DNA from: a virus
Taxonomy: Duplodnaviria; Caudoviricetes
Length of the DNA stretch: 64,000 bases
IMG/VR virus record: IMGVR_UViG_3300031993_000044
Span: 1-64,000 of that record
Strand: one strand, 5' to 3'
In this document: positions 1 through 64,000 of the stretch, in pieces
Position numbering within the stretch: position 1 is the stretch's first letter
Layout: every line of letters begins with the position of its first letter
Notes under the pieces: generated by a model
Seen by the model: the letters and a program-made list of their open reading frames with translations, nothing else
Told to the model about the DNA's origin: nothing
The model's database searches: none
Translations under genes and position numbers: made by a program

Positions 1-10
1 CAATAACAGT

Positions 11-187
11 ATGAAATCAGTAAAAATCAACATCGTGGGCTACATAAGAGTACCCGATGAAGCAACGGAAAAGGATATAGAAGAAGCTGTTGAGTTCAAT
101 GTCGGGCTTCGTTGCCAAATGGCATCTGAAAATCCTGTCGGCGACAGTCTGAATTGGGAAAACGGCTGGGCAAATGTCGGACTATAA
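11..187 (+). CDS. hypothetical phage protein (58 aa, below ORF-track cutoff)
   Basis: Hand translation MKSVKINIVGYIRVPDE...WANVGL*; co-oriented with downstream genes. Confidence 0.55.
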   Translation: MKSVKINIVGYIRVPDEATEKDIEEAVEFNVGLRCQMASENPVGDSLNWENGWANVGL

Positions 188-201
188 AACAAAATGCAAA
201 G

Positions 202-417
202 ATGGAAGCAAAACTGAAACACGGCTCAAAGAGCCAACGAAATTTAGCACAGCGGACGCAAGAGCTGAAAAAGGCTGTTGCCACACTGCTGTATGACTAT
301 GAAAAGGAAACAGGAATAGTCATAGACACAATGACCGTTAAAACGGACTACTACATTTCACCGACAAAGGTAATAAGTCTTAACGCTGCAATTCCAACTT
401 TTGAGGACGACGAATAA
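202..417 (+). CDS. hypothetical phage protein
   Basis: Part of ORF 154..417; ATG at 202 fits after the upstream stop at 187. Confidence 0.55.
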   Translation: MEAKLKHGSKSQRNLAQRTQELKKAVATLLYDYEKETGIVIDTMTVKTDYYISPTKVISLNAAIPTFEDDE

Positions 418-423
418 CGAGCT

Positions 424-813
424 ATGGGAAGAATAATTAAGTTTAGAGCAAAAGCAATGAGTGAAGAAGCCTGGGTGTACGGCGACTTGATTCATTACAC
501 ACGCCCACGCTGTGAAAAGGTGTGCATACAGGAAACAGACGGCTTTCAGCTGATGCACGATGTCGTAGAAGAAACTGTATGCCAGTTTACAGGGCTTTAT
601 GACAAGAACTGCAAAGAGATTTACGAGGGTGACATTGTAAGACACACTTTTGGCAAAAGGAAAGACGATACAGGCAAATTTGTTGATGATTACCGCGATA
701 TTGTAGTCGTTTACGATTACGGAAGCTTTAACGTCTCGTGCCTTTCGCTTTGCCTTGATTATGTTGAAGTACTGGGTAACATCTACGACAACCCCGAACT
801 AATAAATCATTGA
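424..813 (+). CDS. YopX family protein
   Basis: IKFRAK..WVYGDL, ETVCQFTGLYDKNCKEIYEGDIV, VLGNIYDNPEL motifs. Confidence 0.85.
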   Translation: MGRIIKFRAKAMSEEAWVYGDLIHYTRPRCEKVCIQETDGFQLMHDVVEETVCQFTGLYDKNCKEIYEGDIVRHTFGKRKDDTGKFVDDYRDIVVVYDYGSFNVSCLSLCLDYVEVLGNIYDNPELINH

Positions 814-816
814 GTT

Positions 817-1251
817 ATGAGGACAATCAAATTTCGTGCAAAGAATGGACTTGACAAATGGGTGTACGGCTCACTTGTCAGCGGCCAAAGCGACAACGGC
901 ACAGACGTTTGCTTTATTGCGGAAAGCTTGCCCGTAGGTACTGATGATTTTGAGCATTGGAACTTGCCCATGCAGCGCGTAAAGCCCGAAACGGTTGGGC
1001 AGTTTACAGGATGGAAGCCGCGTAAGTGCAGTGAACTGTACGAGGGTGACATTATCGGCTTTGACGATTGGGCTTTTACTGAACGCCAGCGCAAAAAGAT
1101 GAAGCACCATATCGGAGTTATTAAATGGTCTGACGAGTACGGCAATTTCAGAATACATTGCAATGGTGATGGCATTTATGAAGGAAACGATGTTGCAGAC
1201 CCTCAACTATTAGGCAACATTTACGATAACCCTGAACTTGTCAAAGAATGA
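817..1251 (+). CDS. YopX family protein (second tandem copy)
   Basis: MRTIKFRAK..WVYGSL, ETVGQFTG, LYEGDII, LLGNIYDNPEL. Confidence 0.85.
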   Translation: MRTIKFRAKNGLDKWVYGSLVSGQSDNGTDVCFIAESLPVGTDDFEHWNLPMQRVKPETVGQFTGWKPRKCSELYEGDIIGFDDWAFTERQRKKMKHHIGVIKWSDEYGNFRIHCNGDGIYEGNDVADPQLLGNIYDNPELVKE

Positions 1252-1498
1252 GGTGTCATTACGAAAACGTGGAAGGCGTAGGCCGTGTGCTGATTCCCGG
1301 CTGCATGGCAGTGGCAGTGTCAGATGACATTGATATGTGTACGTGCCATCCTACGACGATTAGGCAGTTTGAAACACCTGCGTACAAAGAGCACGTCGAG
1401 GAATAAAACACGTTATCCGCAAGCTGGAAAAGGAAAACGAATACTACAGAAAGTTATTGGAAAGAAACGGAGTAACAATCAAACTGAAAACGATATGA
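1248..1498 (+). pseudogene. small Cys-rich/coiled-coil phage protein apparently split by a 1-nt frameshift
   Basis: MRCHYE..IPGCM..CTCH stops at TAA 1404-1406; another frame continues IKHVIRKLEKENEYYRKLLERNG to TGA 1496-1498, which overlaps the next ATG (ATGA). Confidence 0.5.
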
Positions 1499-1980
1499 CT
1501 ATAGCAATTATCTACATTACGTTAGGCGTGCTTTACACCATTGCTTGCATTATGGACGGGCAGGACGTGAAGCCGCTTTGGAAGCGTTGGCTTGGCTGCA
1601 AACTTGAAAGCTATGCAGACAGGCTTAAGCCTATCAACTACTGCAATACGGGTAAATGCAAGTTCGCACAGATTGCTTTTGAGCATTCAAGGCAGAACAC
1701 TCGATTGATAGCATGTGAGCGTTGTATCAAAGAGAGCGAGCTTATGCGTGCAATGAGTGACGAACAATTTGCAAGGCGTAGCCATTTCCCAATACCTCCT
1801 TCACATACTGTTGACGGACTTGTAGAGAACGCGAAACGTGAAATAGTACGCTCGCTGCTTTCTACGGCAGAAAGCTACATTAACATTGAAGTACATAAAG
1901 AAGAACATTTCCCTACAATCTACGTGTACGGTAGTATGTATGTAGGTAAAAATAAAAGTATAAACATCAAAAGTTTATAA
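1495..1980 (+). CDS. hypothetical protein with N-terminal TM helix
   Basis: ATG at 1495 within ORF 1324..1980; MTIAIIYITLGVLYTIACI is hydrophobic. Confidence 0.6.
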   Translation: MTIAIIYITLGVLYTIACIMDGQDVKPLWKRWLGCKLESYADRLKPINYCNTGKCKFAQIAFEHSRQNTRLIACERCIKESELMRAMSDEQFARRSHFPIPPSHTVDGLVENAKREIVRSLLSTAESYINIEVHKEEHFPTIYVYGSMYVGKNKSINIKSL

Positions 1981-1983
1981 GAC

Positions 1984-2439
1984 ATGGAACAGACGAAAAC
2001 AAAGACGTGTGCGCACTGCGGGCAGGAAAAGCCCGTAACGGAGTTCTACAAGGACAAGCACACAAAGGACGGGCTGCAAAGCTGGTGCAAGCAATGCAGC
2101 AATGCAAGGAGCAACAGCAGCAGACGCAAGCCCGTAAAAGGCGACTTGGATGCTGCAAAGAAAGCTATGCTGCAAGCAATGGACGAGTACGAGGAACAAC
2201 AGCAGGACAACACTGCAAATTCCGAAAAAAAGCCACTTACAGCGCAGGAAATGTTTATTGCGACGATTGATTGGGAGCAGCGCATTTTCGACACTGCATC
2301 ACGCATCTTTGCGGAGATATGCGCTGTTGCCAACCCTAACGAAAACACTTACAAGCTGTGCCGCGAGTATGCTTCACAATTCGTAAGCGATTACAGAGAA
2401 CACTTAATGTTTGGAACAGATGAAGAAAGCAAAGTTTAG
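1984..2439 (+). CDS. Zn-finger protein (CxxC...CxxC, HNH-associated type N-terminus)
   Basis: KTCAHCGQEKPVTEFYKDKHTKDGLQSWCKQC. Confidence 0.65.
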   Translation: MEQTKTKTCAHCGQEKPVTEFYKDKHTKDGLQSWCKQCSNARSNSSRRKPVKGDLDAAKKAMLQAMDEYEEQQQDNTANSEKKPLTAQEMFIATIDWEQRIFDTASRIFAEICAVANPNENTYKLCREYASQFVSDYREHLMFGTDEESKV

Positions 2440-2632
2440 CAAGGGTGAGCGCGTGCGCATCGTGTGCAACGAGATTCAGCCGGAGTATGTCGGTCAGATT
2501 GGGCGCATTGCGCTTGTGCGCGACGCGGACGTTGAGCAGCCCGTTTACAAAGTACACGTCAAAGGCAAAATGCTTCGCCTTTGGGCTACTGAGGAATGTT
2601 TGGAAAAAGTAGATAACGAAACTAAAAACTGA
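2420..2632 (+). CDS. small SH3/KOW-like beta-barrel protein
   Basis: KFSKGERVRIV...GQIGRI...VYKVHV pattern. Confidence 0.5.
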   Translation: MKKAKFSKGERVRIVCNEIQPEYVGQIGRIALVRDADVEQPVYKVHVKGKMLRLWATEECLEKVDNETKN

Positions 2633-2639
2633 AAATCTT

Positions 2640-2915
2640 ATGAAAGTACAATGGTCAGAAACAAACTACATTGCGTATGACTACGCATGTAAGAACTACC
2701 CGATTGACGAGCCTAAAATTGAGGACTTCACCGCAACGTTTGAGGGTCATGTCGTTATGACTTACAGAAGCTTTTGGGGTACGCCAAAGTTCCTTGTGAA
2801 GATGGACGACGGCTCATTCCGAAGCGTCAGTTGTTTACGCTGTAAAGCAGTCAGCAAGTATGACAAAAGAACTTCCAAGAGAACACTGGAACAAGCAGCA
2901 CGGAAGGACACGTAA
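2640..2915 (+). CDS. hypothetical phage protein
   Basis: ORF in tightly packed plus-strand run. Confidence 0.5.
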   Translation: MKVQWSETNYIAYDYACKNYPIDEPKIEDFTATFEGHVVMTYRSFWGTPKFLVKMDDGSFRSVSCLRCKAVSKYDKRTSKRTLEQAARKDT

Positions 2916-3150
2916 GGCAAAGCGCCCGTTTGACAGCCTTGCCGCTGCAATGGAATACTTGCAGCAGCACGGCATAACAGAAACATACAGGGCGTACAAG
3001 TGCAGCGTGTGCGGGAAATACCACATCGGACATCGACATTACAAACAACAAAAAGCAACGTATTATGAAGAAAGAAAACATCAAGCGTGCAGCGGAGCTT
3101 GGCGAAAAGCTGGAAATATTGGAAGCAGCGGAGAAAATACTTCGCCGTGA
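2860..3150 (+). CDS. small Zn-binding phage protein
   Basis: RAYKCSVCGKYHIGH motif. Confidence 0.55.
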   Translation: MTKELPREHWNKQHGRTRKAKRPFDSLAAAMEYLQQHGITETYRAYKCSVCGKYHIGHRHYKQQKATYYEERKHQACSGAWRKAGNIGSSGENTSP

Positions 3151-3289
3151 CCACGAGTGTGCAATAATAGTGCATGACACGAAAGAGTTAGACAAGGACG
3201 TAAAGCTGCCACACAGCTTTGTTTACGACCTGTTGGGCAAAGTGCGTGCAAGCATCAACGTTATAAACAATGAGATTGAAACGCTATGA
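3065..3289 (+). CDS. hypothetical phage protein
   Basis: ATGA coupling to the next gene. Confidence 0.55.
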   Translation: MKKENIKRAAELGEKLEILEAAEKILRRDHECAIIVHDTKELDKDVKLPHSFVYDLLGKVRASINVINNEIETL

Positions 3290-3918
3290 AGCAGGATGAT
3301 TTCGAGTTTAAGCACCGTCATAATGATGGAGTGACACGTGTAATGAATATGTGTGACGTGTACTATAAGGGGCAGCTACGCTTTAGTATCGCGCTGGAAA
3401 CAATGCGAGGAAACTTTGGTCAGTACATGGAACGTATAGGATGCACGCCTATGGAGCTTTTGAAGGATGCAGCTTATTACGGAGAGCTTGCAGTGATGAT
3501 TCAGGACTGTTTTATGCTGGAATGTGAACGCCCGCTAAATCAGCAGGGAATGCCACACTTGCAGCATTACAGCAGCGGCGTGATAGCCAGCGGCATTGAT
3601 TTCAGTGCAGACCGTGAGCTTTCCGACGCTGACAAGTTTATGTGTGCGCTCATTGTTTGCGACAATTCGGACTATGGCCTTACGAGTAAGTTACTTGCAA
3701 AGCTTTTCGGATGGAGCACGTACAAGTCACGCAAGGTTGCTGCCAGCGTGCGCCACAAATACGTTGGTACGCTTATAAGCGAGGACAGGGAGGGCTACTT
3801 TGGCAAAGGCTGGATGATGGAGCGTGCCATGCACACGCTTATCAGCAACTATGAGCATGAAGTACGCGAAAGCCGAAAAGCAAGCGTACAAGCGTTTTTC
3901 TCAACGTTGGATGAATAA
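3286..3918 (+). CDS. hypothetical phage protein
   Basis: 210-aa ORF coupled to the upstream stop. Confidence 0.6.
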   Translation: MKQDDFEFKHRHNDGVTRVMNMCDVYYKGQLRFSIALETMRGNFGQYMERIGCTPMELLKDAAYYGELAVMIQDCFMLECERPLNQQGMPHLQHYSSGVIASGIDFSADRELSDADKFMCALIVCDNSDYGLTSKLLAKLFGWSTYKSRKVAASVRHKYVGTLISEDREGYFGKGWMMERAMHTLISNYEHEVRESRKASVQAFFSTLDE

Positions 3919-3997
3919 GTACCCGCTTCGGCAAAGAAAACGGCACACAGCCGACGCAAACCACCAAATTTAAGGTTTTACATTAACAGATAGCAAT

Positions 3998-4351
3998 ATG
4001 ACAACAAAAGAATTACTGACAACAGAAGAGTTTCGCAAGGAACTTGAAATTAACATCAACACGTACAACAACCGCCCGCTGCCAAAGAAAGGCCAGTATT
4101 ACAGACGCACGCCCTACGACGAGCTTAAGCAGCGGCACATGTTCAACGTAGAGGAACTGCGTAAGGAGTACGTGCGCATACTCGCAAAGGAAAGCAGCCT
4201 TTCTTGCAGCCAGCGTCAAGCAGTGACGGCCATCGTACACGATGCGCTTTTCAAAGCGTTTAACAAGCTGAACAAAAAGGACGAGCAGCAAGAAGAAAAG
4301 CCTGCAATACCCAAGAAGAAGCGCACGCGCAAAAAGGACGATGCAAAATAA
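3998..4351 (+). CDS. hypothetical phage protein (basic C-terminus)
   Basis: 117-aa ORF ending just before a terminator. Confidence 0.6.
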   Translation: MTTKELLTTEEFRKELEININTYNNRPLPKKGQYYRRTPYDELKQRHMFNVEELRKEYVRILAKESSLSCSQRQAVTAIVHDALFKAFNKLNKKDEQQEEKPAIPKKKRTRKKDDAK

Positions 4352-4426
4352 GCAGGTTTGAACATGCTTATTTGATATTTGACACGTAACACGCTGCAAG
4401 CGAAAGCGTTACAACGTCAAAATAAG

Positions 4427-4465
4427 AAGCGGAAGATGCAAAAACAGCACCTTCCGCTTTATTTT
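4427..4465. terminator. bidirectional intrinsic terminator between convergent gene blocks
   Basis: AAGCGGAAG (4427-4435) / CTTCCGCTT (4451-4459) inverted repeat with A/T-rich flanks. Confidence 0.7.
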
Positions 4466-4488
4466 AGCCTAATTTTTCACCGCTTTTG

Positions 4489-5070
4489 TCAGTGAGGAGC
4501 TTCATCTTCTGCCGGCTCGTCGATGCGCTTTTTCCTGCGTGTGACGTAGATGATGCGCACAACGATAACGGCTACTACGACGGACAGCCCGATAATAAGC
4601 ACGTTGCCCGCCCTGCGTTGCAAACGCTGCCAAAAGCTTTCCTTTTTCGGCTGCTCACGTATGACCTGCTTTGTATTGCGCTCACGTTCACGGACTGCAT
4701 AGCTGCTTTCATTGTGCGTGCGTGTCGTGTCAGCGACCTGCACGTTTGCATTGAGCTTTGCGCCTGGCTTTGTTGCAAGCGTGTGGTGAAGCTTGCCGCC
4801 CACAAAGCTTGCAGTGGATATGTACAAGCTGTCTTCAAGTACGCTCACGCTGTCCGTTGTCACTGCGGACAGCTGTACTTGGGGCAGCTCCAGCTGCAAA
4901 TTCAACTGACGCAGCTTGACAATAAGGCTGTCAATAATGTGCTGCTGCATCGTGTCCTTTTCCACTGTGTCCGTTCTCTCAATCGCGCTGTAAGTCTTAC
5001 GTGCGCAGCTTGCAAGCATGAAAGCCGCAAGCAGTAGCATCAAGCTACATTTGCCAAAAAAGTACTTCAT
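4489..5070 (-). CDS. unimolecular spanin-like lipoprotein
   Basis: ATG 5070; signal peptide with lipobox LASC; C-terminal TM helix (VLIIGLSVVVAVIVVRIIYV); directly after the endolysin. Confidence 0.7.
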   Translation of the reverse strand: MKYFFGKCSLMLLLAAFMLASCARKTYSAIERTDTVEKDTMQQHIIDSLIVKLRQLNLQLELPQVQLSAVTTDSVSVLEDSLYISTASFVGGKLHHTLATKPGAKLNANVQVADTTRTHNESSYAVRERERNTKQVIREQPKKESFWQRLQRRAGNVLIIGLSVVVAVIVVRIIYVTRRKKRIDEPAEDEAPH

Positions 5071-5077
5071 ACATGTT

Positions 5078-5707
5078 TTATATTCGTGAATACTCGCGTG
5101 TCGCGTCAAAAGACGGACATGCCTTGTTTGCAAAGTCACGGTGTCCGCGTATCTTCGCGTTGGGGTAAAGCTGCTTCAAGTCCTTAAGCAGCTTAAGCAG
5201 CGTCTCTTTCTGCTTGGGCGTGCGCGTGTCCTTGGGCGTTAGCTTGCCGTCGTTGGCACAGCCGCCAATGTAGCAGATTCCGATGCTGTTCCTGTTGTGG
5301 TTCTCGCAGTGAGCACCCGCAATGTTGATGTTGCGCCCCTTGTGCAGACTGCCGTCAATGTATATGACGTAGTGGTAGCCAATCGTAGTGAAGTGGCGTG
5401 CCTTGTGCCAGCGCGTGATGTCAGCGACGGTGTAGTTAGCACCTTCGGGCGTTGCGCTGCAATGCACGATAATCTCCGTTATCTTGCGCGTACTGCGTTC
5501 CAATGCTATTTTCTCGTTGGATGAAAACAGCAGATTCCACGTCTTATCGCCGACAATACCATCAACTTGCAGCCCGTTTTCCTTTTGGAACTGCTTAACA
5601 GCTTCACATGTGAGCGTGCCGAATATACCGTCTGCAAACAGGTGTAAAGCCCTTTGCAGCAGCACAACGTCGTTTCCTGTACTTCCCTTTTTTAGTAACA
5701 TAGTCAA
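5078..5707 (-). CDS. endolysin: PG-binding domain plus N-acetylmuramoyl-L-alanine amidase (T7 lysozyme-like)
   Basis: LKKGSTGNDVVLLQRAL..DGIFG; IIVHCSAT, IGYHY, GAHC, GHRD, KACPSF. Confidence 0.92.
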   Translation of the reverse strand: MTMLLKKGSTGNDVVLLQRALHLFADGIFGTLTCEAVKQFQKENGLQVDGIVGDKTWNLLFSSNEKIALERSTRKITEIIVHCSATPEGANYTVADITRWHKARHFTTIGYHYVIYIDGSLHKGRNINIAGAHCENHNRNSIGICYIGGCANDGKLTPKDTRTPKQKETLLKLLKDLKQLYPNAKIRGHRDFANKACPSFDATREYSRI

Positions 5708-6051
5708 AAATCGTCTTTATCCAATACTGTATTATGACTTTCCTCCGGCTCTTTTTCGGGCTTGCCGCTGACAGGCTGGCCGTCCTTGCCGTAGGTCTGC
5801 GTAAACTTTGCGACAAAAGCCGCCCCTGCTGGTATGCCAATCAAGTACGGGTACAGCTCATTCCACCATTCATGTGTTACGCCGCCGCCCGTGACAATGG
5901 CAGTGTTGACGGCAAGAGCAGTGCCGCCGACAAGTGCGCAGATGCACAGAATGACCTTAAAGAACTTTGGCATGGTGTTTGACCAACGCTGCCGCAGTGT
6001 CAGCCACCACGCGAAGCGCCCTGTACGCCTTTTCCTATATTTTCGTTTCAT
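5704..6051 (-). CDS. holin-like membrane protein
   Basis: Two TM segments, adjacent to the endolysin. Confidence 0.6.
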   Translation of the reverse strand: MKRKYRKRRTGRFAWWLTLRQRWSNTMPKFFKVILCICALVGGTALAVNTAIVTGGGVTHEWWNELYPYLIGIPAGAAFVAKFTQTYGKDGQPVSGKPEKEPEESHNTVLDKDDF

Positions 6052-6055
6052 AGCC

Positions 6056-6415
6056 TTATTTTCCTACAATATTCAACGTTGTGTTGATTTTCGCAATGTC
6101 AACAGCTATCTGACCCAGCTGCTTGCTGATTTCATCCTTGAACTCGCCGATAGTCTGTAGGATGTCATCAGTCTTTTTGGAATGGGAGTTGACACGTTCC
6201 TGCAAACGCTTCACTTCTGATTCCATTACAGCAACCTTTATTCGCAGTTTGTGGATAAAACCCACGTATGTTCCAATGCCTGTCAGCACTGCCGTTATAA
6301 GCATTGGCCAAATATCACTCATTACGCTTTGCATAGTTCTTACCTTTTTAAGTTCGTATATGCAAAGGTAAGCAGTATGCGACGAAAAACGCGCATACTG
6401 TTTACACGATGCCAT
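6056..6415 (-). CDS. holin/antiholin-like protein (TM plus coiled coil)
   Basis: IWPMLITAVLTGIGTYVGFI followed by a coiled coil; lysis cluster position. Confidence 0.5.
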   Translation of the reverse strand: MASCKQYARFSSHTAYLCIYELKKVRTMQSVMSDIWPMLITAVLTGIGTYVGFIHKLRIKVAVMESEVKRLQERVNSHSKKTDDILQTIGEFKDEISKQLGQIAVDIAKINTTLNIVGK

Positions 6416-6418
6416 TGT

Positions 6419-6877
6419 TTATGCAAACAGGGGTATTGCAAGCAGCGTAACAAAGACGGTGACTTCTGCCCAAAACAGCCATCTGTCAAAACGTAGGAAC
6501 GTCATAGCAGCAACGTACACAGCCCATAGAAGCAGCAGCTTGGGGCATAGCATGGCTACAACAGCGGTAGCGCACAGCGCACACAGACAGCCGCCCGTGT
6601 AGTGCAGTGCAGCAGCTTCGGTCTTGTAGTATGCTGATGAAGCTACGCAGAACAACCCGGCGACGCTCAAAAAGCCCACCCAGCGCCATTCGTCGAGCAA
6701 AGCGTCAAGCATGGCTGGCAGCAGCGCAAAGCCAACGGCAATTATCCACACGGAGAAAGCCCAATGCGGGATGATGTACGCAATGTCCGAAATGCTTTCA
6801 GGCAAGGCACAGCTCTTTGCAGATGCGTAAATGACAACTGCAAGCGCAAGCAAAAGCGCAATGATGTTTGTTATCAT
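6419..6877 (-). CDS. multi-pass membrane protein
   Basis: At least 5 hydrophobic segments. Confidence 0.65.
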   Translation of the reverse strand: MITNIIALLLALAVVIYASAKSCALPESISDIAYIIPHWAFSVWIIAVGFALLPAMLDALLDEWRWVGFLSVAGLFCVASSAYYKTEAAALHYTGGCLCALCATAVVAMLCPKLLLLWAVYVAAMTFLRFDRWLFWAEVTVFVTLLAIPLFA

Positions 6878-7380
6878 ACGCCCTGCCCGCTAATTGTAAG
6901 ACTTTCCACCCATTCCTTTGCTGCATCCTTAAGCTGCCATCCCTCGTTGAGCGTAGCGTTGACAAAAGCTATTGCGTTGACGTAAAAGTCCGTAAAGCTT
7001 TCCATGTCCGTAAACGTGTGGTAAACGGGCGTGCCGTGCTCGTCCTCACCCAGCTTGAACTTGATGGGCAGCGTTGCCCCCGATGTCTGCACGGCAAGGT
7101 CAAACGCAGCTTTGAAGTTGAACTCGTTTTCCGTTGACAGGTACACGCTCTTTCCCTGCCACACGTAGCCCGTGAGTATCTTCAAGTCTGTTAGCTCGTT
7201 GATGTGCTGTTGAAGCACTTGAACAAGCTCGTCCTTTGTCGGCACATGCTCAAAGGACTGTCGGTAGTCATAGCCCTGCCCGTCTTCTTCACCGTAGCCG
7301 TAAATGAGCACTGCCCTGTTCGTGCTGTCGAATACAATGAGCGCGTCGTGCCGCGCTTCTGCTCCATAAACTTTTTCCAT
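6874..7380 (-). CDS. DUF4376-like tail-fibre-associated protein
   Basis: VYLSTENEFNFKAAFDLAVQTSGATLPIKFKLG pattern; position after the DGR. Confidence 0.55.
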   Translation of the reverse strand: MEKVYGAEARHDALIVFDSTNRAVLIYGYGEEDGQGYDYRQSFEHVPTKDELVQVLQQHINELTDLKILTGYVWQGKSVYLSTENEFNFKAAFDLAVQTSGATLPIKFKLGEDEHGTPVYHTFTDMESFTDFYVNAIAFVNATLNEGWQLKDAAKEWVESLTISGQGV

Positions 7381-7393
7381 AACTCAATAGGTA

Positions 7394-8764
7394 TTAAGTG
7401 AACATATATCTTACTTTGCCCTGTCCGAAGAATTGCGGAGTGATGTTGCAGTCAAACGGCAGCTTGCCGCATTTGCGCAATTCCTCCAGCCAAAACTTCT
7501 GTTCGCTGTCATTTGTGAGATACTTGCACATCGTGCCATCGTCCTTTTGGAACTGTACGACGTACCGAGGGCCGTTCTGCGTCGGCACGTCAGGCTCGAA
7601 GTCTATAATGGTAATGTGCATGTTGACGAGCGCACGCAGGTTTTCGGGTTTGCCCATTAAGATGCGCTTGCCGTCCTTGCCCGTGTATTCAACACCGGCA
7701 CTTTGTCTTTGTTTTTTCAGTTGTGCAAATGATTCCATATTCTTTCCTGTTATCGTTTTGTATAAATGCTTGCAGTCACCCCACTTTGCCATACCTTTAA
7801 GACTGCCCGCTATCTCCTGCCTGCGTCTTCGGCTTCTGACCCTTGCAAACGCACGTGCCGCTTTCTGCTTTGTGCGCTTGCGCAAGCGAGCCTTTTCACC
7901 GTCGTACACAAAGCCAAGGAAATCTATGCCCTCGCTTATTGGCTTGACGCTCTCGTTAGGCTTTATTTGCAGCTGAAGCTTTGCTGCCTGCTCGTGCATG
8001 ATGTCACGCAGCAGCCAAAGCTTGCGCTTGGAGGACGCGAGTATAACTATATCGTCGCAATAACGGTAGTAGTACCTAACGCCCAGCACGTCCTTAAAGT
8101 AGTGGTCGAGGTCACTTAATATGATGTTACCATAGCATTGCGAGGAACGCAAGCCGATGGATAGCCCATGCGGCATGAGCCTTACGAAGTTTTCAAGTAT
8201 AGGCAGCAGCACGGGGTCTTTAATGCGTTGCTTGATGCAGTCAAACATCAAGTCTTGGTTAATGCTCTCAAAGAACTTTCTGATGTCACACTTGTAGAAG
8301 TATGCCGTACCCAAACGGTCATGCTCGATGTCCGAGCGCATCTTTTCAAAAAGATGGTGCATACCCCTACCGGGAATGCTTGCAGCGGACGTTTTGATAA
8401 CGCTTGGGTACAGCACATCTTCCACGATGCGCATAATGGCATTGCAGCCTATGCGGTCAGACACGCACGGGCTTTGAACAATTCTGTCCTTTGGCCCGTC
8501 GTGTACTTCCATTTCCGTGTACTGCGTTACTCTGAATGTGCCGTCGCCTATGACTTGTATAAGCTCGTCAATCATCCTTTCACGCTTCTTGCGGTAATAT
8601 GACCGTCGCCCAGGCACAGTAACCGTCCTGCCGTCGGAAAGCTTCTTCTTGCGCTCCGGCAGCTGGTCAACGACTTCATCAAACGCCCTGTACATGTTGT
8701 CACGCTCGATGATTCGCACGATTAGATTGCCATATCTCTTTGACATACTTGTTTTCTTCTTCAT
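7394..8764 (-). CDS. DGR reverse transcriptase with a ~114-aa C-terminal extension
   Basis: KRYGNL N-terminus, YKCDIRKFF, GLSIGLRSSQ (DGR-type SQ), RYCDD, GIDFLGF; adjacent to TR. Confidence 0.95.
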   Translation of the reverse strand: MKKKTSMSKRYGNLIVRIIERDNMYRAFDEVVDQLPERKKKLSDGRTVTVPGRRSYYRKKRERMIDELIQVIGDGTFRVTQYTEMEVHDGPKDRIVQSPCVSDRIGCNAIMRIVEDVLYPSVIKTSAASIPGRGMHHLFEKMRSDIEHDRLGTAYFYKCDIRKFFESINQDLMFDCIKQRIKDPVLLPILENFVRLMPHGLSIGLRSSQCYGNIILSDLDHYFKDVLGVRYYYRYCDDIVILASSKRKLWLLRDIMHEQAAKLQLQIKPNESVKPISEGIDFLGFVYDGEKARLRKRTKQKAARAFARVRSRRRRQEIAGSLKGMAKWGDCKHLYKTITGKNMESFAQLKKQRQSAGVEYTGKDGKRILMGKPENLRALVNMHITIIDFEPDVPTQNGPRYVVQFQKDDGTMCKYLTNDSEQKFWLEELRKCGKLPFDCNITPQFFGQGKVRYMFT

Positions 8765-8990
8765 TCATGCAGCCGTAGCACTTTCGACTGTTGCCAGCTA
8801 CTTGCCCATAATAGGCTGCATCCTGTGATGTTTCCGCTTTCCAATCCTTTACAGTTCTTTGCAGACTTGAAAGAATTGCTTTTGCCGAGGCTCGAATCTT
8901 TCGCCGTCAGCCATCACCCAGCCCGTGAGTGTACGCCGTAGCGACGATATTTCTTCCAGCGTATGAACACTGTGAAGCACACTTTGATTT

Positions 8991-9106
8991 AGCACAGCCG
9001 CCCGCCGTTGTTCGTGTTCGAGTTCGACGAAGCGTTATTCGTGTTCGAATAGGCGACACCCGCATTCGCATTCGCATTGTTGTTCGAACGACCCAGCACA
9101 CGGCCC
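8991..9106 (-). repeat. DGR template repeat (TR)
   Basis: 116-bp copy of VR; all 15 mismatches fall at coding-strand adenines of TR; 12 AAY codons. Confidence 0.97.
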
Positions 9107-9154
9107 GAAAGATTCTCTACCTTTTTCATTCCTTTTACGTTTTACGTTTCCGAT

Positions 9155-9170
9155 TGGCAGCAAGCTGCCA
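9155..9170 (-). other. DGR target-recognition hairpin downstream of VR
   Basis: TGGCAG-CAAG-CTGCCA (6-bp stem, 4-nt loop) about 5 nt past the target stop codon. Confidence 0.7.
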
Positions 9171-9174
9171 CGTT

Positions 9175-12100
9175 CTACGATTCTTCGGTGAGCACGCTTT
9201 CGTTTTCTATCTCTCCGAAGAAGCACAGCCGCCCGCCGAAGCTCGCGACCGAGAACGACGAAGCGTGACCCGTGTACGAATAGGCGACACCCGCATACGC
9301 ATTCGCATTGCCGTTCGAACGACCCAGCACACGGCCCTTGTCGGCGTTGGTTGACTGATAGGCAGCGTAACACGTAGCGTAAGTGGTATCACCCGCGTAT
9401 GAGCCTACAACAATATCGCAGTAACGCCCGAAGCGCACACGTGCAACATTTGTTGCTTGGTTGGTTTCAGCAGCCTTAACCCTACGCTCGTTGCCGTCCT
9501 GCTGCATGATGTTATAGTACTTGTCAGACGTATAACCGCTGCTTGCAGGTCGCTTTGCAGCTTTGAACGCAGCCCATGAAGGAGCGTTTAAGCAGCCTTT
9601 GTCAGTCCATTCATACGTTGAAGCAGTCCAGCACTCCAAACCCCACATCTTGTTATGCTGGTTCTGTGCTACAAACTCACTGTCACCAAAAGCGATGCTG
9701 TTGCGCACGCCCGTCGTTTCACCTGCACTGCTGCCACGTCCTACGATGGTTTCAACGTCACGTGTGCCAAACCACACCATAAGCAAGTTGGCCATGTCCT
9801 TTGAAGTCTCGTAGGGAACGGTTGAGTATTCGCCGTTGTTTACACCCACGTTACGCACGCTTGCAAGGTTAAAGAAATCCTGTGCCGTGCCGTTGATGCG
9901 CGTGCCTGGCAGTGCCGTCGGGTTGCCGTCGCTGTCATAAGTCCAAGCAACCTGCGTTGACGTACCGCTACCACGCGAAACAGTCTTGCCGCTGATAGAG
10001 CGCAGTCCGCTGGTAGGCGTGCCGCCCGTCGTTATGCCGGCTGCAAAGCCTTGGTAAACACCGATAAGCTCCGCTTTGTGCTCCACCCAATCAGGCTCAA
10101 TGGCTTCAATGTCCGTGCTGTCCGTAACGATGGCTTCAAGCTGCTGGTTGACCGTGTTGTAGCACGTGAAGTACAGCCATGCAGCACCGTCGGGAACACT
10201 GCGGAAGTCATAGTCGCCTTCTTCATTCATAAAGTCAGCGGGATTGCCGTTAGCGTCGTAAACGCTTAAGTGGTCAATCTCCAATATCTCGCCCGCTGCA
10301 TCCGTAAACGCATAGCTGAAATACGAGTGGTTCAAGCTTGGGAAACGTGCTTGCTTCATGCCCTGCACGCTCACTTTGTACGTAGAGCACTGCGTCGCTG
10401 TACTCAATATGCTTGCGTCCAGCGTGTCACCCACGCTGAAAATGCGGTTGTCGATAGCCTTGCCGCTGACAAGCAAGCACTGTGTAAGTGTGTGGCGTAC
10501 AGTGTTGCCCGTCGGGTCGGGGGCGCGAAGCTGCTTGTTACCCTGTCCGTCCGTGTACTCAACGCCCGACGAAAGCAGGAAATGCTTGCGTGCGTTCTTA
10601 AAGTCGTTGACACCCTTGTAGAAGTACTTTGGCAGGTACATAAACACGTCGTACATTTCGCCGTTGGGGTCAGTAGGATTGAACGTGTTGCCGTCCGCTG
10701 TTTCATACAAGCTGTTCTTTGACAGCTTTGTGACGTGCATCTTTCCCGAATTGGGATAAATGACACCTGCGCACAGCTGGCAGCGGTCATGTATGAGCTG
10801 AACGTGTCCGCTCGGCTCGTAGCCGTTGGGCTTTGCCTGTGTGCTTTGCGTGTTGGCCGTTACGTAGTTCTTACCCGTCAAGTTGTCCTCGTTTGTGACG
10901 TTGGCAGGGTCAGTAACCTTGTCGTCAAACCAATAGTGCGAGTATTGGCATTCCACGATGTCAAGGTACTTGAACGTGTCACGCAGCGTTGCAAGGCGCT
11001 GTGCGCTGATAACCTCCGTAAGCCATACCTTGCCCGTGAGTGCAGGGAACGTTGTCGGGTTGCCCTCTGCGTCATAGCCTTTCTTGTCAAGGTACTGCTC
11101 CAAGAACGAAGCACGCACCTTGCCCGTAACGCCCTCGATGCGTATATACTCCACGTTGGGGCATTCCGCAAGAAGCTCCTGCCAATTGAGGTTAGGACAC
11201 TCGGCAAAGATGAACTGTCTTACGTTCTGCGTGCTTTGCAGCGTAAGCCCGGCACGTGTAAGGTTGGGCAGGTAACGCAGTGACAGCCACGTTGTAGTAG
11301 TCGGCAGTACGAGCGTTTCAAGTGGCGCACCTTGCGGCAAAAGCACCTGCTGCAAGTTCGTACCTCCACAAAGTAACTGCTTTAGCTTTCTCTGATTGCT
11401 CATGTCAAGCGTCGTTCCTGCCTGGTTCGTACCCGTTGAAATCTGACCCGTCAAGTCCACGTATTCCAGCTTTGATATGTTGCCCAACGAGATAATGACA
11501 CCGTTGTTTACACCGCCCGAAGCGTTCATGTTGAGCCGCGAGAGCTTGACGCAGCGGCTTAAGTCGAGGTCGCCCATGATGTGGCCGTGCATACCCGTGA
11601 AGTCCACCTGCGTAATCTGACTTGCACCGCAAAGCGCAAGCGGGTCGTTAGCGGACGAGAGCTTGCCCAGCACGGGAATTGTCACGCTGTCGCCGTCCTC
11701 TGCACGTACAGGGCCGTAACGCCACGTGCCGTTTGCGAGCTTAAGGCCGTAGTAGTACAAGTCACCGCTTACAAGCTGTACGTCGTCCTCCGCGTCTGCT
11801 GCTTCACGTCCTACACGCATACCCAAGTAGTCAGCTTGGAATGTGCTTGTTCCGTAGCGTGCATCAAGCAGTGCAGCACGGTCGGTAATGAATGCGGTAC
11901 GGTGTGCTTCTCTGTTACCCGTGAGCGTATAGACGTAGTTCTGACTTGCCATCGTATCGACGTACTTAAGCATACAGCTCTCGTTGTACTGCCTTTCGCT
12001 CCAGTTGCCCATGATGGTCTCGTTGAACACTTGCAGCATGGCTTGCAGCGTCATAACGCCACGCAGGGATGCAGCCATTTCGCGCAGCTCATTCTCAAAG

Positions 12101-15100
12101 TTGGCAAGGACAAGACACCACAAGCGGCTGTTATGACCCTCAAACGCATACTTGTTACGCTCATCGTCCCATGTGTCGCGTGTGACGTTGTAGAGGTAGG
12201 CAATGAATGCGTCGTTACGAATACCGTGTGCCGTGTCACCGTCGTAATACGTGGAGTACCAAATCAAGCCGTCCCATGTGCGCCAAATGATGTTCTTTGC
12301 ACGCTGGTCAACGCTTGCGTGATAGTCAGTGAAAAGGTAGTAGCAAAGCAAGTGGTTCAAGTTGAAGTACTGCGAAATCTCGTTTTTGAAGCGCGTGCTT
12401 TCCCACTTTTCCTTGCTTTCGTCGCTCCAGCCCTCGCGTGTGCCGTAGTCGGGGTTAGAGCGCATGGCCGACGGCGTAACGTCATACAGCCAGCCCATAA
12501 GCCTGCGTATGGCTGTCTTTTGTGCAGCAGTAGCAACACTTTCCTTTGCAGGGTCTTTGATTTTCGTACTGCTCCAAAAAGTATCTTCCGGGTAGTTGAA
12601 CTCAAAGCCGCCGTCAAACTCTGCTTCCAGCTGTGTGTCAAGTGCGCTGCTGCCGCTTGTTCCCGCGCTTTGGAAAAGCGTCATGGGTGAGCCGTTGTCG
12701 AGTGCTTCCAAGCTGATAGGACAAGCCCACGTCACTTCATTGCCGCCGCTGTCCTTGACCTTTTCCATGCCGAAGATGCCGCCTGACTTTGATTTCTCGT
12801 TGTTCAAGTTGTACTGACCGTAATACGTAAGCTCACCCTGCAAGTCCGTACCGCAGAACATGTCACACGGTATGCCGTCGATGGCCTGTCTTACACGTGC
12901 GTCATACGTCTGCGGGGGCGTGAGGTAGCCAAGTGAGCGCATGGTGTTGTCGTACAGGATAGCACCACCCGTATTCAGTGCCATAGATGAATCCACGAAG
13001 TCAGTCTTTGCACAAAGCACGGCTTGCTCGATGGAGTTGCTTGCTCCGCGAAGCGCATAGCCCTTGAACTCCTTGCCGCCGTCGGAAACAATCTTGTACT
13101 TGTCCTTGTTCGGGTCATATACCTGGTTGTACGTTGTGCCGTTGTAGATAATCCTGCAAGGCTGCTGTGACGTGAACGGGCCTTTTGTCAGGTAGATGCG
13201 TATATTCTTCCACGGGTATTTCGTGGATGATGTACCCTGTATGCGGATATACACGTTGTACGCTTCAAAGTCGTATGCCCTGCCCAGCGGTGAGTACCAA
13301 TGCACGTAGTCAGCAACAAAGTCAGCTTTCTTGTCGTTACGTGCGTACACGTCAGTAAGACCCGTGCCGCTGTCCTCCGAGCGTATGATGATAAGCACGC
13401 CCCTGTTCTTGCTGATTAGCGTTTGCGGGTCAATGGAAAGGTTACTGCCCTCCGCGCTTGTCGCGTTGTTGTCGTGCTTCTGCTGAATGAGTGCAGCAGT
13501 AGGACGGTTGACGATGTAATTGTTAAGCAGCTCTGAATGGCTCAATGCGCGTCTGTAGATATACACGTTACGCACATACACGTCTGCCTTTTCCGAAGTA
13601 AACGTGATGTTTCGTGGCGTGTTCTGAACGAGGACAAGACCCTGCTCATACTGATTGGCCTTTGACAGCACGCCGTTAATGAAAAGGAACGTCTTGCGGC
13701 CTTGTGCCGTGTTGGGCTGAATGACAAACGCAACGCGCATCCACTTGTCGGGCGCAATATCCATTGCGACACCCAGCTCACGGCTGATAACGATGGGCTG
13801 TCCGTGCTCGTCCGTTTCAGCAGTGACAATGTTCTGCATCTGTCCGAGGTGCAAAGCTGCCTGTTGCGTCGTAATGTCAAAGCCCAGCGCAGGTGTGCCG
13901 TCAACGCACGAAACGACTGTTGCGCCACGTTCCAGCACCTGACTGACCATTACTTCCATTTCGACGGTCATGCCGTTGCTCTGTATGCTGTACTCGTTTG
14001 TCAGCTCAAAAGCCTTGTAGTCTATTTCAGCACTTGCACCGTTGGAGAGCGCAAGCGTGTCTATGCCGTCCTTCTTAAGCCATCCGCTCGTATTCCAATC
14101 CACGTTTCTGAATGTGGTGACACCACCCCAGTTTGCAGGGTTGGACTCGTTGTTTGAGCGTCCTGTTGCTGAAAGCTTCAGAACGTAGTCGTTGGCCTCC
14201 TGCTCGTCGATGCCCTCCGCAGCGGAAACGGTGACATTCAAAGTGCGCTGCTCCGTTCCGAGTACAAGCGTGAGCGTGCTTGCTCCGCTCGTGTCGAAGC
14301 GTTGCGTGAAGCTCTGCTGTGTACGGTCTGCCGTAAGCGTCTGAACGGCCACATTGTCGATAAGCACGTTAATGGTGGAGTTGACGCTGCTTGCATTCCA
14401 CGCTGCAAAGTTGAAAGCAAGGTCGCCAAACTGCTGTACTGCAACGCTGACAGCAGACGGTGAGCCAGCGGAATAGCCCAACGGCATTTCGCTCAACAAA
14501 TCTGCTGACAGCGTGAGCTTCAAGCCGATGTAGGGAGCACTGCCACCCGCCTTAAGGAAATCGCAGTAGATAACGTTTGACAGCAAGCCGTCACTTTCAG
14601 CAACCATCTGAATGTTGTGCTTTCCTGCTGCCAGCTCTGATGCAGGTATGTAGAAGTGTCCTACCGTCGTAGAGCTTGTATTGATTGTGCGCGTGTCGTG
14701 CTGTTCGCCGTCAAGCCACAGCGTTACGCTCGTTCCCCTCGGTGCTGTGAGCGTGAAAGGAACGTCAATCTGCTGGTCTGTGAAGCCGCCCGACAAAGCA
14801 AGCATACTTGCAGGGTCAAACGTAGAAGTGAGGTTGACATTGATAACGGAAATAGCCTTGTAGCCTTGCGCCCTCTGCGTGTTGCCCTCGCCGTCCGTAA
14901 TCGTTGCCTGCACATACACCTGCACCGTTCCTGCCGTGAGCATTTCGGGCGTGAGCGTAAGCGTGCGTGTCGTGTTGTCCGCAATGTTGCTCAACGTCTC
15001 GCGGTATGTTTCCGTCGTACCGTTGACAACACGTATAACGATGGTTTCAGCAGCCGTTCCTGTTGGCGTGCCGTCGCCGTTGTAGTGGTTGTATGACCAC

Positions 15101-15609
15101 GTAAGCACTACGCTGTCACCCTGCTTGATTCTGTTCTTTGACACGTTGGCAGTGACACGCGCATACGTTTGGTTTCCTCCCTCGCTTGCCTTGGGTATTC
15201 GGCAAGACGCAATCTCGTCGCCCTGCTCGTTTTCAAGTACAAGCGTGAGGTTCGTGTTGTCGCCCGCGTCCTTTGTGCGCATATTGTACACCTTTGAGGA
15301 CTTAAGGCTGTTGATTTCCACTGCAACAGCACCGTTTTCAACGGGGTTGCTGCTCTGCTCGTTGAGCGATTGGTCAACGACGGGAATAGTCAAGTCAACG
15401 ACACCGTTTCCGTCCTTGCTGACAGCAACGTTGTTGACACGTATGCCGCTGACCTTGCTGCCAATCTGTGTTGACTGCTGCTGATGCGTCTGCTCATGTG
15501 AACGCAGCTTGTTTTGCAACGACACTTCTATGTCGTAGCCGTCGTGCTCGTCAAAGTTGCCATTGATAATGTCAAACTCGACTGCTTCTTGTTTCGTTTT
15601 CTTTGCCAT
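9175..15609 (-). CDS. DGR target: large tail/receptor-binding protein (LamG-like, CotH-kinase-like, LRR and C-terminal C-type-lectin regions)
   Basis: 2144 aa; VR at C-terminus; QGTSS..YPWKN, DQRAKN, YYDGDTAHG; LRR-like LSRCVKLSRLNM/ISKLEYVDLT/QRKLKQLLC. Confidence 0.85.
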   Translation of the reverse strand: MAKKTKQEAVEFDIINGNFDEHDGYDIEVSLQNKLRSHEQTHQQQSTQIGSKVSGIRVNNVAVSKDGNGVVDLTIPVVDQSLNEQSSNPVENGAVAVEINSLKSSKVYNMRTKDAGDNTNLTLVLENEQGDEIASCRIPKASEGGNQTYARVTANVSKNRIKQGDSVVLTWSYNHYNGDGTPTGTAAETIVIRVVNGTTETYRETLSNIADNTTRTLTLTPEMLTAGTVQVYVQATITDGEGNTQRAQGYKAISVINVNLTSTFDPASMLALSGGFTDQQIDVPFTLTAPRGTSVTLWLDGEQHDTRTINTSSTTVGHFYIPASELAAGKHNIQMVAESDGLLSNVIYCDFLKAGGSAPYIGLKLTLSADLLSEMPLGYSAGSPSAVSVAVQQFGDLAFNFAAWNASSVNSTINVLIDNVAVQTLTADRTQQSFTQRFDTSGASTLTLVLGTEQRTLNVTVSAAEGIDEQEANDYVLKLSATGRSNNESNPANWGGVTTFRNVDWNTSGWLKKDGIDTLALSNGASAEIDYKAFELTNEYSIQSNGMTVEMEVMVSQVLERGATVVSCVDGTPALGFDITTQQAALHLGQMQNIVTAETDEHGQPIVISRELGVAMDIAPDKWMRVAFVIQPNTAQGRKTFLFINGVLSKANQYEQGLVLVQNTPRNITFTSEKADVYVRNVYIYRRALSHSELLNNYIVNRPTAALIQQKHDNNATSAEGSNLSIDPQTLISKNRGVLIIIRSEDSGTGLTDVYARNDKKADFVADYVHWYSPLGRAYDFEAYNVYIRIQGTSSTKYPWKNIRIYLTKGPFTSQQPCRIIYNGTTYNQVYDPNKDKYKIVSDGGKEFKGYALRGASNSIEQAVLCAKTDFVDSSMALNTGGAILYDNTMRSLGYLTPPQTYDARVRQAIDGIPCDMFCGTDLQGELTYYGQYNLNNEKSKSGGIFGMEKVKDSGGNEVTWACPISLEALDNGSPMTLFQSAGTSGSSALDTQLEAEFDGGFEFNYPEDTFWSSTKIKDPAKESVATAAQKTAIRRLMGWLYDVTPSAMRSNPDYGTREGWSDESKEKWESTRFKNEISQYFNLNHLLCYYLFTDYHASVDQRAKNIIWRTWDGLIWYSTYYDGDTAHGIRNDAFIAYLYNVTRDTWDDERNKYAFEGHNSRLWCLVLANFENELREMAASLRGVMTLQAMLQVFNETIMGNWSERQYNESCMLKYVDTMASQNYVYTLTGNREAHRTAFITDRAALLDARYGTSTFQADYLGMRVGREAADAEDDVQLVSGDLYYYGLKLANGTWRYGPVRAEDGDSVTIPVLGKLSSANDPLALCGASQITQVDFTGMHGHIMGDLDLSRCVKLSRLNMNASGGVNNGVIISLGNISKLEYVDLTGQISTGTNQAGTTLDMSNQRKLKQLLCGGTNLQQVLLPQGAPLETLVLPTTTTWLSLRYLPNLTRAGLTLQSTQNVRQFIFAECPNLNWQELLAECPNVEYIRIEGVTGKVRASFLEQYLDKKGYDAEGNPTTFPALTGKVWLTEVISAQRLATLRDTFKYLDIVECQYSHYWFDDKVTDPANVTNEDNLTGKNYVTANTQSTQAKPNGYEPSGHVQLIHDRCQLCAGVIYPNSGKMHVTKLSKNSLYETADGNTFNPTDPNGEMYDVFMYLPKYFYKGVNDFKNARKHFLLSSGVEYTDGQGNKQLRAPDPTGNTVRHTLTQCLLVSGKAIDNRIFSVGDTLDASILSTATQCSTYKVSVQGMKQARFPSLNHSYFSYAFTDAAGEILEIDHLSVYDANGNPADFMNEEGDYDFRSVPDGAAWLYFTCYNTVNQQLEAIVTDSTDIEAIEPDWVEHKAELIGVYQGFAAGITTGGTPTSGLRSISGKTVSRGSGTSTQVAWTYDSDGNPTALPGTRINGTAQDFFNLASVRNVGVNNGEYSTVPYETSKDMANLLMVWFGTRDVETIVGRGSSAGETTGVRNSIAFGDSEFVAQNQHNKMWGLECWTASTYEWTDKGCLNAPSWAAFKAAKRPASSGYTSDKYYNIMQQDGNERRVKAAETNQATNVARVRFGRYCDIVVGSYAGDTTYATCYAAYQSTNADKGRVLGRSNGNANAYAGVAYSYTGHASSFSVASFGGRLCFFGEIENESVLTEES
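9222..9337 (-). repeat. DGR variable repeat (VR) at the 3' end of the target gene
   Basis: Encodes GRVLGRSNGNANAYAGVAYSYTGHASSFSVASFGGRLC, a CLec-type VR. Confidence 0.97.
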
Positions 15610-15627
15610 ATTGTTACTTGCTTTATG

Positions 15628-15750
15628 TTATGGTGTTCCTTTCCATCTGTCCGTGCCAATCCAAGGCTTCCAGCCTATCCAACGCCCGCTGCCAAAGCAC
15701 GAGCGTATGGCACGTGCGGACATCATCAAAAAACGTCTGAATGTACTCAT
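15628..15750 (-). CDS. 40-aa Trp-rich tail-associated peptide (not in ORF track)
   Basis: MSTFRRFLMMSARAIRSCFGSGRWIGWKPWIGTDRWKGTP*; ATGA overlap with the upstream stop; fills the gap before the target gene. Confidence 0.65.
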   Translation of the reverse strand: MSTFRRFLMMSARAIRSCFGSGRWIGWKPWIGTDRWKGTP

Positions 15751-16367
15751 TGCTCTGCCTGGTTAGCCCACCCCGCATATACAGCAAGGTTGTTAAGTAC
15801 TGATACCTGATACGTGTAGCCGTCCTCCCATTCGGGTTCCTCCACCCAGCGCACGCCATTGGGCAGCGAGAGCGTGAAGTTGCTGCCGCTGACAGCAAAC
15901 TGCATCATGTACTCGTTGATGGAGCTTTGACCGCCAGCAACAAACTCAACGGCAAGCGAAGCTACTGCGTTTGCCCACACGTTTAGCACGTTGGGAGATA
16001 TGCGCACGCTCGTTAACGTCTGCTGTACGACGTTCTGAAAGCCGAAGTCAGAGAAATAGGCAATACACGTGTATGTCTCGCCGTTGTCTATTGAGCAGTA
16101 AATGCCGTCCTCCCTGCGTACAAGTATAGGCGTGACACCTTCTGCCTTGTATGCAGTCTTTACGCCGCCGATGTAGAAATAGCCGTCCTCGCCGATTGTG
16201 ACAGCCATCCTTTGCAGCAAGTACGCACGCACGGTTTCAGCCGTCACTTTTACAGCGTTGTTGCCGCCTACACCGCCCGCGCTGTGTATGAGGAACTGGT
16301 CGCTATTGTTTATGGATGCTCCCTGCGAGAACAACGCCAAAAGCTCCTGTGATGTCATGTTTGCCAT
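15747..16367 (-). CDS. tail-associated structural protein
   Basis: TIGEDGYFYIGGVKT; NEYMMQFAV..TLSLP..VRW..P....GYTYQVSVLNN C-terminus typical of fibre-adjacent proteins. Confidence 0.6.
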   Translation of the reverse strand: MANMTSQELLALFSQGASINNSDQFLIHSAGGVGGNNAVKVTAETVRAYLLQRMAVTIGEDGYFYIGGVKTAYKAEGVTPILVRREDGIYCSIDNGETYTCIAYFSDFGFQNVVQQTLTSVRISPNVLNVWANAVASLAVEFVAGGQSSINEYMMQFAVSGSNFTLSLPNGVRWVEEPEWEDGYTYQVSVLNNLAVYAGWANQAEQ

Positions 16368-16370
16368 AAG

Positions 16371-16757
16371 CTACTCAATTATGATTAAATGGTCGTTTGC
16401 GTCTATCTGCATTCCTACAAACTGCATTTGCGGGAGTGATATAATGCCCTGTATCTCTACGCCCGTCTGCTGCTTCACACTGCGTACAACGTTGTCGATG
16501 TCTGCAATGAGAAACTGCGTGAGCGTCTTGCCGCCCAGCTGTGCAAACGTGTTGCAGTAGTAAGCGGTAAACTCACCTCCTGCACCTACAAGCGTCTGCC
16601 CAAAGCGTTTGCCGCGTTGCAGCGCATACTTCTTTGATGCACTGCGTGACAGCAAGCCAACAGTAGCGCCCGTGTCAACGAGCAAGTTTGCAAACTTGCC
16701 GTTGATGGTTGCCTGTACGATTAGCCGCTGTTCCGAAAGTGATTTAATCTTCTGCAT
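16371..16757 (-). CDS. retropepsin-like aspartyl protease
   Basis: ANLLVDTGAT catalytic motif, GAGG flap, IQGII. Confidence 0.8.
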   Translation of the reverse strand: MQKIKSLSEQRLIVQATINGKFANLLVDTGATVGLLSRSASKKYALQRGKRFGQTLVGAGGEFTAYYCNTFAQLGGKTLTQFLIADIDNVVRSVKQQTGVEIQGIISLPQMQFVGMQIDANDHLIIIE

Positions 16758-16759
16758 AG

Positions 16760-17065
16760 CTATTCCTTTTTGGTTAGTAACAAGTTGACTGCATCAATGA
16801 CAGTAGGGGCGCAGTATTGCTCACAGAACTGCTTGATAAGCTGACATTCCCGCTCGTCGTATTCCGTTTGAGCGTCGCCGTTGAAGATTTTGAGTGCCAG
16901 CGCATGGCACTCAATGCCGTTGCCCATTGTATAAAGCAAGTTGGCAAAGTCCTTCTTCAAGTTCTTTTGAACGCACTTTGTACGTTCAATGTCAATGTAG
17001 ATGTCGATGTGCTCAAAATCTAATTTCATAGCCTTATAATTATTTAATTTGTTAGTGAAGTCCAC
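16760..17065 (-). CDS. hypothetical tail-module protein
   Basis: ORF in the late operon. Confidence 0.6.
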   Translation of the reverse strand: MDFTNKLNNYKAMKLDFEHIDIYIDIERTKCVQKNLKKDFANLLYTMGNGIECHALALKIFNGDAQTEYDERECQLIKQFCEQYCAPTVIDAVNLLLTKKE

Positions 17066-20000
17066 GTAGTGCCGCCGTCTTTGCTGACACGCACGCCATA
17101 GTTTGACACATCCAGCACGTAAGAGCCTTTTTGTGCTCTAAACCCGTAGGCCGTGCTCAATATATATGTGTCCGTTCCTTGTCTGTTGAACAGTCCGTTT
17201 TGGCCTATCAAGCAAAGCATTTCAACGCTCTTTGAATACTGATACTGTGCTTCCGAAACGGTAAGTGTTGCACTGTTGCTTGACCCTGATGCTCCTTGTG
17301 TGTTGTTTTCAGCAGAGAAAGGCGCTTTTATCTCATAGACAATGTAATAGTTTCCTTCCAAGTTTGTAGTGCCGTCAATATTGTATGTATTGTCAAACGT
17401 GACGGTCTTGTTTACCAATGCCGTGCCGGGCGACAACGTTTCTGTATATACAGAGATTGTCTTATTGCCGTTCATAAGATAGATGTTGAGCGTATAAGGA
17501 GCAATCCAGTGAATAGTCCTATTAGGTGCTGTAGGCAGTGTAAAATTGACCTTTGCGTTTTTAACACGGATAGTGCTTCCGCTGTAGAAATAGCCCAAGT
17601 CTTTTCTTACTTGCCAAAAACCTGTACCTGAAAAACTTCCTGCTGTCGGGAAATAAATTGTACCCGAGTAACTTTGCGTTAAAGTTGTTAGTGCTATTGT
17701 TGATGGGCTTGTGTCAATTTCATTGGAAATAACTTGATTTACAATCTTCGCGCACAACGTATTGTTTCCATACAGCAATATTCCTTTGCTTGTCAAACGC
17801 AGTGTGTCACCGGCGCGTATTTCTCCGTTAATTGCATCCAGCGTTATGTGAGGGACGAAGCTGCTGTTTTCATAGTCAAAGCTCTCTGAACTGCCAATCT
17901 TACCGATTTGGGAAATTAGCTCGTCCTCCTTGATTACCCATGAGCCTATATAGCCACGTGTAGAGAACATGTAGCCTGCACGGTTGACATGGAAAGGTGC
18001 TGTTGCAGGGTCGCTTCCACCTACCCATAGCGGGTTTTCCGCATTTGCCAATCCAGCAACAACCGTTCCGTTTGTTTCCGCAATGACAATCTGCGAAGAC
18101 GAAAGCATTTTGATGTTCGCGTTCTTTGCAATAAGGAACGTGAAGAAAGCGGATGCAGCGTTTATCGACACTTCCACCCAATGGCTTGAATCCTGTGAAA
18201 ACGTAGCTGCTGCAACATGCGTATCTACGCACTGATACACCTTGTAGCCGCTTGCCATGCTGTTGTCTTCAATGGCGAGGAAATCCACATAGCGAATGCC
18301 CAGCTTCTCGTCGTTTTCCTCGTTGTAGTACGTCTGATAGGGCGTGAACACTTCAAACAGCCTTTCGTGACAGCCGTTCAAGCCTTTTCTGTCCTCCTGC
18401 TTCGTCTGCCACTGCGTAGCGTAAACGCCTTCTTCAAGCTTGATTTTTGAAAGATAGACATTACCGCCCGTGTCGTAGTACTTGCGCCACAATACCTTTT
18501 CGTCTGCTGCAAAAATATGTGTGTTGTCGTATTTAGCTTTAGTTTTGAAAGTGTAAGTATGCAGCTTATACACCTCGTCCAAAGCCCAATCACGCTGACC
18601 GTCACCGTTGGGAGTATATGCCACGCCGTCAACAAAGCATTTTTCTGTCGTGTCGATGATTGACGGGTACAAATGCGTGCGGATAGTGCCACCACGCCCG
18701 TAGAACGAAAGCGTGTACCATGTGCTGTTTTTAAGCACGCCGCTCGTACTGCTTGAAAGTAATTGCTCCAGCGGGTCTATGAAATCACTGTTTGGCTGTG
18801 TGATAAGGTAGGCGTTGCAACCCTCGTAGTCGTTTTCAATGACCGTTCCTGTGTACTTAAGCCATTTTGAGTTTGCAAGCTTGAAATCTGTGCCACGCAG
18901 CAAGTTCTCACCGATAGCAGGAACGTCCTTTCCATATACGCACACAACACCGTTTGCGACGCTGGTACGGACACGTGCGTAATCTTCCAAGTCAGTCCAT
19001 GATACAAGTGCCTGGCCGGGCTTCATGCCCTTTTGGCAGATGATAGCAAGCGCACGACGCTTCTGCACAGTACGAATGTCAACGCCCACGCCATACTCCA
19101 CGGCAAGCCTTGCCCAAAGACGGTCATGTATATAGATTGCATCGTAGGACGTGATGATAGCAATGCGGTTTTCGTTTGCATGGGTCGTAAGCGCACTGAT
19201 TAGCTGGTCAGTGTAATACGTCTTGCTTGGGTTCGTAGTGTTTGGCAACGTAGTGTTGTCCGGGTCATTGTACACATCATAATTTGCCTGATGATATACA
19301 GTGAGGTTTGCGTTCAATACCGTAAGTGTCAAGCCACGCGAGTAAGACAGCGAAATGCTTTGCCCGTCTATTTCAATACGAGGATAAACTTCGCTGTTGT
19401 AATGTGTGCCGCGTGCAATGATTTCGTGGAAATCAGCATCTTCACCCTGCGGGCCTGTGTCGCCGTCCTTGTATATTGCAATCTCCTTTTTGATAACGTA
19501 ATCGTCGAAGATTGTGTTGCTAATGGCAGTGTCACGCGCATAGACTTCTATCGTATCGTCGTTGACATTGACATTGAAGCTGATGGGTGTACTTTGGCCT
19601 TGGTCGCCATAGCCATATACATAGCCACCTGCAACAGCAGTACGCCGCGTGCCGTCCTTTTGGCGCACGAAAATACGTGTGTAGGCTTGATATGGGCTGA
19701 TAACATCACCCTCCTGCTTATAGAGGTTGATATAGCCCTGATACGTTGCCTGTGTAGCGTCCTTTGGAATAGTAACGCTTTCGGGGTTGGCTTCGATGAA
19801 ATAGACGGGCGTAGTATTGCCGTCCTCTACGCAGTTAATGCGCTCCTTGTCGATTACTACACTGTTCTTTACGAGCAGAATAGTCGTGTACAGATACGTA
19901 CCGCTGTCCGTTGCGTCACTTGTCGAAACAACGTTGCTGCTTGACGGGAAATCCTGCTGTGTTGTGCCGGCACCCTTCAAGTACTTTAACGTCAAGCCCT

Positions 20001-23000
20001 CGTTGTTTATCTTCGTGTACGTGTCAAGCAGCGTCGTTGTGCCACCTACGACTTTCTTCACGTTGACTTGCAGGGTCGTGTCGATAAACGCGCCCTTGCC
20101 GTCCTTGTGAATAACATCTATAAGCGGTTCAAGCGAGTAGATGACACCGCTCTCTCCTTGCAACGCCTTGTTTATCTTGTACACAGCTGTCAGCACAATG
20201 TTACTGTCTGTCTTGTGTGTGGCAGTAACGGTGATGGATGCGCTGTTGGCAGTAATGTTGCTTGGCGTGATAGTCTTGCCGTCCTGACTTGTCGTATAGC
20301 TGATGTTGTTAGCAGTTATAACAACGTTGAACATGCTCCAAGCGTCAGCACTGCCCTTGAAAAGCATAATGCGGGTGCTTTCATAGCTGCCAATGACATT
20401 GCCGCTCTCGTCACAGTTGATGAAGCTGTTCTCGTTGCTTAAGTCCAGCATGTAAGGAGATGTACCATCAACAGCATAGTGGTCCCAAACCTTGACAGTG
20501 CTAAAAGGTTGCCAAACACCGTTTACTTTCTTGCGCTGTGCGTAGAACTCGAATTTGTTGTTTATGCCCACGCCCGTAGGCTCGTCAGTCCATTGCTCAG
20601 TATGACCAACGTCAGTATATGGGCAGTAGTTGTCAACCTGCCTGTCTGCTGCAACGTCATAGATTGGGGGCTTGTGTGCTTCCACGCCGTCCCAATCCGC
20701 AACAACAAAGAAAATGTACTCAACGCCCTTTCCGTCTGCACCGTCAGCAATGACAGGCACGGTTTCCTTTTCGTCAGTCTCTACGCCATTGTCGTAAAGC
20801 GCAAACTCCACCTTTGACGTTGTGGCTGCAATGCTTGCGGATGCGCTGGCCTGCCAGCTCCCTGCCGTGCCGCCCGTAAAGATACGGTGCTTGATGGCAA
20901 GGTTTCTTGCAGACATTTGAGCTGCTGTAAGCGTGTACGTGCCGCCGTCCGTACTGCTGCATTGGATGGAGCAAGTGACAGTATTAACGTCAACGACCTG
21001 CGAGCCGTTGGAATAGCTTCTTACAACCTCGCTGACACTCGTTTTAAGCTCGTACACGTTCAAGTCCTTTGACGTAGTAACTGACAGCGTAGCGGAACGT
21101 GTGTAGGGCGTTCCAGCGCGTGACGCAGTACCCGAAGCAACAAATGACAGCTCACGCGGAACTTCGCCCGTGAGTGCAGTAACATTCAAAGCGCCCGTCG
21201 CATAGTTGGCTACAACGGTAACGCCCCATGTAGAGCCGCTGTAAGTATAGCTGTACTGGTTGCTTTGCCCTGTGACAGCAGCCTTTGTCATTGCGTTGCC
21301 GTTGACAGTAAGCGTGAGGTTGGTAAGCGGTAGAAGCTGCTCACTGCCAGCCCATATACGCAGTGCGCTTTGCACGGGCAAGCCAATCCACTGATTAAGA
21401 AGCGTACTCCAGCTTACGCTTGCGTGCTCATTGGAAAGGTCACACACTATCGGGTCTATGCCGTCCCCTACAATGTCAACACTTTCGATGTCGCGCAATA
21501 TCCATTGTGAAGTGCCGTTCTTTGTGAACTTTTCTTCCAGCTTCACTTGTATGGAATCCACGCCGTCAACATCCATCATCGTCTTTGTGATGTCATTGCC
21601 ATACGTGAAGTTGTGCCACGTAGTGCCACCGTCAGCGGAGTAGGTAAGTGCAAGCTTCGTAGTGTCAAAGTCGGCTACACGTAACAGACTGCGTGCAGTG
21701 TCGCGTGTTGTCTTGTAGATAGCGACTTCCACGGTTTCGGGGTTGAAGCTGTCCGTGTTCGGGTTGTAGCAGACAGAAGCGGGGTTCGTTATGATTTCGT
21801 ACTTGTCCGTACCTACGTCCTTTTTGATTGACAGCAGCGCACTGTGTATCTGCGTAACGCCCTTTGACGTGTACTGACACCTTATAAGCACTGATGCGGA
21901 CACAGCGGTAACGGCTGTAACCTTTATCTTACGTCCTCCGTCCGTGTCGTAGCCGTCGCCCGTGTTGTCATATTGTGCAGTACAGCCCGTGCAGACGAGC
22001 GCAAGCCAGCTGTTTTGCGTTTCAAGCGTAGTTTTTGGAACTTGCGTATCACCGTCCCACAAATACGCCTTTGTCGTGGGCAGCGTGAAGTCAAGCACCG
22101 TGCCGTCCTCCAAGCACAGCACATTGTCATTCTCATTGTCAATGGCAAGGTGTACGGCATTATCGCCGTCTATGCCGTCCAATATAATGTCAACACCTTC
22201 GCTGTCGAGCGTTTCAAGCACTGTTCCCTCGCTGTCAACAAGGTAGAGGAAAAACAGCACTTTTTTGTCCGTCGTTGTAATGGAAACGCCCGCTGTCGTG
22301 TAGTTCATTTCGGATGTTTCCGTACCGTTTTCCCTGATAATCTTGTATTTTAGCTTAAGATTGTGCGTAGTAAAGTCAGCGGGAGCTACGATATAGTGGT
22401 TATCGTCGCTGCTGTCACACGTTACCTGGCAATACAGCTTGTCAGTCTCAATGACACGCTGCTTTAGGTTGTTCCACGATATGCCGACGGTAGGCAGCGA
22501 CGGCAAAAGCTGGTAAACGTTAGTGTCCGTTGACTTGTTAAGCGTGTGTACCTTTGTACGCTCGTAGCGGACACCTGCGTAAGAAGCGACGCACGTAACA
22601 TCGAAGTTTGATACAAGCGGAGCGTCCGCTGGCAGTGCAGTGATGCGCACACGTGCCTGCTTGTAGGAATACTCATTTGCTTGCCCTGCGTTGACTACTA
22701 CGGTTTCAATGGCCTTGTCTATCGTTGCGCCTACAGTGTTCGTAACGGAAATGTCATTGACGCTGGCAATATCCAAATACTCGTTGTTATGCCACATCTT
22801 CATGTGCATAACGATGGGCAGTCCAACGTACCTTTGCAGCTTCGTGTTCCAGCTGACAGCGGATGATTCATTGTCAATGTCAGCACTGACAAAAGGCTGT
22901 GCATCATGCTTGATGGTGACGGGGAACTTTTTTACAATGGTAGTCTTGCCCTCGCAGTCAATGGTAAGGTTGACATAGCAGTTATCCATGCTACGCATTG

Positions 23001-25863
23001 CGTCGTAGTCAAAGTTGACATCATCACCGCTGCCGGCCACTCCGTCCTTGCAGTTGGCAATGCCCGTAATGTACAGCGTTGAGTTGCGCAGCGAACACGT
23101 ACAGCCTACGGCTTCCGCATAAATCTTATACGTGCCGTCCCCAGCTGCATTGTTGCCCTCTGCCCACAGCAGCAGCTCCGAGTTCTTGCGTACCTGAATA
23201 GCGGAATGTATGCGGTAGTCGTATTTGTTGTTATTGTTGTCTATCTTATACAAGCCGCCTATGACGTTCCCCGTATCGTCAACAGTGATAACGTCCACGT
23301 AGTCGGAAAAGTCGATGTTGTACTGCGAAACGTCCTCTATAACGTCCGCAATCTGCTCCAAATGCCCCGACATGTAGATGTTATTCAAGTAGGCTGAATA
23401 ACCCGACATGTCGAGGTTATAAACAGACAAGTTGGAGAGGTCGCCAAATTGCGCACCTATATTCTGTACTGAATATTCCCAAGTATTTACATTGTGCAGG
23501 TATCTTTCGTATGTAAGTGTCGAGTAACGGCTTGACTGACGTTCCGGGTCAGTGAAGTTGCCGTATGACACAAAGTGCATCATTGCGCACGGGTGCAAAG
23601 CCCTGTTCCAGTGCGCATCATTGCGCAAGCGGTACTTGAAGCGGGAGTTTTTGCCCGATTCCAATATGCGCGTGACAGTGAAATAGACGGTAAAGAAGCC
23701 CGAAAAGCGGAAGTTACCCTTGCTGTCGTCGAAATCGTCCGCGTCATTGTTTGCAAGTGTCATTCCGTCGTGGAAAATACCCATGCAAATATCGTCAACG
23801 GCAATCTTTCCTATCTCGCCTTCTTCCAAATGCAGCTCAATAGTACCCGTGTCGGACGGTGTGCCGTCCAAGTTAAGGTCGGGGTCAGCAGTAAGAATAA
23901 TGCCGCCGCCCGGCGCACGCCACCTGTTGCCCACCTGTATGCTGATACGGTTGTAACGCAGTTCGGGAACTTGCAGCCACTCCCACAGCGTGAGGGAACG
24001 CAGCTCACCGCGCCCGTCACCGTCAATGACACCGCCAAAGCCCGTTATGCCACCTGCGTAGTTTGCGCCGAACTGCACGCCGCCCACGTGCTTTGTGCGC
24101 TGCCTAAAGTCAATCCTTCCCTGTGCCACATCGTCAACGTCCTTGCGCAAGAACTGTGCAAGGGAACGCTTTGCTGAAAACACGTTGTACTCGCTGGCAG
24201 GTGTAGTGTCAGAAGTCTTTATGATATACACGCCCGTACCTGCTTCGTACAAATGTACGTCGCTTCGGTAGTTGAGCGCGTCAATCTTTCCCTCCAAGTC
24301 GTTAAGGCGTGAGTACTTGCTGTTTTCGCCGACGATGTACTGTGCTTCGTCGTACTTGAAATCAAGCTTGTACTGATAGCCGATAATGCGCGAGTTCCTG
24401 CTGCCGCCCTTGAAGAAGTTGTCGTTAATGAGCGTGACGCGCTGGCCGACATCAAAGCTCTTTGCGAGCGAGCTGTCAAGTTGACCCAGCGGGGAAAGCC
24501 CAAACATATAGTCGGACATCATCGTACAGGTGTACGTCGAATCGTCAATCTGAAGCTTTTCAACGTACCTTTGCGCTTCTTCCGCAAGTTCCTCTTCCGC
24601 TGCATCCAGCAAGCCGAGTTCCTGCATGTATTCAGTGTCCCAGCCGATAAGCCTGTACTTTACGTCTTCGTCTATCGTCGGGTTAATGTCGTCGTTGGGC
24701 AGCATTGGGCCGTAATTGTCGTTACGCACGATTTCAAATACCTGCGCTTCGTCGTTTATCTGCCCGTTTATTTCCTCCGCTTTGTTGTCGGGGTTAAACT
24801 TGACATCAAACGTCATTCCGCGCATGATACCTGACTGAATGACTATCTGCAAGTCAGTCTTTGGCAGGATATAGCGGCTTCTGAACGTAAACCCGCTGTC
24901 CTTGAAACGGTAAATCTTCACTGTTTCCTTGCCGCCCTCGCCATCGTCAACCTGCCTGTTGTCAAAGGTTACGGTGGTCATAGTGCCGTCGGTATGCGGG
25001 TACACTTCATCAAATATTGCTACTGCTTCAATAGCTTCTTCTTCCGCGTCAATGTCGCCAATCTGAATGTACGGGTGAGCATACGACGAGGGCAGCATGA
25101 CACGCTTTTGCACCACGCCGTTAAGCACTACGTTCTCGTCATTGGAACGGTAGTTTTTGGGTACGTTGCGCGTAGAGCCAAACGGATAGATGCGTGTCGC
25201 GTGCGTACCCTCGCTGCTTGCGCCCGTCATTTGCTTTACTTCACGCTCCAGCTGAAACTCAACTGCCGTTCCATGCTCACAGCGGCCAACGTGAACAACG
25301 GAGCCGTCCACCCACCACTCACATTCAAATTCCTCGCATATTTGGTTGAGCGCGTCGATTATGCGCGTGCTTTCGTACACGACAAGCTTTGCAGTGCCAA
25401 GCAAGCTGTTGTCAATGGCAAACGTGAAGAAAGCGTTGTCAGTGTGCCTAAAGTTGTGGTACTGCAAGTTGTTTTGCAGGATGGCAAGGTGCTTGTCTAT
25501 CGTGTCCGTAAGCGACCATGACGTTTCAAAACGCTTTGTAAGCGGCTGGAAAAACAGCAGCTTATTGTTCCACTTCCAATATTGCGCATCCATGCGAAGC
25601 TGATAGTCATACCCAGCCGTCGCACGGTTGTACGTAGGCACGTAGTTCTTTGTAATCTCAAACACGCCATACTCCGTAACGCAGTAGTCGCCGACGGAAA
25701 AGTAAATCTTTTCCTTTGTGGAGAAATTGAGCTGGATATAATGCTCCTTCATCAACTCAAAACGCACGTAGGAATTGATGTTGACGTAGGTTCTAAACTG
25801 TATGTCGCCCGCAGCACGGCGTATGATTGTGTACTGCTTTATGTTTGCTGATGGTGTAGGCAT
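17044..25863 (-). CDS. baseplate hub/tail-associated protein with long repeated beta-module fibre extension
   Basis: 2939 aa; N-terminus has ATRIYPFGSTRN, IEAVAIFDEVYP, FDVGQRVTL; follows Dit and TMP. Confidence 0.85.
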   Translation of the reverse strand: MPTPSANIKQYTIIRRAAGDIQFRTYVNINSYVRFELMKEHYIQLNFSTKEKIYFSVGDYCVTEYGVFEITKNYVPTYNRATAGYDYQLRMDAQYWKWNNKLLFFQPLTKRFETSWSLTDTIDKHLAILQNNLQYHNFRHTDNAFFTFAIDNSLLGTAKLVVYESTRIIDALNQICEEFECEWWVDGSVVHVGRCEHGTAVEFQLEREVKQMTGASSEGTHATRIYPFGSTRNVPKNYRSNDENVVLNGVVQKRVMLPSSYAHPYIQIGDIDAEEEAIEAVAIFDEVYPHTDGTMTTVTFDNRQVDDGEGGKETVKIYRFKDSGFTFRSRYILPKTDLQIVIQSGIMRGMTFDVKFNPDNKAEEINGQINDEAQVFEIVRNDNYGPMLPNDDINPTIDEDVKYRLIGWDTEYMQELGLLDAAEEELAEEAQRYVEKLQIDDSTYTCTMMSDYMFGLSPLGQLDSSLAKSFDVGQRVTLINDNFFKGGSRNSRIIGYQYKLDFKYDEAQYIVGENSKYSRLNDLEGKIDALNYRSDVHLYEAGTGVYIIKTSDTTPASEYNVFSAKRSLAQFLRKDVDDVAQGRIDFRQRTKHVGGVQFGANYAGGITGFGGVIDGDGRGELRSLTLWEWLQVPELRYNRISIQVGNRWRAPGGGIILTADPDLNLDGTPSDTGTIELHLEEGEIGKIAVDDICMGIFHDGMTLANNDADDFDDSKGNFRFSGFFTVYFTVTRILESGKNSRFKYRLRNDAHWNRALHPCAMMHFVSYGNFTDPERQSSRYSTLTYERYLHNVNTWEYSVQNIGAQFGDLSNLSVYNLDMSGYSAYLNNIYMSGHLEQIADVIEDVSQYNIDFSDYVDVITVDDTGNVIGGLYKIDNNNNKYDYRIHSAIQVRKNSELLLWAEGNNAAGDGTYKIYAEAVGCTCSLRNSTLYITGIANCKDGVAGSGDDVNFDYDAMRSMDNCYVNLTIDCEGKTTIVKKFPVTIKHDAQPFVSADIDNESSAVSWNTKLQRYVGLPIVMHMKMWHNNEYLDIASVNDISVTNTVGATIDKAIETVVVNAGQANEYSYKQARVRITALPADAPLVSNFDVTCVASYAGVRYERTKVHTLNKSTDTNVYQLLPSLPTVGISWNNLKQRVIETDKLYCQVTCDSSDDNHYIVAPADFTTHNLKLKYKIIRENGTETSEMNYTTAGVSITTTDKKVLFFLYLVDSEGTVLETLDSEGVDIILDGIDGDNAVHLAIDNENDNVLCLEDGTVLDFTLPTTKAYLWDGDTQVPKTTLETQNSWLALVCTGCTAQYDNTGDGYDTDGGRKIKVTAVTAVSASVLIRCQYTSKGVTQIHSALLSIKKDVGTDKYEIITNPASVCYNPNTDSFNPETVEVAIYKTTRDTARSLLRVADFDTTKLALTYSADGGTTWHNFTYGNDITKTMMDVDGVDSIQVKLEEKFTKNGTSQWILRDIESVDIVGDGIDPIVCDLSNEHASVSWSTLLNQWIGLPVQSALRIWAGSEQLLPLTNLTLTVNGNAMTKAAVTGQSNQYSYTYSGSTWGVTVVANYATGALNVTALTGEVPRELSFVASGTASRAGTPYTRSATLSVTTSKDLNVYELKTSVSEVVRSYSNGSQVVDVNTVTCSIQCSSTDGGTYTLTAAQMSARNLAIKHRIFTGGTAGSWQASASASIAATTSKVEFALYDNGVETDEKETVPVIADGADGKGVEYIFFVVADWDGVEAHKPPIYDVAADRQVDNYCPYTDVGHTEQWTDEPTGVGINNKFEFYAQRKKVNGVWQPFSTVKVWDHYAVDGTSPYMLDLSNENSFINCDESGNVIGSYESTRIMLFKGSADAWSMFNVVITANNISYTTSQDGKTITPSNITANSASITVTATHKTDSNIVLTAVYKINKALQGESGVIYSLEPLIDVIHKDGKGAFIDTTLQVNVKKVVGGTTTLLDTYTKINNEGLTLKYLKGAGTTQQDFPSSSNVVSTSDATDSGTYLYTTILLVKNSVVIDKERINCVEDGNTTPVYFIEANPESVTIPKDATQATYQGYINLYKQEGDVISPYQAYTRIFVRQKDGTRRTAVAGGYVYGYGDQGQSTPISFNVNVNDDTIEVYARDTAISNTIFDDYVIKKEIAIYKDGDTGPQGEDADFHEIIARGTHYNSEVYPRIEIDGQSISLSYSRGLTLTVLNANLTVYHQANYDVYNDPDNTTLPNTTNPSKTYYTDQLISALTTHANENRIAIITSYDAIYIHDRLWARLAVEYGVGVDIRTVQKRRALAIICQKGMKPGQALVSWTDLEDYARVRTSVANGVVCVYGKDVPAIGENLLRGTDFKLANSKWLKYTGTVIENDYEGCNAYLITQPNSDFIDPLEQLLSSSTSGVLKNSTWYTLSFYGRGGTIRTHLYPSIIDTTEKCFVDGVAYTPNGDGQRDWALDEVYKLHTYTFKTKAKYDNTHIFAADEKVLWRKYYDTGGNVYLSKIKLEEGVYATQWQTKQEDRKGLNGCHERLFEVFTPYQTYYNEENDEKLGIRYVDFLAIEDNSMASGYKVYQCVDTHVAAATFSQDSSHWVEVSINAASAFFTFLIAKNANIKMLSSSQIVIAETNGTVVAGLANAENPLWVGGSDPATAPFHVNRAGYMFSTRGYIGSWVIKEDELISQIGKIGSSESFDYENSSFVPHITLDAINGEIRAGDTLRLTSKGILLYGNNTLCAKIVNQVISNEIDTSPSTIALTTLTQSYSGTIYFPTAGSFSGTGFWQVRKDLGYFYSGSTIRVKNAKVNFTLPTAPNRTIHWIAPYTLNIYLMNGNKTISVYTETLSPGTALVNKTVTFDNTYNIDGTTNLEGNYYIVYEIKAPFSAENNTQGASGSSNSATLTVSEAQYQYSKSVEMLCLIGQNGLFNRQGTDTYILSTAYGFRAQKGSYVLDVSNYGVRVSKDGGTTWTSLTN

Positions 25864-25865
25864 AG

Positions 25866-26303
25866 CTATCTGTCATTAGGGTTTGGTTCGAGGAATCGGA
25901 ACGTGTAAGTTCCTGCGTTTAGGCCGTAGTCCTTGCCTTTTGAGCAGCTTAAGTAAAGCAGCTTGAACGTTATGCCCAGCGTAGTGCAATGGAACTCTAT
26001 CAAGCCGCGTGTTATTGCAGTGACAAAGCCACTTAACCCTGAAAGGTACGCTCCGCGTGTGTTGCCTTCAAAGAACACGGTAAAGCTTACCTCCCTGCTG
26101 TCAAACTTCACGTCATCCGCGTTTTCCACAATGACACGCTTGCCATGCTGCAAGCGGCTGTCATTCTGCACATACGCTTTCGTCGGCGGTGGAGTAAGCA
26201 ATGCTTCGTAAGCTCCTTTTACGAGTGCAGCACCAAAACCGCCTATATCTGTTCCGTTTATTGTTGCCTGTCCGTACATACTATATGTTTTTAGTGTTCT
26301 CAA
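25866..26303 (-). CDS. distal tail (Dit-like) protein
   Basis: Between TMP and hub; KAYVQNDSRLQHGK, FRFLEPNPNDR. Confidence 0.7.
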   Translation of the reverse strand: MRTLKTYSMYGQATINGTDIGGFGAALVKGAYEALLTPPPTKAYVQNDSRLQHGKRVIVENADDVKFDSREVSFTVFFEGNTRGAYLSGLSGFVTAITRGLIEFHCTTLGITFKLLYLSCSKGKDYGLNAGTYTFRFLEPNPNDR

Positions 26304-29300
26304 CCAATAGCTTTATGTCCTCCTTGATTTCATGCAGCTGGTACGTGTTCTTTTGAATCTGTTCCAGCGTAGAAAGCATGTCCTCCTGCGTTTCGCGTAT
26401 AGTGTCAACGTTACTGCTCATTGAAACAATTTCAGTGCGTGTAAGCACGATTTCCTGCTGCATGGTAAGCAGTGCCGTTGTCTGCTCGATGGATTGAACG
26501 AGTATGCTTTCACCCGTTATCTGCAATGCTGTGAAGCGTCCGTTAAGCTCCTGCCCGGTGTCCTCGCCAAGCTGCTGCCATGCGCCCGACGAGCCTTGCT
26601 GCTCATACGCTTCACTGCCCGTAATGTCGAAGCCACGAGCCTTAAACTGCTCGTCGATGTACGTAAGCACGTCCTGTATGACAGGCAGCTGGTTCTCTGC
26701 CTTGTTAAGCAGTGCGTCAGTGGCTTGCATGATGCCGTCAGTGAGCTGCTTTTCAGTCAAGCCGCCCATGCTGTACACCTCGTAGAGGTTGGCAAGCTTG
26801 TCTTGGAAACCATCAAACACCTTTGTCAGCAGTGCTTGCTTAATCATTTCCTTTGCAATGTCGGCAAACGTGTCAGACGCATACTTTTTGAAGCTATCCA
26901 TTACGTCCTTGCCGTCTTTGAGCCAATCCCAAAGCGCATCGGTCATGTTGTCCGTAAGCGGGGCGTACATTTCGGATATGTATTCCTCCAGCTGCTCACG
27001 GAACTTGTCATATTCCTGCTTAAGCTTGATAAGTTCCTCCAGCGTAGCCTTTGTTTCACCAACGAGCTTGTCACCGTACTTGTCAATAACAGTCTGTGCA
27101 AGCTGTACGTCAATCATGCCGTCGCTGCCAAACAAGTCTTTGCCAAAGTTAGCTTTGACCCATTCGCGCAAGTCCTCCGTGCGCTGTGAATGGCCACCTA
27201 TGCCCGTGCCAAGGAAACCGCTGCTTTTTTCCCGTGTCTCAATGCGCAGGTTTTTGAATGCTGCTGTCGTGCCTTCGTCATAGTTGAGCGTGTCAAGCAA
27301 TGCGCCAACGCCTTTTCCGATTAAGCCCTCTGCACCGCCGAACAAGCCCGTTATGCCCCAATCCATAATCTGCCCGAGCAAGCTGTCCTTGTCGAGGATG
27401 CCCATTTTGTCGAGTGCGCCCGTAATGAGCTTTCCCGGTATGCTCACAATGTCGGAAACAAGGTTGCCCAGCCATGAAAGCGCATTTGTGAGCCAGCCGC
27501 CGCCACTTTCGTTTTGGTAGATGGCCTGTGCTTCGTACATCTTTGCAATATAGCTTTCCAAAGCCATGTTGCTGTACTCGTACATGTCCTGCAAGCTTGC
27601 AAGTCCTGTCGTTGCAAACCAACGCTTTTCCGCATTTGTTGCTTCAATGACAGCGAGCTTGTAGTCATTGACTGCATCACGCAGCTGGTTAATCTCTTTG
27701 AACTTTTCCGCATACGCCTCATACTGCGAGTGCGCATCCTTGAACATGCTGCTTATCTGTTGGAAAAGCTGAATGGCAGCACTGATGATTGTAAGGATAA
27801 CGCTTGCCTTTTCCAGCGTAGAAAGTGCAGCAACGCCCGTTGCAGTGACAGCCTTAATGCCGTCAATCGTCTGCGTCATAAACGTCATAACGTTGGCTGC
27901 AATACCCAATATCTGCCCTTCCGTGCCGCCTATCGCGTTGCCGACGTTGGCTATTGCATCCGCAAGCTCGTTGACCTTTTCAAGCGTCGATTTAAGGGCT
28001 TTCTTGTACTTGTTCTTTGCCTTTTCGACATCATCCGTTGCCTGGCGTTCCTTTTTCTCCGCATCTGTGAGTATCTTTTCAGCTTCAGCAAGCTTATGAG
28101 CGTCACCTGCCTGCTTTGCAAGCTTGACGTTCTGACGAGCACGCACGACGTTTGCAGACGCAATGGAAAGCTTTTGCTCTGCTTCCGTAAGCTCCTGTGC
28201 GGACGTAGTGAGTGCAACAAACGGGTTGCGGTTGTTAAGCTCGTCGTACATCTGCTGCAAGGTGCTGGTGTACTCACGCAACTTTTCGGGGTCAAGCGAC
28301 GTAGCAGCTGCCTGTTTCGCTTCTTCAAACTGCTTGATAAGAAACTCCAGCGTCTGTGTTGATGTGTTGCCCAAGTCCTCAAAAGCACGCACATAGTCGG
28401 GCGTTTCCTTAAGCTGCTGCAAGGAAAGGTTGGCTTGCTGCTCATTGTGCGTCTGCGCTGCTTGCGCACGGCTACGGGTGAGTGCTGCCACTCTGTCCGT
28501 GTCGCCACGCTCCTTTGCTTCGGCAATGGCTTCGTCAATACGCTTTAAGGCATCTGCATAGTCCTTGTCTATTTGCAGCTTCTTGTCAATATAAGACTGA
28601 TACTGACTGATTAGCTCGTCGTCCCTTTCCTGCTGTGCCTTTACACGCTGTGCGTCGATGTCGGCGAGGTCTTGCTGTGACTTTGCTTCAATGGCCTTTA
28701 TAATGTCCTGTGTCTGCTGTTCCAATGCAGCACGGCGTTCCTTGTACTGCTGTTCAGTCATGCCGCTTTTGCCGCCCTTGTAGCTTGCATCCAAATCTGC
28801 AACGGCTTCGTTTCCAGCCTGACGGGCAGCACGCGAGTCAATTTCAGCCTGTGTGCGTATGCGCTCACGTTCCAGCTCTGCCCAACGCTTTGAGCCTTCT
28901 TTTTCAAGTTCAAGCTCCTTTTCTATGCGCTCCTTGCGCAATGCAAGCAGCTCGTCGTTAAGCTCGGCAGCTGACTTGTATTCGGGTTCTTTCTTTGTCG
29001 GTTTAGTAGGCGTTGTGGTCGTTGTTCCTCCGCTTAACAGCGTTGTCGGGATTTTCTTCTTTGCTTCTTCCGCTTCCAGCAAGGCATTATCCCACATGTC
29101 GGAGTAGTGCTGTATTTCTTTATCATACTCACCCTCCAGCCTTTTTCGCAATGCAACGGCTTGGTCGTTACGGTATTTGTTTATCTTGTCAACACCCTTT
29201 TTGGTCAGCTCGTAAGTTGTCCTTTGGGCGTTGCCCGGCCTGTCTTGGAAGTCCGCTGTATAGTCTTCATTGATTTTAAGCCCTGCTTTCTCCCATTCAC

Positions 29301-31422
29301 TCGGCATACCCAGCTGTGACGTAGTGCGCTTTTCCCGGTCAGTGACAGTATAGTACTTGTCGCCCGTCTCAACACCCTTGACACGGTTTTCCCACTCCTT
29401 TGCCTTTTTAATGATAGCTTCTTTGTACAAGTCCTCAAAAGCAGTCGCTTTCGCAACAGCCTTAAGTGCAGCAATGACTTGTGGAGCCATTTCTACGAGG
29501 ACTTTTTCTGCATCATTGACACCTTTTACAGCAAGTCCGAGGCTGTCAAAGTTTGAAGCGTTGTCTTTTATCCACTTCGTTTTTTCCGCTTCCGTCCTTA
29601 ACTTTGCCCATTGGTGCTGCAAGGAACGGTACTTCGCTTCCACGTTTCCCGTTGCGCTGCCAATGGTTTCAGCCATGTGCTTATGCTGTTCCGCGAGCTT
29701 TTCAGCTTCTTCTTTCTGCTTTTTCTCTGCGTCAGCAGCTTTCTTTGAGCCTATTGTGAATGCAGCAAGTGCGCCTACAACGGTAATAAGTGCCATTGCA
29801 AGCAGCACATAAGGATTGGCCTTTGCAATAGCGTTGAAAATGCCCTGTGCGACTGTTGCAGCCTTTGTTGCGACAATGTTACGGCCTTTTGCAGCCGTTT
29901 CTACGTCGATGGCCTTTGCAGCCGCCCATGTTTGAAGCGTGTTAATGCCACGCATGAGTGCGCTCTGCTCTTGCAGCGCGTTTCCAGCTTCAGTAAGAAA
30001 GTTCGTTGCAGCAAGTGAGCCTTGTATGGCCGTTTGAGCGCGTGCCAAGTCTTCTTCGCTCATTCCAAACGCTGCTGCCGCGCCCTGTGCAGCTCCGAAG
30101 CCGCTTATGACAAGGTTAAGCCCCTGCGTTAAGCCCTTGAAAGCTGCTGTGTCGTTAGCGTCGTTTTTGATGGTTTCCTGCACGTCGCTGAAAGCGTCCT
30201 GCAACGTGGCAGCTTTGTTTTTCAGCTCTTCCAGCTTCTTTTGCAATGCCTGACCCTCTGCGCTTGCACGTTCCGCATCGGTCATGTTGCGGTACTGCAA
30301 CGTGAGCATGGTAATCTCGTTGCGCAACTCCATGAGCATTTGACGCGGGCTGCTTTGCTTCGTCTGCTCATTTGCCCTCGTGTTCTGCTGTGTCTGCTGC
30401 TCAACCTCCTGCAAGCTTTCCTTAAGCTCTTTCAGTCCTTGCCGTGCAAGCGTTTCCTCGTCCTTGTAGCTTTGCAACGACTGCTTAAGTGCGTTGTATT
30501 CCTTGGCTATCTTCTGCATCTGTGCTATAACGTTCTCATTGTAGCCAGCGGCTTTCGGGTCAGCTTTGTACTGACCTTCGCCCGTTTGCTGAATATAGCC
30601 CTTTTCTATGCCCGACGCAGCCCATGCCTGCATGTTCTTTCGCAGTGATTCCATGCGCTTTTGCGCCTTTTCCTGCTTTGCTACAAGCTCGTCAATCGTC
30701 TTTTGCGTGTCGTCGATGGCTGCTTGTATCTCCTGTTGAGAGCCTGCATGTTCCTTTTCGGCAGCAGTGTGTTTGCGTGCAGCGTCGGCAGCAGCTTCAT
30801 GCGCCTGGGTCTGCTGCTCAACGGCCTGTGTCGCTTCTTGCGTCGTTTGTGTGGCTTGTTCCTGCGTCTGTGCTTGCGTTTCAGCAGCGTTGGTTGATTC
30901 CTGCTCCGCATCACTCTTTTCACGCAGTGTAGCAACGAAACTGTCATAAATGCTTTGCAAGTGCTGAATAGTCTGTGCAGCGTGTTCGTGCGCTGCTTTC
31001 ATATCCTGCACGTCGGCTGTCTGCAAGCGAAGCGTCTCACGCTCGTTTTCCAGCTGTTGAGTAAGCGCATTGAACTCTTTTGAGCCAGCAGCAGTGCCGC
31101 CAAGCTCCTTTTCAAGCTTGGAAACAGCTGTCTGCAAGCGTGTGGCCTCCTGCTCCGCGTTCTTTATCATTTCGGGCGTTGAACGCAGGTTGCTGTTCGT
31201 TTCCGCAATAGCTTCGTTGAGGACTTTCATTGCAGCCGTTGTCTTTGCTGCCAAGTCCTTCTCGCTGCTGTTTGCAATGTCATTCAGTGCTTTCGTCATA
31301 CGCGCACTGATTTCATCCGTGGAAACGCCCAAACGCTCCAAGTCGCCTATAAGCTTGTCAAACGTCTTTTGTATGTCGTCGATGTTGACAAGGCCAGTTA
31401 TGCCCAATACGTCCTCTGCCAT
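26281..31422 (-). CDS. tail tape measure protein
   Basis: 1713-aa helical Ala/Glu/Gln-rich protein; KANPY motif; ELNGRFTALQ C-terminus; position. Confidence 0.92.
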   Translation of the reverse strand: MAEDVLGITGLVNIDDIQKTFDKLIGDLERLGVSTDEISARMTKALNDIANSSEKDLAAKTTAAMKVLNEAIAETNSNLRSTPEMIKNAEQEATRLQTAVSKLEKELGGTAAGSKEFNALTQQLENERETLRLQTADVQDMKAAHEHAAQTIQHLQSIYDSFVATLREKSDAEQESTNAAETQAQTQEQATQTTQEATQAVEQQTQAHEAAADAARKHTAAEKEHAGSQQEIQAAIDDTQKTIDELVAKQEKAQKRMESLRKNMQAWAASGIEKGYIQQTGEGQYKADPKAAGYNENVIAQMQKIAKEYNALKQSLQSYKDEETLARQGLKELKESLQEVEQQTQQNTRANEQTKQSSPRQMLMELRNEITMLTLQYRNMTDAERASAEGQALQKKLEELKNKAATLQDAFSDVQETIKNDANDTAAFKGLTQGLNLVISGFGAAQGAAAAFGMSEEDLARAQTAIQGSLAATNFLTEAGNALQEQSALMRGINTLQTWAAAKAIDVETAAKGRNIVATKAATVAQGIFNAIAKANPYVLLAMALITVVGALAAFTIGSKKAADAEKKQKEEAEKLAEQHKHMAETIGSATGNVEAKYRSLQHQWAKLRTEAEKTKWIKDNASNFDSLGLAVKGVNDAEKVLVEMAPQVIAALKAVAKATAFEDLYKEAIIKKAKEWENRVKGVETGDKYYTVTDREKRTTSQLGMPSEWEKAGLKINEDYTADFQDRPGNAQRTTYELTKKGVDKINKYRNDQAVALRKRLEGEYDKEIQHYSDMWDNALLEAEEAKKKIPTTLLSGGTTTTTPTKPTKKEPEYKSAAELNDELLALRKERIEKELELEKEGSKRWAELERERIRTQAEIDSRAARQAGNEAVADLDASYKGGKSGMTEQQYKERRAALEQQTQDIIKAIEAKSQQDLADIDAQRVKAQQERDDELISQYQSYIDKKLQIDKDYADALKRIDEAIAEAKERGDTDRVAALTRSRAQAAQTHNEQQANLSLQQLKETPDYVRAFEDLGNTSTQTLEFLIKQFEEAKQAAATSLDPEKLREYTSTLQQMYDELNNRNPFVALTTSAQELTEAEQKLSIASANVVRARQNVKLAKQAGDAHKLAEAEKILTDAEKKERQATDDVEKAKNKYKKALKSTLEKVNELADAIANVGNAIGGTEGQILGIAANVMTFMTQTIDGIKAVTATGVAALSTLEKASVILTIISAAIQLFQQISSMFKDAHSQYEAYAEKFKEINQLRDAVNDYKLAVIEATNAEKRWFATTGLASLQDMYEYSNMALESYIAKMYEAQAIYQNESGGGWLTNALSWLGNLVSDIVSIPGKLITGALDKMGILDKDSLLGQIMDWGITGLFGGAEGLIGKGVGALLDTLNYDEGTTAAFKNLRIETREKSSGFLGTGIGGHSQRTEDLREWVKANFGKDLFGSDGMIDVQLAQTVIDKYGDKLVGETKATLEELIKLKQEYDKFREQLEEYISEMYAPLTDNMTDALWDWLKDGKDVMDSFKKYASDTFADIAKEMIKQALLTKVFDGFQDKLANLYEVYSMGGLTEKQLTDGIMQATDALLNKAENQLPVIQDVLTYIDEQFKARGFDITGSEAYEQQGSSGAWQQLGEDTGQELNGRFTALQITGESILVQSIEQTTALLTMQQEIVLTRTEIVSMSSNVDTIRETQEDMLSTLEQIQKNTYQLHEIKEDIKLLVENTKNI

Positions 31423-31426
31423 AGTT

Positions 31427-31630
31427 TTAGCCCATTAAAGACATGAATAACTCTGTTTCGTTCCTAAACTTCTTCTTTTGTCTTTTCCCACCACTTTGAC
31501 TTTTGCCAATCGTTGGCTCATCATCTTTCTTGTTGACACCCGACGAGGGTATTGTCTTGTTCAACAGCAGAATGTTGATGAAAGAGCGTTCAGATACGAC
31601 CTCGTTATAACTCATTCTGTAGTATTTCAT
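31427..31630 (-). CDS. tail assembly chaperone, frameshift-extended part (lambda T equivalent)
   Basis: Open in the -1 frame from the slippery site; DSPWAIVSGVMKYYRMSY. Confidence 0.7.
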   Translation of the reverse strand: MKYYRMSYNEVVSERSFINILLLNKTIPSSGVNKKDDEPTIGKSQSGGKRQKKKFRNETELFMSLMG

Positions 31631-31641
31631 TACCCCGCTGA

Positions 31642-32079
31642 CTATTGCCCAAGGGCTGTCGTTTCGCTCGGGTTGGTTATCTCCACCGTCTTGCGTAGGA
31701 TAATGATAGAGGTCAAGAAAAAATTTACGTCCAACGACCTGCTGACGTATGCAACAAACTCGTTAAAGACGGTAACGGTGAGCCGCTTAAGCACGTAACG
31801 CTTGAACAAGAAGCGTTTGATTTTGCCGGGCAGCAATGCAGCAATAAACATGTCCTGCATTACCTTTGCGTCCTTGTAGTGAGCAATGACCTCCGCAAGC
31901 ACCTTCACTTTGTCCTTGCTACCCAAGTCATCGTCGCTCAACTCGTTGCCTATAGCTCCGATTTCGTAGATTTGCGCAAGCGTGAGCGGGCGAAGCTTGA
32001 ACGTCAGCTTTCCTACTTTGATTTTGACGGGCTTTTCCGTCAATGTGCTGTGTACTCTTTCCTTGTCTGCTGTTTCCAT
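31642..32079 (-). CDS. tail assembly chaperone (lambda G equivalent)
   Basis: Between tail tube and TMP; LRPLTLAQI; VNFF slippery motif. Confidence 0.8.
   Translation of the reverse strand: METADKERVHSTLTEKPVKIKVGKLTFKLRPLTLAQIYEIGAIGNELSDDDLGSKDKVKVLAEVIAHYKDAKVMQDMFIAALLPGKIKRFLFKRYVLKRLTVTVFNEFVAYVSRSLDVNFFLTSIIILRKTVEITNPSETTALGQ
31717..31723 (-). other. -1 programmed frameshift heptamer T TTT TTC
   Basis: X XXY YYZ pattern in the zero frame; the -1 frame is stop-free into ORF 31427..31630. Confidence 0.75.
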
Positions 32080-32102
32080 ACACTTTGTTTTTTACGGAAA
32101 AC

Positions 32103-32143
32103 GCAGTGCGGGAATTAGGACGTGCGCCCCTTATCCGCACTGC
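32103..32143 (-). terminator. hairpin/weak terminator after the tail tube gene
   Basis: GCAGTGCGG...CCGCACTGC inverted repeat followed on the minus strand by TTTT. Confidence 0.5.
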
Positions 32144-32184
32144 GCTTACAATTGGTTTTGAATGAATAGTAGGCTCACTGTCGC

Positions 32185-32691
32185 TTAACCACCATTGCCA
32201 CCGCTGCCACCGCCGCCGTTTGATTCAACGGGCGTAACGGTGTGGCCGGACTGCTCCTGTCCCTGCTGGTTGGTAGTGGTGAGCTCGCGGAACTCCAAGT
32301 GGAAGTTGGGGAAACCGCTCTTGCCCAGCGTGCCGGCACGGGTGACAGTGACCTGCATCTTCGTCCAAGCAAACGTCATTGCGGGAATGTCGTCAAGTGC
32401 TTTGGTCGTGATGCTGACTGCGCCCGTAGGACGCTTGCCAATCTGCGCGTAGAGAGAGGAATACACAGCACCCGTCATGTCGTAGGTGTCCATAGTGAAG
32501 CCACGTGTTCCTGCGGAAGTTTGCAGGATGGCATACGGGCCTTCCATGTCCTCTACTTCAATCTCCTGCTGTGAGCCAGCCTGGTCGTTGAACTGCAAGC
32601 TGTCCTTGACAATGGCCTGAAAGCTGATTGCTGACCCGCCTGTCGGGGTGAATGTTACGGCGCTAACGCCATAAGCTGCTGTCTTACTCAT
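32185..32691 (-). CDS. major tail tube protein
   Basis: Position after neck genes; QEIEVEDMEGPY; Gly-rich tail. Confidence 0.7.
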   Translation of the reverse strand: MSKTAAYGVSAVTFTPTGGSAISFQAIVKDSLQFNDQAGSQQEIEVEDMEGPYAILQTSAGTRGFTMDTYDMTGAVYSSLYAQIGKRPTGAVSITTKALDDIPAMTFAWTKMQVTVTRAGTLGKSGFPNFHLEFRELTTTNQQGQEQSGHTVTPVESNGGGGSGGNGG

Positions 32692-32703
32692 AGTCGATAC
32701 TTT

Positions 32704-33114
32704 TTAGATGTTCTTACTTGTACAATCAAGTTGAATGTTTACGTAGTAGGTGCTATCCTTGTCGGGCGTTGGCCGTCCGTCGGAAAAGTACTTGAAATAT
32801 GCGCCACTGATGTACGCACCATCCTCGCTGTCAAACAGCGCAATGACCTCGTTTACTATTTCCGTGAGCCGTTTTGAATTGGGCTGCTCCGATGGGAGTT
32901 GCGGAACGTGTACGTTGACGTTGATAGTGTTGACCTGTGCAGGGTTGTTATGTACGAATGGCAAGTTGTTCACAGCAATGTATTCGCCGTTGTAACCCTT
33001 TTCCTTTTCATACTTAAACACCTTTCCTTTCTGTTCGTTATTACTACCGAATACGGATGGGGTCGCTGCATTGATGTATGTCGCAACTGCCGTTACTGCT
33101 TCAAGTCCTGTCAT
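32704..33114 (-). CDS. tail completion/terminator protein
   Basis: INVNVHVP, YYVNIQL; position. Confidence 0.6.
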   Translation of the reverse strand: MTGLEAVTAVATYINAATPSVFGSNNEQKGKVFKYEKEKGYNGEYIAVNNLPFVHNNPAQVNTINVNVHVPQLPSEQPNSKRLTEIVNEVIALFDSEDGAYISGAYFKYFSDGRPTPDKDSTYYVNIQLDCTSKNI

Positions 33115-33575
33115 ACGTTACCGTTCTTTACGTCCTCAATCGTTTCAAGCACAATCTTCTTTAGCTCGTCTTGCAGGAAAAACCGTGTCAGATGCAGCAC
33201 GTTATAGCCTTTGTCCTCCACGTACCTACCGTAATTCATTCCAGCTACGACAATAAGGGAATAGCCTTTCGGCTCTACATGCGCTTCCGCGTAGGCTTGC
33301 AGGTTCTTTTGAACTTCGGCCTGTGCTTCTGCGCTGTCAACCTTTCCAACCTCCATAGTGACGGGCTTGCCGTCCAAGTACAGCGCGTAGCTGATACTGT
33401 TCTTTAGGTTGGCCGTGTGGTCTTTGTAGCCCTTGTGAAGCTTTGCGTGCGTCGCTGCTTCTTCGCCCAAGTACAGCAGTTTGATTTCGAGTGCAGTCTG
33501 CAAGTTGTCACGCGCCTGCTTCAAGCGTTGCTGTAACGCCTTCAAGCCGTTTAAGCGTATTTGAGCACTTGCCAT
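33111..33575 (-). CDS. HK97 gp10-like neck protein
   Basis: YKDHTANLKNSI, VAGMNYGRYVE..GYNVL. Confidence 0.75.
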   Translation of the reverse strand: MASAQIRLNGLKALQQRLKQARDNLQTALEIKLLYLGEEAATHAKLHKGYKDHTANLKNSISYALYLDGKPVTMEVGKVDSAEAQAEVQKNLQAYAEAHVEPKGYSLIVVAGMNYGRYVEDKGYNVLHLTRFFLQDELKKIVLETIEDVKNGNV

Positions 33576-33579
33576 ACTG

Positions 33580-33918
33580 CTATATCCAAATCTTCACGTA
33601 CCGTTTCTTTAGCGTCACAAAGCCAGCGACTTCCGCTTGTTTGTCTATCGTGCCGTCCTCCTTGACGAATCGCACTGTTGCGCCCTCCTTTGGAATAAGG
33701 CCGTCCGTGTAGTGCTTCTTTTTGATGGGAGCAATGATTTCGTAGGTGTAGATGTATTCCTCGCCGTCGTTAAGCGAAACAGACTGCGCACGTTCATTGG
33801 GCAGGATGATACACTTTCCGACTTCCAGCCATTCCGACGTTGGCTCAATGGGGTTTAGTTCCTCGTCGTAGCCGCCCTCGGTAGTTTGCAGGATATACAG
33901 CTTGTCCTTGAAATTCAT
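33580..33918 (-). CDS. head-tail joining/closure protein
   Basis: GGYDEELNPIE..W; position. Confidence 0.6.
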   Translation of the reverse strand: MNFKDKLYILQTTEGGYDEELNPIEPTSEWLEVGKCIILPNERAQSVSLNDGEEYIYTYEIIAPIKKKHYTDGLIPKEGATVRFVKEDGTIDKQAEVAGFVTLKKRYVKIWI

Positions 33919-33919
33919 A

Positions 33920-34267
33920 TTACCACACGGGACAATAGGTTACAGTGTTTTCGCCGTCGCCGTCAAGCACAAGGTCGGGGTTTACGCCGATTTCCTTTGC
34001 AATCCCCTTAATCATGTCCTTAATATCGTCCTTGTAGGACTGTGACACGCCACCTATGTTTTCACTGCTCAACGACATAAGCTGACGGAGCAACAGCATG
34101 GCAGCAAAGCCGCATTGCTTATCCATTTCGGGCGAATAGTCGCCCTCTGTGTTTAGCGACGTTTGACCGCCAAAGCGGTAGAACGCTTTCATTGCAGCCC
34201 TATCCACCGCCTCGTCGGACAGTGAATAAGGCTCAATGTATGATGCTATTGCTTCACGTATAGTCAT
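33920..34267 (-). CDS. head-tail connector (adaptor) protein
   Basis: MTIREAI..IEPY, SSENIGGVSQSY; directly after the capsid gene. Confidence 0.65.
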   Translation of the reverse strand: MTIREAIASYIEPYSLSDEAVDRAAMKAFYRFGGQTSLNTEGDYSPEMDKQCGFAAMLLLRQLMSLSSENIGGVSQSYKDDIKDMIKGIAKEIGVNPDLVLDGDGENTVTYCPVW

Positions 34268-34280
34268 AGCTTAAGCTTGT

Positions 34281-35378
34281 TTAGGCAGAAGTTGCGTTAG
34301 TCACGAGGATAGCGTAGTCCTTCTTGCCCGTAAACACTGGAGTTGCCCACATTTCGTAGTCCACGAAACGACCCTCTGACGTGCGGTAGTTACCGATGAG
34401 GTTGTCTTCGTAGGTGGAGTACTGCTTGTTAGGCAGCTTGTCGATAGTCTCCACGCCCTCGCTGACCTTAAGGACAGCAACCTTGGGAGCAAACATGATG
34501 CACACACGGTCTGCGGGAATCATGTTCATGCTGGTGCCGTTGGGCAGAAGCACAAACTTGGGCTTCTCAATCTCAATGACGGGAAGCTCGATGCTCTCCA
34601 AGTACTCGTTGAGCGTGTTAAGAGGAATGATGCTCGGCTGGGGCTGCAACACGTCAGCCTTTGACAGCTTAAGCACGAACTTGGACTGAAGCTCGGTAGC
34701 CTTGCACATCTTCACGTAGGTAGCACGGGACATACGGATGCGCTCGATGGGCTTTCCGATGGTCTCTGCATACGCGCAAACCTGCTCCAAGTCTGCAATA
34801 GGTGTTGCACTTGCATCACCCCATGCAGCCGTTGTGGCGTAGAACTTCCTAATACCCAGGTCGAGGGCATAGCGCACGCCCGACTTGCTGTTGTTGTCGA
34901 GCTTAACGTCCTGCATACCGTTGTACAGACCCTCGAAATAGCTGATGTCAATACGCTTCCAAGGAGCGATTGCAGCCTTCTCGTATGGGTCAAAGAGGAA
35001 CTTGACAATCTTGCGGTACTCCGCAATACGTCTTTCGGGCGTGTAGTTGGCCTGCTTGTCCTTATAGCGGGATTCCATAAGGAAGTACTGGTCAAGTCGC
35101 TCGTTATCCATCTGCCACTCGTCGGCCATGCGTGCAATCTTACCATAAAGGTAACCTGCATCCGGCATAACGTGCAGCGGCTTGTTGGCGTTCTTATCGA
35201 CAACCGAGCCAGCCATAGCGGCGGCATACTCTGCGACGTAGGCAGCGTAGGCTTTGCTTGCACAGTACTCGATTTCAAGCTCCGGCTTGGCGAAGGACTT
35301 GTATGTCGATGTCTTCATGTTTTCCTGAATGAAGGCATCGAATACCTCCTGTTCAGTAAGTTTCTCGATAATAGTCAT
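34281..35378 (-). CDS. major capsid protein
   Basis: 365 aa after scaffold and decoration genes; ATPIADL, PVF near C-terminus. Confidence 0.78.
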   Translation of the reverse strand: MTIIEKLTEQEVFDAFIQENMKTSTYKSFAKPELEIEYCASKAYAAYVAEYAAAMAGSVVDKNANKPLHVMPDAGYLYGKIARMADEWQMDNERLDQYFLMESRYKDKQANYTPERRIAEYRKIVKFLFDPYEKAAIAPWKRIDISYFEGLYNGMQDVKLDNNSKSGVRYALDLGIRKFYATTAAWGDASATPIADLEQVCAYAETIGKPIERIRMSRATYVKMCKATELQSKFVLKLSKADVLQPQPSIIPLNTLNEYLESIELPVIEIEKPKFVLLPNGTSMNMIPADRVCIMFAPKVAVLKVSEGVETIDKLPNKQYSTYEDNLIGNYRTSEGRFVDYEMWATPVFTGKKDYAILVTNATSA

Positions 35379-35407
35379 ACCTTAATCTCCTTTAGTTTAT
35401 GCACACT

Positions 35408-35980
35408 TTAGGAACTGTACTTGCTGAAATCCAGCGCGTAGTGGTGACGTGAAGTCAGCTTTTCCTTGATGGTGCTGTTGATGGGGTAAGGGAGCGTGTC
35501 CTCCTGAATCTCGTAGGCCTGTACTGTGTACGTGATTGACGGGTAAGCGTCCATCTTCGTGCGGCAGTAGTTAAGGCCAAGAATGTTGTCCGTGTTGTCG
35601 TCGTTGACAACAGTGTCCTTGTCAACCTTGGCGGCAAGTGCGCCAACGGTCAGCGTATCGTAGTCCGCGTTAGACGTGTCAATAGCGGAAATGGTGCTGC
35701 CAGCAACCTTGTCGCCGACGATGAGGGCATGACCCTTCAACACTTTAAGCGACGTTGCGTTAGCGGCTGCATTTGCCTGTGCTACGGCAGTCTTAACAAG
35801 CACGGCCTTGTAGCCTGCGCTCGTAAGCTTGGCAGCAACGACGGCACCCTTGGGAAGAAATTCCATTCCCGACGGCAGACAAGTCTTATCAAACTCGATA
35901 CCGGCAATGCAGCGAACGCAAGACTTAACGTCCCACTGTGCGCCCTGCTGGCTTTCGAATGTTCTTGTTCCGTTTTCCAT
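35408..35980 (-). CDS. capsid decoration protein
   Basis: CIAGIEFD, VLVKTAV..A.A.ATSLKVLKG; between scaffold and MCP. Confidence 0.65.
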   Translation of the reverse strand: MENGTRTFESQQGAQWDVKSCVRCIAGIEFDKTCLPSGMEFLPKGAVVAAKLTSAGYKAVLVKTAVAQANAAANATSLKVLKGHALIVGDKVAGSTISAIDTSNADYDTLTVGALAAKVDKDTVVNDDNTDNILGLNYCRTKMDAYPSITYTVQAYEIQEDTLPYPINSTIKEKLTSRHHYALDFSKYSS

Positions 35981-35992
35981 AATGCTAATGCT

Positions 35993-36688
35993 TTACTTGG
36001 TTGTTGTTTCTACTTTGTTCACCTCTTTGAACATTTCAATCATAGCCTGGTTCTCGCTTTGTGGCGTGCCCTGCTTTGGTGCTTCTACGATTGTTCCACC
36101 TGCGAACATTTCCTGCTTAAGCGTGGTGTAGTCCGTTTTGATGTTCTGAACAACCTGCGCAAGGTTTTCCTCCTTGTCAAGCGTGTACTTGTTTCGGAAA
36201 CTTGCAGGAATATCCTTCAAGTCCTCGTGTTCGGCAAGCAGTTTGGCAAGCCTGTCGGCTTCACGCTGCTGCGTCAGTGGTGCAAGCCCCTGTGCAATAC
36301 CATCCTTAATCAGCTGCTGAATCTGCTCCGCAGTCAAGCCTTGCGGCTGCTGTTGAGTTTGCTGTTGCTGCTGTTGCTGTGTCTGCTGGGTTTGCTGTTG
36401 CTGTTGCGTCTGCTGCTGTTGCTGCTGCTGGGTTTGCTGTTGAGCTTTCGGGTCAATCCAGCCCTCGTACTTCTTTTCAATCTCGCCCTGCTTTCTGTTT
36501 CCTACAGACTGCATCATTTCAGCGTAGAACTCTGCTGACTTTACAGCTTCGTTCAATTCATCGTCAGTTGTCTCGTCAGTAAGACCGCCGGCAATGTTGT
36601 TAGCAATTTTGTTGAGTTCTTCTGCTTTCAAGCCATACTTCGCGTAAGCATTCTTGACGGCAGCAAGCGCCCGTTCCTTAATTGTCAT
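35993..36688 (-). CDS. head scaffolding protein with poly-Gln tract
   Basis: AYAKYGLK, helical, Q-rich linker; first gene of the head operon. Confidence 0.7.
   Translation of the reverse strand: MTIKERALAAVKNAYAKYGLKAEELNKIANNIAGGLTDETTDDELNEAVKSAEFYAEMMQSVGNRKQGEIEKKYEGWIDPKAQQQTQQQQQQQTQQQQQTQQTQQQQQQQTQQQPQGLTAEQIQQLIKDGIAQGLAPLTQQREADRLAKLLAEHEDLKDIPASFRNKYTLDKEENLAQVVQNIKTDYTTLKQEMFAGGTIVEAPKQGTPQSENQAMIEMFKEVNKVETTTK
36344..36445 (-). repeat. CAG/CAA microsatellite-like tract encoding QQQTQQQQQQQT repeats
   Basis: gctgttgctgctg runs on the plus strand. Confidence 0.85.
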
Positions 36689-36731
36689 AGTGCTACGATT
36701 TTTTTGTTGTTAGAAAATGAATTTGTCGGCA

Positions 36732-36739
36732 CAAAATTA
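36732..36739 (-). promoter_or_regulatory. Bacteroidota RpoD -7 box (TAATTTTG) for the head/tail operon
   Basis: TAnnTTTG about 45 nt upstream of the scaffold ATG. Confidence 0.65.
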
Positions 36740-36897
36740 TATAAAAGTAAGTGACTGTGTTTAGTTTTGTATAGTTCTGTGCAAACAACGCGCTCTATTT
36801 GTGCAAACAGCACAAAAAAAACGGGCGTAAACGTGGTTTACGTCCGCTGTAAGCAAATTGTAGGCAAATGGCGGGCAAGTTATCGGGCAACGATGTT

Positions 36898-37248
36898 TTA
36901 ACGCTGTAAACGCTTTAATTTTGCCCTTATAGCGTCAATGCTACGTGCGTCGCTGTTGCTTAAGCGCATGACATGCAGCCCAAGCCGCCAAATTCCCTGA
37001 CTTCTGTTCGTGTCCTTGCGCTTCTGCTGCTGTGTCGTGTGGTAGCCGCCGTCAATCTCCACGATGCAGCGCAAGGACGGGATGAACAAGTCAGCAAAGT
37101 ACGTGCGCCGTCCTGTCTGTATGGGGAACTGCCTAACAGTGTCAGCGTAACCGAGCTTTCGCAGGTTGTCAAACGCTGCTTTTTCTGCATCCGAAGCGTT
37201 TGCCAGCAGCTCACAGCGTCTTTGGAAAAGGAACTTGTTTAACTTCAT
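36898..37248 (-). CDS. DUF559/Vsr-like endonuclease-domain protein
   Basis: QFPI..GRRTYFADLFIPSLRCIVEIDGGYH, LHVMRLSN; ATG at 37248. Confidence 0.8.
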   Translation of the reverse strand: MKLNKFLFQRRCELLANASDAEKAAFDNLRKLGYADTVRQFPIQTGRRTYFADLFIPSLRCIVEIDGGYHTTQQQKRKDTNRSQGIWRLGLHVMRLSNSDARSIDAIRAKLKRLQR

Positions 37249-37255
37249 AGCAGTG

Positions 37256-37263
37256 CAAAGGTA
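37256..37263 (-). promoter_or_regulatory. -7 box TACCTTTG for the DUF559 gene
   Basis: TACCTTTGCACTGCTATG. Confidence 0.7.
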
Positions 37264-37362
37264 CACAAACAAAGTTGTTTGAGCATGTCTTTACTTTTTT
37301 TTGAGCAAACACGCTATATATACCTATACTATTCCATAAATACGAATAATAATATAATAATA

Positions 37363-37417
37363 ATCCTTATCCTTAAGACCTTCGTAGGCTCATTCTTGTA
37401 TATTGCTGATTATCAAC
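37363..37417 (+). repeat. bipartite direct repeat, copy 1
   Basis: ATCCTTATCCTTAAGACCTT-N20-TTGCTGATTATCAAC; copy 2 at 58111. Confidence 0.85.
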
Positions 37418-37569
37418 GGATAATAGAAAAGGTAGCTCGTTTTTTAACTTTTCGGCGTTTCTCTTAACGCAAAAAGCGCATATATTAACACTTAGTCCTG
37501 CACCCGTTTTTGCTTCCAAAAGTGGAAAAGAATGTAAATTTTATATAGGATTACTTAGTATTCTGCTTA

Positions 37570-37689
37570 AAAAATCTTAATATCGTATAGATTTATATAG
37601 TAATTATTAGGTTTATTGATTAAAACTTAATACCTTTGCCTACGTAAACGACAAACAACAGTTTAACAACTTAAAAAGATACGACAATG
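37570..37689 (+). promoter_or_regulatory. early promoter/leader cassette P1
   Basis: AAAAATC-N27-TTATTAGGTTT-N17-ACCTTTGCC..CAGTTTAAC..AGATACGACAATG. Confidence 0.85.
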
Positions 37690-38058
37690 TTACAGAGTGA
37701 ATTTACAGACAGGACAAACATCGCAGTAACGAGTGAACTGTATGCGGAAATTGAGCAGCAGTATATGGACTGCGATTTAGACAAGGACACGTTTTGCAGC
37801 AGGTTCAAGCGCAAGGGCGGTATGCTGGAGTACACACGCCGCATGGTACGCGAGATTGAAGCTTTGCAAAAGCAGCTTGCAGACGAGAGGGCAAAGCGTG
37901 AGCAGGAGCGCATACATGCAGCAAAGGAGCTTGCCGAAGCTTGCACACAGCGCAACGCCTTTGAAAAGGAGCTTGTGAGAATCTACGACATCGAGGGCGA
38001 CCACAAGGCAATTTGGGCTTTGCACAACAGAATCATTGATAAATATTCAAATAAGTAA
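37687..38058 (+). CDS. hypothetical early protein (coiled coil)
   Basis: First gene after P1. Confidence 0.7.
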   Translation: MLQSEFTDRTNIAVTSELYAEIEQQYMDCDLDKDTFCSRFKRKGGMLEYTRRMVREIEALQKQLADERAKREQERIHAAKELAEACTQRNAFEKELVRIYDIEGDHKAIWALHNRIIDKYSNK

Positions 38059-38102
38059 TAACCGGCAGGGGGTGACACCCCTGCACTAAAAACAGTACGA
38101 CT

Positions 38103-38249
38103 ATGTTCAAGGAAACAATCAACAACTTTAAGGAGATTTGGCGCGACAAGAAAGAGCGCAAGGAGTTTATCGGCGGCATGTGCTGCGTGATAGCAATGTT
38201 CGCAGTAACGTATGTGTGGATGGTGATTGCATACGCAATACAGGGTTAA
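38103..38249 (+). CDS. 48-aa membrane peptide (not in ORF track)
   Basis: MFKETINNFKEIWRDKKERKEFIGGMCCVIAMFAVTYVWMVIAYAIQG*; preceded by CAGTACGACTATG. Confidence 0.65.
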   Translation: MFKETINNFKEIWRDKKERKEFIGGMCCVIAMFAVTYVWMVIAYAIQG

Positions 38250-38271
38250 TAACAGCTTAACAAGTACGACA

Positions 38272-38583
38272 ATGGAAATAGGAACGACAATGGTACGGTT
38301 TCAGATGCCAAAGGAGCAAATGAGCCAGCAGACGGACAAGGCAGTGCTGCTTGAACTGTTTAAGGTTGAAGCGACGGGCGAGCTTGTCAAGGAATGGGTG
38401 CCGCTCTCAAAGATTGAGTTTGAGGAAAGCACGGAAAACAGCGACGTGTACGACGTAATCATGCCCAAGTGGCTTTTCTACAAGAAGGACGTTCTGCCGC
38501 TGTACTGCAACGTAAAAAACGAGTTTGTGGTAACTACATACGCAGACAAGTACGAGCTGCTTGCAGCCGCGAGAAAACAGTAA
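38272..38583 (+). CDS. hypothetical protein
   Basis: AAGTACGACAATG start; TDKAVLL..WVPLSKI..MPKWL. Confidence 0.65.
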   Translation: MEIGTTMVRFQMPKEQMSQQTDKAVLLELFKVEATGELVKEWVPLSKIEFEESTENSDVYDVIMPKWLFYKKDVLPLYCNVKNEFVVTTYADKYELLAAARKQ

Positions 38584-38639
38584 AACAACGACAATTCAGT
38601 AATTAACTTTATTCATTAACATTTTTAATTCATACAACT

Positions 38640-39572
38640 ATGAGTACAACAATGATTGAAACGACAAAGGGTGTAAACAACAATCAGTTTTTCAACTTCG
38701 AAGAAGCAAAGGTGCAGGCATTGACGCTGGAGCAGCTGGAGCGCACTCACCGCGAGAATGACGTGTACGAGAAGCCGCTGCGTGGCATCTACCACTTCGC
38801 ACTTATCCACCAGCTGATTGACATGTGCAACGAGATTGGCTACAACGTGGAGCTGTACGACCTGTTTGCAGCTAACAACAAAGACCGTACCCAGCCGGGC
38901 GTTGTACGCCTCCCGCAGATTGAGCAGATTAAGGGCGAGCGTGCCATTGAAGCGCATATCCTGCGTAGAGTGTTCGCCAACGTGCGCATTACGGACTTCG
39001 ATAATCAGGAAACAACGACAAACCTTGCTGTTGCCTACCATCAGAAAGGCATACAGATTGGCTTCGGCCCTAACGTGATGATTTGCCACAACCAATGTAT
39101 GCTCGGTGCGCAGTACTACGGTGCCACATACGGCGACAAGGGCAAGGGCAAGAACTCCGCTAACAAGTACGAGCTTAACGAGCTGCTGGACGTTGTGAAG
39201 TCGTGGCTCGTGGACGCACGCCACATCATCGTTACGGAGCGCGATAAGATTGAGCGCATGAAGAATATCGAGGTGAGTGCTGACAAGCTGCTTGTCATTA
39301 TCGGAATGCTGACAGCCATCCGCGTTAAGTGTGACAGCACGAACAAGCTCATACACGAACACCGTACATACCCGCTCAACCAGGCACAGATTAACAGCCT
39401 TACGGAACGGCTGCTTATCAAGTACGAGGAAACAAAGCACGTGACGCTTTGGAACTTGTACAACGCCGCGACTGACATGTACAAGGTGCAGCAGATGGAC
39501 ACGCCGATGATTATGCCGCAAAACATAGCTTTGGCCGAGCTGCTGGAAGAGCAGTTCCACTTCGGAATGTAA
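38640..39572 (+). CDS. DUF932 family protein
   Basis: AVAYHQKGIQIGFGPNVMICHNQC; TLWNLYNAAT. Confidence 0.7.
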   Translation: MSTTMIETTKGVNNNQFFNFEEAKVQALTLEQLERTHRENDVYEKPLRGIYHFALIHQLIDMCNEIGYNVELYDLFAANNKDRTQPGVVRLPQIEQIKGERAIEAHILRRVFANVRITDFDNQETTTNLAVAYHQKGIQIGFGPNVMICHNQCMLGAQYYGATYGDKGKGKNSANKYELNELLDVVKSWLVDARHIIVTERDKIERMKNIEVSADKLLVIIGMLTAIRVKCDSTNKLIHEHRTYPLNQAQINSLTERLLIKYEETKHVTLWNLYNAATDMYKVQQMDTPMIMPQNIALAELLEEQFHFGM

Positions 39573-39642
39573 GACACAGTTCACGCAGGCAGCGTACACA
39601 CGTGCGCTGTCTGCATTTAATAACAACAAAAAAAGAAGAAAG

Positions 39643-40029
39643 ATGGATTTACAAGGTTCAATCGACTTGCTTAAGCTTACCAACGCTTGCGTTGCGACGC
39701 TTGGCAAGACAACGAAGAAAAGGTGCGTCGTTATCCCGATAGACGATAACGACCTCTCTGTGAAGAACGAGGACAACAGCACGAAGCCCCGTTCTGTGTA
39801 CTTGGGCGTGAACGTATGGGAACGGCAGCAGCCCAGCCAATACGGACATACGCACTACATCAAGCAAAGCTTCAGCAAGGCCTACCGGGAAGCGCACACT
39901 GAGGACGAAATGAAGAACAAGCCATTCTTTGGCGACATGAAGCCTATACTGCGTCAGAACGGTGCAACGTCGTTTGATGCGCCGGTAGTGGAAATGGAGC
40001 AGCAGGAAAAGGACGATTTACCATTCTAA
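39643..40029 (+). CDS. putative single-stranded DNA-binding protein
   Basis: GSIDLLKL beta-rich body with acidic DDLPF C-terminal tail. Confidence 0.55.
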   Translation: MDLQGSIDLLKLTNACVATLGKTTKKRCVVIPIDDNDLSVKNEDNSTKPRSVYLGVNVWERQQPSQYGHTHYIKQSFSKAYREAHTEDEMKNKPFFGDMKPILRQNGATSFDAPVVEMEQQEKDDLPF

Positions 40030-40041
40030 AACTTATACGAT

Positions 40042-40506
40042 ATGAGAAGCAGAACAGCACAATGGTTTCAGACCAAAATCAGGTATGAAAAGACGATGGA
40101 GGACGGCTTGCAGAAGAAAGTTACGGAGCTGTACACCATCGACGCATTAAGCCACGCGGAAGCGGAGGAACGTATCATAGAGGAAATGAGCCACTACATC
40201 AGCGGCGAGTACGAAGTGACAAGCGTAGTTCCTGCGCCCTACAAAGAAGTGTTCTTTAGCGACAGCATGGAAGCTGACCGCTACTTTAAGGCAAAGCTTG
40301 CATTCATCACCATCAACGAAAAGACGGAAAAGGAAAAGCGCACAGCCGTAACGTACCTTATCCACGCACAGACGTTTGACGGTGCTGTAAAGGCTATCCA
40401 CGAAGTGATGGGCGGCACGATGATAGACTACGTTGTCTTAAGCGTTGCCGAAACGAACATCATGGACGTTTTCGAGTACAAGAAGCCCGAAGAAGCAGAG
40501 GTATGA
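40042..40506 (+). CDS. DUF4494 family protein
   Basis: WFQTKIRYEKTMEDGLQKKVTELYTIDALSHAEAEERIIEEM. Confidence 0.85.
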   Translation: MRSRTAQWFQTKIRYEKTMEDGLQKKVTELYTIDALSHAEAEERIIEEMSHYISGEYEVTSVVPAPYKEVFFSDSMEADRYFKAKLAFITINEKTEKEKRTAVTYLIHAQTFDGAVKAIHEVMGGTMIDYVVLSVAETNIMDVFEYKKPEEAEV

Positions 40507-40697
40507 GCAATGTTGAAACGTTGAAGAAGCTGCAAGAGCAGTACAATGACCTGCGTAAAAGCAACGCTGTTGGGAGTATTCAGCTCAACAGCGTTGCCGG
40601 AACGCTGCTTATTGAAAACCGCAATGTCATTAACACAGTGCTTGACACGCTCATTGCGGAAACACAGAAGCGAATAGAAAAGGAAATGCAGATATGA
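40503..40697 (+). CDS. hypothetical protein
   Basis: ATGA coupling. Confidence 0.55.
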   Translation: MSNVETLKKLQEQYNDLRKSNAVGSIQLNSVAGTLLIENRNVINTVLDTLIAETQKRIEKEMQI

Positions 40698-40900
40698 CAG
40701 CAGTAAAAGTAACTTTCAAGCAGTCGGGCGACACGCAGTTTTTCAAAAGCTGTGCGGAGCTTTTCAAGCAGCACAGCAGCAAGGAACTTGGCATTTGCTT
40801 GGCCGCTTTGTGGAACGCCCTTTCACCCAGCAAGGGAAAGGAACGCTACGAGAACGACAACATAATCATTGAACGAACATCATTTAAGAACTGGCAGTAA
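40694..40900 (+). CDS. hypothetical protein
   Basis: ATGA coupling. Confidence 0.55.
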   Translation: MTAVKVTFKQSGDTQFFKSCAELFKQHSSKELGICLAALWNALSPSKGKERYENDNIIIERTSFKNWQ

Positions 40901-40904
40901 GACT

Positions 40905-41708
40905 ATGGCAAGTACGGCAACAAGGCTAAAGAGATACGAGCAACGTGTTAAGCAGGAGGTGGAAAAGCGCAAGAAGCTCTATGCAAAGCAGCTGGAACAC
41001 ACACGGCTTAAGGAACAGGCATTGCAGAAACGCGCAACGGAAACAAGCGAGGAACGCGAGGAACGGCAGACGGCTGTCTCAACGTTCTACAGCGTCACTT
41101 TCATCAACGACATCGTAGGCAATGTTGTCGTTGACTTTATTGCAGCAGCAAGGCAGGACAAGGAACTGTACCGCTTTACTGACAAGAAGAATGTTGAGCA
41201 GATAGAAAAGGCACGCACGGACTACGAGCAGCGGCTTGAAAGTGCTGCAAAGTATTACGGCTATTACATGTACGACATGATGGACTACGTGGAGGAAAAG
41301 ACGCGCAACGACGTTTTCTTCTACCGCAACGCAATACAGATGCAGTTTTCAAGGAACAAGCTGCCAAAGTATCAGCTTCTTGCGCTGCTGGAAACAGCAC
41401 GCTCACTTGCATGGTATGCGTGCCAGCTGTGTGACGCACGCATCAAGCACATTGAGAAGTACGACGACATGGCCTTCAACCTTGCACAGCTACGCATTAC
41501 CCAGCTGCATAACAAGCTGACAAGCCTTGCAGACAATTGGTACAAGCGTTTTTGTCCCAAGGGCGTGAAGATTGAACTTTACAAGGACATGAACAGCGCA
41601 AACGGCGTGCAGATAATAGCAAACAAGGTGGAAAGCGGCGACATGATAGCTGCTGCCATACAGTATGCAGACGAAAACGCAAAACAAAAAGGAGAAACGG
41701 AACAATGA
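40905..41708 (+). CDS. hypothetical helical protein
   Basis: ATG 40905 within ORF 40869..41708. Confidence 0.65.
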   Translation: MASTATRLKRYEQRVKQEVEKRKKLYAKQLEHTRLKEQALQKRATETSEEREERQTAVSTFYSVTFINDIVGNVVVDFIAAARQDKELYRFTDKKNVEQIEKARTDYEQRLESAAKYYGYYMYDMMDYVEEKTRNDVFFYRNAIQMQFSRNKLPKYQLLALLETARSLAWYACQLCDARIKHIEKYDDMAFNLAQLRITQLHNKLTSLADNWYKRFCPKGVKIELYKDMNSANGVQIIANKVESGDMIAAAIQYADENAKQKGETEQ

Positions 41709-42070
41709 AAGCAAGAATCATAAAGACGGGCGAGGTCGTGGACGTGCAGCCAGGCTCGCTTATAGCAATACAACGCGAGGGCGACGATTCATGGAACGGC
41801 GAGGAACTGGCCGTCGAAGAAGTGCAAATCATACCTGACGGCTACAACGAAGTGCGCACACGTGCAGCGATTGCAGCGATGCAGGGATTCATAACGACAA
41901 TGAGCAATGAAAGTGTCATTTGCTCCATAAACAGGAACGCACAGGAAAACAACATGGTTGCGTGCGAATGGGTCGCTGAAACGGCAGTGACTTATGCGGA
42001 CGCGCTTGTAAACGCATTATTCAATACAAACGGACAACATGAAGCTGATAAAGTACAAAACAAGGGTTGA
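41705..42070 (+). CDS. hypothetical phage protein
   Basis: MKARIIKTGEVVDV; RAAIAAMQG..AVTYADALV motif common in Bacteroidota phages. Confidence 0.65.
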   Translation: MKARIIKTGEVVDVQPGSLIAIQREGDDSWNGEELAVEEVQIIPDGYNEVRTRAAIAAMQGFITTMSNESVICSINRNAQENNMVACEWVAETAVTYADALVNALFNTNGQHEADKVQNKG

Positions 42071-42245
42071 CGCATCAAGCGGTACGTCCCGGCTGCTTAC
42101 TCCATGCCCATACGGCGAGAAGCACGGCCAAAAAGAGATTGTGAACAAAGTGGGTAGCATACACTGCAAACGGTGCAAGCACTATTTCAGTGAGCCTTTC
42201 CTGCACAGTGTTCAATGCAAGGCAGACGAGAGCAATAACGCTTAA
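42039..42245 (+). CDS. small Cys-rich protein
   Basis: TPCPYG..KVGSIHCKRCKHY. Confidence 0.55.
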   Translation: MKLIKYKTRVDASSGTSRLLTPCPYGEKHGQKEIVNKVGSIHCKRCKHYFSEPFLHSVQCKADESNNA

Positions 42246-42268
42246 ATAACAATCAAAAACAAAGTATT

Positions 42269-42538
42269 ATGAGTGACAATCACAAAAGATGCCCGGTTTG
42301 CGGAAAGTACGCAAGCAAGGCAATGGTAGAGAAGTACGAAAAGCTTGTTTCCGACAAGGCAATGCTGGAAAACAAGCTGAAAGTGAAAGAGGGGCTTGTG
42401 AACTCGCTGAAAGGTGAGATTGCAAAGCAAGCAGAGGAAATTGCAGCCCTGCGTGAAGCAAAGAACGACTTGCTTGCAAAGAACGAGCAGATGCTTAACC
42501 GTGGCTTCTTTGCACGCCTGTTTAACGTTAAGCACTAA
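42269..42538 (+). CDS. Zn-ribbon/coiled-coil protein
   Basis: CPVCGK followed by a coiled coil; RGFFARLF. Confidence 0.6.
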   Translation: MSDNHKRCPVCGKYASKAMVEKYEKLVSDKAMLENKLKVKEGLVNSLKGEIAKQAEEIAALREAKNDLLAKNEQMLNRGFFARLFNVKH

Positions 42539-42919
42539 ATGGACGCAAAGGACGTAACAAGCTTCATTACCGTGCTACGCGGAACAGACAAGTTCCTGCG
42601 TGACATCTACAGCTTTGGCGGCTGCTACAAGTTCGTCGTGCTGTTGCAGTACGTGTTTGGTCGTGGTGAGCCGTTTATGAACGCAGAGGGCAATCATTGC
42701 GCCTGCATGATAGACGGCTCACTATACGACATCGACGGGCTTGTTACGGATGAAGCGGGATGGCACGCTTTCAGCAAGGAGGACTACGAAAAGGCGCAGA
42801 AGTGGTCTTTTTCAAAGAACTACATGCTGCAAATAGCAGAGTGTCCGCATTGCGGAGAGCCTATCACGCATCCGAGCATGGACTATAAAATATGTGTGCA
42901 TGACAATAGAATGTTATAA
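42539..42919 (+). CDS. papain/transglutaminase-like fold protein (putative Cys-His-Asp)
   Basis: GGCYKF...NHCACMIDGSLYDIDG. Confidence 0.45.
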   Translation: MDAKDVTSFITVLRGTDKFLRDIYSFGGCYKFVVLLQYVFGRGEPFMNAEGNHCACMIDGSLYDIDGLVTDEAGWHAFSKEDYEKAQKWSFSKNYMLQIAECPHCGEPITHPSMDYKICVHDNRML

Positions 42920-43142
42920 CATCATGTTGCAGGGTACTTCCATTTGCGACACAATGCCGAAAAACCTGCGATTCCGCATACCTAAAAAGCCAAAGTTTAG
43001 GAACTTGCGGGAAAAGAAACGCTACGACAATCGTATGCTTAAGCGGCGAAAAGGCAAGCGGTTCACAGCGAAAGTGAACTACTATGACGAAATAAACTCT
43101 TTAGACAAAATACGGTTAGGATATGACAAAAAGGGAATTTGA
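42894..43142 (+). CDS. small basic hypothetical protein
   Basis: K/R-rich ORF; start uncertain. Confidence 0.4.
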   Translation: MCMTIECYNIMLQGTSICDTMPKNLRFRIPKKPKFRNLREKKRYDNRMLKRRKGKRFTAKVNYYDEINSLDKIRLGYDKKGI

Positions 43143-43202
43143 AACGGGCTGTGGCTGCATTTGCTGGCTGCTGGCACTGATAGTTATGCTTATTCTTTGC
43201 TT

Positions 43203-43550
43203 ATGAAAGAACGTATCTACATCAGCGGCCCTATAACCGGCCACGACATCTACGAGCGCAGGTCAACATTTGAAACTGTGCAGCACTACTTGGAACACCT
43301 GAACGGCTGGAAAGTGTTTAACCCGCTGAAAAACGGACTTCCAGCCGACGCGCACAGGTCGGAACACATGAGGGAGGACTTAAAGCAGCTGCTTAACTGT
43401 ACCGCTATCTACATGATGAAAGGTTGGGAGAAAAGCGCAGGCTGTCAGCTGGAGTTCAACATGGCTACGCAGATAGGCTTAAGTGTCTTTTTTGAAGGCC
43501 AAAAGCATTGGTTCGTGCAGTTTGCAACGGCAAAGTACACAGAGAAATGA
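43203..43550 (+). CDS. DUF4406 family protein
   Basis: IYISGPITG, FNP, LLNCTAIYMMKGWEKSAGCQLE. Confidence 0.88.
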   Translation: MKERIYISGPITGHDIYERRSTFETVQHYLEHLNGWKVFNPLKNGLPADAHRSEHMREDLKQLLNCTAIYMMKGWEKSAGCQLEFNMATQIGLSVFFEGQKHWFVQFATAKYTEK

Positions 43551-43807
43551 GGTACGCACTACGACGGCAGGACAAGCTGAAAGAAGCGTTTGGCGACGCT
43601 TTTTTGGCAGAGCTTAACGTGAGCCTTAAACTGTTTTTTGACGCACGCACGCCCGAAGAAGTGCAGCAGGAGCAGCACCCAGCGGAGCCGTACCCGACAA
43701 TCAACGTGCATTGCTTCGCCGACATCGACACTGTTTATGTGTTATACTGCACGCAGTTGGTGTACGACGTTCAGCACTTGGCATACAAAGAAACATTGAA
43801 GAAGTAA
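43547..43807 (+). CDS. hypothetical protein
   Basis: ATGA coupling; MRYALRRQDK. Confidence 0.55.
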   Translation: MRYALRRQDKLKEAFGDAFLAELNVSLKLFFDARTPEEVQQEQHPAEPYPTINVHCFADIDTVYVLYCTQLVYDVQHLAYKETLKK

Positions 43808-43811
43808 CAAC

Positions 43812-44306
43812 ATGAGCAATTACGACAAGCTTAAGCAAAGGGAGCAAAGCAGAAAGTTCTACGACTACGCCATTGGCATTGACACAGGCACGCACACGGG
43901 CATTGCGGTGTACGACATTGCCCAGCGCAAGCTTATACACGTTGACACGGTTAAGCTGCATGTTGCGCTGCTTTACGTGCTGGACTTCATTAAGAAGTGC
44001 GAGAGCGAGGGCAGTCACTTTTTCCTGCGTGTGGAAGATGCACGTCAGCGCAATTGGTTCGGCTCACGCTCACAGTACAAGTTGCAGGGTGCTGGCAGCG
44101 TCAAGCGTGACAGCGTTATTTGGCAGGACTTCTTGCTGGACTACGGGCTGACATTTGAAATGGTAGCACCGCAACGGCAGCAGGGCTACACAAAGCTTAC
44201 GCAGTCAGCCTTTACAAATCTCACGGGCTACAAGGGCAGGACATCAGAACACGCACGGGATGCAGCTATGCTTGTATTCGGGTGCAACAGAGTTATTCCA
44301 TTTTAA
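43812..44306 (+). CDS. RuvC/RNase H-like Holliday junction resolvase
   Basis: IGIDTGTHTGIA, VEDAR, SEHARDAAML. Confidence 0.75.
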   Translation: MSNYDKLKQREQSRKFYDYAIGIDTGTHTGIAVYDIAQRKLIHVDTVKLHVALLYVLDFIKKCESEGSHFFLRVEDARQRNWFGSRSQYKLQGAGSVKRDSVIWQDFLLDYGLTFEMVAPQRQQGYTKLTQSAFTNLTGYKGRTSEHARDAAMLVFGCNRVIPF

Positions 44307-44317
44307 CAAGTACGACT

Positions 44318-44566
44318 ATGATATTCATAAAAAACGGACATAAGCTTTGGGAAGACATCGAGCGTTATAAACGCATGTTCCCAAACTCATACATAAGCTA
44401 CGACCAAGTTAAGGCAGAGCTGGAAGAAAACAAGGACATGCCCAATGGTCAAGTGTTTGGCATTTCAGTGGCAAAGGAGTGGCCGGACAAGTGCTACGGC
44501 TTTGAAGTTGACAGCGTAACACCCAGTACAACAACTTTCCTGTATTTGGGGCTTTGGAAGTGCTGA
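44318..44566 (+). CDS. hypothetical protein
   Basis: AAGTACGACTATG start. Confidence 0.6.
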   Translation: MIFIKNGHKLWEDIERYKRMFPNSYISYDQVKAELEENKDMPNGQVFGISVAKEWPDKCYGFEVDSVTPSTTTFLYLGLWKC

Positions 44567-44583
44567 CAGCCGGCTTTCTTCTT

Positions 44584-44702
44584 AAAAATCCTTAATATTA
44601 TATAGTTTTGATTAGTTTTATTAGGTTTTTCGAGAAATAAGATTGACCTTTGCCACACGACAAACATCAGTTTAACTTTTAATTATAGGAGATACGACAA
44701 TG
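44584..44702 (+). promoter_or_regulatory. early promoter/leader cassette P2
   Basis: Same boxes and N27/N17 spacing as P1; -7 box GACCTTTG. Confidence 0.85.
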
Positions 44703-45152
44703 ACAACGACAATTGAAAAGAAGCAGACCCCAAAGGGGAAAAGCTATTGGGAAAACAGCGGTGCTTACAGCAAGGAAAACGACATCCTGTTTAAGCAGCT
44801 CGTTCCAGCTTCGGGTGAAGCAGACACAGTGAACGGTGAGCTTGTGCGTGCTGCCAACCGCTTGTACTACGAGTATTGCAACAACGGCAACATGAACGCT
44901 TGCGACGTTAAGTATTACGATTGGGACGAGGACGAAGAAGATGGTGAGTACAGCGTCAACGCATACTACAAGAAGATGCTGGACTTCATCCGCGAACACG
45001 TTAGCGAAGCAAGCGACCTTTGCGACAAAGTAGAGCAGATTATCCTTGATTCCCACTTTTCCGACAGCGACGAGGACATGCACACTTACGACCTATTCTG
45101 CGACGCTGTTATGTACTACGTGCTTACACACGACAATAAGAAAAGAGCTTAA
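44700..45152 (+). CDS. hypothetical acidic early protein
   Basis: LVPASGEADTVNGELVRAANRLYYEYCNNGN. Confidence 0.7.
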   Translation: MTTTIEKKQTPKGKSYWENSGAYSKENDILFKQLVPASGEADTVNGELVRAANRLYYEYCNNGNMNACDVKYYDWDEDEEDGEYSVNAYYKKMLDFIREHVSEASDLCDKVEQIILDSHFSDSDEDMHTYDLFCDAVMYYVLTHDNKKRA

Positions 45153-45163
45153 TCAGTACGACT

Positions 45164-45511
45164 ATGACAGAGCAAGAACTTAAAAAGTACAAGGTGCAAG
45201 TTCCGAAAGGCTTTCCCGTAGCCTTTCGGGACACTCGCATTACGGACGAGTACGGCATCTATGAAACGGGATTGTTTCAGTATCAGGGCATGAAGATTTG
45301 CATTAGCATTGACGATGGCAAGTGGCACTTGTCTGTCAGCGCAAAGTACCCGCTTGGCTATGAGCAGCTGAAAAAGGTGCGCTACATGTTCCTGCCAAAC
45401 GCAATGCACGTTGCGCAGATATTCCCGCCCAGGGAGCAGTTTGTAAACGTTCATACGTGCTGCTGGCACTTATGGGAAATAGACTTTGAGAATGACGGCG
45501 ACAATGAGTAA
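45164..45511 (+). CDS. conserved phage protein (DUF7694-like)
   Basis: WHLSVS..YEQLKKVRY..AQIFPPREQFVNVH.CCWHLW. Confidence 0.65.
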   Translation: MTEQELKKYKVQVPKGFPVAFRDTRITDEYGIYETGLFQYQGMKICISIDDGKWHLSVSAKYPLGYEQLKKVRYMFLPNAMHVAQIFPPREQFVNVHTCCWHLWEIDFENDGDNE

Positions 45512-45680
45512 CAGAACGGACAATATTGTACGTGTTGCAATGTGGCTGCTTATAGTGGCTTGCAGCCTGCAAAGCGTTTACTACCTGCTTCACTTGCAGC
45601 TTGCGGAAACGTTGCTTTTCGCGCTGTCAGCAGCACAAAGCTGGTGCAATATTGTCATGCTAAACGAAACAGAATTATGA
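45504..45680 (+). CDS. small membrane protein
   Basis: Two hydrophobic segments; coupled overlaps. Confidence 0.5.
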   Translation: MSNRTDNIVRVAMWLLIVACSLQSVYYLLHLQLAETLLFALSAAQSWCNIVMLNETEL

Positions 45681-45904
45681 TGATACTTTTCAAAGACGAG
45701 CAAGGCAACAGCGTTGGCAGATGGGTCAACGTGGAGTATGCCGACCACGGAACGCCACAAATAGGCGACCATGTTATACTGCACAGCGGCGACTATAACG
45801 AGCTTGCGCAGGAGTTTGTAATCAAGTACCGCACGTTTGACGGCACAAAGATGAATGTTGTTTACGCGACGGTCGAAGCAGTAGGAAAGGAGTACAAGGT
45901 ATGA
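45677..45904 (+). CDS. hypothetical protein
   Basis: ATG 45677; PQIGDHVIL. Confidence 0.55.
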   Translation: MMILFKDEQGNSVGRWVNVEYADHGTPQIGDHVILHSGDYNELAQEFVIKYRTFDGTKMNVVYATVEAVGKEYKV

Positions 45905-46062
45905 CAGTAAACATCACAATTAAGGCAGAACACGGCGAGCTTAAGCTGGAGGGCTGCACAAAGTCACCACTTGTTGACGCACTGGAAGATGCGCTTAAGA
46001 ACTTTGACGACTTGCTCGTAGGCAAGCCCAAGAAGATAATAATTGACAACATCAAACAGTAA
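45901..46062 (+). CDS. 53-aa hypothetical protein (not in ORF track)
   Basis: MTVNITIKAEHGELKLEG...IDNIKQ*; ATGA coupling. Confidence 0.55.
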   Translation: MTVNITIKAEHGELKLEGCTKSPLVDALEDALKNFDDLLVGKPKKIIIDNIKQ

Positions 46063-46068
46063 ACGACT

Positions 46069-46581
46069 ATGGCACAACAGAAGATGATTGGCTCTGAAAT
46101 GTTCATTGAACGCATACAGGAGTTTATCGACAAGCAGATAGCGGAGGATGCAGCGTTTGCGGAAAAGGTGCGCAACACAAAGCGCACTGTGAACGATTGC
46201 GCTGCATGGATGATTGAGAAGCTTGCACAGGACTTTCAAAAGACGGGCAAGATGGGCTACGACGACAGCGAGATTTACGGGCTTGCACTGCATTTCTTCG
46301 ACGAGCCTAACCTAAAGGCAAAGGGCAACTTGAATTTCCAAGGGCTGATAATGAGCAACCGCCCGGCGACAAGGCCATACAATCCGCGTGAGCTTACGGA
46401 CGAGGAAAAGGCACGCTTGGACGATGCAGCACGTGAGCAGTACAAGAACGAGCAGCTTAACAAGTTTCGTATGCAGGAACAAAAGGAGCGAGAGAAAGAA
46501 GAAAAGCGCATTGCAAAGGCAAAGGAACGCCAGCAGCAGCAAGCACAGCAGTATGTTCAACCCTCATTATTTGATATGTAA
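46069..46581 (+). CDS. PcfK-like protein (family includes the anti-CRISPR AcrIIA9)
   Basis: FAEKVRNTKRTVNDCAAWM, GYDDSEIYGLALHFFDE, QPSLF. Confidence 0.8.
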   Translation: MAQQKMIGSEMFIERIQEFIDKQIAEDAAFAEKVRNTKRTVNDCAAWMIEKLAQDFQKTGKMGYDDSEIYGLALHFFDEPNLKAKGNLNFQGLIMSNRPATRPYNPRELTDEEKARLDDAAREQYKNEQLNKFRMQEQKEREKEEKRIAKAKERQQQQAQQYVQPSLFDM

Positions 46582-46583
46582 CT

Positions 46584-47111
46584 ATGAATAAAGTCGAACT
46601 TTATCAGGAAATGCTCATTGAAGCAATGAAGCGTCGTATTAACGCTGTAACAGACGAGCAAAATGCGCTCAACAACTTAATGGGCGCAAAGATTAGCAAC
46701 ATTTGGAAACACATAGGAAAGAAGCAGTACACAATCGACGGGCGAAAGTTCGTTCCAGCACAAATAAAGTGGTACGAATCTTCATTCCAGCCGTGCTACT
46801 GCATTACAATTACATTCCTTTGCGTACCGTCAGAACTTCTTAAGGACAAGAAGCTGACAGACACGGAGCGCAAGAAAATACGCGAATATGAAAAGAGCGT
46901 CTTCAACGAATTTTCGTTTGACGTTCAGAAAAGCAATTTGAATGAAGTGCTGTTAGACAAAGTACACAGAGACTTTCATTGGGAGTTGTACAACTGCCGC
47001 AACAAAATACAAGTTTGTGAAATCAGGGAATGGAAATACGACTTGGAGGACATAACGTCAGACAGCTTTGTTAGAAACGGAATGACGATGGATAGTCAAT
47101 TTCTTTGGTAG
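46584..47111 (+). CDS. hypothetical protein
   Basis: 175-aa ORF between the PcfK and PcfJ genes; lower GC than neighbours by eye. Confidence 0.6.
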   Translation: MNKVELYQEMLIEAMKRRINAVTDEQNALNNLMGAKISNIWKHIGKKQYTIDGRKFVPAQIKWYESSFQPCYCITITFLCVPSELLKDKKLTDTERKKIREYEKSVFNEFSFDVQKSNLNEVLLDKVHRDFHWELYNCRNKIQVCEIREWKYDLEDITSDSFVRNGMTMDSQFLW

Positions 47112-47113
47112 CT

Positions 47114-48421
47114 ATGACACCACACACTAAAGCACAGAAAGAAGTCGTGCAGTTGGCAACCCAGCTGCACGACTTGACAAAGGCAGAAAGAGTTTGGGCG
47201 TTGAAAAACGTGCCTTACTTCATAGGACACGCAAGCCGTGGTACTGTCACTTGTATGCACTGCGGACACACGTTTGACTACAAGGGCAAGGAAACGCAAC
47301 GCTGCCCTCACTGCAAGCGCACGCTGCATATTACAGAGACGCGCAAGGAATCAGCACGCGACGTTGAGTGCTTTGTGCTTATCGACGCAATAGACAGATG
47401 GCAGGTTATGCGCTACTTCCACGTAGTGACAGAGTGCTTGAAGTCGGGAAAGCAGGGAAAAACGCGCATTTCGGAGATTATGCAACGCTGGATAGGCTCA
47501 AAGGGCGAGTACGTTATACTTGCGAAGACGCGCAACATCTGCTTCTATAACGCATCGTGGAACTATGACAGCGAAATGTTGTGCCGGCAGATACCCGACA
47601 AGTATTACTGCAACGGCATTGACAGGGAGGGCTATTGCGACATGCTTGTACGTAAGTGGCATCCTGCACTGCAACACGTGCCATACGACAAGGACGTGTG
47701 CAAGCTGGATATTTTCACGTACATGCGTGCTATGATGTCAAGCCCATACGCCGAAACGCTGTTTAAGATGGGCAGGATGAAGCTTTTCCGAAAGTGTGCA
47801 GAAGAAAACTATTTCAGCAACAGCGAAATCGTTGCAGCCATACGAATTGCGCTTAAGAACAAGTACGACATTGAGAAGGACATGAGCATTTGGCTTGACA
47901 TGGTTTGCGTGCTCTACAAGTTGAAAAAGGACTTGCACAGCCCGGCCTACGTCTGCCCGAAGAATCTGCATGAGGCACACGACAAGTATTTCAACCGCTG
48001 GCACAGGATTGAGGACGAGAAGCAGCGCAAGCTCGACGCAAAGCGGATGCTGCAAAAGCTGCTGCAATCAAAGAAGCAAAACGAAGCGTACATCAAGCGT
48101 ATGCAGCCGTTCTTTGGGCTGCTTCTCAAAGAGGGCAACTTGCAGATACACGTTCTTAAGGACGTGGAGGAATTTGCAACGGAAGCGTCTGTAATGGGGC
48201 ATTGCGTGTTTCAGAATGAGTATTACAACCGCCCAAGCTCGCTTATCATGTCGGCACAGGTCAACGGCAAGCGTACTGAAACAGTGGAAGTGTCACTGCA
48301 AAGCTTCACAATACAACAGTCACGAGGGCATAAGAACTTGCCGACAAAGTTTCACAAGCAGATAGTGTCACTCGTAAACAGGAACATGAATCTTATCAGA
48401 CAAGCAGCAAGCGCAGGTTAG
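47114..48421 (+). CDS. PcfJ domain protein
   Basis: CMHCG, CPHC, WLDMVCVLYKLKKDLHSPAYVCPKNLHEAHD, MGHCV, ETVEVSL..QSRG. Confidence 0.88.
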   Translation: MTPHTKAQKEVVQLATQLHDLTKAERVWALKNVPYFIGHASRGTVTCMHCGHTFDYKGKETQRCPHCKRTLHITETRKESARDVECFVLIDAIDRWQVMRYFHVVTECLKSGKQGKTRISEIMQRWIGSKGEYVILAKTRNICFYNASWNYDSEMLCRQIPDKYYCNGIDREGYCDMLVRKWHPALQHVPYDKDVCKLDIFTYMRAMMSSPYAETLFKMGRMKLFRKCAEENYFSNSEIVAAIRIALKNKYDIEKDMSIWLDMVCVLYKLKKDLHSPAYVCPKNLHEAHDKYFNRWHRIEDEKQRKLDAKRMLQKLLQSKKQNEAYIKRMQPFFGLLLKEGNLQIHVLKDVEEFATEASVMGHCVFQNEYYNRPSSLIMSAQVNGKRTETVEVSLQSFTIQQSRGHKNLPTKFHKQIVSLVNRNMNLIRQAASAG

Positions 48422-48631
48422 TCACCCCTGCGCTTGTAGTTCTTTTTTGCGTGCGTCGTAGATGTGCCTGGCACGCTGTACTCTTTCGCTTTCTTCAAAC
48501 TCGACATATTCAAGCTTTGTGCCAGTGCGCTTGTACTGCTGCAAAGCTTGCTCTATTATAACATCACGCAAAACTTTGTCTGAAGCCCATGCTGCCATGC
48601 GGATAGCTTCAATGTACTGCATCTTTATCAT
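48422..48631 (-). CDS. hypothetical protein
   Basis: Last gene of a three-gene minus operon; ATAA overlap. Confidence 0.5.
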   Translation of the reverse strand: MIKMQYIEAIRMAAWASDKVLRDVIIEQALQQYKRTGTKLEYVEFEESERVQRARHIYDARKKELQAQG

Positions 48632-49002
48632 AAGTCCACGCCCCCGGCAATGCCAATATACGTTTTTCCATTGATTTCAAGCTGCTGTACGCCGCTATTT
48701 GCATCGAGCCGATAAACTGTCAGGCTCTCCGTTTTTCCGTCGCTGTACGTAAGCGTAACGCTTGGAGCGTTGACTGTGTAGGTGTACTGCTGTACGCTGG
48801 AGCTGCCAACGTTCTTTGCGCCCGTCAGTTCGCTGCCAATGCGAAAGAACGAGTAAGACGTGCTGCTGTCACTCCACCGCTGGACTGAAACAAGGTAGTC
48901 AACGGTGACGGGCAACTTCTTTACGCCCGTGTCCTCGTCGCTGTCACTGCTGCAAGCAAATAGCGACACAATTAAAGTACATGCAAGAAGTATCTTTTTC
49001 AT
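48628..49002 (-). CDS. lipoprotein (possible superinfection exclusion)
   Basis: MKKILLACTLIVSLFA-C lipobox followed by SSDSDED acidic export signal. Confidence 0.75.
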   Translation of the reverse strand: MKKILLACTLIVSLFACSSDSDEDTGVKKLPVTVDYLVSVQRWSDSSTSYSFFRIGSELTGAKNVGSSSVQQYTYTVNAPSVTLTYSDGKTESLTVYRLDANSGVQQLEINGKTYIGIAGGVDL

Positions 49003-49340
49003 GCAGATTGTTTGTAGTTGGGTTTGAGTGATTCCATTATCTCCGAAAGCTGTGCTTGCGCAAACACGCATTCATCACTTGCAACGTCAAACGCTGCTGC
49101 ACAGCTGTCATGTGCTTTGAGTAACGCACGCGCATTACTGCGTATGCCAGCGATTAGGCGCAACGTCTGATAATCGAACTTGACGCTTACATCGTCAGGG
49201 AACGTGCTGCTGTTAGAACTTACTTTGGGCTGTGCCATTCGCAGGACATGAGCTGCTGCCTGGCAATAGTTGGCAAGCTGGATGCTGAAATCTTTGTGCA
49301 ACAGCATTGCTTCACGCAAATTCATTTTGTTATAGTCCAT
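48999..49340 (-). CDS. hypothetical helical protein
   Basis: First gene after a TACCTTTG promoter; ATGA coupling. Confidence 0.55.
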   Translation of the reverse strand: MDYNKMNLREAMLLHKDFSIQLANYCQAAAHVLRMAQPKVSSNSSTFPDDVSVKFDYQTLRLIAGIRSNARALLKAHDSCAAAFDVASDECVFAQAQLSEIMESLKPNYKQSA

Positions 49341-49364
49341 GCTGTCAAAGTTTAATTACAGCTG

Positions 49365-49372
49365 CAAAGGTA
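49365..49372 (-). promoter_or_regulatory. -7 box TACCTTTG for the lipoprotein operon
   Basis: Canonical TAnnTTTG about 25 nt upstream of ATG 49340. Confidence 0.7.
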
Positions 49373-49460
49373 ACACTTTCAGCCGGAAAAACGCACACGT
49401 TCACATAAATTAAGGTGGAAAGAAAACTTAATAACTATACGAAACTAAACATTTCTTGTT

Positions 49461-49562
49461 AAAAATCCGAAATATACTAAATAAAATATAGAAATTATTA
49501 GGTTTTTAGAGTTTTTCTTACGACCTTTGCCATACAGTTTAACAAAAAGAGATACGACAATG
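49461..49562 (+). promoter_or_regulatory. early promoter/leader cassette P3
   Basis: Same boxes and N27/N17 spacing; GACCTTTG; AGATACGACAATG. Confidence 0.85.
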
Positions 49563-50138
49563 AAAAAGAATTTTAAGAACATCGACGAGGAACTGAACGC
49601 TTACAGCGCATTCCTTGATGAAAGTGAGTACGGCAAGACTGTCAAGCAGATACGTGAAGCTTGCAAGGACTATTTCTACACGTACACGGGTGAGCTCGGC
49701 ATGGAAAGCAGCGAACTTACGGACTACGGAACAATGTACAGCTGGGGATTCAACGGCAACGAGCTTCGCTTTGCCGAAAACTTGCTGCACTACCTCGCAA
49801 ACTTCGACATCGTGCTACAGGTCGGCAAGAACGCAGACGAGCGCAACAGCAACCACAACGACGTTGCAAAGCTGCTTAACAAGCTCATTAAGCTGGGCAA
49901 CGAGATTGAAGCAAGGAGTGAAGCGCAAACGAAGCTCCGCTATGCAGTACACTGTGACTTGGACGTAATGGTAGAGGGCGGCTACACACAGCAGCAGTGC
50001 TTGGATTGGTTCGCCGGTAAGGATGCAGCAGAGGTTTACGAGCTTAAGGACGGCAAGGACGTTAAGGCTGATGAAGTGCTGCTGGACGTTGTGAAGGAAC
50101 TTTTACCCATGCACTTCGAAGGAACTGCCATAAAATAA
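49560..50138 (+). CDS. hypothetical early protein
   Basis: First gene after P3. Confidence 0.65.
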   Translation: MKKNFKNIDEELNAYSAFLDESEYGKTVKQIREACKDYFYTYTGELGMESSELTDYGTMYSWGFNGNELRFAENLLHYLANFDIVLQVGKNADERNSNHNDVAKLLNKLIKLGNEIEARSEAQTKLRYAVHCDLDVMVEGGYTQQQCLDWFAGKDAAEVYELKDGKDVKADEVLLDVVKELLPMHFEGTAIK

Positions 50139-50202
50139 TATATAAGTTGAACACCGGGAGCAGCAACACGGCTGCTCCCACAAAGCAAGAAAGGAAACGA
50201 CA

Positions 50203-50595
50203 ATGCCACAACAGTACGACATTAAGGTTTGGCAGCAGATGCTTACAGACGTAAAGGCTGCTAACACAAAGATGCGCCAGCGCATCGACAGCAAGGCACA
50301 GACGGGCTACGTAGTAATCAGCAACACTTTCGACCATTGCGTTTGCAGCGACGAAAACCGCTGTGCAACGGTGCAGGTTGTCGCTTGCAGTACAGAGCCA
50401 GTTATCATGCCGAAAAGCAACGCAGAGCGCATTGCTAACACGTTCAAAGCATATTGTGGAGTATCAGAGCAACGGCGCATTTGTTGGCAGGTTATGAATG
50501 TGCTGGAATACTACAGGCGGCTTGTCACGCGCAACGAGCGCATGATTGAGATATTGGAAGAAGCACTTGGAAACAAGAGTTTAGTTACAGCTTAA
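50203..50595 (+). CDS. hypothetical protein
   Basis: AAACGACAATG start. Confidence 0.6.
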   Translation: MPQQYDIKVWQQMLTDVKAANTKMRQRIDSKAQTGYVVISNTFDHCVCSDENRCATVQVVACSTEPVIMPKSNAERIANTFKAYCGVSEQRRICWQVMNVLEYYRRLVTRNERMIEILEEALGNKSLVTA

Positions 50596-50609
50596 CACAG
50601 TACGGCATT

Positions 50610-50996
50610 ATGGAAAAGAAATCACTTTACATCGAGTACAAATCACAGCGCAAGCGTGCCAACGACTGCGCTGTGAGAGCACTGATGAAGCTCCTTACGT
50701 TGAGTTGGGTAGAAGCTTACAACGAGCTTTGCAGTGCCGGGCGTACAGTAATGCGTATGCCCGACGAGATAGATTCTATTCGCGTAGCAATAGAAAGCTT
50801 CGGCTTCAAAAAAGTGTCAATACCCGTGACGAAAGGCTGCAAGCGGCCAACAGTTGAAAGCTTTGCAGCGGAGCACCCACAGGGGCGTTACTTGCTTAAC
50901 GTTGCCCAACACGTTGTAGCCTGCGTTGACGGGCACTATTACGATAGTTGGGATTGCGGAGAAAAGTGTGTCTATAACTATTGGGAGGGCGAATAA
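50610..50996 (+). CDS. papain/C39-like fold protein (putative Cys-His-Asp)
   Basis: NDCAVRAL...QHVVACVDGHYYDSWDCG. Confidence 0.55.
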   Translation: MEKKSLYIEYKSQRKRANDCAVRALMKLLTLSWVEAYNELCSAGRTVMRMPDEIDSIRVAIESFGFKKVSIPVTKGCKRPTVESFAAEHPQGRYLLNVAQHVVACVDGHYYDSWDCGEKCVYNYWEGE

Positions 50997-51178
50997 TGGA
51001 AAAGGCAAAAAGAGTGTTCTTTGTGTATAACGATTGCAGCCCTGACAGGAAAGAGCATAGGGTTGAATTAACGAAAGAACTCATGTCCGAATGGGGCTAC
51101 AAGGACATAAATCACATGAAACGAAACATGATGGGCTGGATAGGCTTAAACAAACATTTTGAAGTTGAAGAACAATAA
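50996..51178 (+). CDS. hypothetical protein
   Basis: TAATG coupling. Confidence 0.5.
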   Translation: MEKAKRVFFVYNDCSPDRKEHRVELTKELMSEWGYKDINHMKRNMMGWIGLNKHFEVEEQ

Positions 51179-51193
51179 AAAAACATTACAACA

Positions 51194-51532
51194 ATGAAAA
51201 AGATTTCAGAGTTAAAAGTGGGTGACAGCGTTACTTGTTACGAGCCATATAGTAACAACATTAAGAACGCTTACGAAGCAAAGGTTACAAAGGTTGGCAG
51301 AAAGTACATCACTGTGTGGCATAGTACACACTTTGACAAGGACACGGGACACGGCGAAAACGGCTATCAGCTTTTCGTTGGAAATTTTGACGAGTTTGAA
51401 GCATGGTTTGCGTTGAAGCCAACGCGCATGAAGCAACGAAGCAATATAGAATCCATGATTAGGGAGCTTGACGTGCCGGAACTGACAAAGATTATTAACT
51501 TCATACAACGTTTGGAGAATGAAACAGAGTAG
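51194..51532 (+). CDS. beta-barrel hypothetical protein
   Basis: LKVGDSV..AKVTKVGRKYITV. Confidence 0.6.
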   Translation: MKKISELKVGDSVTCYEPYSNNIKNAYEAKVTKVGRKYITVWHSTHFDKDTGHGENGYQLFVGNFDEFEAWFALKPTRMKQRSNIESMIRELDVPELTKIINFIQRLENETE

Positions 51533-51737
51533 CACAACGTACCCTACACGCATTGCGGCAATGGTACGGCAGTTTGAGTCAATCGACGCACAGCCGAAAA
51601 TCAGCACAGAGCAGCTTTCAATACACATGGAGCAGCCCTGCGGATGCAACCTTACGGAACACTTCAACTGTCCTACGGAGGACTTAAATCAGCGTTATTA
51701 CGTAGAACTGTGCGAGAAGCACAAATTAGAGCTTTAA
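51519..51737 (+). CDS. hypothetical protein
   Basis: Packed ORF. Confidence 0.5.
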   Translation: MKQSSTTYPTRIAAMVRQFESIDAQPKISTEQLSIHMEQPCGCNLTEHFNCPTEDLNQRYYVELCEKHKLEL

Positions 51738-51741
51738 CAAC

Positions 51742-52080
51742 ATGCAAGAAGTAACAAACATCAAACAGTCAAACCGTCTGCTGTCAATAATAGGCAGCGA
51801 CAGGACAGCCGACTTTTGGCGCACGCCCAAGGTTGGCGGGTACATTATCAGCACGGAGAAAAAGGTCAACAGCACGCCCGCATGGAGCGTGACGGCACTC
51901 ATGGATATGCTGGATGAACATTTCGACGAGGAAAACGGCACTGCGATACCCCTCATAAACCCGCTCGAAAACTATGTGTACTTTGATGCAAACGGATTTC
52001 TCGTTGAGGAATTTTCGCGTAGCACGCTGCTTATAGACAACTTGATTGACGCAATAGAATGGCAGAATAAAAATGGATAA
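51742..52080 (+). CDS. hypothetical protein
   Basis: PAWSVTALMDML; LIDNLIDAIEW. Confidence 0.55.
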   Translation: MQEVTNIKQSNRLLSIIGSDRTADFWRTPKVGGYIISTEKKVNSTPAWSVTALMDMLDEHFDEENGTAIPLINPLENYVYFDANGFLVEEFSRSTLLIDNLIDAIEWQNKNG

Positions 52081-52378
52081 GAGAGTATTCAGGGCGTTGC
52101 AGCACGACAACCTTTTCAGCGACGATGTTAGCCCGGTGGAGTTCACAAAGTCTAACCGCAAGTACAAGCTTGCTGGATGGGGAAAGGTCGTAAGCGGCGA
52201 GATACACAACGACATCTATCTGTGGAGCTTCAAAAAGAGCAAGCTGCCCATTGTGGACGCAGAAATTGAAACTGTTGTGGGTGAGCGTGTGAAGCTCATG
52301 CGCATTGGCAGGACATCAAAGTACGTAGAGCGTGCAAAGCGTCTTTACTCGGAGGAATTGGGCTATGTGGCGTACTGA
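52073..52378 (+). CDS. hypothetical protein
   Basis: Last gene of the P3 operon. Confidence 0.55.
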   Translation: MDKRVFRALQHDNLFSDDVSPVEFTKSNRKYKLAGWGKVVSGEIHNDIYLWSFKKSKLPIVDAEIETVVGERVKLMRIGRTSKYVERAKRLYSEELGYVAY

Positions 52379-52380
52379 CA

Positions 52381-52483
52381 CAAAAAAGCCCCCGCGTCAG
52401 TACGACAAACACGCAGGGGCTACGACATTTCAGTTTAACTTTGCGTAAAACTGTACGAGCAAGGCACAGAAATACAACAATGT
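52381..52483 (-). ncRNA. candidate antisense sRNA (~100 nt)
   Basis: Minus-strand TACCTTTG promoter (52489-52496), no ORF, GC hairpin plus U6 terminator (52382-52420); modules complementary to early leaders and start-codon motifs. Confidence 0.6.
52382..52420 (-). terminator. intrinsic terminator (minus strand)
   Basis: GCCCCUGCGU-13-nt loop-ACGCGGGGGC-UUUUUU; the one plus-strand mismatch is a G:U pair only on the minus strand. Confidence 0.8.
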
Positions 52484-52488
52484 CGGTG

Positions 52489-52496
52489 CAAAGGTA
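52489..52496 (-). promoter_or_regulatory. -7 box TACCTTTG (sRNA promoter)
   Basis: TACCTTTGCACCGAC. Confidence 0.7.
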
Positions 52497-52540
52497 TGAA
52501 ATTTTGGTGGTAAACCGATACAACTTCGACAAAAAATGAG

Positions 52541-52548
52541 TAATTTTG
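52541..52548 (+). promoter_or_regulatory. -7 box TAATTTTG for the ARH/immunity operon
   Basis: TAnnTTTG about 45 nt upstream of ATG 52594. Confidence 0.65.
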
Positions 52549-52593
52549 CGAAAAATTTGAATTAACAAGGACATTTTAAGACATTTCAGAGGT

Positions 52594-53358
52594 ATGTTAG
52601 GAGCAATTATCGGCGACATTGTAGGGTCGCGTTTCGAATTTCACAACACAGACAAGTACAACTTTGGAAAGCTGTTCACAAAGCAGTGCGACTTTACGGA
52701 CGACACAATTTGCACTGTGGCAATAGCACACGCAATACTTAAGGCTGACTACAACTACAAGGACGCGCTGCTGTATTGGTGCAGAAAGTACCCTAACCCG
52801 ATGGGCAGTTACGGCGGCAGCTTTGCACGCTGGATAAACAGCGAAGACCCACAACCGTACAACAGCTTCGGTAACGGTGCTGCAATGCGTGTCAGCCCTG
52901 TTGCGTTTACATGGAGCACGTCGGCAGACGTTATACGCGAAGCGATAGCAACAGCAAGCGTGTCACACAATCACCCGGAGGGCATTAAGGGAGCAATGGC
53001 AACTGCACTTGCAACGTTTGCGCTGCGCAAGAGCCATAACAAGGAAACTGCGATACGCATAGAACAGCTTTTCTACGACTTGAACGCTAAATATACACGC
53101 GGACGCTTTGACGAGACTTGTCAGGGAACTGTACCCGTTGCGCTTCGCATCATTTCAGAGAGCTGCGACTTTGAGGACGCTATAAGAATGGCAATGGCCT
53201 GGGGCGGCGACAGTGACACGTTGGGCGCAATAGTAGGCGGCATGGCAGAAGCTTTGTACGGCATACCCAGCGACATTAAAGCTGCTGCAATGGAGTACCT
53301 GCCAGCAGATATGAGGATAGTTATTAGAGAGTTTTACGACGCTTTTGTGCATGAATAA
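52594..53358 (+). CDS. ADP-ribosylglycohydrolase (DraG/ARH family)
   Basis: MLGAIIGDIVGS, FTDDT, GNGAAMRVSP, GGDSDTLGAI. Confidence 0.93.
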   Translation: MLGAIIGDIVGSRFEFHNTDKYNFGKLFTKQCDFTDDTICTVAIAHAILKADYNYKDALLYWCRKYPNPMGSYGGSFARWINSEDPQPYNSFGNGAAMRVSPVAFTWSTSADVIREAIATASVSHNHPEGIKGAMATALATFALRKSHNKETAIRIEQLFYDLNAKYTRGRFDETCQGTVPVALRIISESCDFEDAIRMAMAWGGDSDTLGAIVGGMAEALYGIPSDIKAAAMEYLPADMRIVIREFYDAFVHE

Positions 53359-53608
53359 AGTACTGTACATCTATCTTACGGGCGTGCTGCTTGCATTCAT
53401 ATTGCTTGCAGCTGGTATTGAAAGGCTTTACAAGAAAGGCACGTTCCTGTTTGTTCCTAAAGAAGCTGCATGGCTTCTCTCGTCGCTGTCTTGGGTGCTT
53501 GTAGCTATCCTTGCATGGGGCTGGCTGCTGGACTTTCTTACTTACATCTACGTGTACATTATATTCAAGTATAAAGTATGGCAAAACAAAAAGAATGACA
53601 CAACATGA
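53351..53608 (+). CDS. small membrane protein
   Basis: Two TM segments; overlaps the ARH stop. Confidence 0.55.
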   Translation: MNKVLYIYLTGVLLAFILLAAGIERLYKKGTFLFVPKEAAWLLSSLSWVLVAILAWGWLLDFLTYIYVYIIFKYKVWQNKKNDTT

Positions 53609-53823
53609 CAAACGAGGAAAGGAAAGAACTTGCTGTAAAGGCCGCGCAAGACGCGGGCTTTGAATCAGCAGCTTACATTGGAACGCAGGACGGCAAGCAC
53701 ATATACGTCGGCGTTGCAAAGGGTGGCGAGCCTACGGGCTTGCCCATGTTCGTTGAAGTAAGCGCAAGCGGAGCTGTAAACACAGAATACAGCTTCAAGT
53801 ATATGCACCTTATAAAAGAATAA
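53605..53823 (+). CDS. small protein, candidate immunity protein
   Basis: 72 aa; PTGLPMFV; position next to the toxin gene. Confidence 0.5.
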   Translation: MTNEERKELAVKAAQDAGFESAAYIGTQDGKHIYVGVAKGGEPTGLPMFVEVSASGAVNTEYSFKYMHLIKE

Positions 53824-53825
53824 GT

Positions 53826-54176
53826 ATGATTGAGATTGAACATGTTACACTTGAAGATTTAATAAAAGTCTGCAAGTACTACAAAGGAGAATTGGAATGT
53901 CCAAAATCGTGCAAAAGTGATATGTTTTGGCGCTATGAATTTAAGTGGGTAATGCTACGCATGGACGAGGACAGCGACCTGCTGCACGATTATTTGAACG
54001 ACTACGACAACGCAGGGCTGCTTGACTTCGAGCAGAACGACGGCACGCCCGCAACGCTGAAAGCCCTGCTGTTTAACCGCTTCTGCTATTGGAGCAGCGG
54101 CACGATGCTTGATTGCGTCGAGCCGTTCAAAGAGTTCTACACGAATGAGTACATTAAGAAAGCTGCCCGGCGTTGA
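53826..54176 (+). CDS. small acidic protein, candidate ART immunity/ARH-associated domain
   Basis: CKYYKGE, AGLLDFEQNDGTPATLKALLFNRF. Confidence 0.55.
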   Translation: MIEIEHVTLEDLIKVCKYYKGELECPKSCKSDMFWRYEFKWVMLRMDEDSDLLHDYLNDYDNAGLLDFEQNDGTPATLKALLFNRFCYWSSGTMLDCVEPFKEFYTNEYIKKAARR

Positions 54177-54187
54177 GCAGCTTTCTT
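54156..54187. terminator. bidirectional terminator between the immunity operon and the MuF toxin gene
   Basis: AAGAAAGCTGC-N10-GCAGCTTTCTT. Confidence 0.75.
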
Positions 54188-54191
54188 TTGT

Positions 54192-57100
54192 TTAGTACGG
54201 ATAAGGATAACCGCCTACATACGGGAATGGGAACGGGCTTTGGTCAACTATTTCAACGTCGATATACCATTTGCCGCCGTTCTTTTCTACTTTAGTCACG
54301 CGATACGTTGTGCCACGCTGGAACAGTATTTCGGACTCATAGCCAAATGCAGCTTGCGGAGAAATACCGTCCCATGATGCGCCGGCACCCCTGCCAAACG
54401 CACTGAACGGCTCACAGTACATTCCTTTCGTGCCACGCGGAGCGTAGATGTTGAAGATAACGGGCTTGCTGTCAAAGCCCTTGCCCTTTGCAACGCCAGC
54501 ACTCCAATATGCGCCCTCCGTTCCTGTCTTGCCGACAAGCGCGTAAATGTCAGCGTCGCTTGCAGTGGCATAGTTAGTAAGGCCGAACTTCTTAAGTCCG
54601 ACTTTATCATCACCTCTTTGCAGCCACATGTCGAAGTCGTATGTTGACTTGTCGATAATGCTTTCAATGAGCGGGATGCGCGTAAGTCCACGCTTTGCCT
54701 TTGCAGCAGGGCCGTAATAAGTAAGGCCACGCAACGGCTCGTTGATGTTGTGGTATTCTTCGGTGTAGCCGTAAATTGCATCACGTTCCTTTTGTGAAGC
54801 GTTACGCCACACCTCGCCACTCTTCGGACGCAGTTTGTCGTCGGCTTCTTTTGTGTCCTTCGCCCACATAGCGAGGTCTTTTCTTCCCCTGCTGTAGGCA
54901 TCCGTCAAGTCCTCCCCCAGCGACTTAAGCTTTAGGCGCACAGTGTTGATGTCGCCTTTTTGGACTGCAAGCAGAATGTCATTGTATGCGTACCGCTCAA
55001 CATCTGTAAGCCCAAGACCGCCCTTTTGCCAAAGCGTAAGCCGCTTGTCTGCAAGCTGCCCGGCCATCTGCATAAGCTCCGTGTCCGTAATTACGCCGCC
55101 CAGCTTTGAGGACGTTGTGGAAGTCGAAGCAGCACCGCCTTTCTTCTTGTTTCGGTATTTCGCTGAAGCTTCCAAGCTCTTTTTGTACTTCTCTGCATCC
55201 TTGACTGCTTGCTGTGCCAAAGCAAGGTCGTCTTTGAGTGACAGCAATGCTTCGATGTTGTCAATGTGCTGCTGGTACTTCGGGCTGGCAGTCGTAAACG
55301 CCTTAAGCTGGTTGTACTGCTGCATGACAACCTGCCAATCCATGTTAAGCTTGGCTTCTTTGTACAGCTTGATATATGCCTCCTGCGAGATTTTCCACGT
55401 GTTCGGGAACTTCTGCTGTATGCCGTTCATGTTCGCGCCGAGGAAATCGTAGGCTTCAAAGCTGTATTTCTTCATCTGACCTGCGTAGTCGCTTGTATGC
55501 GAAAGTACATACTGCACCTTCTTATCTACAGCATCTTCTACTGCTTGCAGGTCAGCAAGTGACACATCTTTCAAGTGAGCCTTTGCATCCTGCACGTACT
55601 TGAACGACTTAACGGCCTTGTTGATACCTGCAATTTGCTGTGCAAGCTGTTTTGTAAGCTGCTGTGCGTCGTTTAGGCGGTAAGTGAGTAGTTTATCCTG
55701 CAAGTCAGAAATAAGCGGTTGTAGCTCCTTGTAGCCGTGTTTTTGAGCGGCTGCAATAACATTCTTCGCAGTGTTGAACTTAAGGGCGTTCTGTTTCCTG
55801 CGCTCGTTCCATGCGTTTTGTATGGCTTTTGCGTCGCGTGCTGCGTGACGCTGCTCACGTGCAAGCTGTATCGGGTCAACAAATTCGGACTTCTTCACAA
55901 TCTTTGACAGCGTGCTTACGTTGACATGCAGATTGTCGATGCGGAAGAACTCATAGCCGTACTTGGGCGACACGTTGCTGCTGTACTCCTTGAAAGCTTC
56001 CAGCGTGTCGAAGCGTTTGTTGTTCTGCGGGTCGTAGAAGTAGCCCTTGCCGTTTTCCTTGACGTAGTTGAACGTGTGGCCGCTCTTTGCGCCTTTCCAC
56101 GTAACGCCAATCTGATACACGCCGTCAGGCTGCTTTTGCAGCCAGCCGTACATAACGCTGACTTTCGTGCTTTTCTGAATGTCAGCCATGCGTAAAGGCG
56201 TGCCGTCGGTTTTCTTCCAAACGTCGAGGTAGCCTTTTGTAAGTATCTTCTTGTATATAGTGCCGTCGTTGCCCTTTGCTTCGATGTTGAAGCCAAAGCG
56301 ACGTAGCATGTAAACGGGTGCCGTCGTTTGGCAGTTGATGGAATAGTCCTTCTTCCACTTTGGATTGAGTACAAGCTTTCCCTGCGCGTTGCGCACGTAC
56401 TTTTCCCTATACTGCGGGTTGACGTGCCTGGTATTCGCCTGTTCGTGTGTCATTGGGCGACCCTTTGCAATGCCAATCTCGCGTGCAAGCTGCTTAAGGT
56501 TGCGCTTAAGCTCGTCGGAGAATCCAGCCCAAACAAGCTCGTCCCACTTCTTCTGTATCTCAACGCCACGCATAGCCTTTGCGTATGCTTGCTGCACAGC
56601 GTAGATGTCGCCTTGCTTGATTGCGCTGTACAGAGCGTTAAGCCGTCCTGTGAGTGCCGTTCCTGCGTCAATGTCAGCGTTGCTAATTGCACGCTGCACA
56701 CGCTCCAGCTGGTATCTGTTCCAACGCTCCTGCACTGCTGCATCGTCACGCTTTGCATGACGCGCTTCAATGGCCATCCTGCGCCTACGCTCGTCCCAAC
56801 GACGCTGAATGTCTGCCTTTTCTGCTTCCGTTTTCACATGCTTGGGCTGCACGTACACGCCCATCTTCTGCTGCTCGTCCTTATTGAACTCAAAGCGCCA
56901 ATACTTGGGGTTGTCACGGAAAACGTATGCAAGCGTGCCGCGCTCACCGGCAGCGAGTATCTTGTCACGGTTACGATGCACATACTCCTTGAAAGCGTCA
57001 GGCACTTGCGTAACGGCATTAGGGCTGACATAGTTTGAAATGTCCTCGCCTTTCTGCTTGCGCCTGATTATCTCGTCACGCTCCTGCTTGCTGCACAGCA

Positions 57101-58013
57101 CGGGCGCACTGGCACACATGCACTGCGGATGAAAGCCCGCAAAGTCAAAGTCCTTCGGGTACACGCCCCAAAGCTCGTCGCAAATGTCGGGCTTCGGGTG
57201 CTGCGGACTGCCCCAAATGCGTATGCCAAGCACAAACGGCTCACTGCGCCAGCGTGCGTTGTTGCCGTAGTGGTACGACATGTTGATTTCGCTGCGCATG
57301 AGCCTGAATGAGTTTTTGTAGCTGCTTCTGTAAACGCCCTGTCCGACTTCTTCCAGCGGTGCAACGACAAAGCGCACGTTGCCGTCCTCGTCAATGACGC
57401 GCTTGTGCCAAACTGCAACGTCCTTCTTCTTTCCTCCCGTCGTAATAACGGTGTGGTGATAGCGTCGATACATCATGTCCGGCTCTTTGAGCTGGTCGCG
57501 CACACGCAGGGAAAGCTCCGCTGCACTCGTACCCTTTGAAAGCCCGTCCTTAATGACGTTGCTCATTGCAATCTCAAACTCGCTTTTCGTCTGCTGTGCG
57601 TAGTTCCAAATGTTCTGCGAAAGGTTAAGCCCCTGTGGGTTGTTCATGCGCCTGGCAGTGAAAGCGTTTATAGCCATCCTGCGCACGCGCTCAATGGCTG
57701 AATCGTTGAGTATGGTGTAGCCGTGCAGGTTCTTTGCATCCTGCCCGAAAGCAAGCGCAACGCCCGACGCGATGCCCTGTTTCGTCAGTAGTAAGTTGTC
57801 CTGCACGTACTGATTGAAGATGTCACGCAGTCTGTACTGAAGCTCGGGGAAATTGTCAAACATAAACAGCGGGTTATCTGCAAGCTTTTCATCCACGCTT
57901 ATGCCAAGCTCCGAAAGTTCCTTGATGAACTTTGCGTAAAGCTTGCCCAAACGCTTGTTATATGCTCCGAAAAGCATTGTCAGTTCCTCTTGCTGCTGCT
58001 TGTTTGATGCCAT
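54192..58013 (-). CDS. MuF/SPP1 gp7-like head morphogenesis protein with papain-like toxin and C-terminal ADP-ribosyltransferase domains
   Basis: GLNLSQNIW, RLMRSEINMSYH, CDELWGVYPKDF..FHPQCMC; SINCQ..GHTFN..YDPQ; LQRG..WSAG..YESEILFQRG. Confidence 0.88.
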   Translation of the reverse strand: MASNKQQQEELTMLFGAYNKRLGKLYAKFIKELSELGISVDEKLADNPLFMFDNFPELQYRLRDIFNQYVQDNLLLTKQGIASGVALAFGQDAKNLHGYTILNDSAIERVRRMAINAFTARRMNNPQGLNLSQNIWNYAQQTKSEFEIAMSNVIKDGLSKGTSAAELSLRVRDQLKEPDMMYRRYHHTVITTGGKKKDVAVWHKRVIDEDGNVRFVVAPLEEVGQGVYRSSYKNSFRLMRSEINMSYHYGNNARWRSEPFVLGIRIWGSPQHPKPDICDELWGVYPKDFDFAGFHPQCMCASAPVLCSKQERDEIIRRKQKGEDISNYVSPNAVTQVPDAFKEYVHRNRDKILAAGERGTLAYVFRDNPKYWRFEFNKDEQQKMGVYVQPKHVKTEAEKADIQRRWDERRRRMAIEARHAKRDDAAVQERWNRYQLERVQRAISNADIDAGTALTGRLNALYSAIKQGDIYAVQQAYAKAMRGVEIQKKWDELVWAGFSDELKRNLKQLAREIGIAKGRPMTHEQANTRHVNPQYREKYVRNAQGKLVLNPKWKKDYSINCQTTAPVYMLRRFGFNIEAKGNDGTIYKKILTKGYLDVWKKTDGTPLRMADIQKSTKVSVMYGWLQKQPDGVYQIGVTWKGAKSGHTFNYVKENGKGYFYDPQNNKRFDTLEAFKEYSSNVSPKYGYEFFRIDNLHVNVSTLSKIVKKSEFVDPIQLAREQRHAARDAKAIQNAWNERRKQNALKFNTAKNVIAAAQKHGYKELQPLISDLQDKLLTYRLNDAQQLTKQLAQQIAGINKAVKSFKYVQDAKAHLKDVSLADLQAVEDAVDKKVQYVLSHTSDYAGQMKKYSFEAYDFLGANMNGIQQKFPNTWKISQEAYIKLYKEAKLNMDWQVVMQQYNQLKAFTTASPKYQQHIDNIEALLSLKDDLALAQQAVKDAEKYKKSLEASAKYRNKKKGGAASTSTTSSKLGGVITDTELMQMAGQLADKRLTLWQKGGLGLTDVERYAYNDILLAVQKGDINTVRLKLKSLGEDLTDAYSRGRKDLAMWAKDTKEADDKLRPKSGEVWRNASQKERDAIYGYTEEYHNINEPLRGLTYYGPAAKAKRGLTRIPLIESIIDKSTYDFDMWLQRGDDKVGLKKFGLTNYATASDADIYALVGKTGTEGAYWSAGVAKGKGFDSKPVIFNIYAPRGTKGMYCEPFSAFGRGAGASWDGISPQAAFGYESEILFQRGTTYRVTKVEKNGGKWYIDVEIVDQSPFPFPYVGGYPYPY

Positions 58014-58110
58014 TTTTCGACGTTTTTGCGACTTTTTTATTTTTTCATTTTTTGCGCTATATAATAGTTATACTATACAGTAGGATATAATAATATAATT
58101 ATATATATTT

Positions 58111-58165
58111 ATCCTTATCCTTAAGACCTTGCTTGGGGCTTAATCGTAAGTTGCTGATAATCAAC
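58111..58165 (+). repeat. bipartite direct repeat, copy 2
   Basis: ATCCTTATCCTTAAGACCTT-N20-TTGCTGATAATCAAC. Confidence 0.85.
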
Positions 58166-58241
58166 ACTTAAAAAACGCGCTAAACACCCTTTTAACGTTT
58201 GTTGACTTTAATGAAAGGTATTTTTACGTTTTAGCCCCTTA

Positions 58242-58325
58242 TTTTAACACGTGCTTAACTAAAAACAGCCGTTTTTCAGCAGTAACAGGCTTTGTTAAGA
58301 GTTTTAACACGGTTTTAACTAAAAA
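58242..58325 (+). repeat. two 24-bp direct repeats, 60-bp period
   Basis: TTTTAACACGtgcTTAACTAAAAA (58242) and TTTTAACACGgttTTAACTAAAAA (58302). Confidence 0.8.
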
Positions 58326-58447
58326 AGCGCACTTGAAGCACCGAAAAACTAAATATCCGTTAATTGGTACGGTTAATTTTTGTAAATCAGCCTGCAACCG
58401 CGCTTTTTGGAAAGAGAGTATAAAGTGTGGGAAATATCATCGTCCTA

Positions 58448-59914
58448 TTATGCACCCTCATTGAAAGCGTCACCTGCGCCGAATATCTCGCGTTGCTCCT
58501 TTGCAGCTTCTTCTTTTTCCTTTTTGAGCTGCTGGATAGTCTGCTCCGGGTTGTCAACTTTAGGATTCTTATGCACAGCTTCTTCTTGCGACATCGTAGG
58601 CTTGCCGCCCGTGGAAAGATTGATGATTTCGATTTCCTCTTTCTCGTTCTTTGGCAAGTACGGGTTGAAGATGGGCTTGCAGAAAGTAGCTTCCACAACA
58701 GACGCGCCCACGCCGTCACGCTGCGCACAGCCGCCCTTAACGACGTTGAAGCGACGCTCGAAGTTCTCACCGAAAAGCTCCTGCTTGTCGTCAGCCTTCA
58801 TAAACGGGTCTGTAAACATAAGGTTGATGGCTACGCCGCTTGTGTTGCTGCCAATCTCCTTCATGCTCTTAAAGCTGATGTCGGGTGTCTGCGTATAGCT
58901 GAATATGATGTTGAAAAGCTCCGCAAGCTCGCCTTTCATGCTTTCGGGGCTGTTGTCCCAAGAAAGCACCTTCATGTCCGTTTCGTTGCCCTCGCCTTGG
59001 TACACCTTGCCCTGCTCACCCTTTTCGGCAAAGCCCTTAAGCTTTCCCTTGAAGAAGTACGACGGTGAGCCAAAGTAGTCGTTGGTGTCACCCCAGTTTG
59101 AAAGCAGCGTATCTACACGGTCACATGCTGGCTGCACATCGTCCCACTCCGTTTTTTCCTGCCTGTAGTAGATAACGGGCATACGGTCGAAGCCGTGAGG
59201 GATGGGTGCCAAGTCCTTTGCGTAGAGCTGTGCGCCGTTTGCGTCCGTCTCAAAGCGGTAAACGAAAAGCTTTGTGTAAACGTCGAAGTGCGTAATGTAC
59301 TGACCGTTCAAGTCCATTGTACGGTAGCCACGCCCGAAGCCGTCCATGCGCCCGTAATCGTCGAAGTGTGGCAGCAGCAAGTCGCCGCGTGACGGGCTTA
59401 ACAGCTGCACGCGCATTTCTCCCGACGTTGGCTTGCCGTTCTCGTCAGGCACAAAGTACCAAAGCTCTGCTGCTTCACGCTCACGGAACACTGCACGGGC
59501 AAGCTTCTTGTCAAAGTACGGCATCTTGTTCTGCTCGTACACAGTCATAACGCTGTCAAACAGCTTTTGCGAGGAATCAGCCGTATTGTCGCCCTTAAGC
59601 TGGTACGTCGCGGGCTTGCCCAGCAGGAAACCGGCTGTGCGCTCAACGAGAAGCTTCTGTATGGGAACAGCGACACGGCACACTTCCACGTACTTGATTT
59701 TGTAGATGGGGTTGCCGTCCGCGTCGAACTTGTCCGTCTTTACCTTTACTTGCTTGCGCTTGCGCTTTGTGCGGTCAAAGACTGCGTGCCTGTAAACGTT
59801 GTATTCCGCTTCCGTTTCCGTGAAGGACTTTGAAAAGCGGGGTTTGCACATGGTAAGCGAATCACGTACCTGCTCACCTGATGGAAGTTCCAAAACTTGC
59901 GCTATTGTACTCAT
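58448..59914 (-). CDS. portal protein (SPP1-type)
   Basis: RVAVPIQKLLVE..AGFLLGKP, HGFDRMPVIYY, LSNWGDTNDYFGSP, FNPYLPKN. Confidence 0.93.
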   Translation of the reverse strand: MSTIAQVLELPSGEQVRDSLTMCKPRFSKSFTETEAEYNVYRHAVFDRTKRKRKQVKVKTDKFDADGNPIYKIKYVEVCRVAVPIQKLLVERTAGFLLGKPATYQLKGDNTADSSQKLFDSVMTVYEQNKMPYFDKKLARAVFREREAAELWYFVPDENGKPTSGEMRVQLLSPSRGDLLLPHFDDYGRMDGFGRGYRTMDLNGQYITHFDVYTKLFVYRFETDANGAQLYAKDLAPIPHGFDRMPVIYYRQEKTEWDDVQPACDRVDTLLSNWGDTNDYFGSPSYFFKGKLKGFAEKGEQGKVYQGEGNETDMKVLSWDNSPESMKGELAELFNIIFSYTQTPDISFKSMKEIGSNTSGVAINLMFTDPFMKADDKQELFGENFERRFNVVKGGCAQRDGVGASVVEATFCKPIFNPYLPKNEKEEIEIINLSTGGKPTMSQEEAVHKNPKVDNPEQTIQQLKKEKEEAAKEQREIFGAGDAFNEGA

Positions 59915-59917
59915 ATC

Positions 59918-61525
59918 TTATAATATATCTGCCAATCCTTGCGCATCTAAACCGTCGCCGTTCTGTCCGAGTACTTCTTCAAGTATCACGTAGCGTATGG
60001 CATCGATGCAATTATGTACGAGCAGGCCGTTAGCAAAGTATTCGTGCTGGCCGCTTACTTCCAAGTCAAAGACTTGGGCTTCGCCCGCGTCAGCTGCAAA
60101 GATACTCTTTATTTTCCTGCTTGTTTGCTCATTGCCGCAACTTTGTGTAAACACCTCGTCGCCTGCGTGCAAACATCCTATTTTTTGCCACTTGTCTTTC
60201 GTTTTAACAAGGTGTTCGGGTGTCGCCCGAATGTCTATCTGCCCATCGTCGAAAACGAGCGTAAAACGCTTTATTTTGCGCTTCCCGTTCTTCCACAGCT
60301 TCGTAACGCGCCTGTAGCCCTTGCTCGTCAGCACTAAATCGTCAGTCGTTATGTTCGCTATGCGCTTGCTGCCCATCGACGTGGTAATCATCGTGTCGGC
60401 AGTGAAGCAGTGGTTGAAAGCGTCAACGGGTTCGTTGAGCCACTTTCCGTTTTTGTCTTTTCTGTACACGTAGGACTTAAGTTCTTTTATGAGGTTCGTA
60501 CTTCTACGGGTAACGACAAGCTTGTACTGCTGCATCTTCTGCAATCCTGCACGCACACTGCCCGAATACTTTTTCACGCCGTGTATGTCAATGCCCGTGT
60601 TGTATATTTCGTCTATTTCTCGCGGTTCGCTGCTGTCTGCCCACACTTTGGGTTGCCAATGCTGCTGCTGTTTGAGTTCCTCCACGATGTCATTCGTACC
60701 CATCTGCGTGCGATAGCAAAGCTCGTCCAAGTATATAGTGTTGCCAACAATGCTGACAAGCACGATGGCGGTAGGGTCGTTTGTGTAGCCAAAGTCCAAG
60801 CCCAAGAAACGGTGCTTGCGTGCCTGGGGCGGCAGCTCGTCCACGACTTCGTATGTTTTGAATATGCGGCCCTCGATGATTGCACGCTGCCCAAGGCCGT
60901 ACACCTGCCAAAGCGACGGCGAAGTTTCTTTCAGTTCCTCGATGCTGTCAATGACTTGCTGCTCCAAGAAAGGGTTGTCCTTGTACGTGCTGATGAAGAA
61001 GAATGTGCGTGCGCTGCTGTTTACTTTCTCTACAATCCAGTGTTCATCGTCAAAGGACGGGTTGTAGTCAATGAGCGTGAACAGCGTAGTACGTAGCTTA
61101 AGCTGCGTCCACTCGTCAAAGGTCAGCTCGTTAGCCTCGTTGACGTACAGAATCATGCGCTTTCGTCCACGCAGTCGCTGGTCGTCAGTCGCAGGAAAGA
61201 ACTCTATCCATGAGCCGTTAGGGAACGTGTATATTAAGTCCGTCTTGTTCATGCACTTGGGATTCCATTGCCCCATGCGCTTCATTATTTCCTCAAAGTC
61301 ACGGTACACAGTTCCCTTTAGCGCCGGGCGCGTGCCACGCACGATAGCTACGGTTGTACCCGCATACGTCAGACAGCGCACGATTAGCCAAATGACGATT
61401 GTGTACGTCTTGCTGCTTCGTGCGCTACCCTGTGCCGACACAGTGCTGTAACCTGCATCAAATGCACTCTGTATTACGTTATATACACGGGAAACCTGTA
61501 TCTTCATGCTTTGTTGTATAACCAT
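59918..61525 (-). CDS. terL: terminase large subunit (PBSX-type) with intein
   Basis: QGSARSSKT Walker A, YVNEANE, DYNP, TYKDNPFL, GLDFGYTNDPT, NH/CIDAIRY. Confidence 0.95.
   Translation of the reverse strand: MVIQQSMKIQVSRVYNVIQSAFDAGYSTVSAQGSARSSKTYTIVIWLIVRCLTYAGTTVAIVRGTRPALKGTVYRDFEEIMKRMGQWNPKCMNKTDLIYTFPNGSWIEFFPATDDQRLRGRKRMILYVNEANELTFDEWTQLKLRTTLFTLIDYNPSFDDEHWIVEKVNSSARTFFFISTYKDNPFLEQQVIDSIEELKETSPSLWQVYGLGQRAIIEGRIFKTYEVVDELPPQARKHRFLGLDFGYTNDPTAIVLVSIVGNTIYLDELCYRTQMGTNDIVEELKQQQHWQPKVWADSSEPREIDEIYNTGIDIHGVKKYSGSVRAGLQKMQQYKLVVTRRSTNLIKELKSYVYRKDKNGKWLNEPVDAFNHCFTADTMITTSMGSKRIANITTDDLVLTSKGYRRVTKLWKNGKRKIKRFTLVFDDGQIDIRATPEHLVKTKDKWQKIGCLHAGDEVFTQSCGNEQTSRKIKSIFAADAGEAQVFDLEVSGQHEYFANGLLVHNCIDAIRYVILEEVLGQNGDGLDAQGLADIL
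60011..60409 (-). mobile_element. 133-aa mini-intein (Hint domain only) in TerL
   Basis: Starts CFTADT; block B ATPEH; ends VFDLEV..HEYFANGLLVHN with +1 Cys; excision restores DAFNH-CIDAIRY. Confidence 0.93.
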
Positions 61526-61557
61526 TTTCGTGAGCGCACGAAAATGATAGCGGACTG

Positions 61558-62001
61558 TTATTCATCCGTGCGCTCGTCAACCTGCATACGGCTGTCTATC
61601 ACTTCAATTGTCAGCGGCTCGTTCTTAATCTTCTCACCGCCCGAAGTAATGTCAAGCTTCTGCCCGACCTTGCCCAGCGCACGGTCAATCATGCGCTCCG
61701 CAATGTCGAAGCCCTTGCCGCCAAGCACGTTTCTCGCAACGACACGTATAAGCATGGGCTGCTCAACGTCCGCGATTATCTGTTTCAGCTTCCCCTCGTC
61801 AAGCGTAAGGACGTACAAGTACGACTTTGCAATGTCCTCCTGCTTGGGTATTTTGTAGCCCTCCTTTTTCAGCGTGTCACACACGCTCTTTATGCTCAAA
61901 GGCTTGCGTCCCTGCGGGTTGCCGCTCACTCCCTTTTGGAAACGGTACGGGCGTATGTTCTCAATTTTGCGTTGAGTGAGTTCGTCGTGTTCCTTTTCCA
62001 T
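61558..62001 (-). CDS. terS: terminase small subunit (DUF5681-type N-terminus)
   Basis: RFQKGVSGNPQGRKP; IDRALGK..QKLDITSGGEKI; directly upstream of TerL. Confidence 0.8.
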   Translation of the reverse strand: MEKEHDELTQRKIENIRPYRFQKGVSGNPQGRKPLSIKSVCDTLKKEGYKIPKQEDIAKSYLYVLTLDEGKLKQIIADVEQPMLIRVVARNVLGGKGFDIAERMIDRALGKVGQKLDITSGGEKIKNEPLTIEVIDSRMQVDERTDE

Positions 62002-62030
62002 AAATGTTCCTGTTTTGTTCCTGTTTTTTC

Positions 62031-62336
62031 TTAACGCTCATTGACATAGCTGACTGCACAGCTTTTGCGCTTGCTCTTGTCCGCTTCGTCCTTGAACTGT
62101 GCGTAAACGTCCATAAAGTTGTTAAGCTGCCGCTCGACAAGCAGCCTTGCGCTTAATGCGATAAACGCAGGGTACTTGTCTTGCGTCAACTCTTTGAGCT
62201 TTTCGTAGGGCTGCTCCAAGAGGTACTGCATAATGAGCACCTTGTCCTTTGCTGGCAGCATTTCGCGGAACTTGACATCAAGCTCCTTTTCAAGCTCACA
62301 CCTCACACGCTTTATTCTCTCTTTCCTTGTAGCCAT
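62031..62336 (-). CDS. hypothetical protein
   Basis: Coupled to the folE stop. Confidence 0.6.
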   Translation of the reverse strand: MATRKERIKRVRCELEKELDVKFREMLPAKDKVLIMQYLLEQPYEKLKELTQDKYPAFIALSARLLVERQLNNFMDVYAQFKDEADKSKRKSCAVSYVNER

Positions 62337-62938
62337 TACTCCGAATTGTTAATCAGGTTCATAAACTCGCTGCGTACTGCTGCATCCGTTTTGAACAGCC
62401 CGGTAAGGCAGGAGCTTGACATGATGCCCTTTTTCCTTGCGCCGCGAATCTCCTTGCACGTGTGATGTGCTTTCATCACGCACGCAATGCCCAGCGGTGC
62501 GTATTCATCGTCCAAGCCCTCTGTCAGCGCACTTTCAATCATGTTTACGATGTCATGCACCAAACGCTCCTGTATCTGCATACGTGCCGCGCAATAGTCC
62601 ACGACACGCGCAATCTTGCTTAAGCCGAGTATCTTTCCCTTTGGATGGGGAATGTAGGCAAAGTAGTACTTGCCCATGAAAGGCAGCACATGATGCTCAC
62701 ACATGCTGGCAAAGTCGCCCGTGTCAGTAACCATTTGGTCACAGCGCAAGCCGTCCGTGCCATTGTCAAACACAGTGATTTTGGGCTTCTTCTTCGGGTC
62801 GTAGCCCCGGAACAGTTCTTCCCACATGCGCACAATGCGCTCGGGCGTTCCTTTCAGCCCCTCACGGTTAGGGTCTTCACCCACATACTCCAGCAGCTCG
62901 CGCACGTGCTGCTCTGCTTCGTTCCTTGACAGCTTCAT
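62336..62938 (-). CDS. folE: GTP cyclohydrolase I
   Basis: GEDPNREGLKGTPERI, SMCEHHVLPF, GLSKIAR, QIQERL, HTCKEIRG. Confidence 0.96.
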   Translation of the reverse strand: MKLSRNEAEQHVRELLEYVGEDPNREGLKGTPERIVRMWEELFRGYDPKKKPKITVFDNGTDGLRCDQMVTDTGDFASMCEHHVLPFMGKYYFAYIPHPKGKILGLSKIARVVDYCAARMQIQERLVHDIVNMIESALTEGLDDEYAPLGIACVMKAHHTCKEIRGARKKGIMSSSCLTGLFKTDAAVRSEFMNLINNSE

Positions 62939-63279
62939 AGCTCGTTGATGTCGATTTCGTAGGTAGCAATGTTGTTTTCACTCTCCTGCACGTCTGCACG
63001 GTAGCACTGCGGAATAAGGTCAACAATCCAGCGTGCAATGTTTTCAGCCGTCGGGTTGAACGGCAGAATCTCATTGAGGTTTCCGTGGTCGAGCTTGCCG
63101 TGAATGGCACGCTTGATAAGGGCAAAGTCAGCAACCATGCCGTCCGCGTTCAACTCCTTTGCAGCACAGTACACCGTCACTTTCCAATTATGGCCGTGCA
63201 GTCCTGCACACTTGCTTGGGTAAGACAGCTGCAAGTGATGGCAAGCAGCAATCTCCATTGTTTTTTGAACTCTGTACAT
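62935..63279 (-). CDS. queD: 6-carboxytetrahydropterin synthase
   Basis: AACHHL..CAGLHGHNW, DFALIK, LDH..LN, PTAENIA, VQES. Confidence 0.95.
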   Translation of the reverse strand: MYRVQKTMEIAACHHLQLSYPSKCAGLHGHNWKVTVYCAAKELNADGMVADFALIKRAIHGKLDHGNLNEILPFNPTAENIARWIVDLIPQCYRADVQESENNIATYEIDINEL

Positions 63280-63357
63280 CTTTTTACTTGTTAGAGGTTA
63301 TACAATACTTCATAATTACTTAACAATTACTTGCTAATTCGTGCAAAACTTGCAAGG

Positions 63358-64000
63358 TTACACGCCCCGCTTGTTTGCGTCCCAAATGAACTTGTGAATT
63401 TGCAGCTGCATCTTCACGCCGTTCAGCTTGTTTTCAATGAGGTAGTCCGCAATGTCCTTTGGCTCTATGCTTCCGAAGCACGGGCTGACAATGACGTTTG
63501 TGCGCTCCAGCAGCTTGTTTTGCTCCACGACATACTTCATAATCTGCAAGTCGCGCAAGCTGCCAACGACAAACTTCACGCAGTCCGTCTTGTTGAGGTA
63601 GTCATAGTTGCTCACCTTCATAGCCTTTTGAAGCGCGTTGCCGGCGCACTCCGTCTTGTAGTCAAGCGTGAACGCTGGCCGATAGCAGTAGGGCAGTTCT
63701 GCAAGCTCCTTGATGGGCAGACTGCCGTTTGTCTCAATCTCCACACGGTAGCCGTGTATTGTGAGCATTAAGACAAGCTCCTTCACGTTGTTTTGCAGCA
63801 GCGGCTCGCCGCCCGTCAGCGTGACGTTTTTCACGCCCTGCTGCTCCACGTACTCGAACAGTTCCCTGTCTGTCATTTCCTCGCACGCTTCGTTATTGTC
63901 GTAGCTGTACTTGCTGTCACAGTACGCACAGCGCAGGTTGCAGCCAAAGAAGCGTATAAAGACGGCAAGCTCGCCACTGTGCAAGCCCTCGCCGTTTATG
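63358..64000 (-). CDS. queE: 7-carboxy-7-deazaguanine synthase (radical SAM), 5' end outside window
   Basis: SINGEG at the window edge, FIRFFGCNLRCAYCD, TGGEPL, ETNGS, LQIHKFIW. Confidence 0.95.
   Translation of the reverse strand, partial: INGEGLHSGELAVFIRFFGCNLRCAYCDSKYSYDNNEACEEMTDRELFEYVEQQGVKNVTLTGGEPLLQNNVKELVLMLTIHGYRVEIETNGSLPIKELAELPYCYRPAFTLDYKTECAGNALQKAMKVSNYDYLNKTDCVKFVVGSLRDLQIMKYVVEQNKLLERTNVIVSPCFGSIEPKDIADYLIENKLNGVKMQLQIHKFIWDANKRGV

Follow-up and report, generated by a model that had tools for sequence, protein, structure and literature searches.

A candidate trans-acting antisense small RNA gene complementary to dispersed operon leaders and to a recurrent start-codon tag in a putative Bacteroidota phage

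The virus record from which the window analysed here was taken is 86,989 bp long and has direct terminal repeats; the window comprises its first 64,000 nucleotides (bases 1-64000). The full record is referred to below as the 87-kb genome, and positions beyond the window are given as genome positions. The locus of interest lies on the minus strand inside a 215-nt gap, which runs from the stop codon at 52378 to the start codon at 52594 and is bordered on both sides by plus-strand genes. The protein encoded upstream has no relatives in IMG/VR, and the closest relatives bearing a name of the ADP-ribosylglycohydrolase encoded downstream are from Prevotella. Related contigs, all from metagenome assemblies, suggest a ruminant gut origin, and we infer that the host of the phage is a Prevotella-like member of the rumen or gut Bacteroidota. 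The features of the locus and its neighbours are as follows.

52073-52378 (+), upstream gene, 101 aa, no family match
52381-52496 (-), RNA locus
52381-52386 (-), U6 tail, the end of the terminator
52387-52421 (-), terminator hairpin with an 11-bp G+C-rich stem and a 13-nt loop, GUUUGUCGUACUG (module A'), at 52398-52410
52422-52441 (-), linker AAGUUAAACUGAAAUGUCGU, predicted to be single-stranded (module B' and a middle module)
52451-52469 (-), stem-loop 1, with the invariant loop CUUGCUC
52470-52483 (-), 5' module C' (ACAUUGUUGUAU...), complementary to GATACGACAATG at the first start codon of the promoter cassettes
52381-52484 (-), predicted non-coding RNA of about 104 nt, its start inferred at 52481-52484 and its end given by the U6 tail
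52489-52496 (-), -7 box TACCTTTG, TAnnTTTG, of the Bacteroidota sigma-ABfr type by sequence reading
52541-52548 (+), divergent -7 box TAATTTTG of the ADP-ribosylglycohydrolase operon, in which GTAATTTTGCA is the same in all variants
52580-52589 (+), GACATTTCAG, at -14 to -5 of the ADP-ribosylglycohydrolase start codon, 10 nt complementary to the linker
52594-53358 (+), ADP-ribosylglycohydrolase, PF03747 match

The first-pass annotation had proposed a minus-strand Bacteroidota promoter at this locus, and the -7 box is found where it had been placed; 18 nt of the promoter match the core promoter of P1, one of four promoter cassettes (P1-P4) of the 87-kb genome. The same annotation held that the GC hairpin with its U6 tail works only on the minus strand, and this is upheld by the plus-strand version of the terminator stem, which contains a C.A mismatch and is not followed by a U run. 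On the minus strand the terminator hairpin has a predicted fold energy of -35 kcal/mol (z = -3.1). The further statement that about 100 nt are free of an ORF needs qualification, as a formal 107-aa minus-strand ORF (52296-52619) spans the locus in the window, but stops break this ORF in every relative and no ORF is conserved. The plus-strand ORF measures 19 aa here and 5 aa in the relatives, indels in the alignment of variants shift the frame, and six-frame translations of three variants revealed no reading frame shared on either strand. Since the frames are not kept in relatives, neither a small peptide, on whichever strand, nor a toxin-antitoxin pair of type I was retained as an explanation.

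Other classes of element were considered for the same stretch. A tRNA or tmRNA was excluded by ARAGORN, and a cmscan search of positions 51800-53000 against 4227 Rfam families, with E values up to 10, returned only chance-level matches to mir-277 and NsiR1. No hairpin resembling that of a CRISPR repeat was seen when the locus was compared by eye with such repeats, and a comparison with 16S rRNA, likewise by eye, found that only the hexamer GUCGUA is shared. A plus-strand promoter at 52436 (TAACTTTG) was rejected because it is absent in the relative L136.

Relatives of the locus were gathered by pattern scans and by way of the neighbours of the glycohydrolase gene, which yielded syntenic phage contigs; together with the window they provide an alignment (A4) of seven distinct sequences. 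With a covariance model of the RNA (R1), a single copy is detected in the window, at 128.7 bits, and a single copy in each syntenic relative. The unit is absent, according to the same model, from 47 more distant terminase-related phages, no copy of the RNA turned up when reference prokaryote genomes were scanned twice, and a 14-mer scan gave noise only. In Bacteroides phage Versailles the glycohydrolase gene abuts its upstream gene and leaves no gap for such a unit. In L238 and L239, a glycohydrolase 71% identical to that of the window directly follows an integrase gene in a different element, with neither gap nor RNA. The RNA is tied to the present phage lineage and not to the glycohydrolase gene as such. 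One of the syntenic relatives, L244, has a large terminase of 839 aa (16206-18725, minus strand), as compared with about 530 aa in the others, with faint matches to Hint/intein families, which suggests that this terminase may carry an intein insertion.

Across the seven variants, the -7 box of the RNA reads TA(C/T)CTTTGCA at a constant distance, while the 44 nt that separate it from the -7 box of the glycohydrolase operon are variable. The RNA and the glycohydrolase operon form a conserved divergent promoter pair, and the upstream neighbour differs among relatives. The RNA region is 84-85% identical to the relatives, as compared with 71-78% for the flanking genes, and its differences lie mostly in the stems. 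Identical in all seven are the 5' segment GACAUUGU, the loop CUUGCUC, the whole linker and the terminator loop segment UGUUUGUCGUACU; the 13-nt terminator loop is near-invariant, its first 12 nt being the same in all variants. The run of T residues that encodes the tail is 5-7 nt long in six of the seven and is interrupted in L244.

The stems vary in a manner that preserves pairing. In the two-hairpin model, 98.2% of the cells across the seven variants are paired, with three pairs changed on both sides and several wobble changes, and none of 500 shuffled controls matched the observed pairing score. The helix of stem-loop 1 is 97% paired, with changes from U-A to A-U and from U-A through U.G to C-G, and the terminator stem is 98.7% paired, with two pairs changed on both sides and four wobble changes. 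Read on the plus strand, these values fall to 68% for stem-loop 1 and 85.7% for the terminator. There are 20 G.U cells in the helices, while A.C cells are absent, so that the helices fit a minus-strand RNA only. The 3' arm of stem-loop 1 had been described as a further near-copy of the target motif (module D); the sequence CUCGUACAG is present, but it is merely this stem arm and is not kept in L244.

Predicted accessibility differs between the conserved parts. The cost of opening the terminator loop is 0.4-1.2 kcal/mol and that of the linker core GUUAAACUG is 0.7-1.3 kcal/mol, with up to 3.1 kcal/mol for its flanks in one variant, while the 5' module, which is partly paired within the RNA, would cost about 6 kcal/mol. 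Because the promoter box is kept, the minus-strand hairpins co-vary, the unpaired parts are invariant and no reading frame is conserved, it is very likely, as judged from sequence, that the locus is a real minus-strand small RNA gene.

The unpaired parts of the predicted RNA are complementary to the leaders of the four cassettes, which contain up to three short boxes, A, B and C, arranged as follows.

37648-37690 (+), P1 leader, with box A at 37648-37657, box B at 37659-37667 and box C, including the start codon, at 37679-37690
44657-44702 (+), P2 leader, with box A at 44657-44666, box B at 44667-44679 (13 nt) and box C at 44691-44702
49535-49562 (+), P3 leader, with box B at 49535-49543 and box C at 49551-49562
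Genome 78804-78883, P4 cassette, outside the window, with an TAACTTTG -7 box, boxes A and B, and AAACGACAATG
38093-38101 (+), example of a start-site tag, CAGTACGAC before ATG, with others at 38263, 45153, 50212 and 51187

The antisense modules described in the first-pass annotation were recovered at the nucleotide level. Module A has exact matches to ACGACAAACA at 37648 and 44657, to CAGTACGAC at 38093, to AGTACGACAA at 38263 and to TCAGTACGAC at 45153; module B has exact matches to TCAGTTTAACTTT at 44667 and to CAGTTTAAC at 37659 and 49535; and module C pairs with GATACGACAATG of P1-P3 over 12-15 bp, G.U pairs included, and exactly with TACAACAATG at 51187. The linker is complementary to CAGTTTAAC(TTT) of P1-P4, and also to ACGACATT of the P2-type leaders in relatives. 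The -7 box precedes these boxes by 3-10 nt, which would place them at the extreme 5' ends of the mRNAs.

Single matches of 9-10 nt are common: the plus strand has 83 and the minus strand 47, where about 32 would be expected on each, and such lone matches carry little weight. The co-occurrence of the boxes, in contrast, exceeds chance. There are six copies of CAGTTTAAC in the 87-kb genome, all on the plus strand and four of them in promoter cassettes, and seven copies of ACGACAAAC; both boxes at most 110 nt apart and in the same order are found in the whole genome only at P1, P2, P4 and the RNA locus itself. On the plus strand of the locus, boxes A, B and C follow one another as they do in the cassette leaders, which makes the RNA collinear and antiparallel with them. 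The same leaders were found in relatives, where the P2-type leader has the form ACGACAA-ACGACAT(T)-AAGTTTAACTTT, and the locus resembles a leader of this type with stem arms added around box A. Two broader comparisons were less discriminating. RNAduplex predictions for the whole RNA against every 70-nt segment of the genome did not single out the leaders (leaders -25 to -42, mean -35, best -63 kcal/mol), and in a gapped local alignment of the locus with the genome, a method that proved too permissive, P2 was placed third and the other leaders were unranked. Separately, the P1 operon contains a 29-nt inverted repeat at 40544-40614 (76% complementary, 13-nt spacer), which gives a weak minus-strand match to the covariance model by way of a terminator-like hairpin (E 0.28).

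The first-pass annotation had also named co-variation of the locus and the leaders across related phages as a check. The helices do co-vary and complementarity to the leaders is kept, but no clear co-variation between RNA and target was seen, the RNA modules being invariant. In the 5' module of one relative, a U-to-C and an A-to-G change both still permit pairing with box C. For the terminator loop and the start tags, the base before GTACGAC (CAG versus AAG before TACGAC) showed no tracking between two genomes.

Complementarity extends beyond the cassettes, as the terminator loop mirrors a tag, (A/C)AGTACGAC, that precedes start codons. At least 8 nt of this tag are found between -45 and +25 of the start in about a quarter of the plus-strand genes (17 of 71, against 0-1 in controls), and the same count in the relative G001 gave 12 genes; controls across both genomes, consisting of reversed and reverse-complement sequences, gave 0-3. 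In window positions 37600-52400 and genome positions 69900-85400 taken together, the plus strand has 21 sites, and the minus strand 7, at which TACGAC precedes an ATG by no more than 6 nt. The tag places an A at -1, -3 and -6; an adenine preference has been reported for Bacteroidetes start regions, and the A positions of the tag fit it.

Some candidate targets outside the cassette leaders have longer or conserved sites. The linker-complementary stretch just before the glycohydrolase start codon is kept in six of the seven variants, including L007 and L245, in which an A-to-G change would still give a G.U pair, and is lost in L244; from its sequence, the glycohydrolase leader is a possible neighbouring target of the RNA. 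This leader has matches to two modules, and further two-module sites were found at a gene at genome 70008, which encodes a 279-aa protein with weak likeness to a replication initiator, and at a 400-aa gene at genome 81115, where the two matches measure 12 and 13 nt. The G001 orthologue of the former matches its own RNA over 10 and 11 nt, slightly better than the 9 and 9 nt with the other RNA. An additional repeated sequence is the decamer GCAAGGCACA, of which the 87 kb contain six copies where about 0.2 would be expected (window 6802, 50291 and 52459; genome 64093, 67571 (-) and 86688 (-)); one copy lies in stem-loop 1, and codon usage may explain the repetition.

The wider genome informs the setting in which such an RNA would act. 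The absence of a recognisable CI-like repressor from the window had been noted earlier, but this premise fails genome-wide. Outside the window, in a lysogeny module at genome 67401-69620, a 388-aa integrase (phrog_1) is encoded, and adjoining it, at genome 68833-69456, lies a gene for a 207-aa repressor of the CI/LexA type with a Peptidase_S24 domain. The presence of both indicates that the phage is temperate and owns a CI/LexA-type repressor. A promoter at about 69450-69540 that faces the repressor gene has the upstream boxes of P1-P4 and lacks leader boxes A-C, and the upstream boxes common to the cassettes may be operators of this repressor spread over the genome. The promoter of the RNA gene is without these upstream boxes and, lacking the presumed operators, would stay active in a lysogen. 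Closer to the RNA, a plus-strand gene at 51194-51532 encodes a 112-aa protein that matches PF24203, a phage ProQ C-terminal-like domain (38.8 bits; cut-off 27), and a gene of this family lies 1-1.5 kb upstream of the RNA in this genome, in G001/G003 and in L245. The main RNA-binding activity of ProQ sits in its N-terminal domain, and a connection between the PF24203 protein and the RNA is a lead only.

Several other explanations could account for a conserved RNA gene at this position. It is possible, though unlikely, that the RNA is real and conserved but has host mRNAs or a protein as its targets, and that its likeness to the leaders is the trace of a duplicated P2-type leader. The reading of the locus as such a leader with stem arms around box A agrees with this, as do the weak antisense match of the covariance model to the P2 leader of G001 and the fact that no co-variation of RNA and target was seen. 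A relic would be expected to decay, however, yet the leader-complementary stretches are invariant in seven variants whose stems and flanks have changed, and the loop matches the start tags of 17 genes that are not leader paralogues. We regard as rather improbable a unit that acts in cis only, in which a convergent transcript and its terminator would keep P3 operon transcription from running on into the glycohydrolase operon, either through transcriptional interference or through a duplex with the read-through RNA in the manner of lambda OOP. The RNA does end 2 nt from the stop codon of the upstream gene, no plus-strand terminator was found after that gene, and it is the divergent pair with the glycohydrolase operon that is conserved while the upstream neighbour varies. 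Insulation would be independent of sequence, though, and the unpaired parts are nevertheless invariant and match distant leaders, while the RNA overlaps no coding sequence.

The last alternative, already raised in the first-pass annotation as a sense-strand sponge, assigns function to the plus strand, which would mimic a leader or act as a sponge for a factor with affinity for UACGAC and the leader boxes, or would be a cluster of DNA operators. This strand has four TACGAC-like copies (52401, 52421, 52454 and 52473) in addition to boxes A, B and C in leader order, and its transcription by read-through is likely. It is nonetheless disfavoured by the strand asymmetry of the helices, which lose 13-30% of their pairs when read in this direction, all 20 wobble cells favouring the minus strand. 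The U tail and the conserved -7 box likewise belong to the minus strand, the TAACTTTG box is lost in L136 and the third TACGAC-like copy is not kept in L244, and box A lies in the loop of a co-varying RNA hairpin that a DNA operator would not need. We therefore consider a plus-strand function very improbable.

From the sequence evidence, we favour the interpretation that the locus probably encodes a trans-acting antisense small RNA about 104 nt long. Host RNA polymerase would probably transcribe this RNA from its own TAnnTTTG promoter as far as the intrinsic terminator of the gene. Both the linker and the loop of the terminator are predicted to be accessible and could then base-pair with the P1-P4 mRNAs, whose 5' ends carry boxes A and B. 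A second partner for the loop would be the (A/C)AGTACGAC tag, which immediately precedes the AUG in about a quarter of the plus-strand genes. From the 5' end of the RNA, pairing could subsequently be extended over the first start codon of each cassette, and the likely outcome would be a block of ribosome loading, perhaps with mRNA decay, for the whole class of genes. Given that the phage is temperate, has a protein repressor and lacks the cassette upstream boxes at the RNA promoter, the RNA would most plausibly add a second layer of immunity, at the level of RNA, in lysogens, or set the timing during lytic growth. A more general proposal is decidedly tentative, namely that Bacteroidota phages may tag their own genes with (A/C)AGTACGAC and leader boxes, and that one master small RNA may read the tag and switch the class as a form of RNA immunity or timing.

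Very little is known of post-transcriptional control in the Bacteroidota and their phages, and a search of the full-text literature found no description of such an anti-leader RNA in Bacteroidota phages. If the interpretation is correct, a temperate phage of 87 kb has four dispersed operons, and about a quarter of its plus-strand genes, under the control of a single RNA of 100 nt. This would be a regulon-wide form of the single-operon antisense immunity of phages P1 and P4, and the recurrent TACGAC start tag would gain a function. The RNA or its loop might then provide a handle with which to switch classes of phage genes in gut and rumen Bacteroidota.

A conceptual likeness to P4 CI and P1 C4 had been proposed from the outset, and the likeness in logic stands, but the present RNA is not a member of the C4 family, as cmscan found neither a sequence nor a structure match to the Rfam family. 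Like the c4 RNA of phages P1 and P7 (immI) and the CI RNA of P4, the predicted RNA is a short phage RNA whose exposed stretches are complementary to the leader or start sites of its own phage's mRNA. The c4 RNA is cut from the leader of the operon that it controls and has a single target operon, whereas the RNA described here has its own promoter and terminator, is oriented against the operons on either side, and has as its predicted targets four dispersed operons and many start sites, in a host of a different phylum. Full repression of ant in phage P1 requires the c4 RNA beside the C1 protein repressor (PMC8198154). A CI/LexA-type repressor similarly coexists with the predicted RNA in the present phage, as c4 acts beside a protein repressor in a temperate phage. 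Other antisense RNAs of phages, such as lambda OOP and P22 sar, overlap their target genes and have full complementarity to them. They too are short, have their own promoter and terminator and run opposite to the flow of an early operon, but the present RNA lies clear of all genes, at a distance of 3-26 kb from its proposed targets.

Within the host phylum, the nearest point of comparison is GibS of Bacteroides thetaiotaomicron, an intergenic small RNA with its own start site and terminator whose single-stranded seed pairs at start regions, in bacteria that lack Shine-Dalgarno-led initiation and have neither Hfq nor ProQ (PMC7366714). The traits of a GibS-type small RNA are present here, namely a TAnnTTTG promoter of the sigma-ABfr type, an intrinsic terminator, no conserved ORF, and a conserved, predicted-unpaired seed complementary to start regions, with no known chaperone. 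GibS differs in that it is encoded on the chromosome, acts on metabolic genes of the host and does not resemble the phage RNA in sequence; the latter is phage-borne, has several exposed modules including the terminator loop, and is predicted to be aimed at phage genes. The predicted RNA is closest in its logic to c4 and CI, and closest in its anatomy to the intergenic small RNAs of Bacteroides such as GibS.
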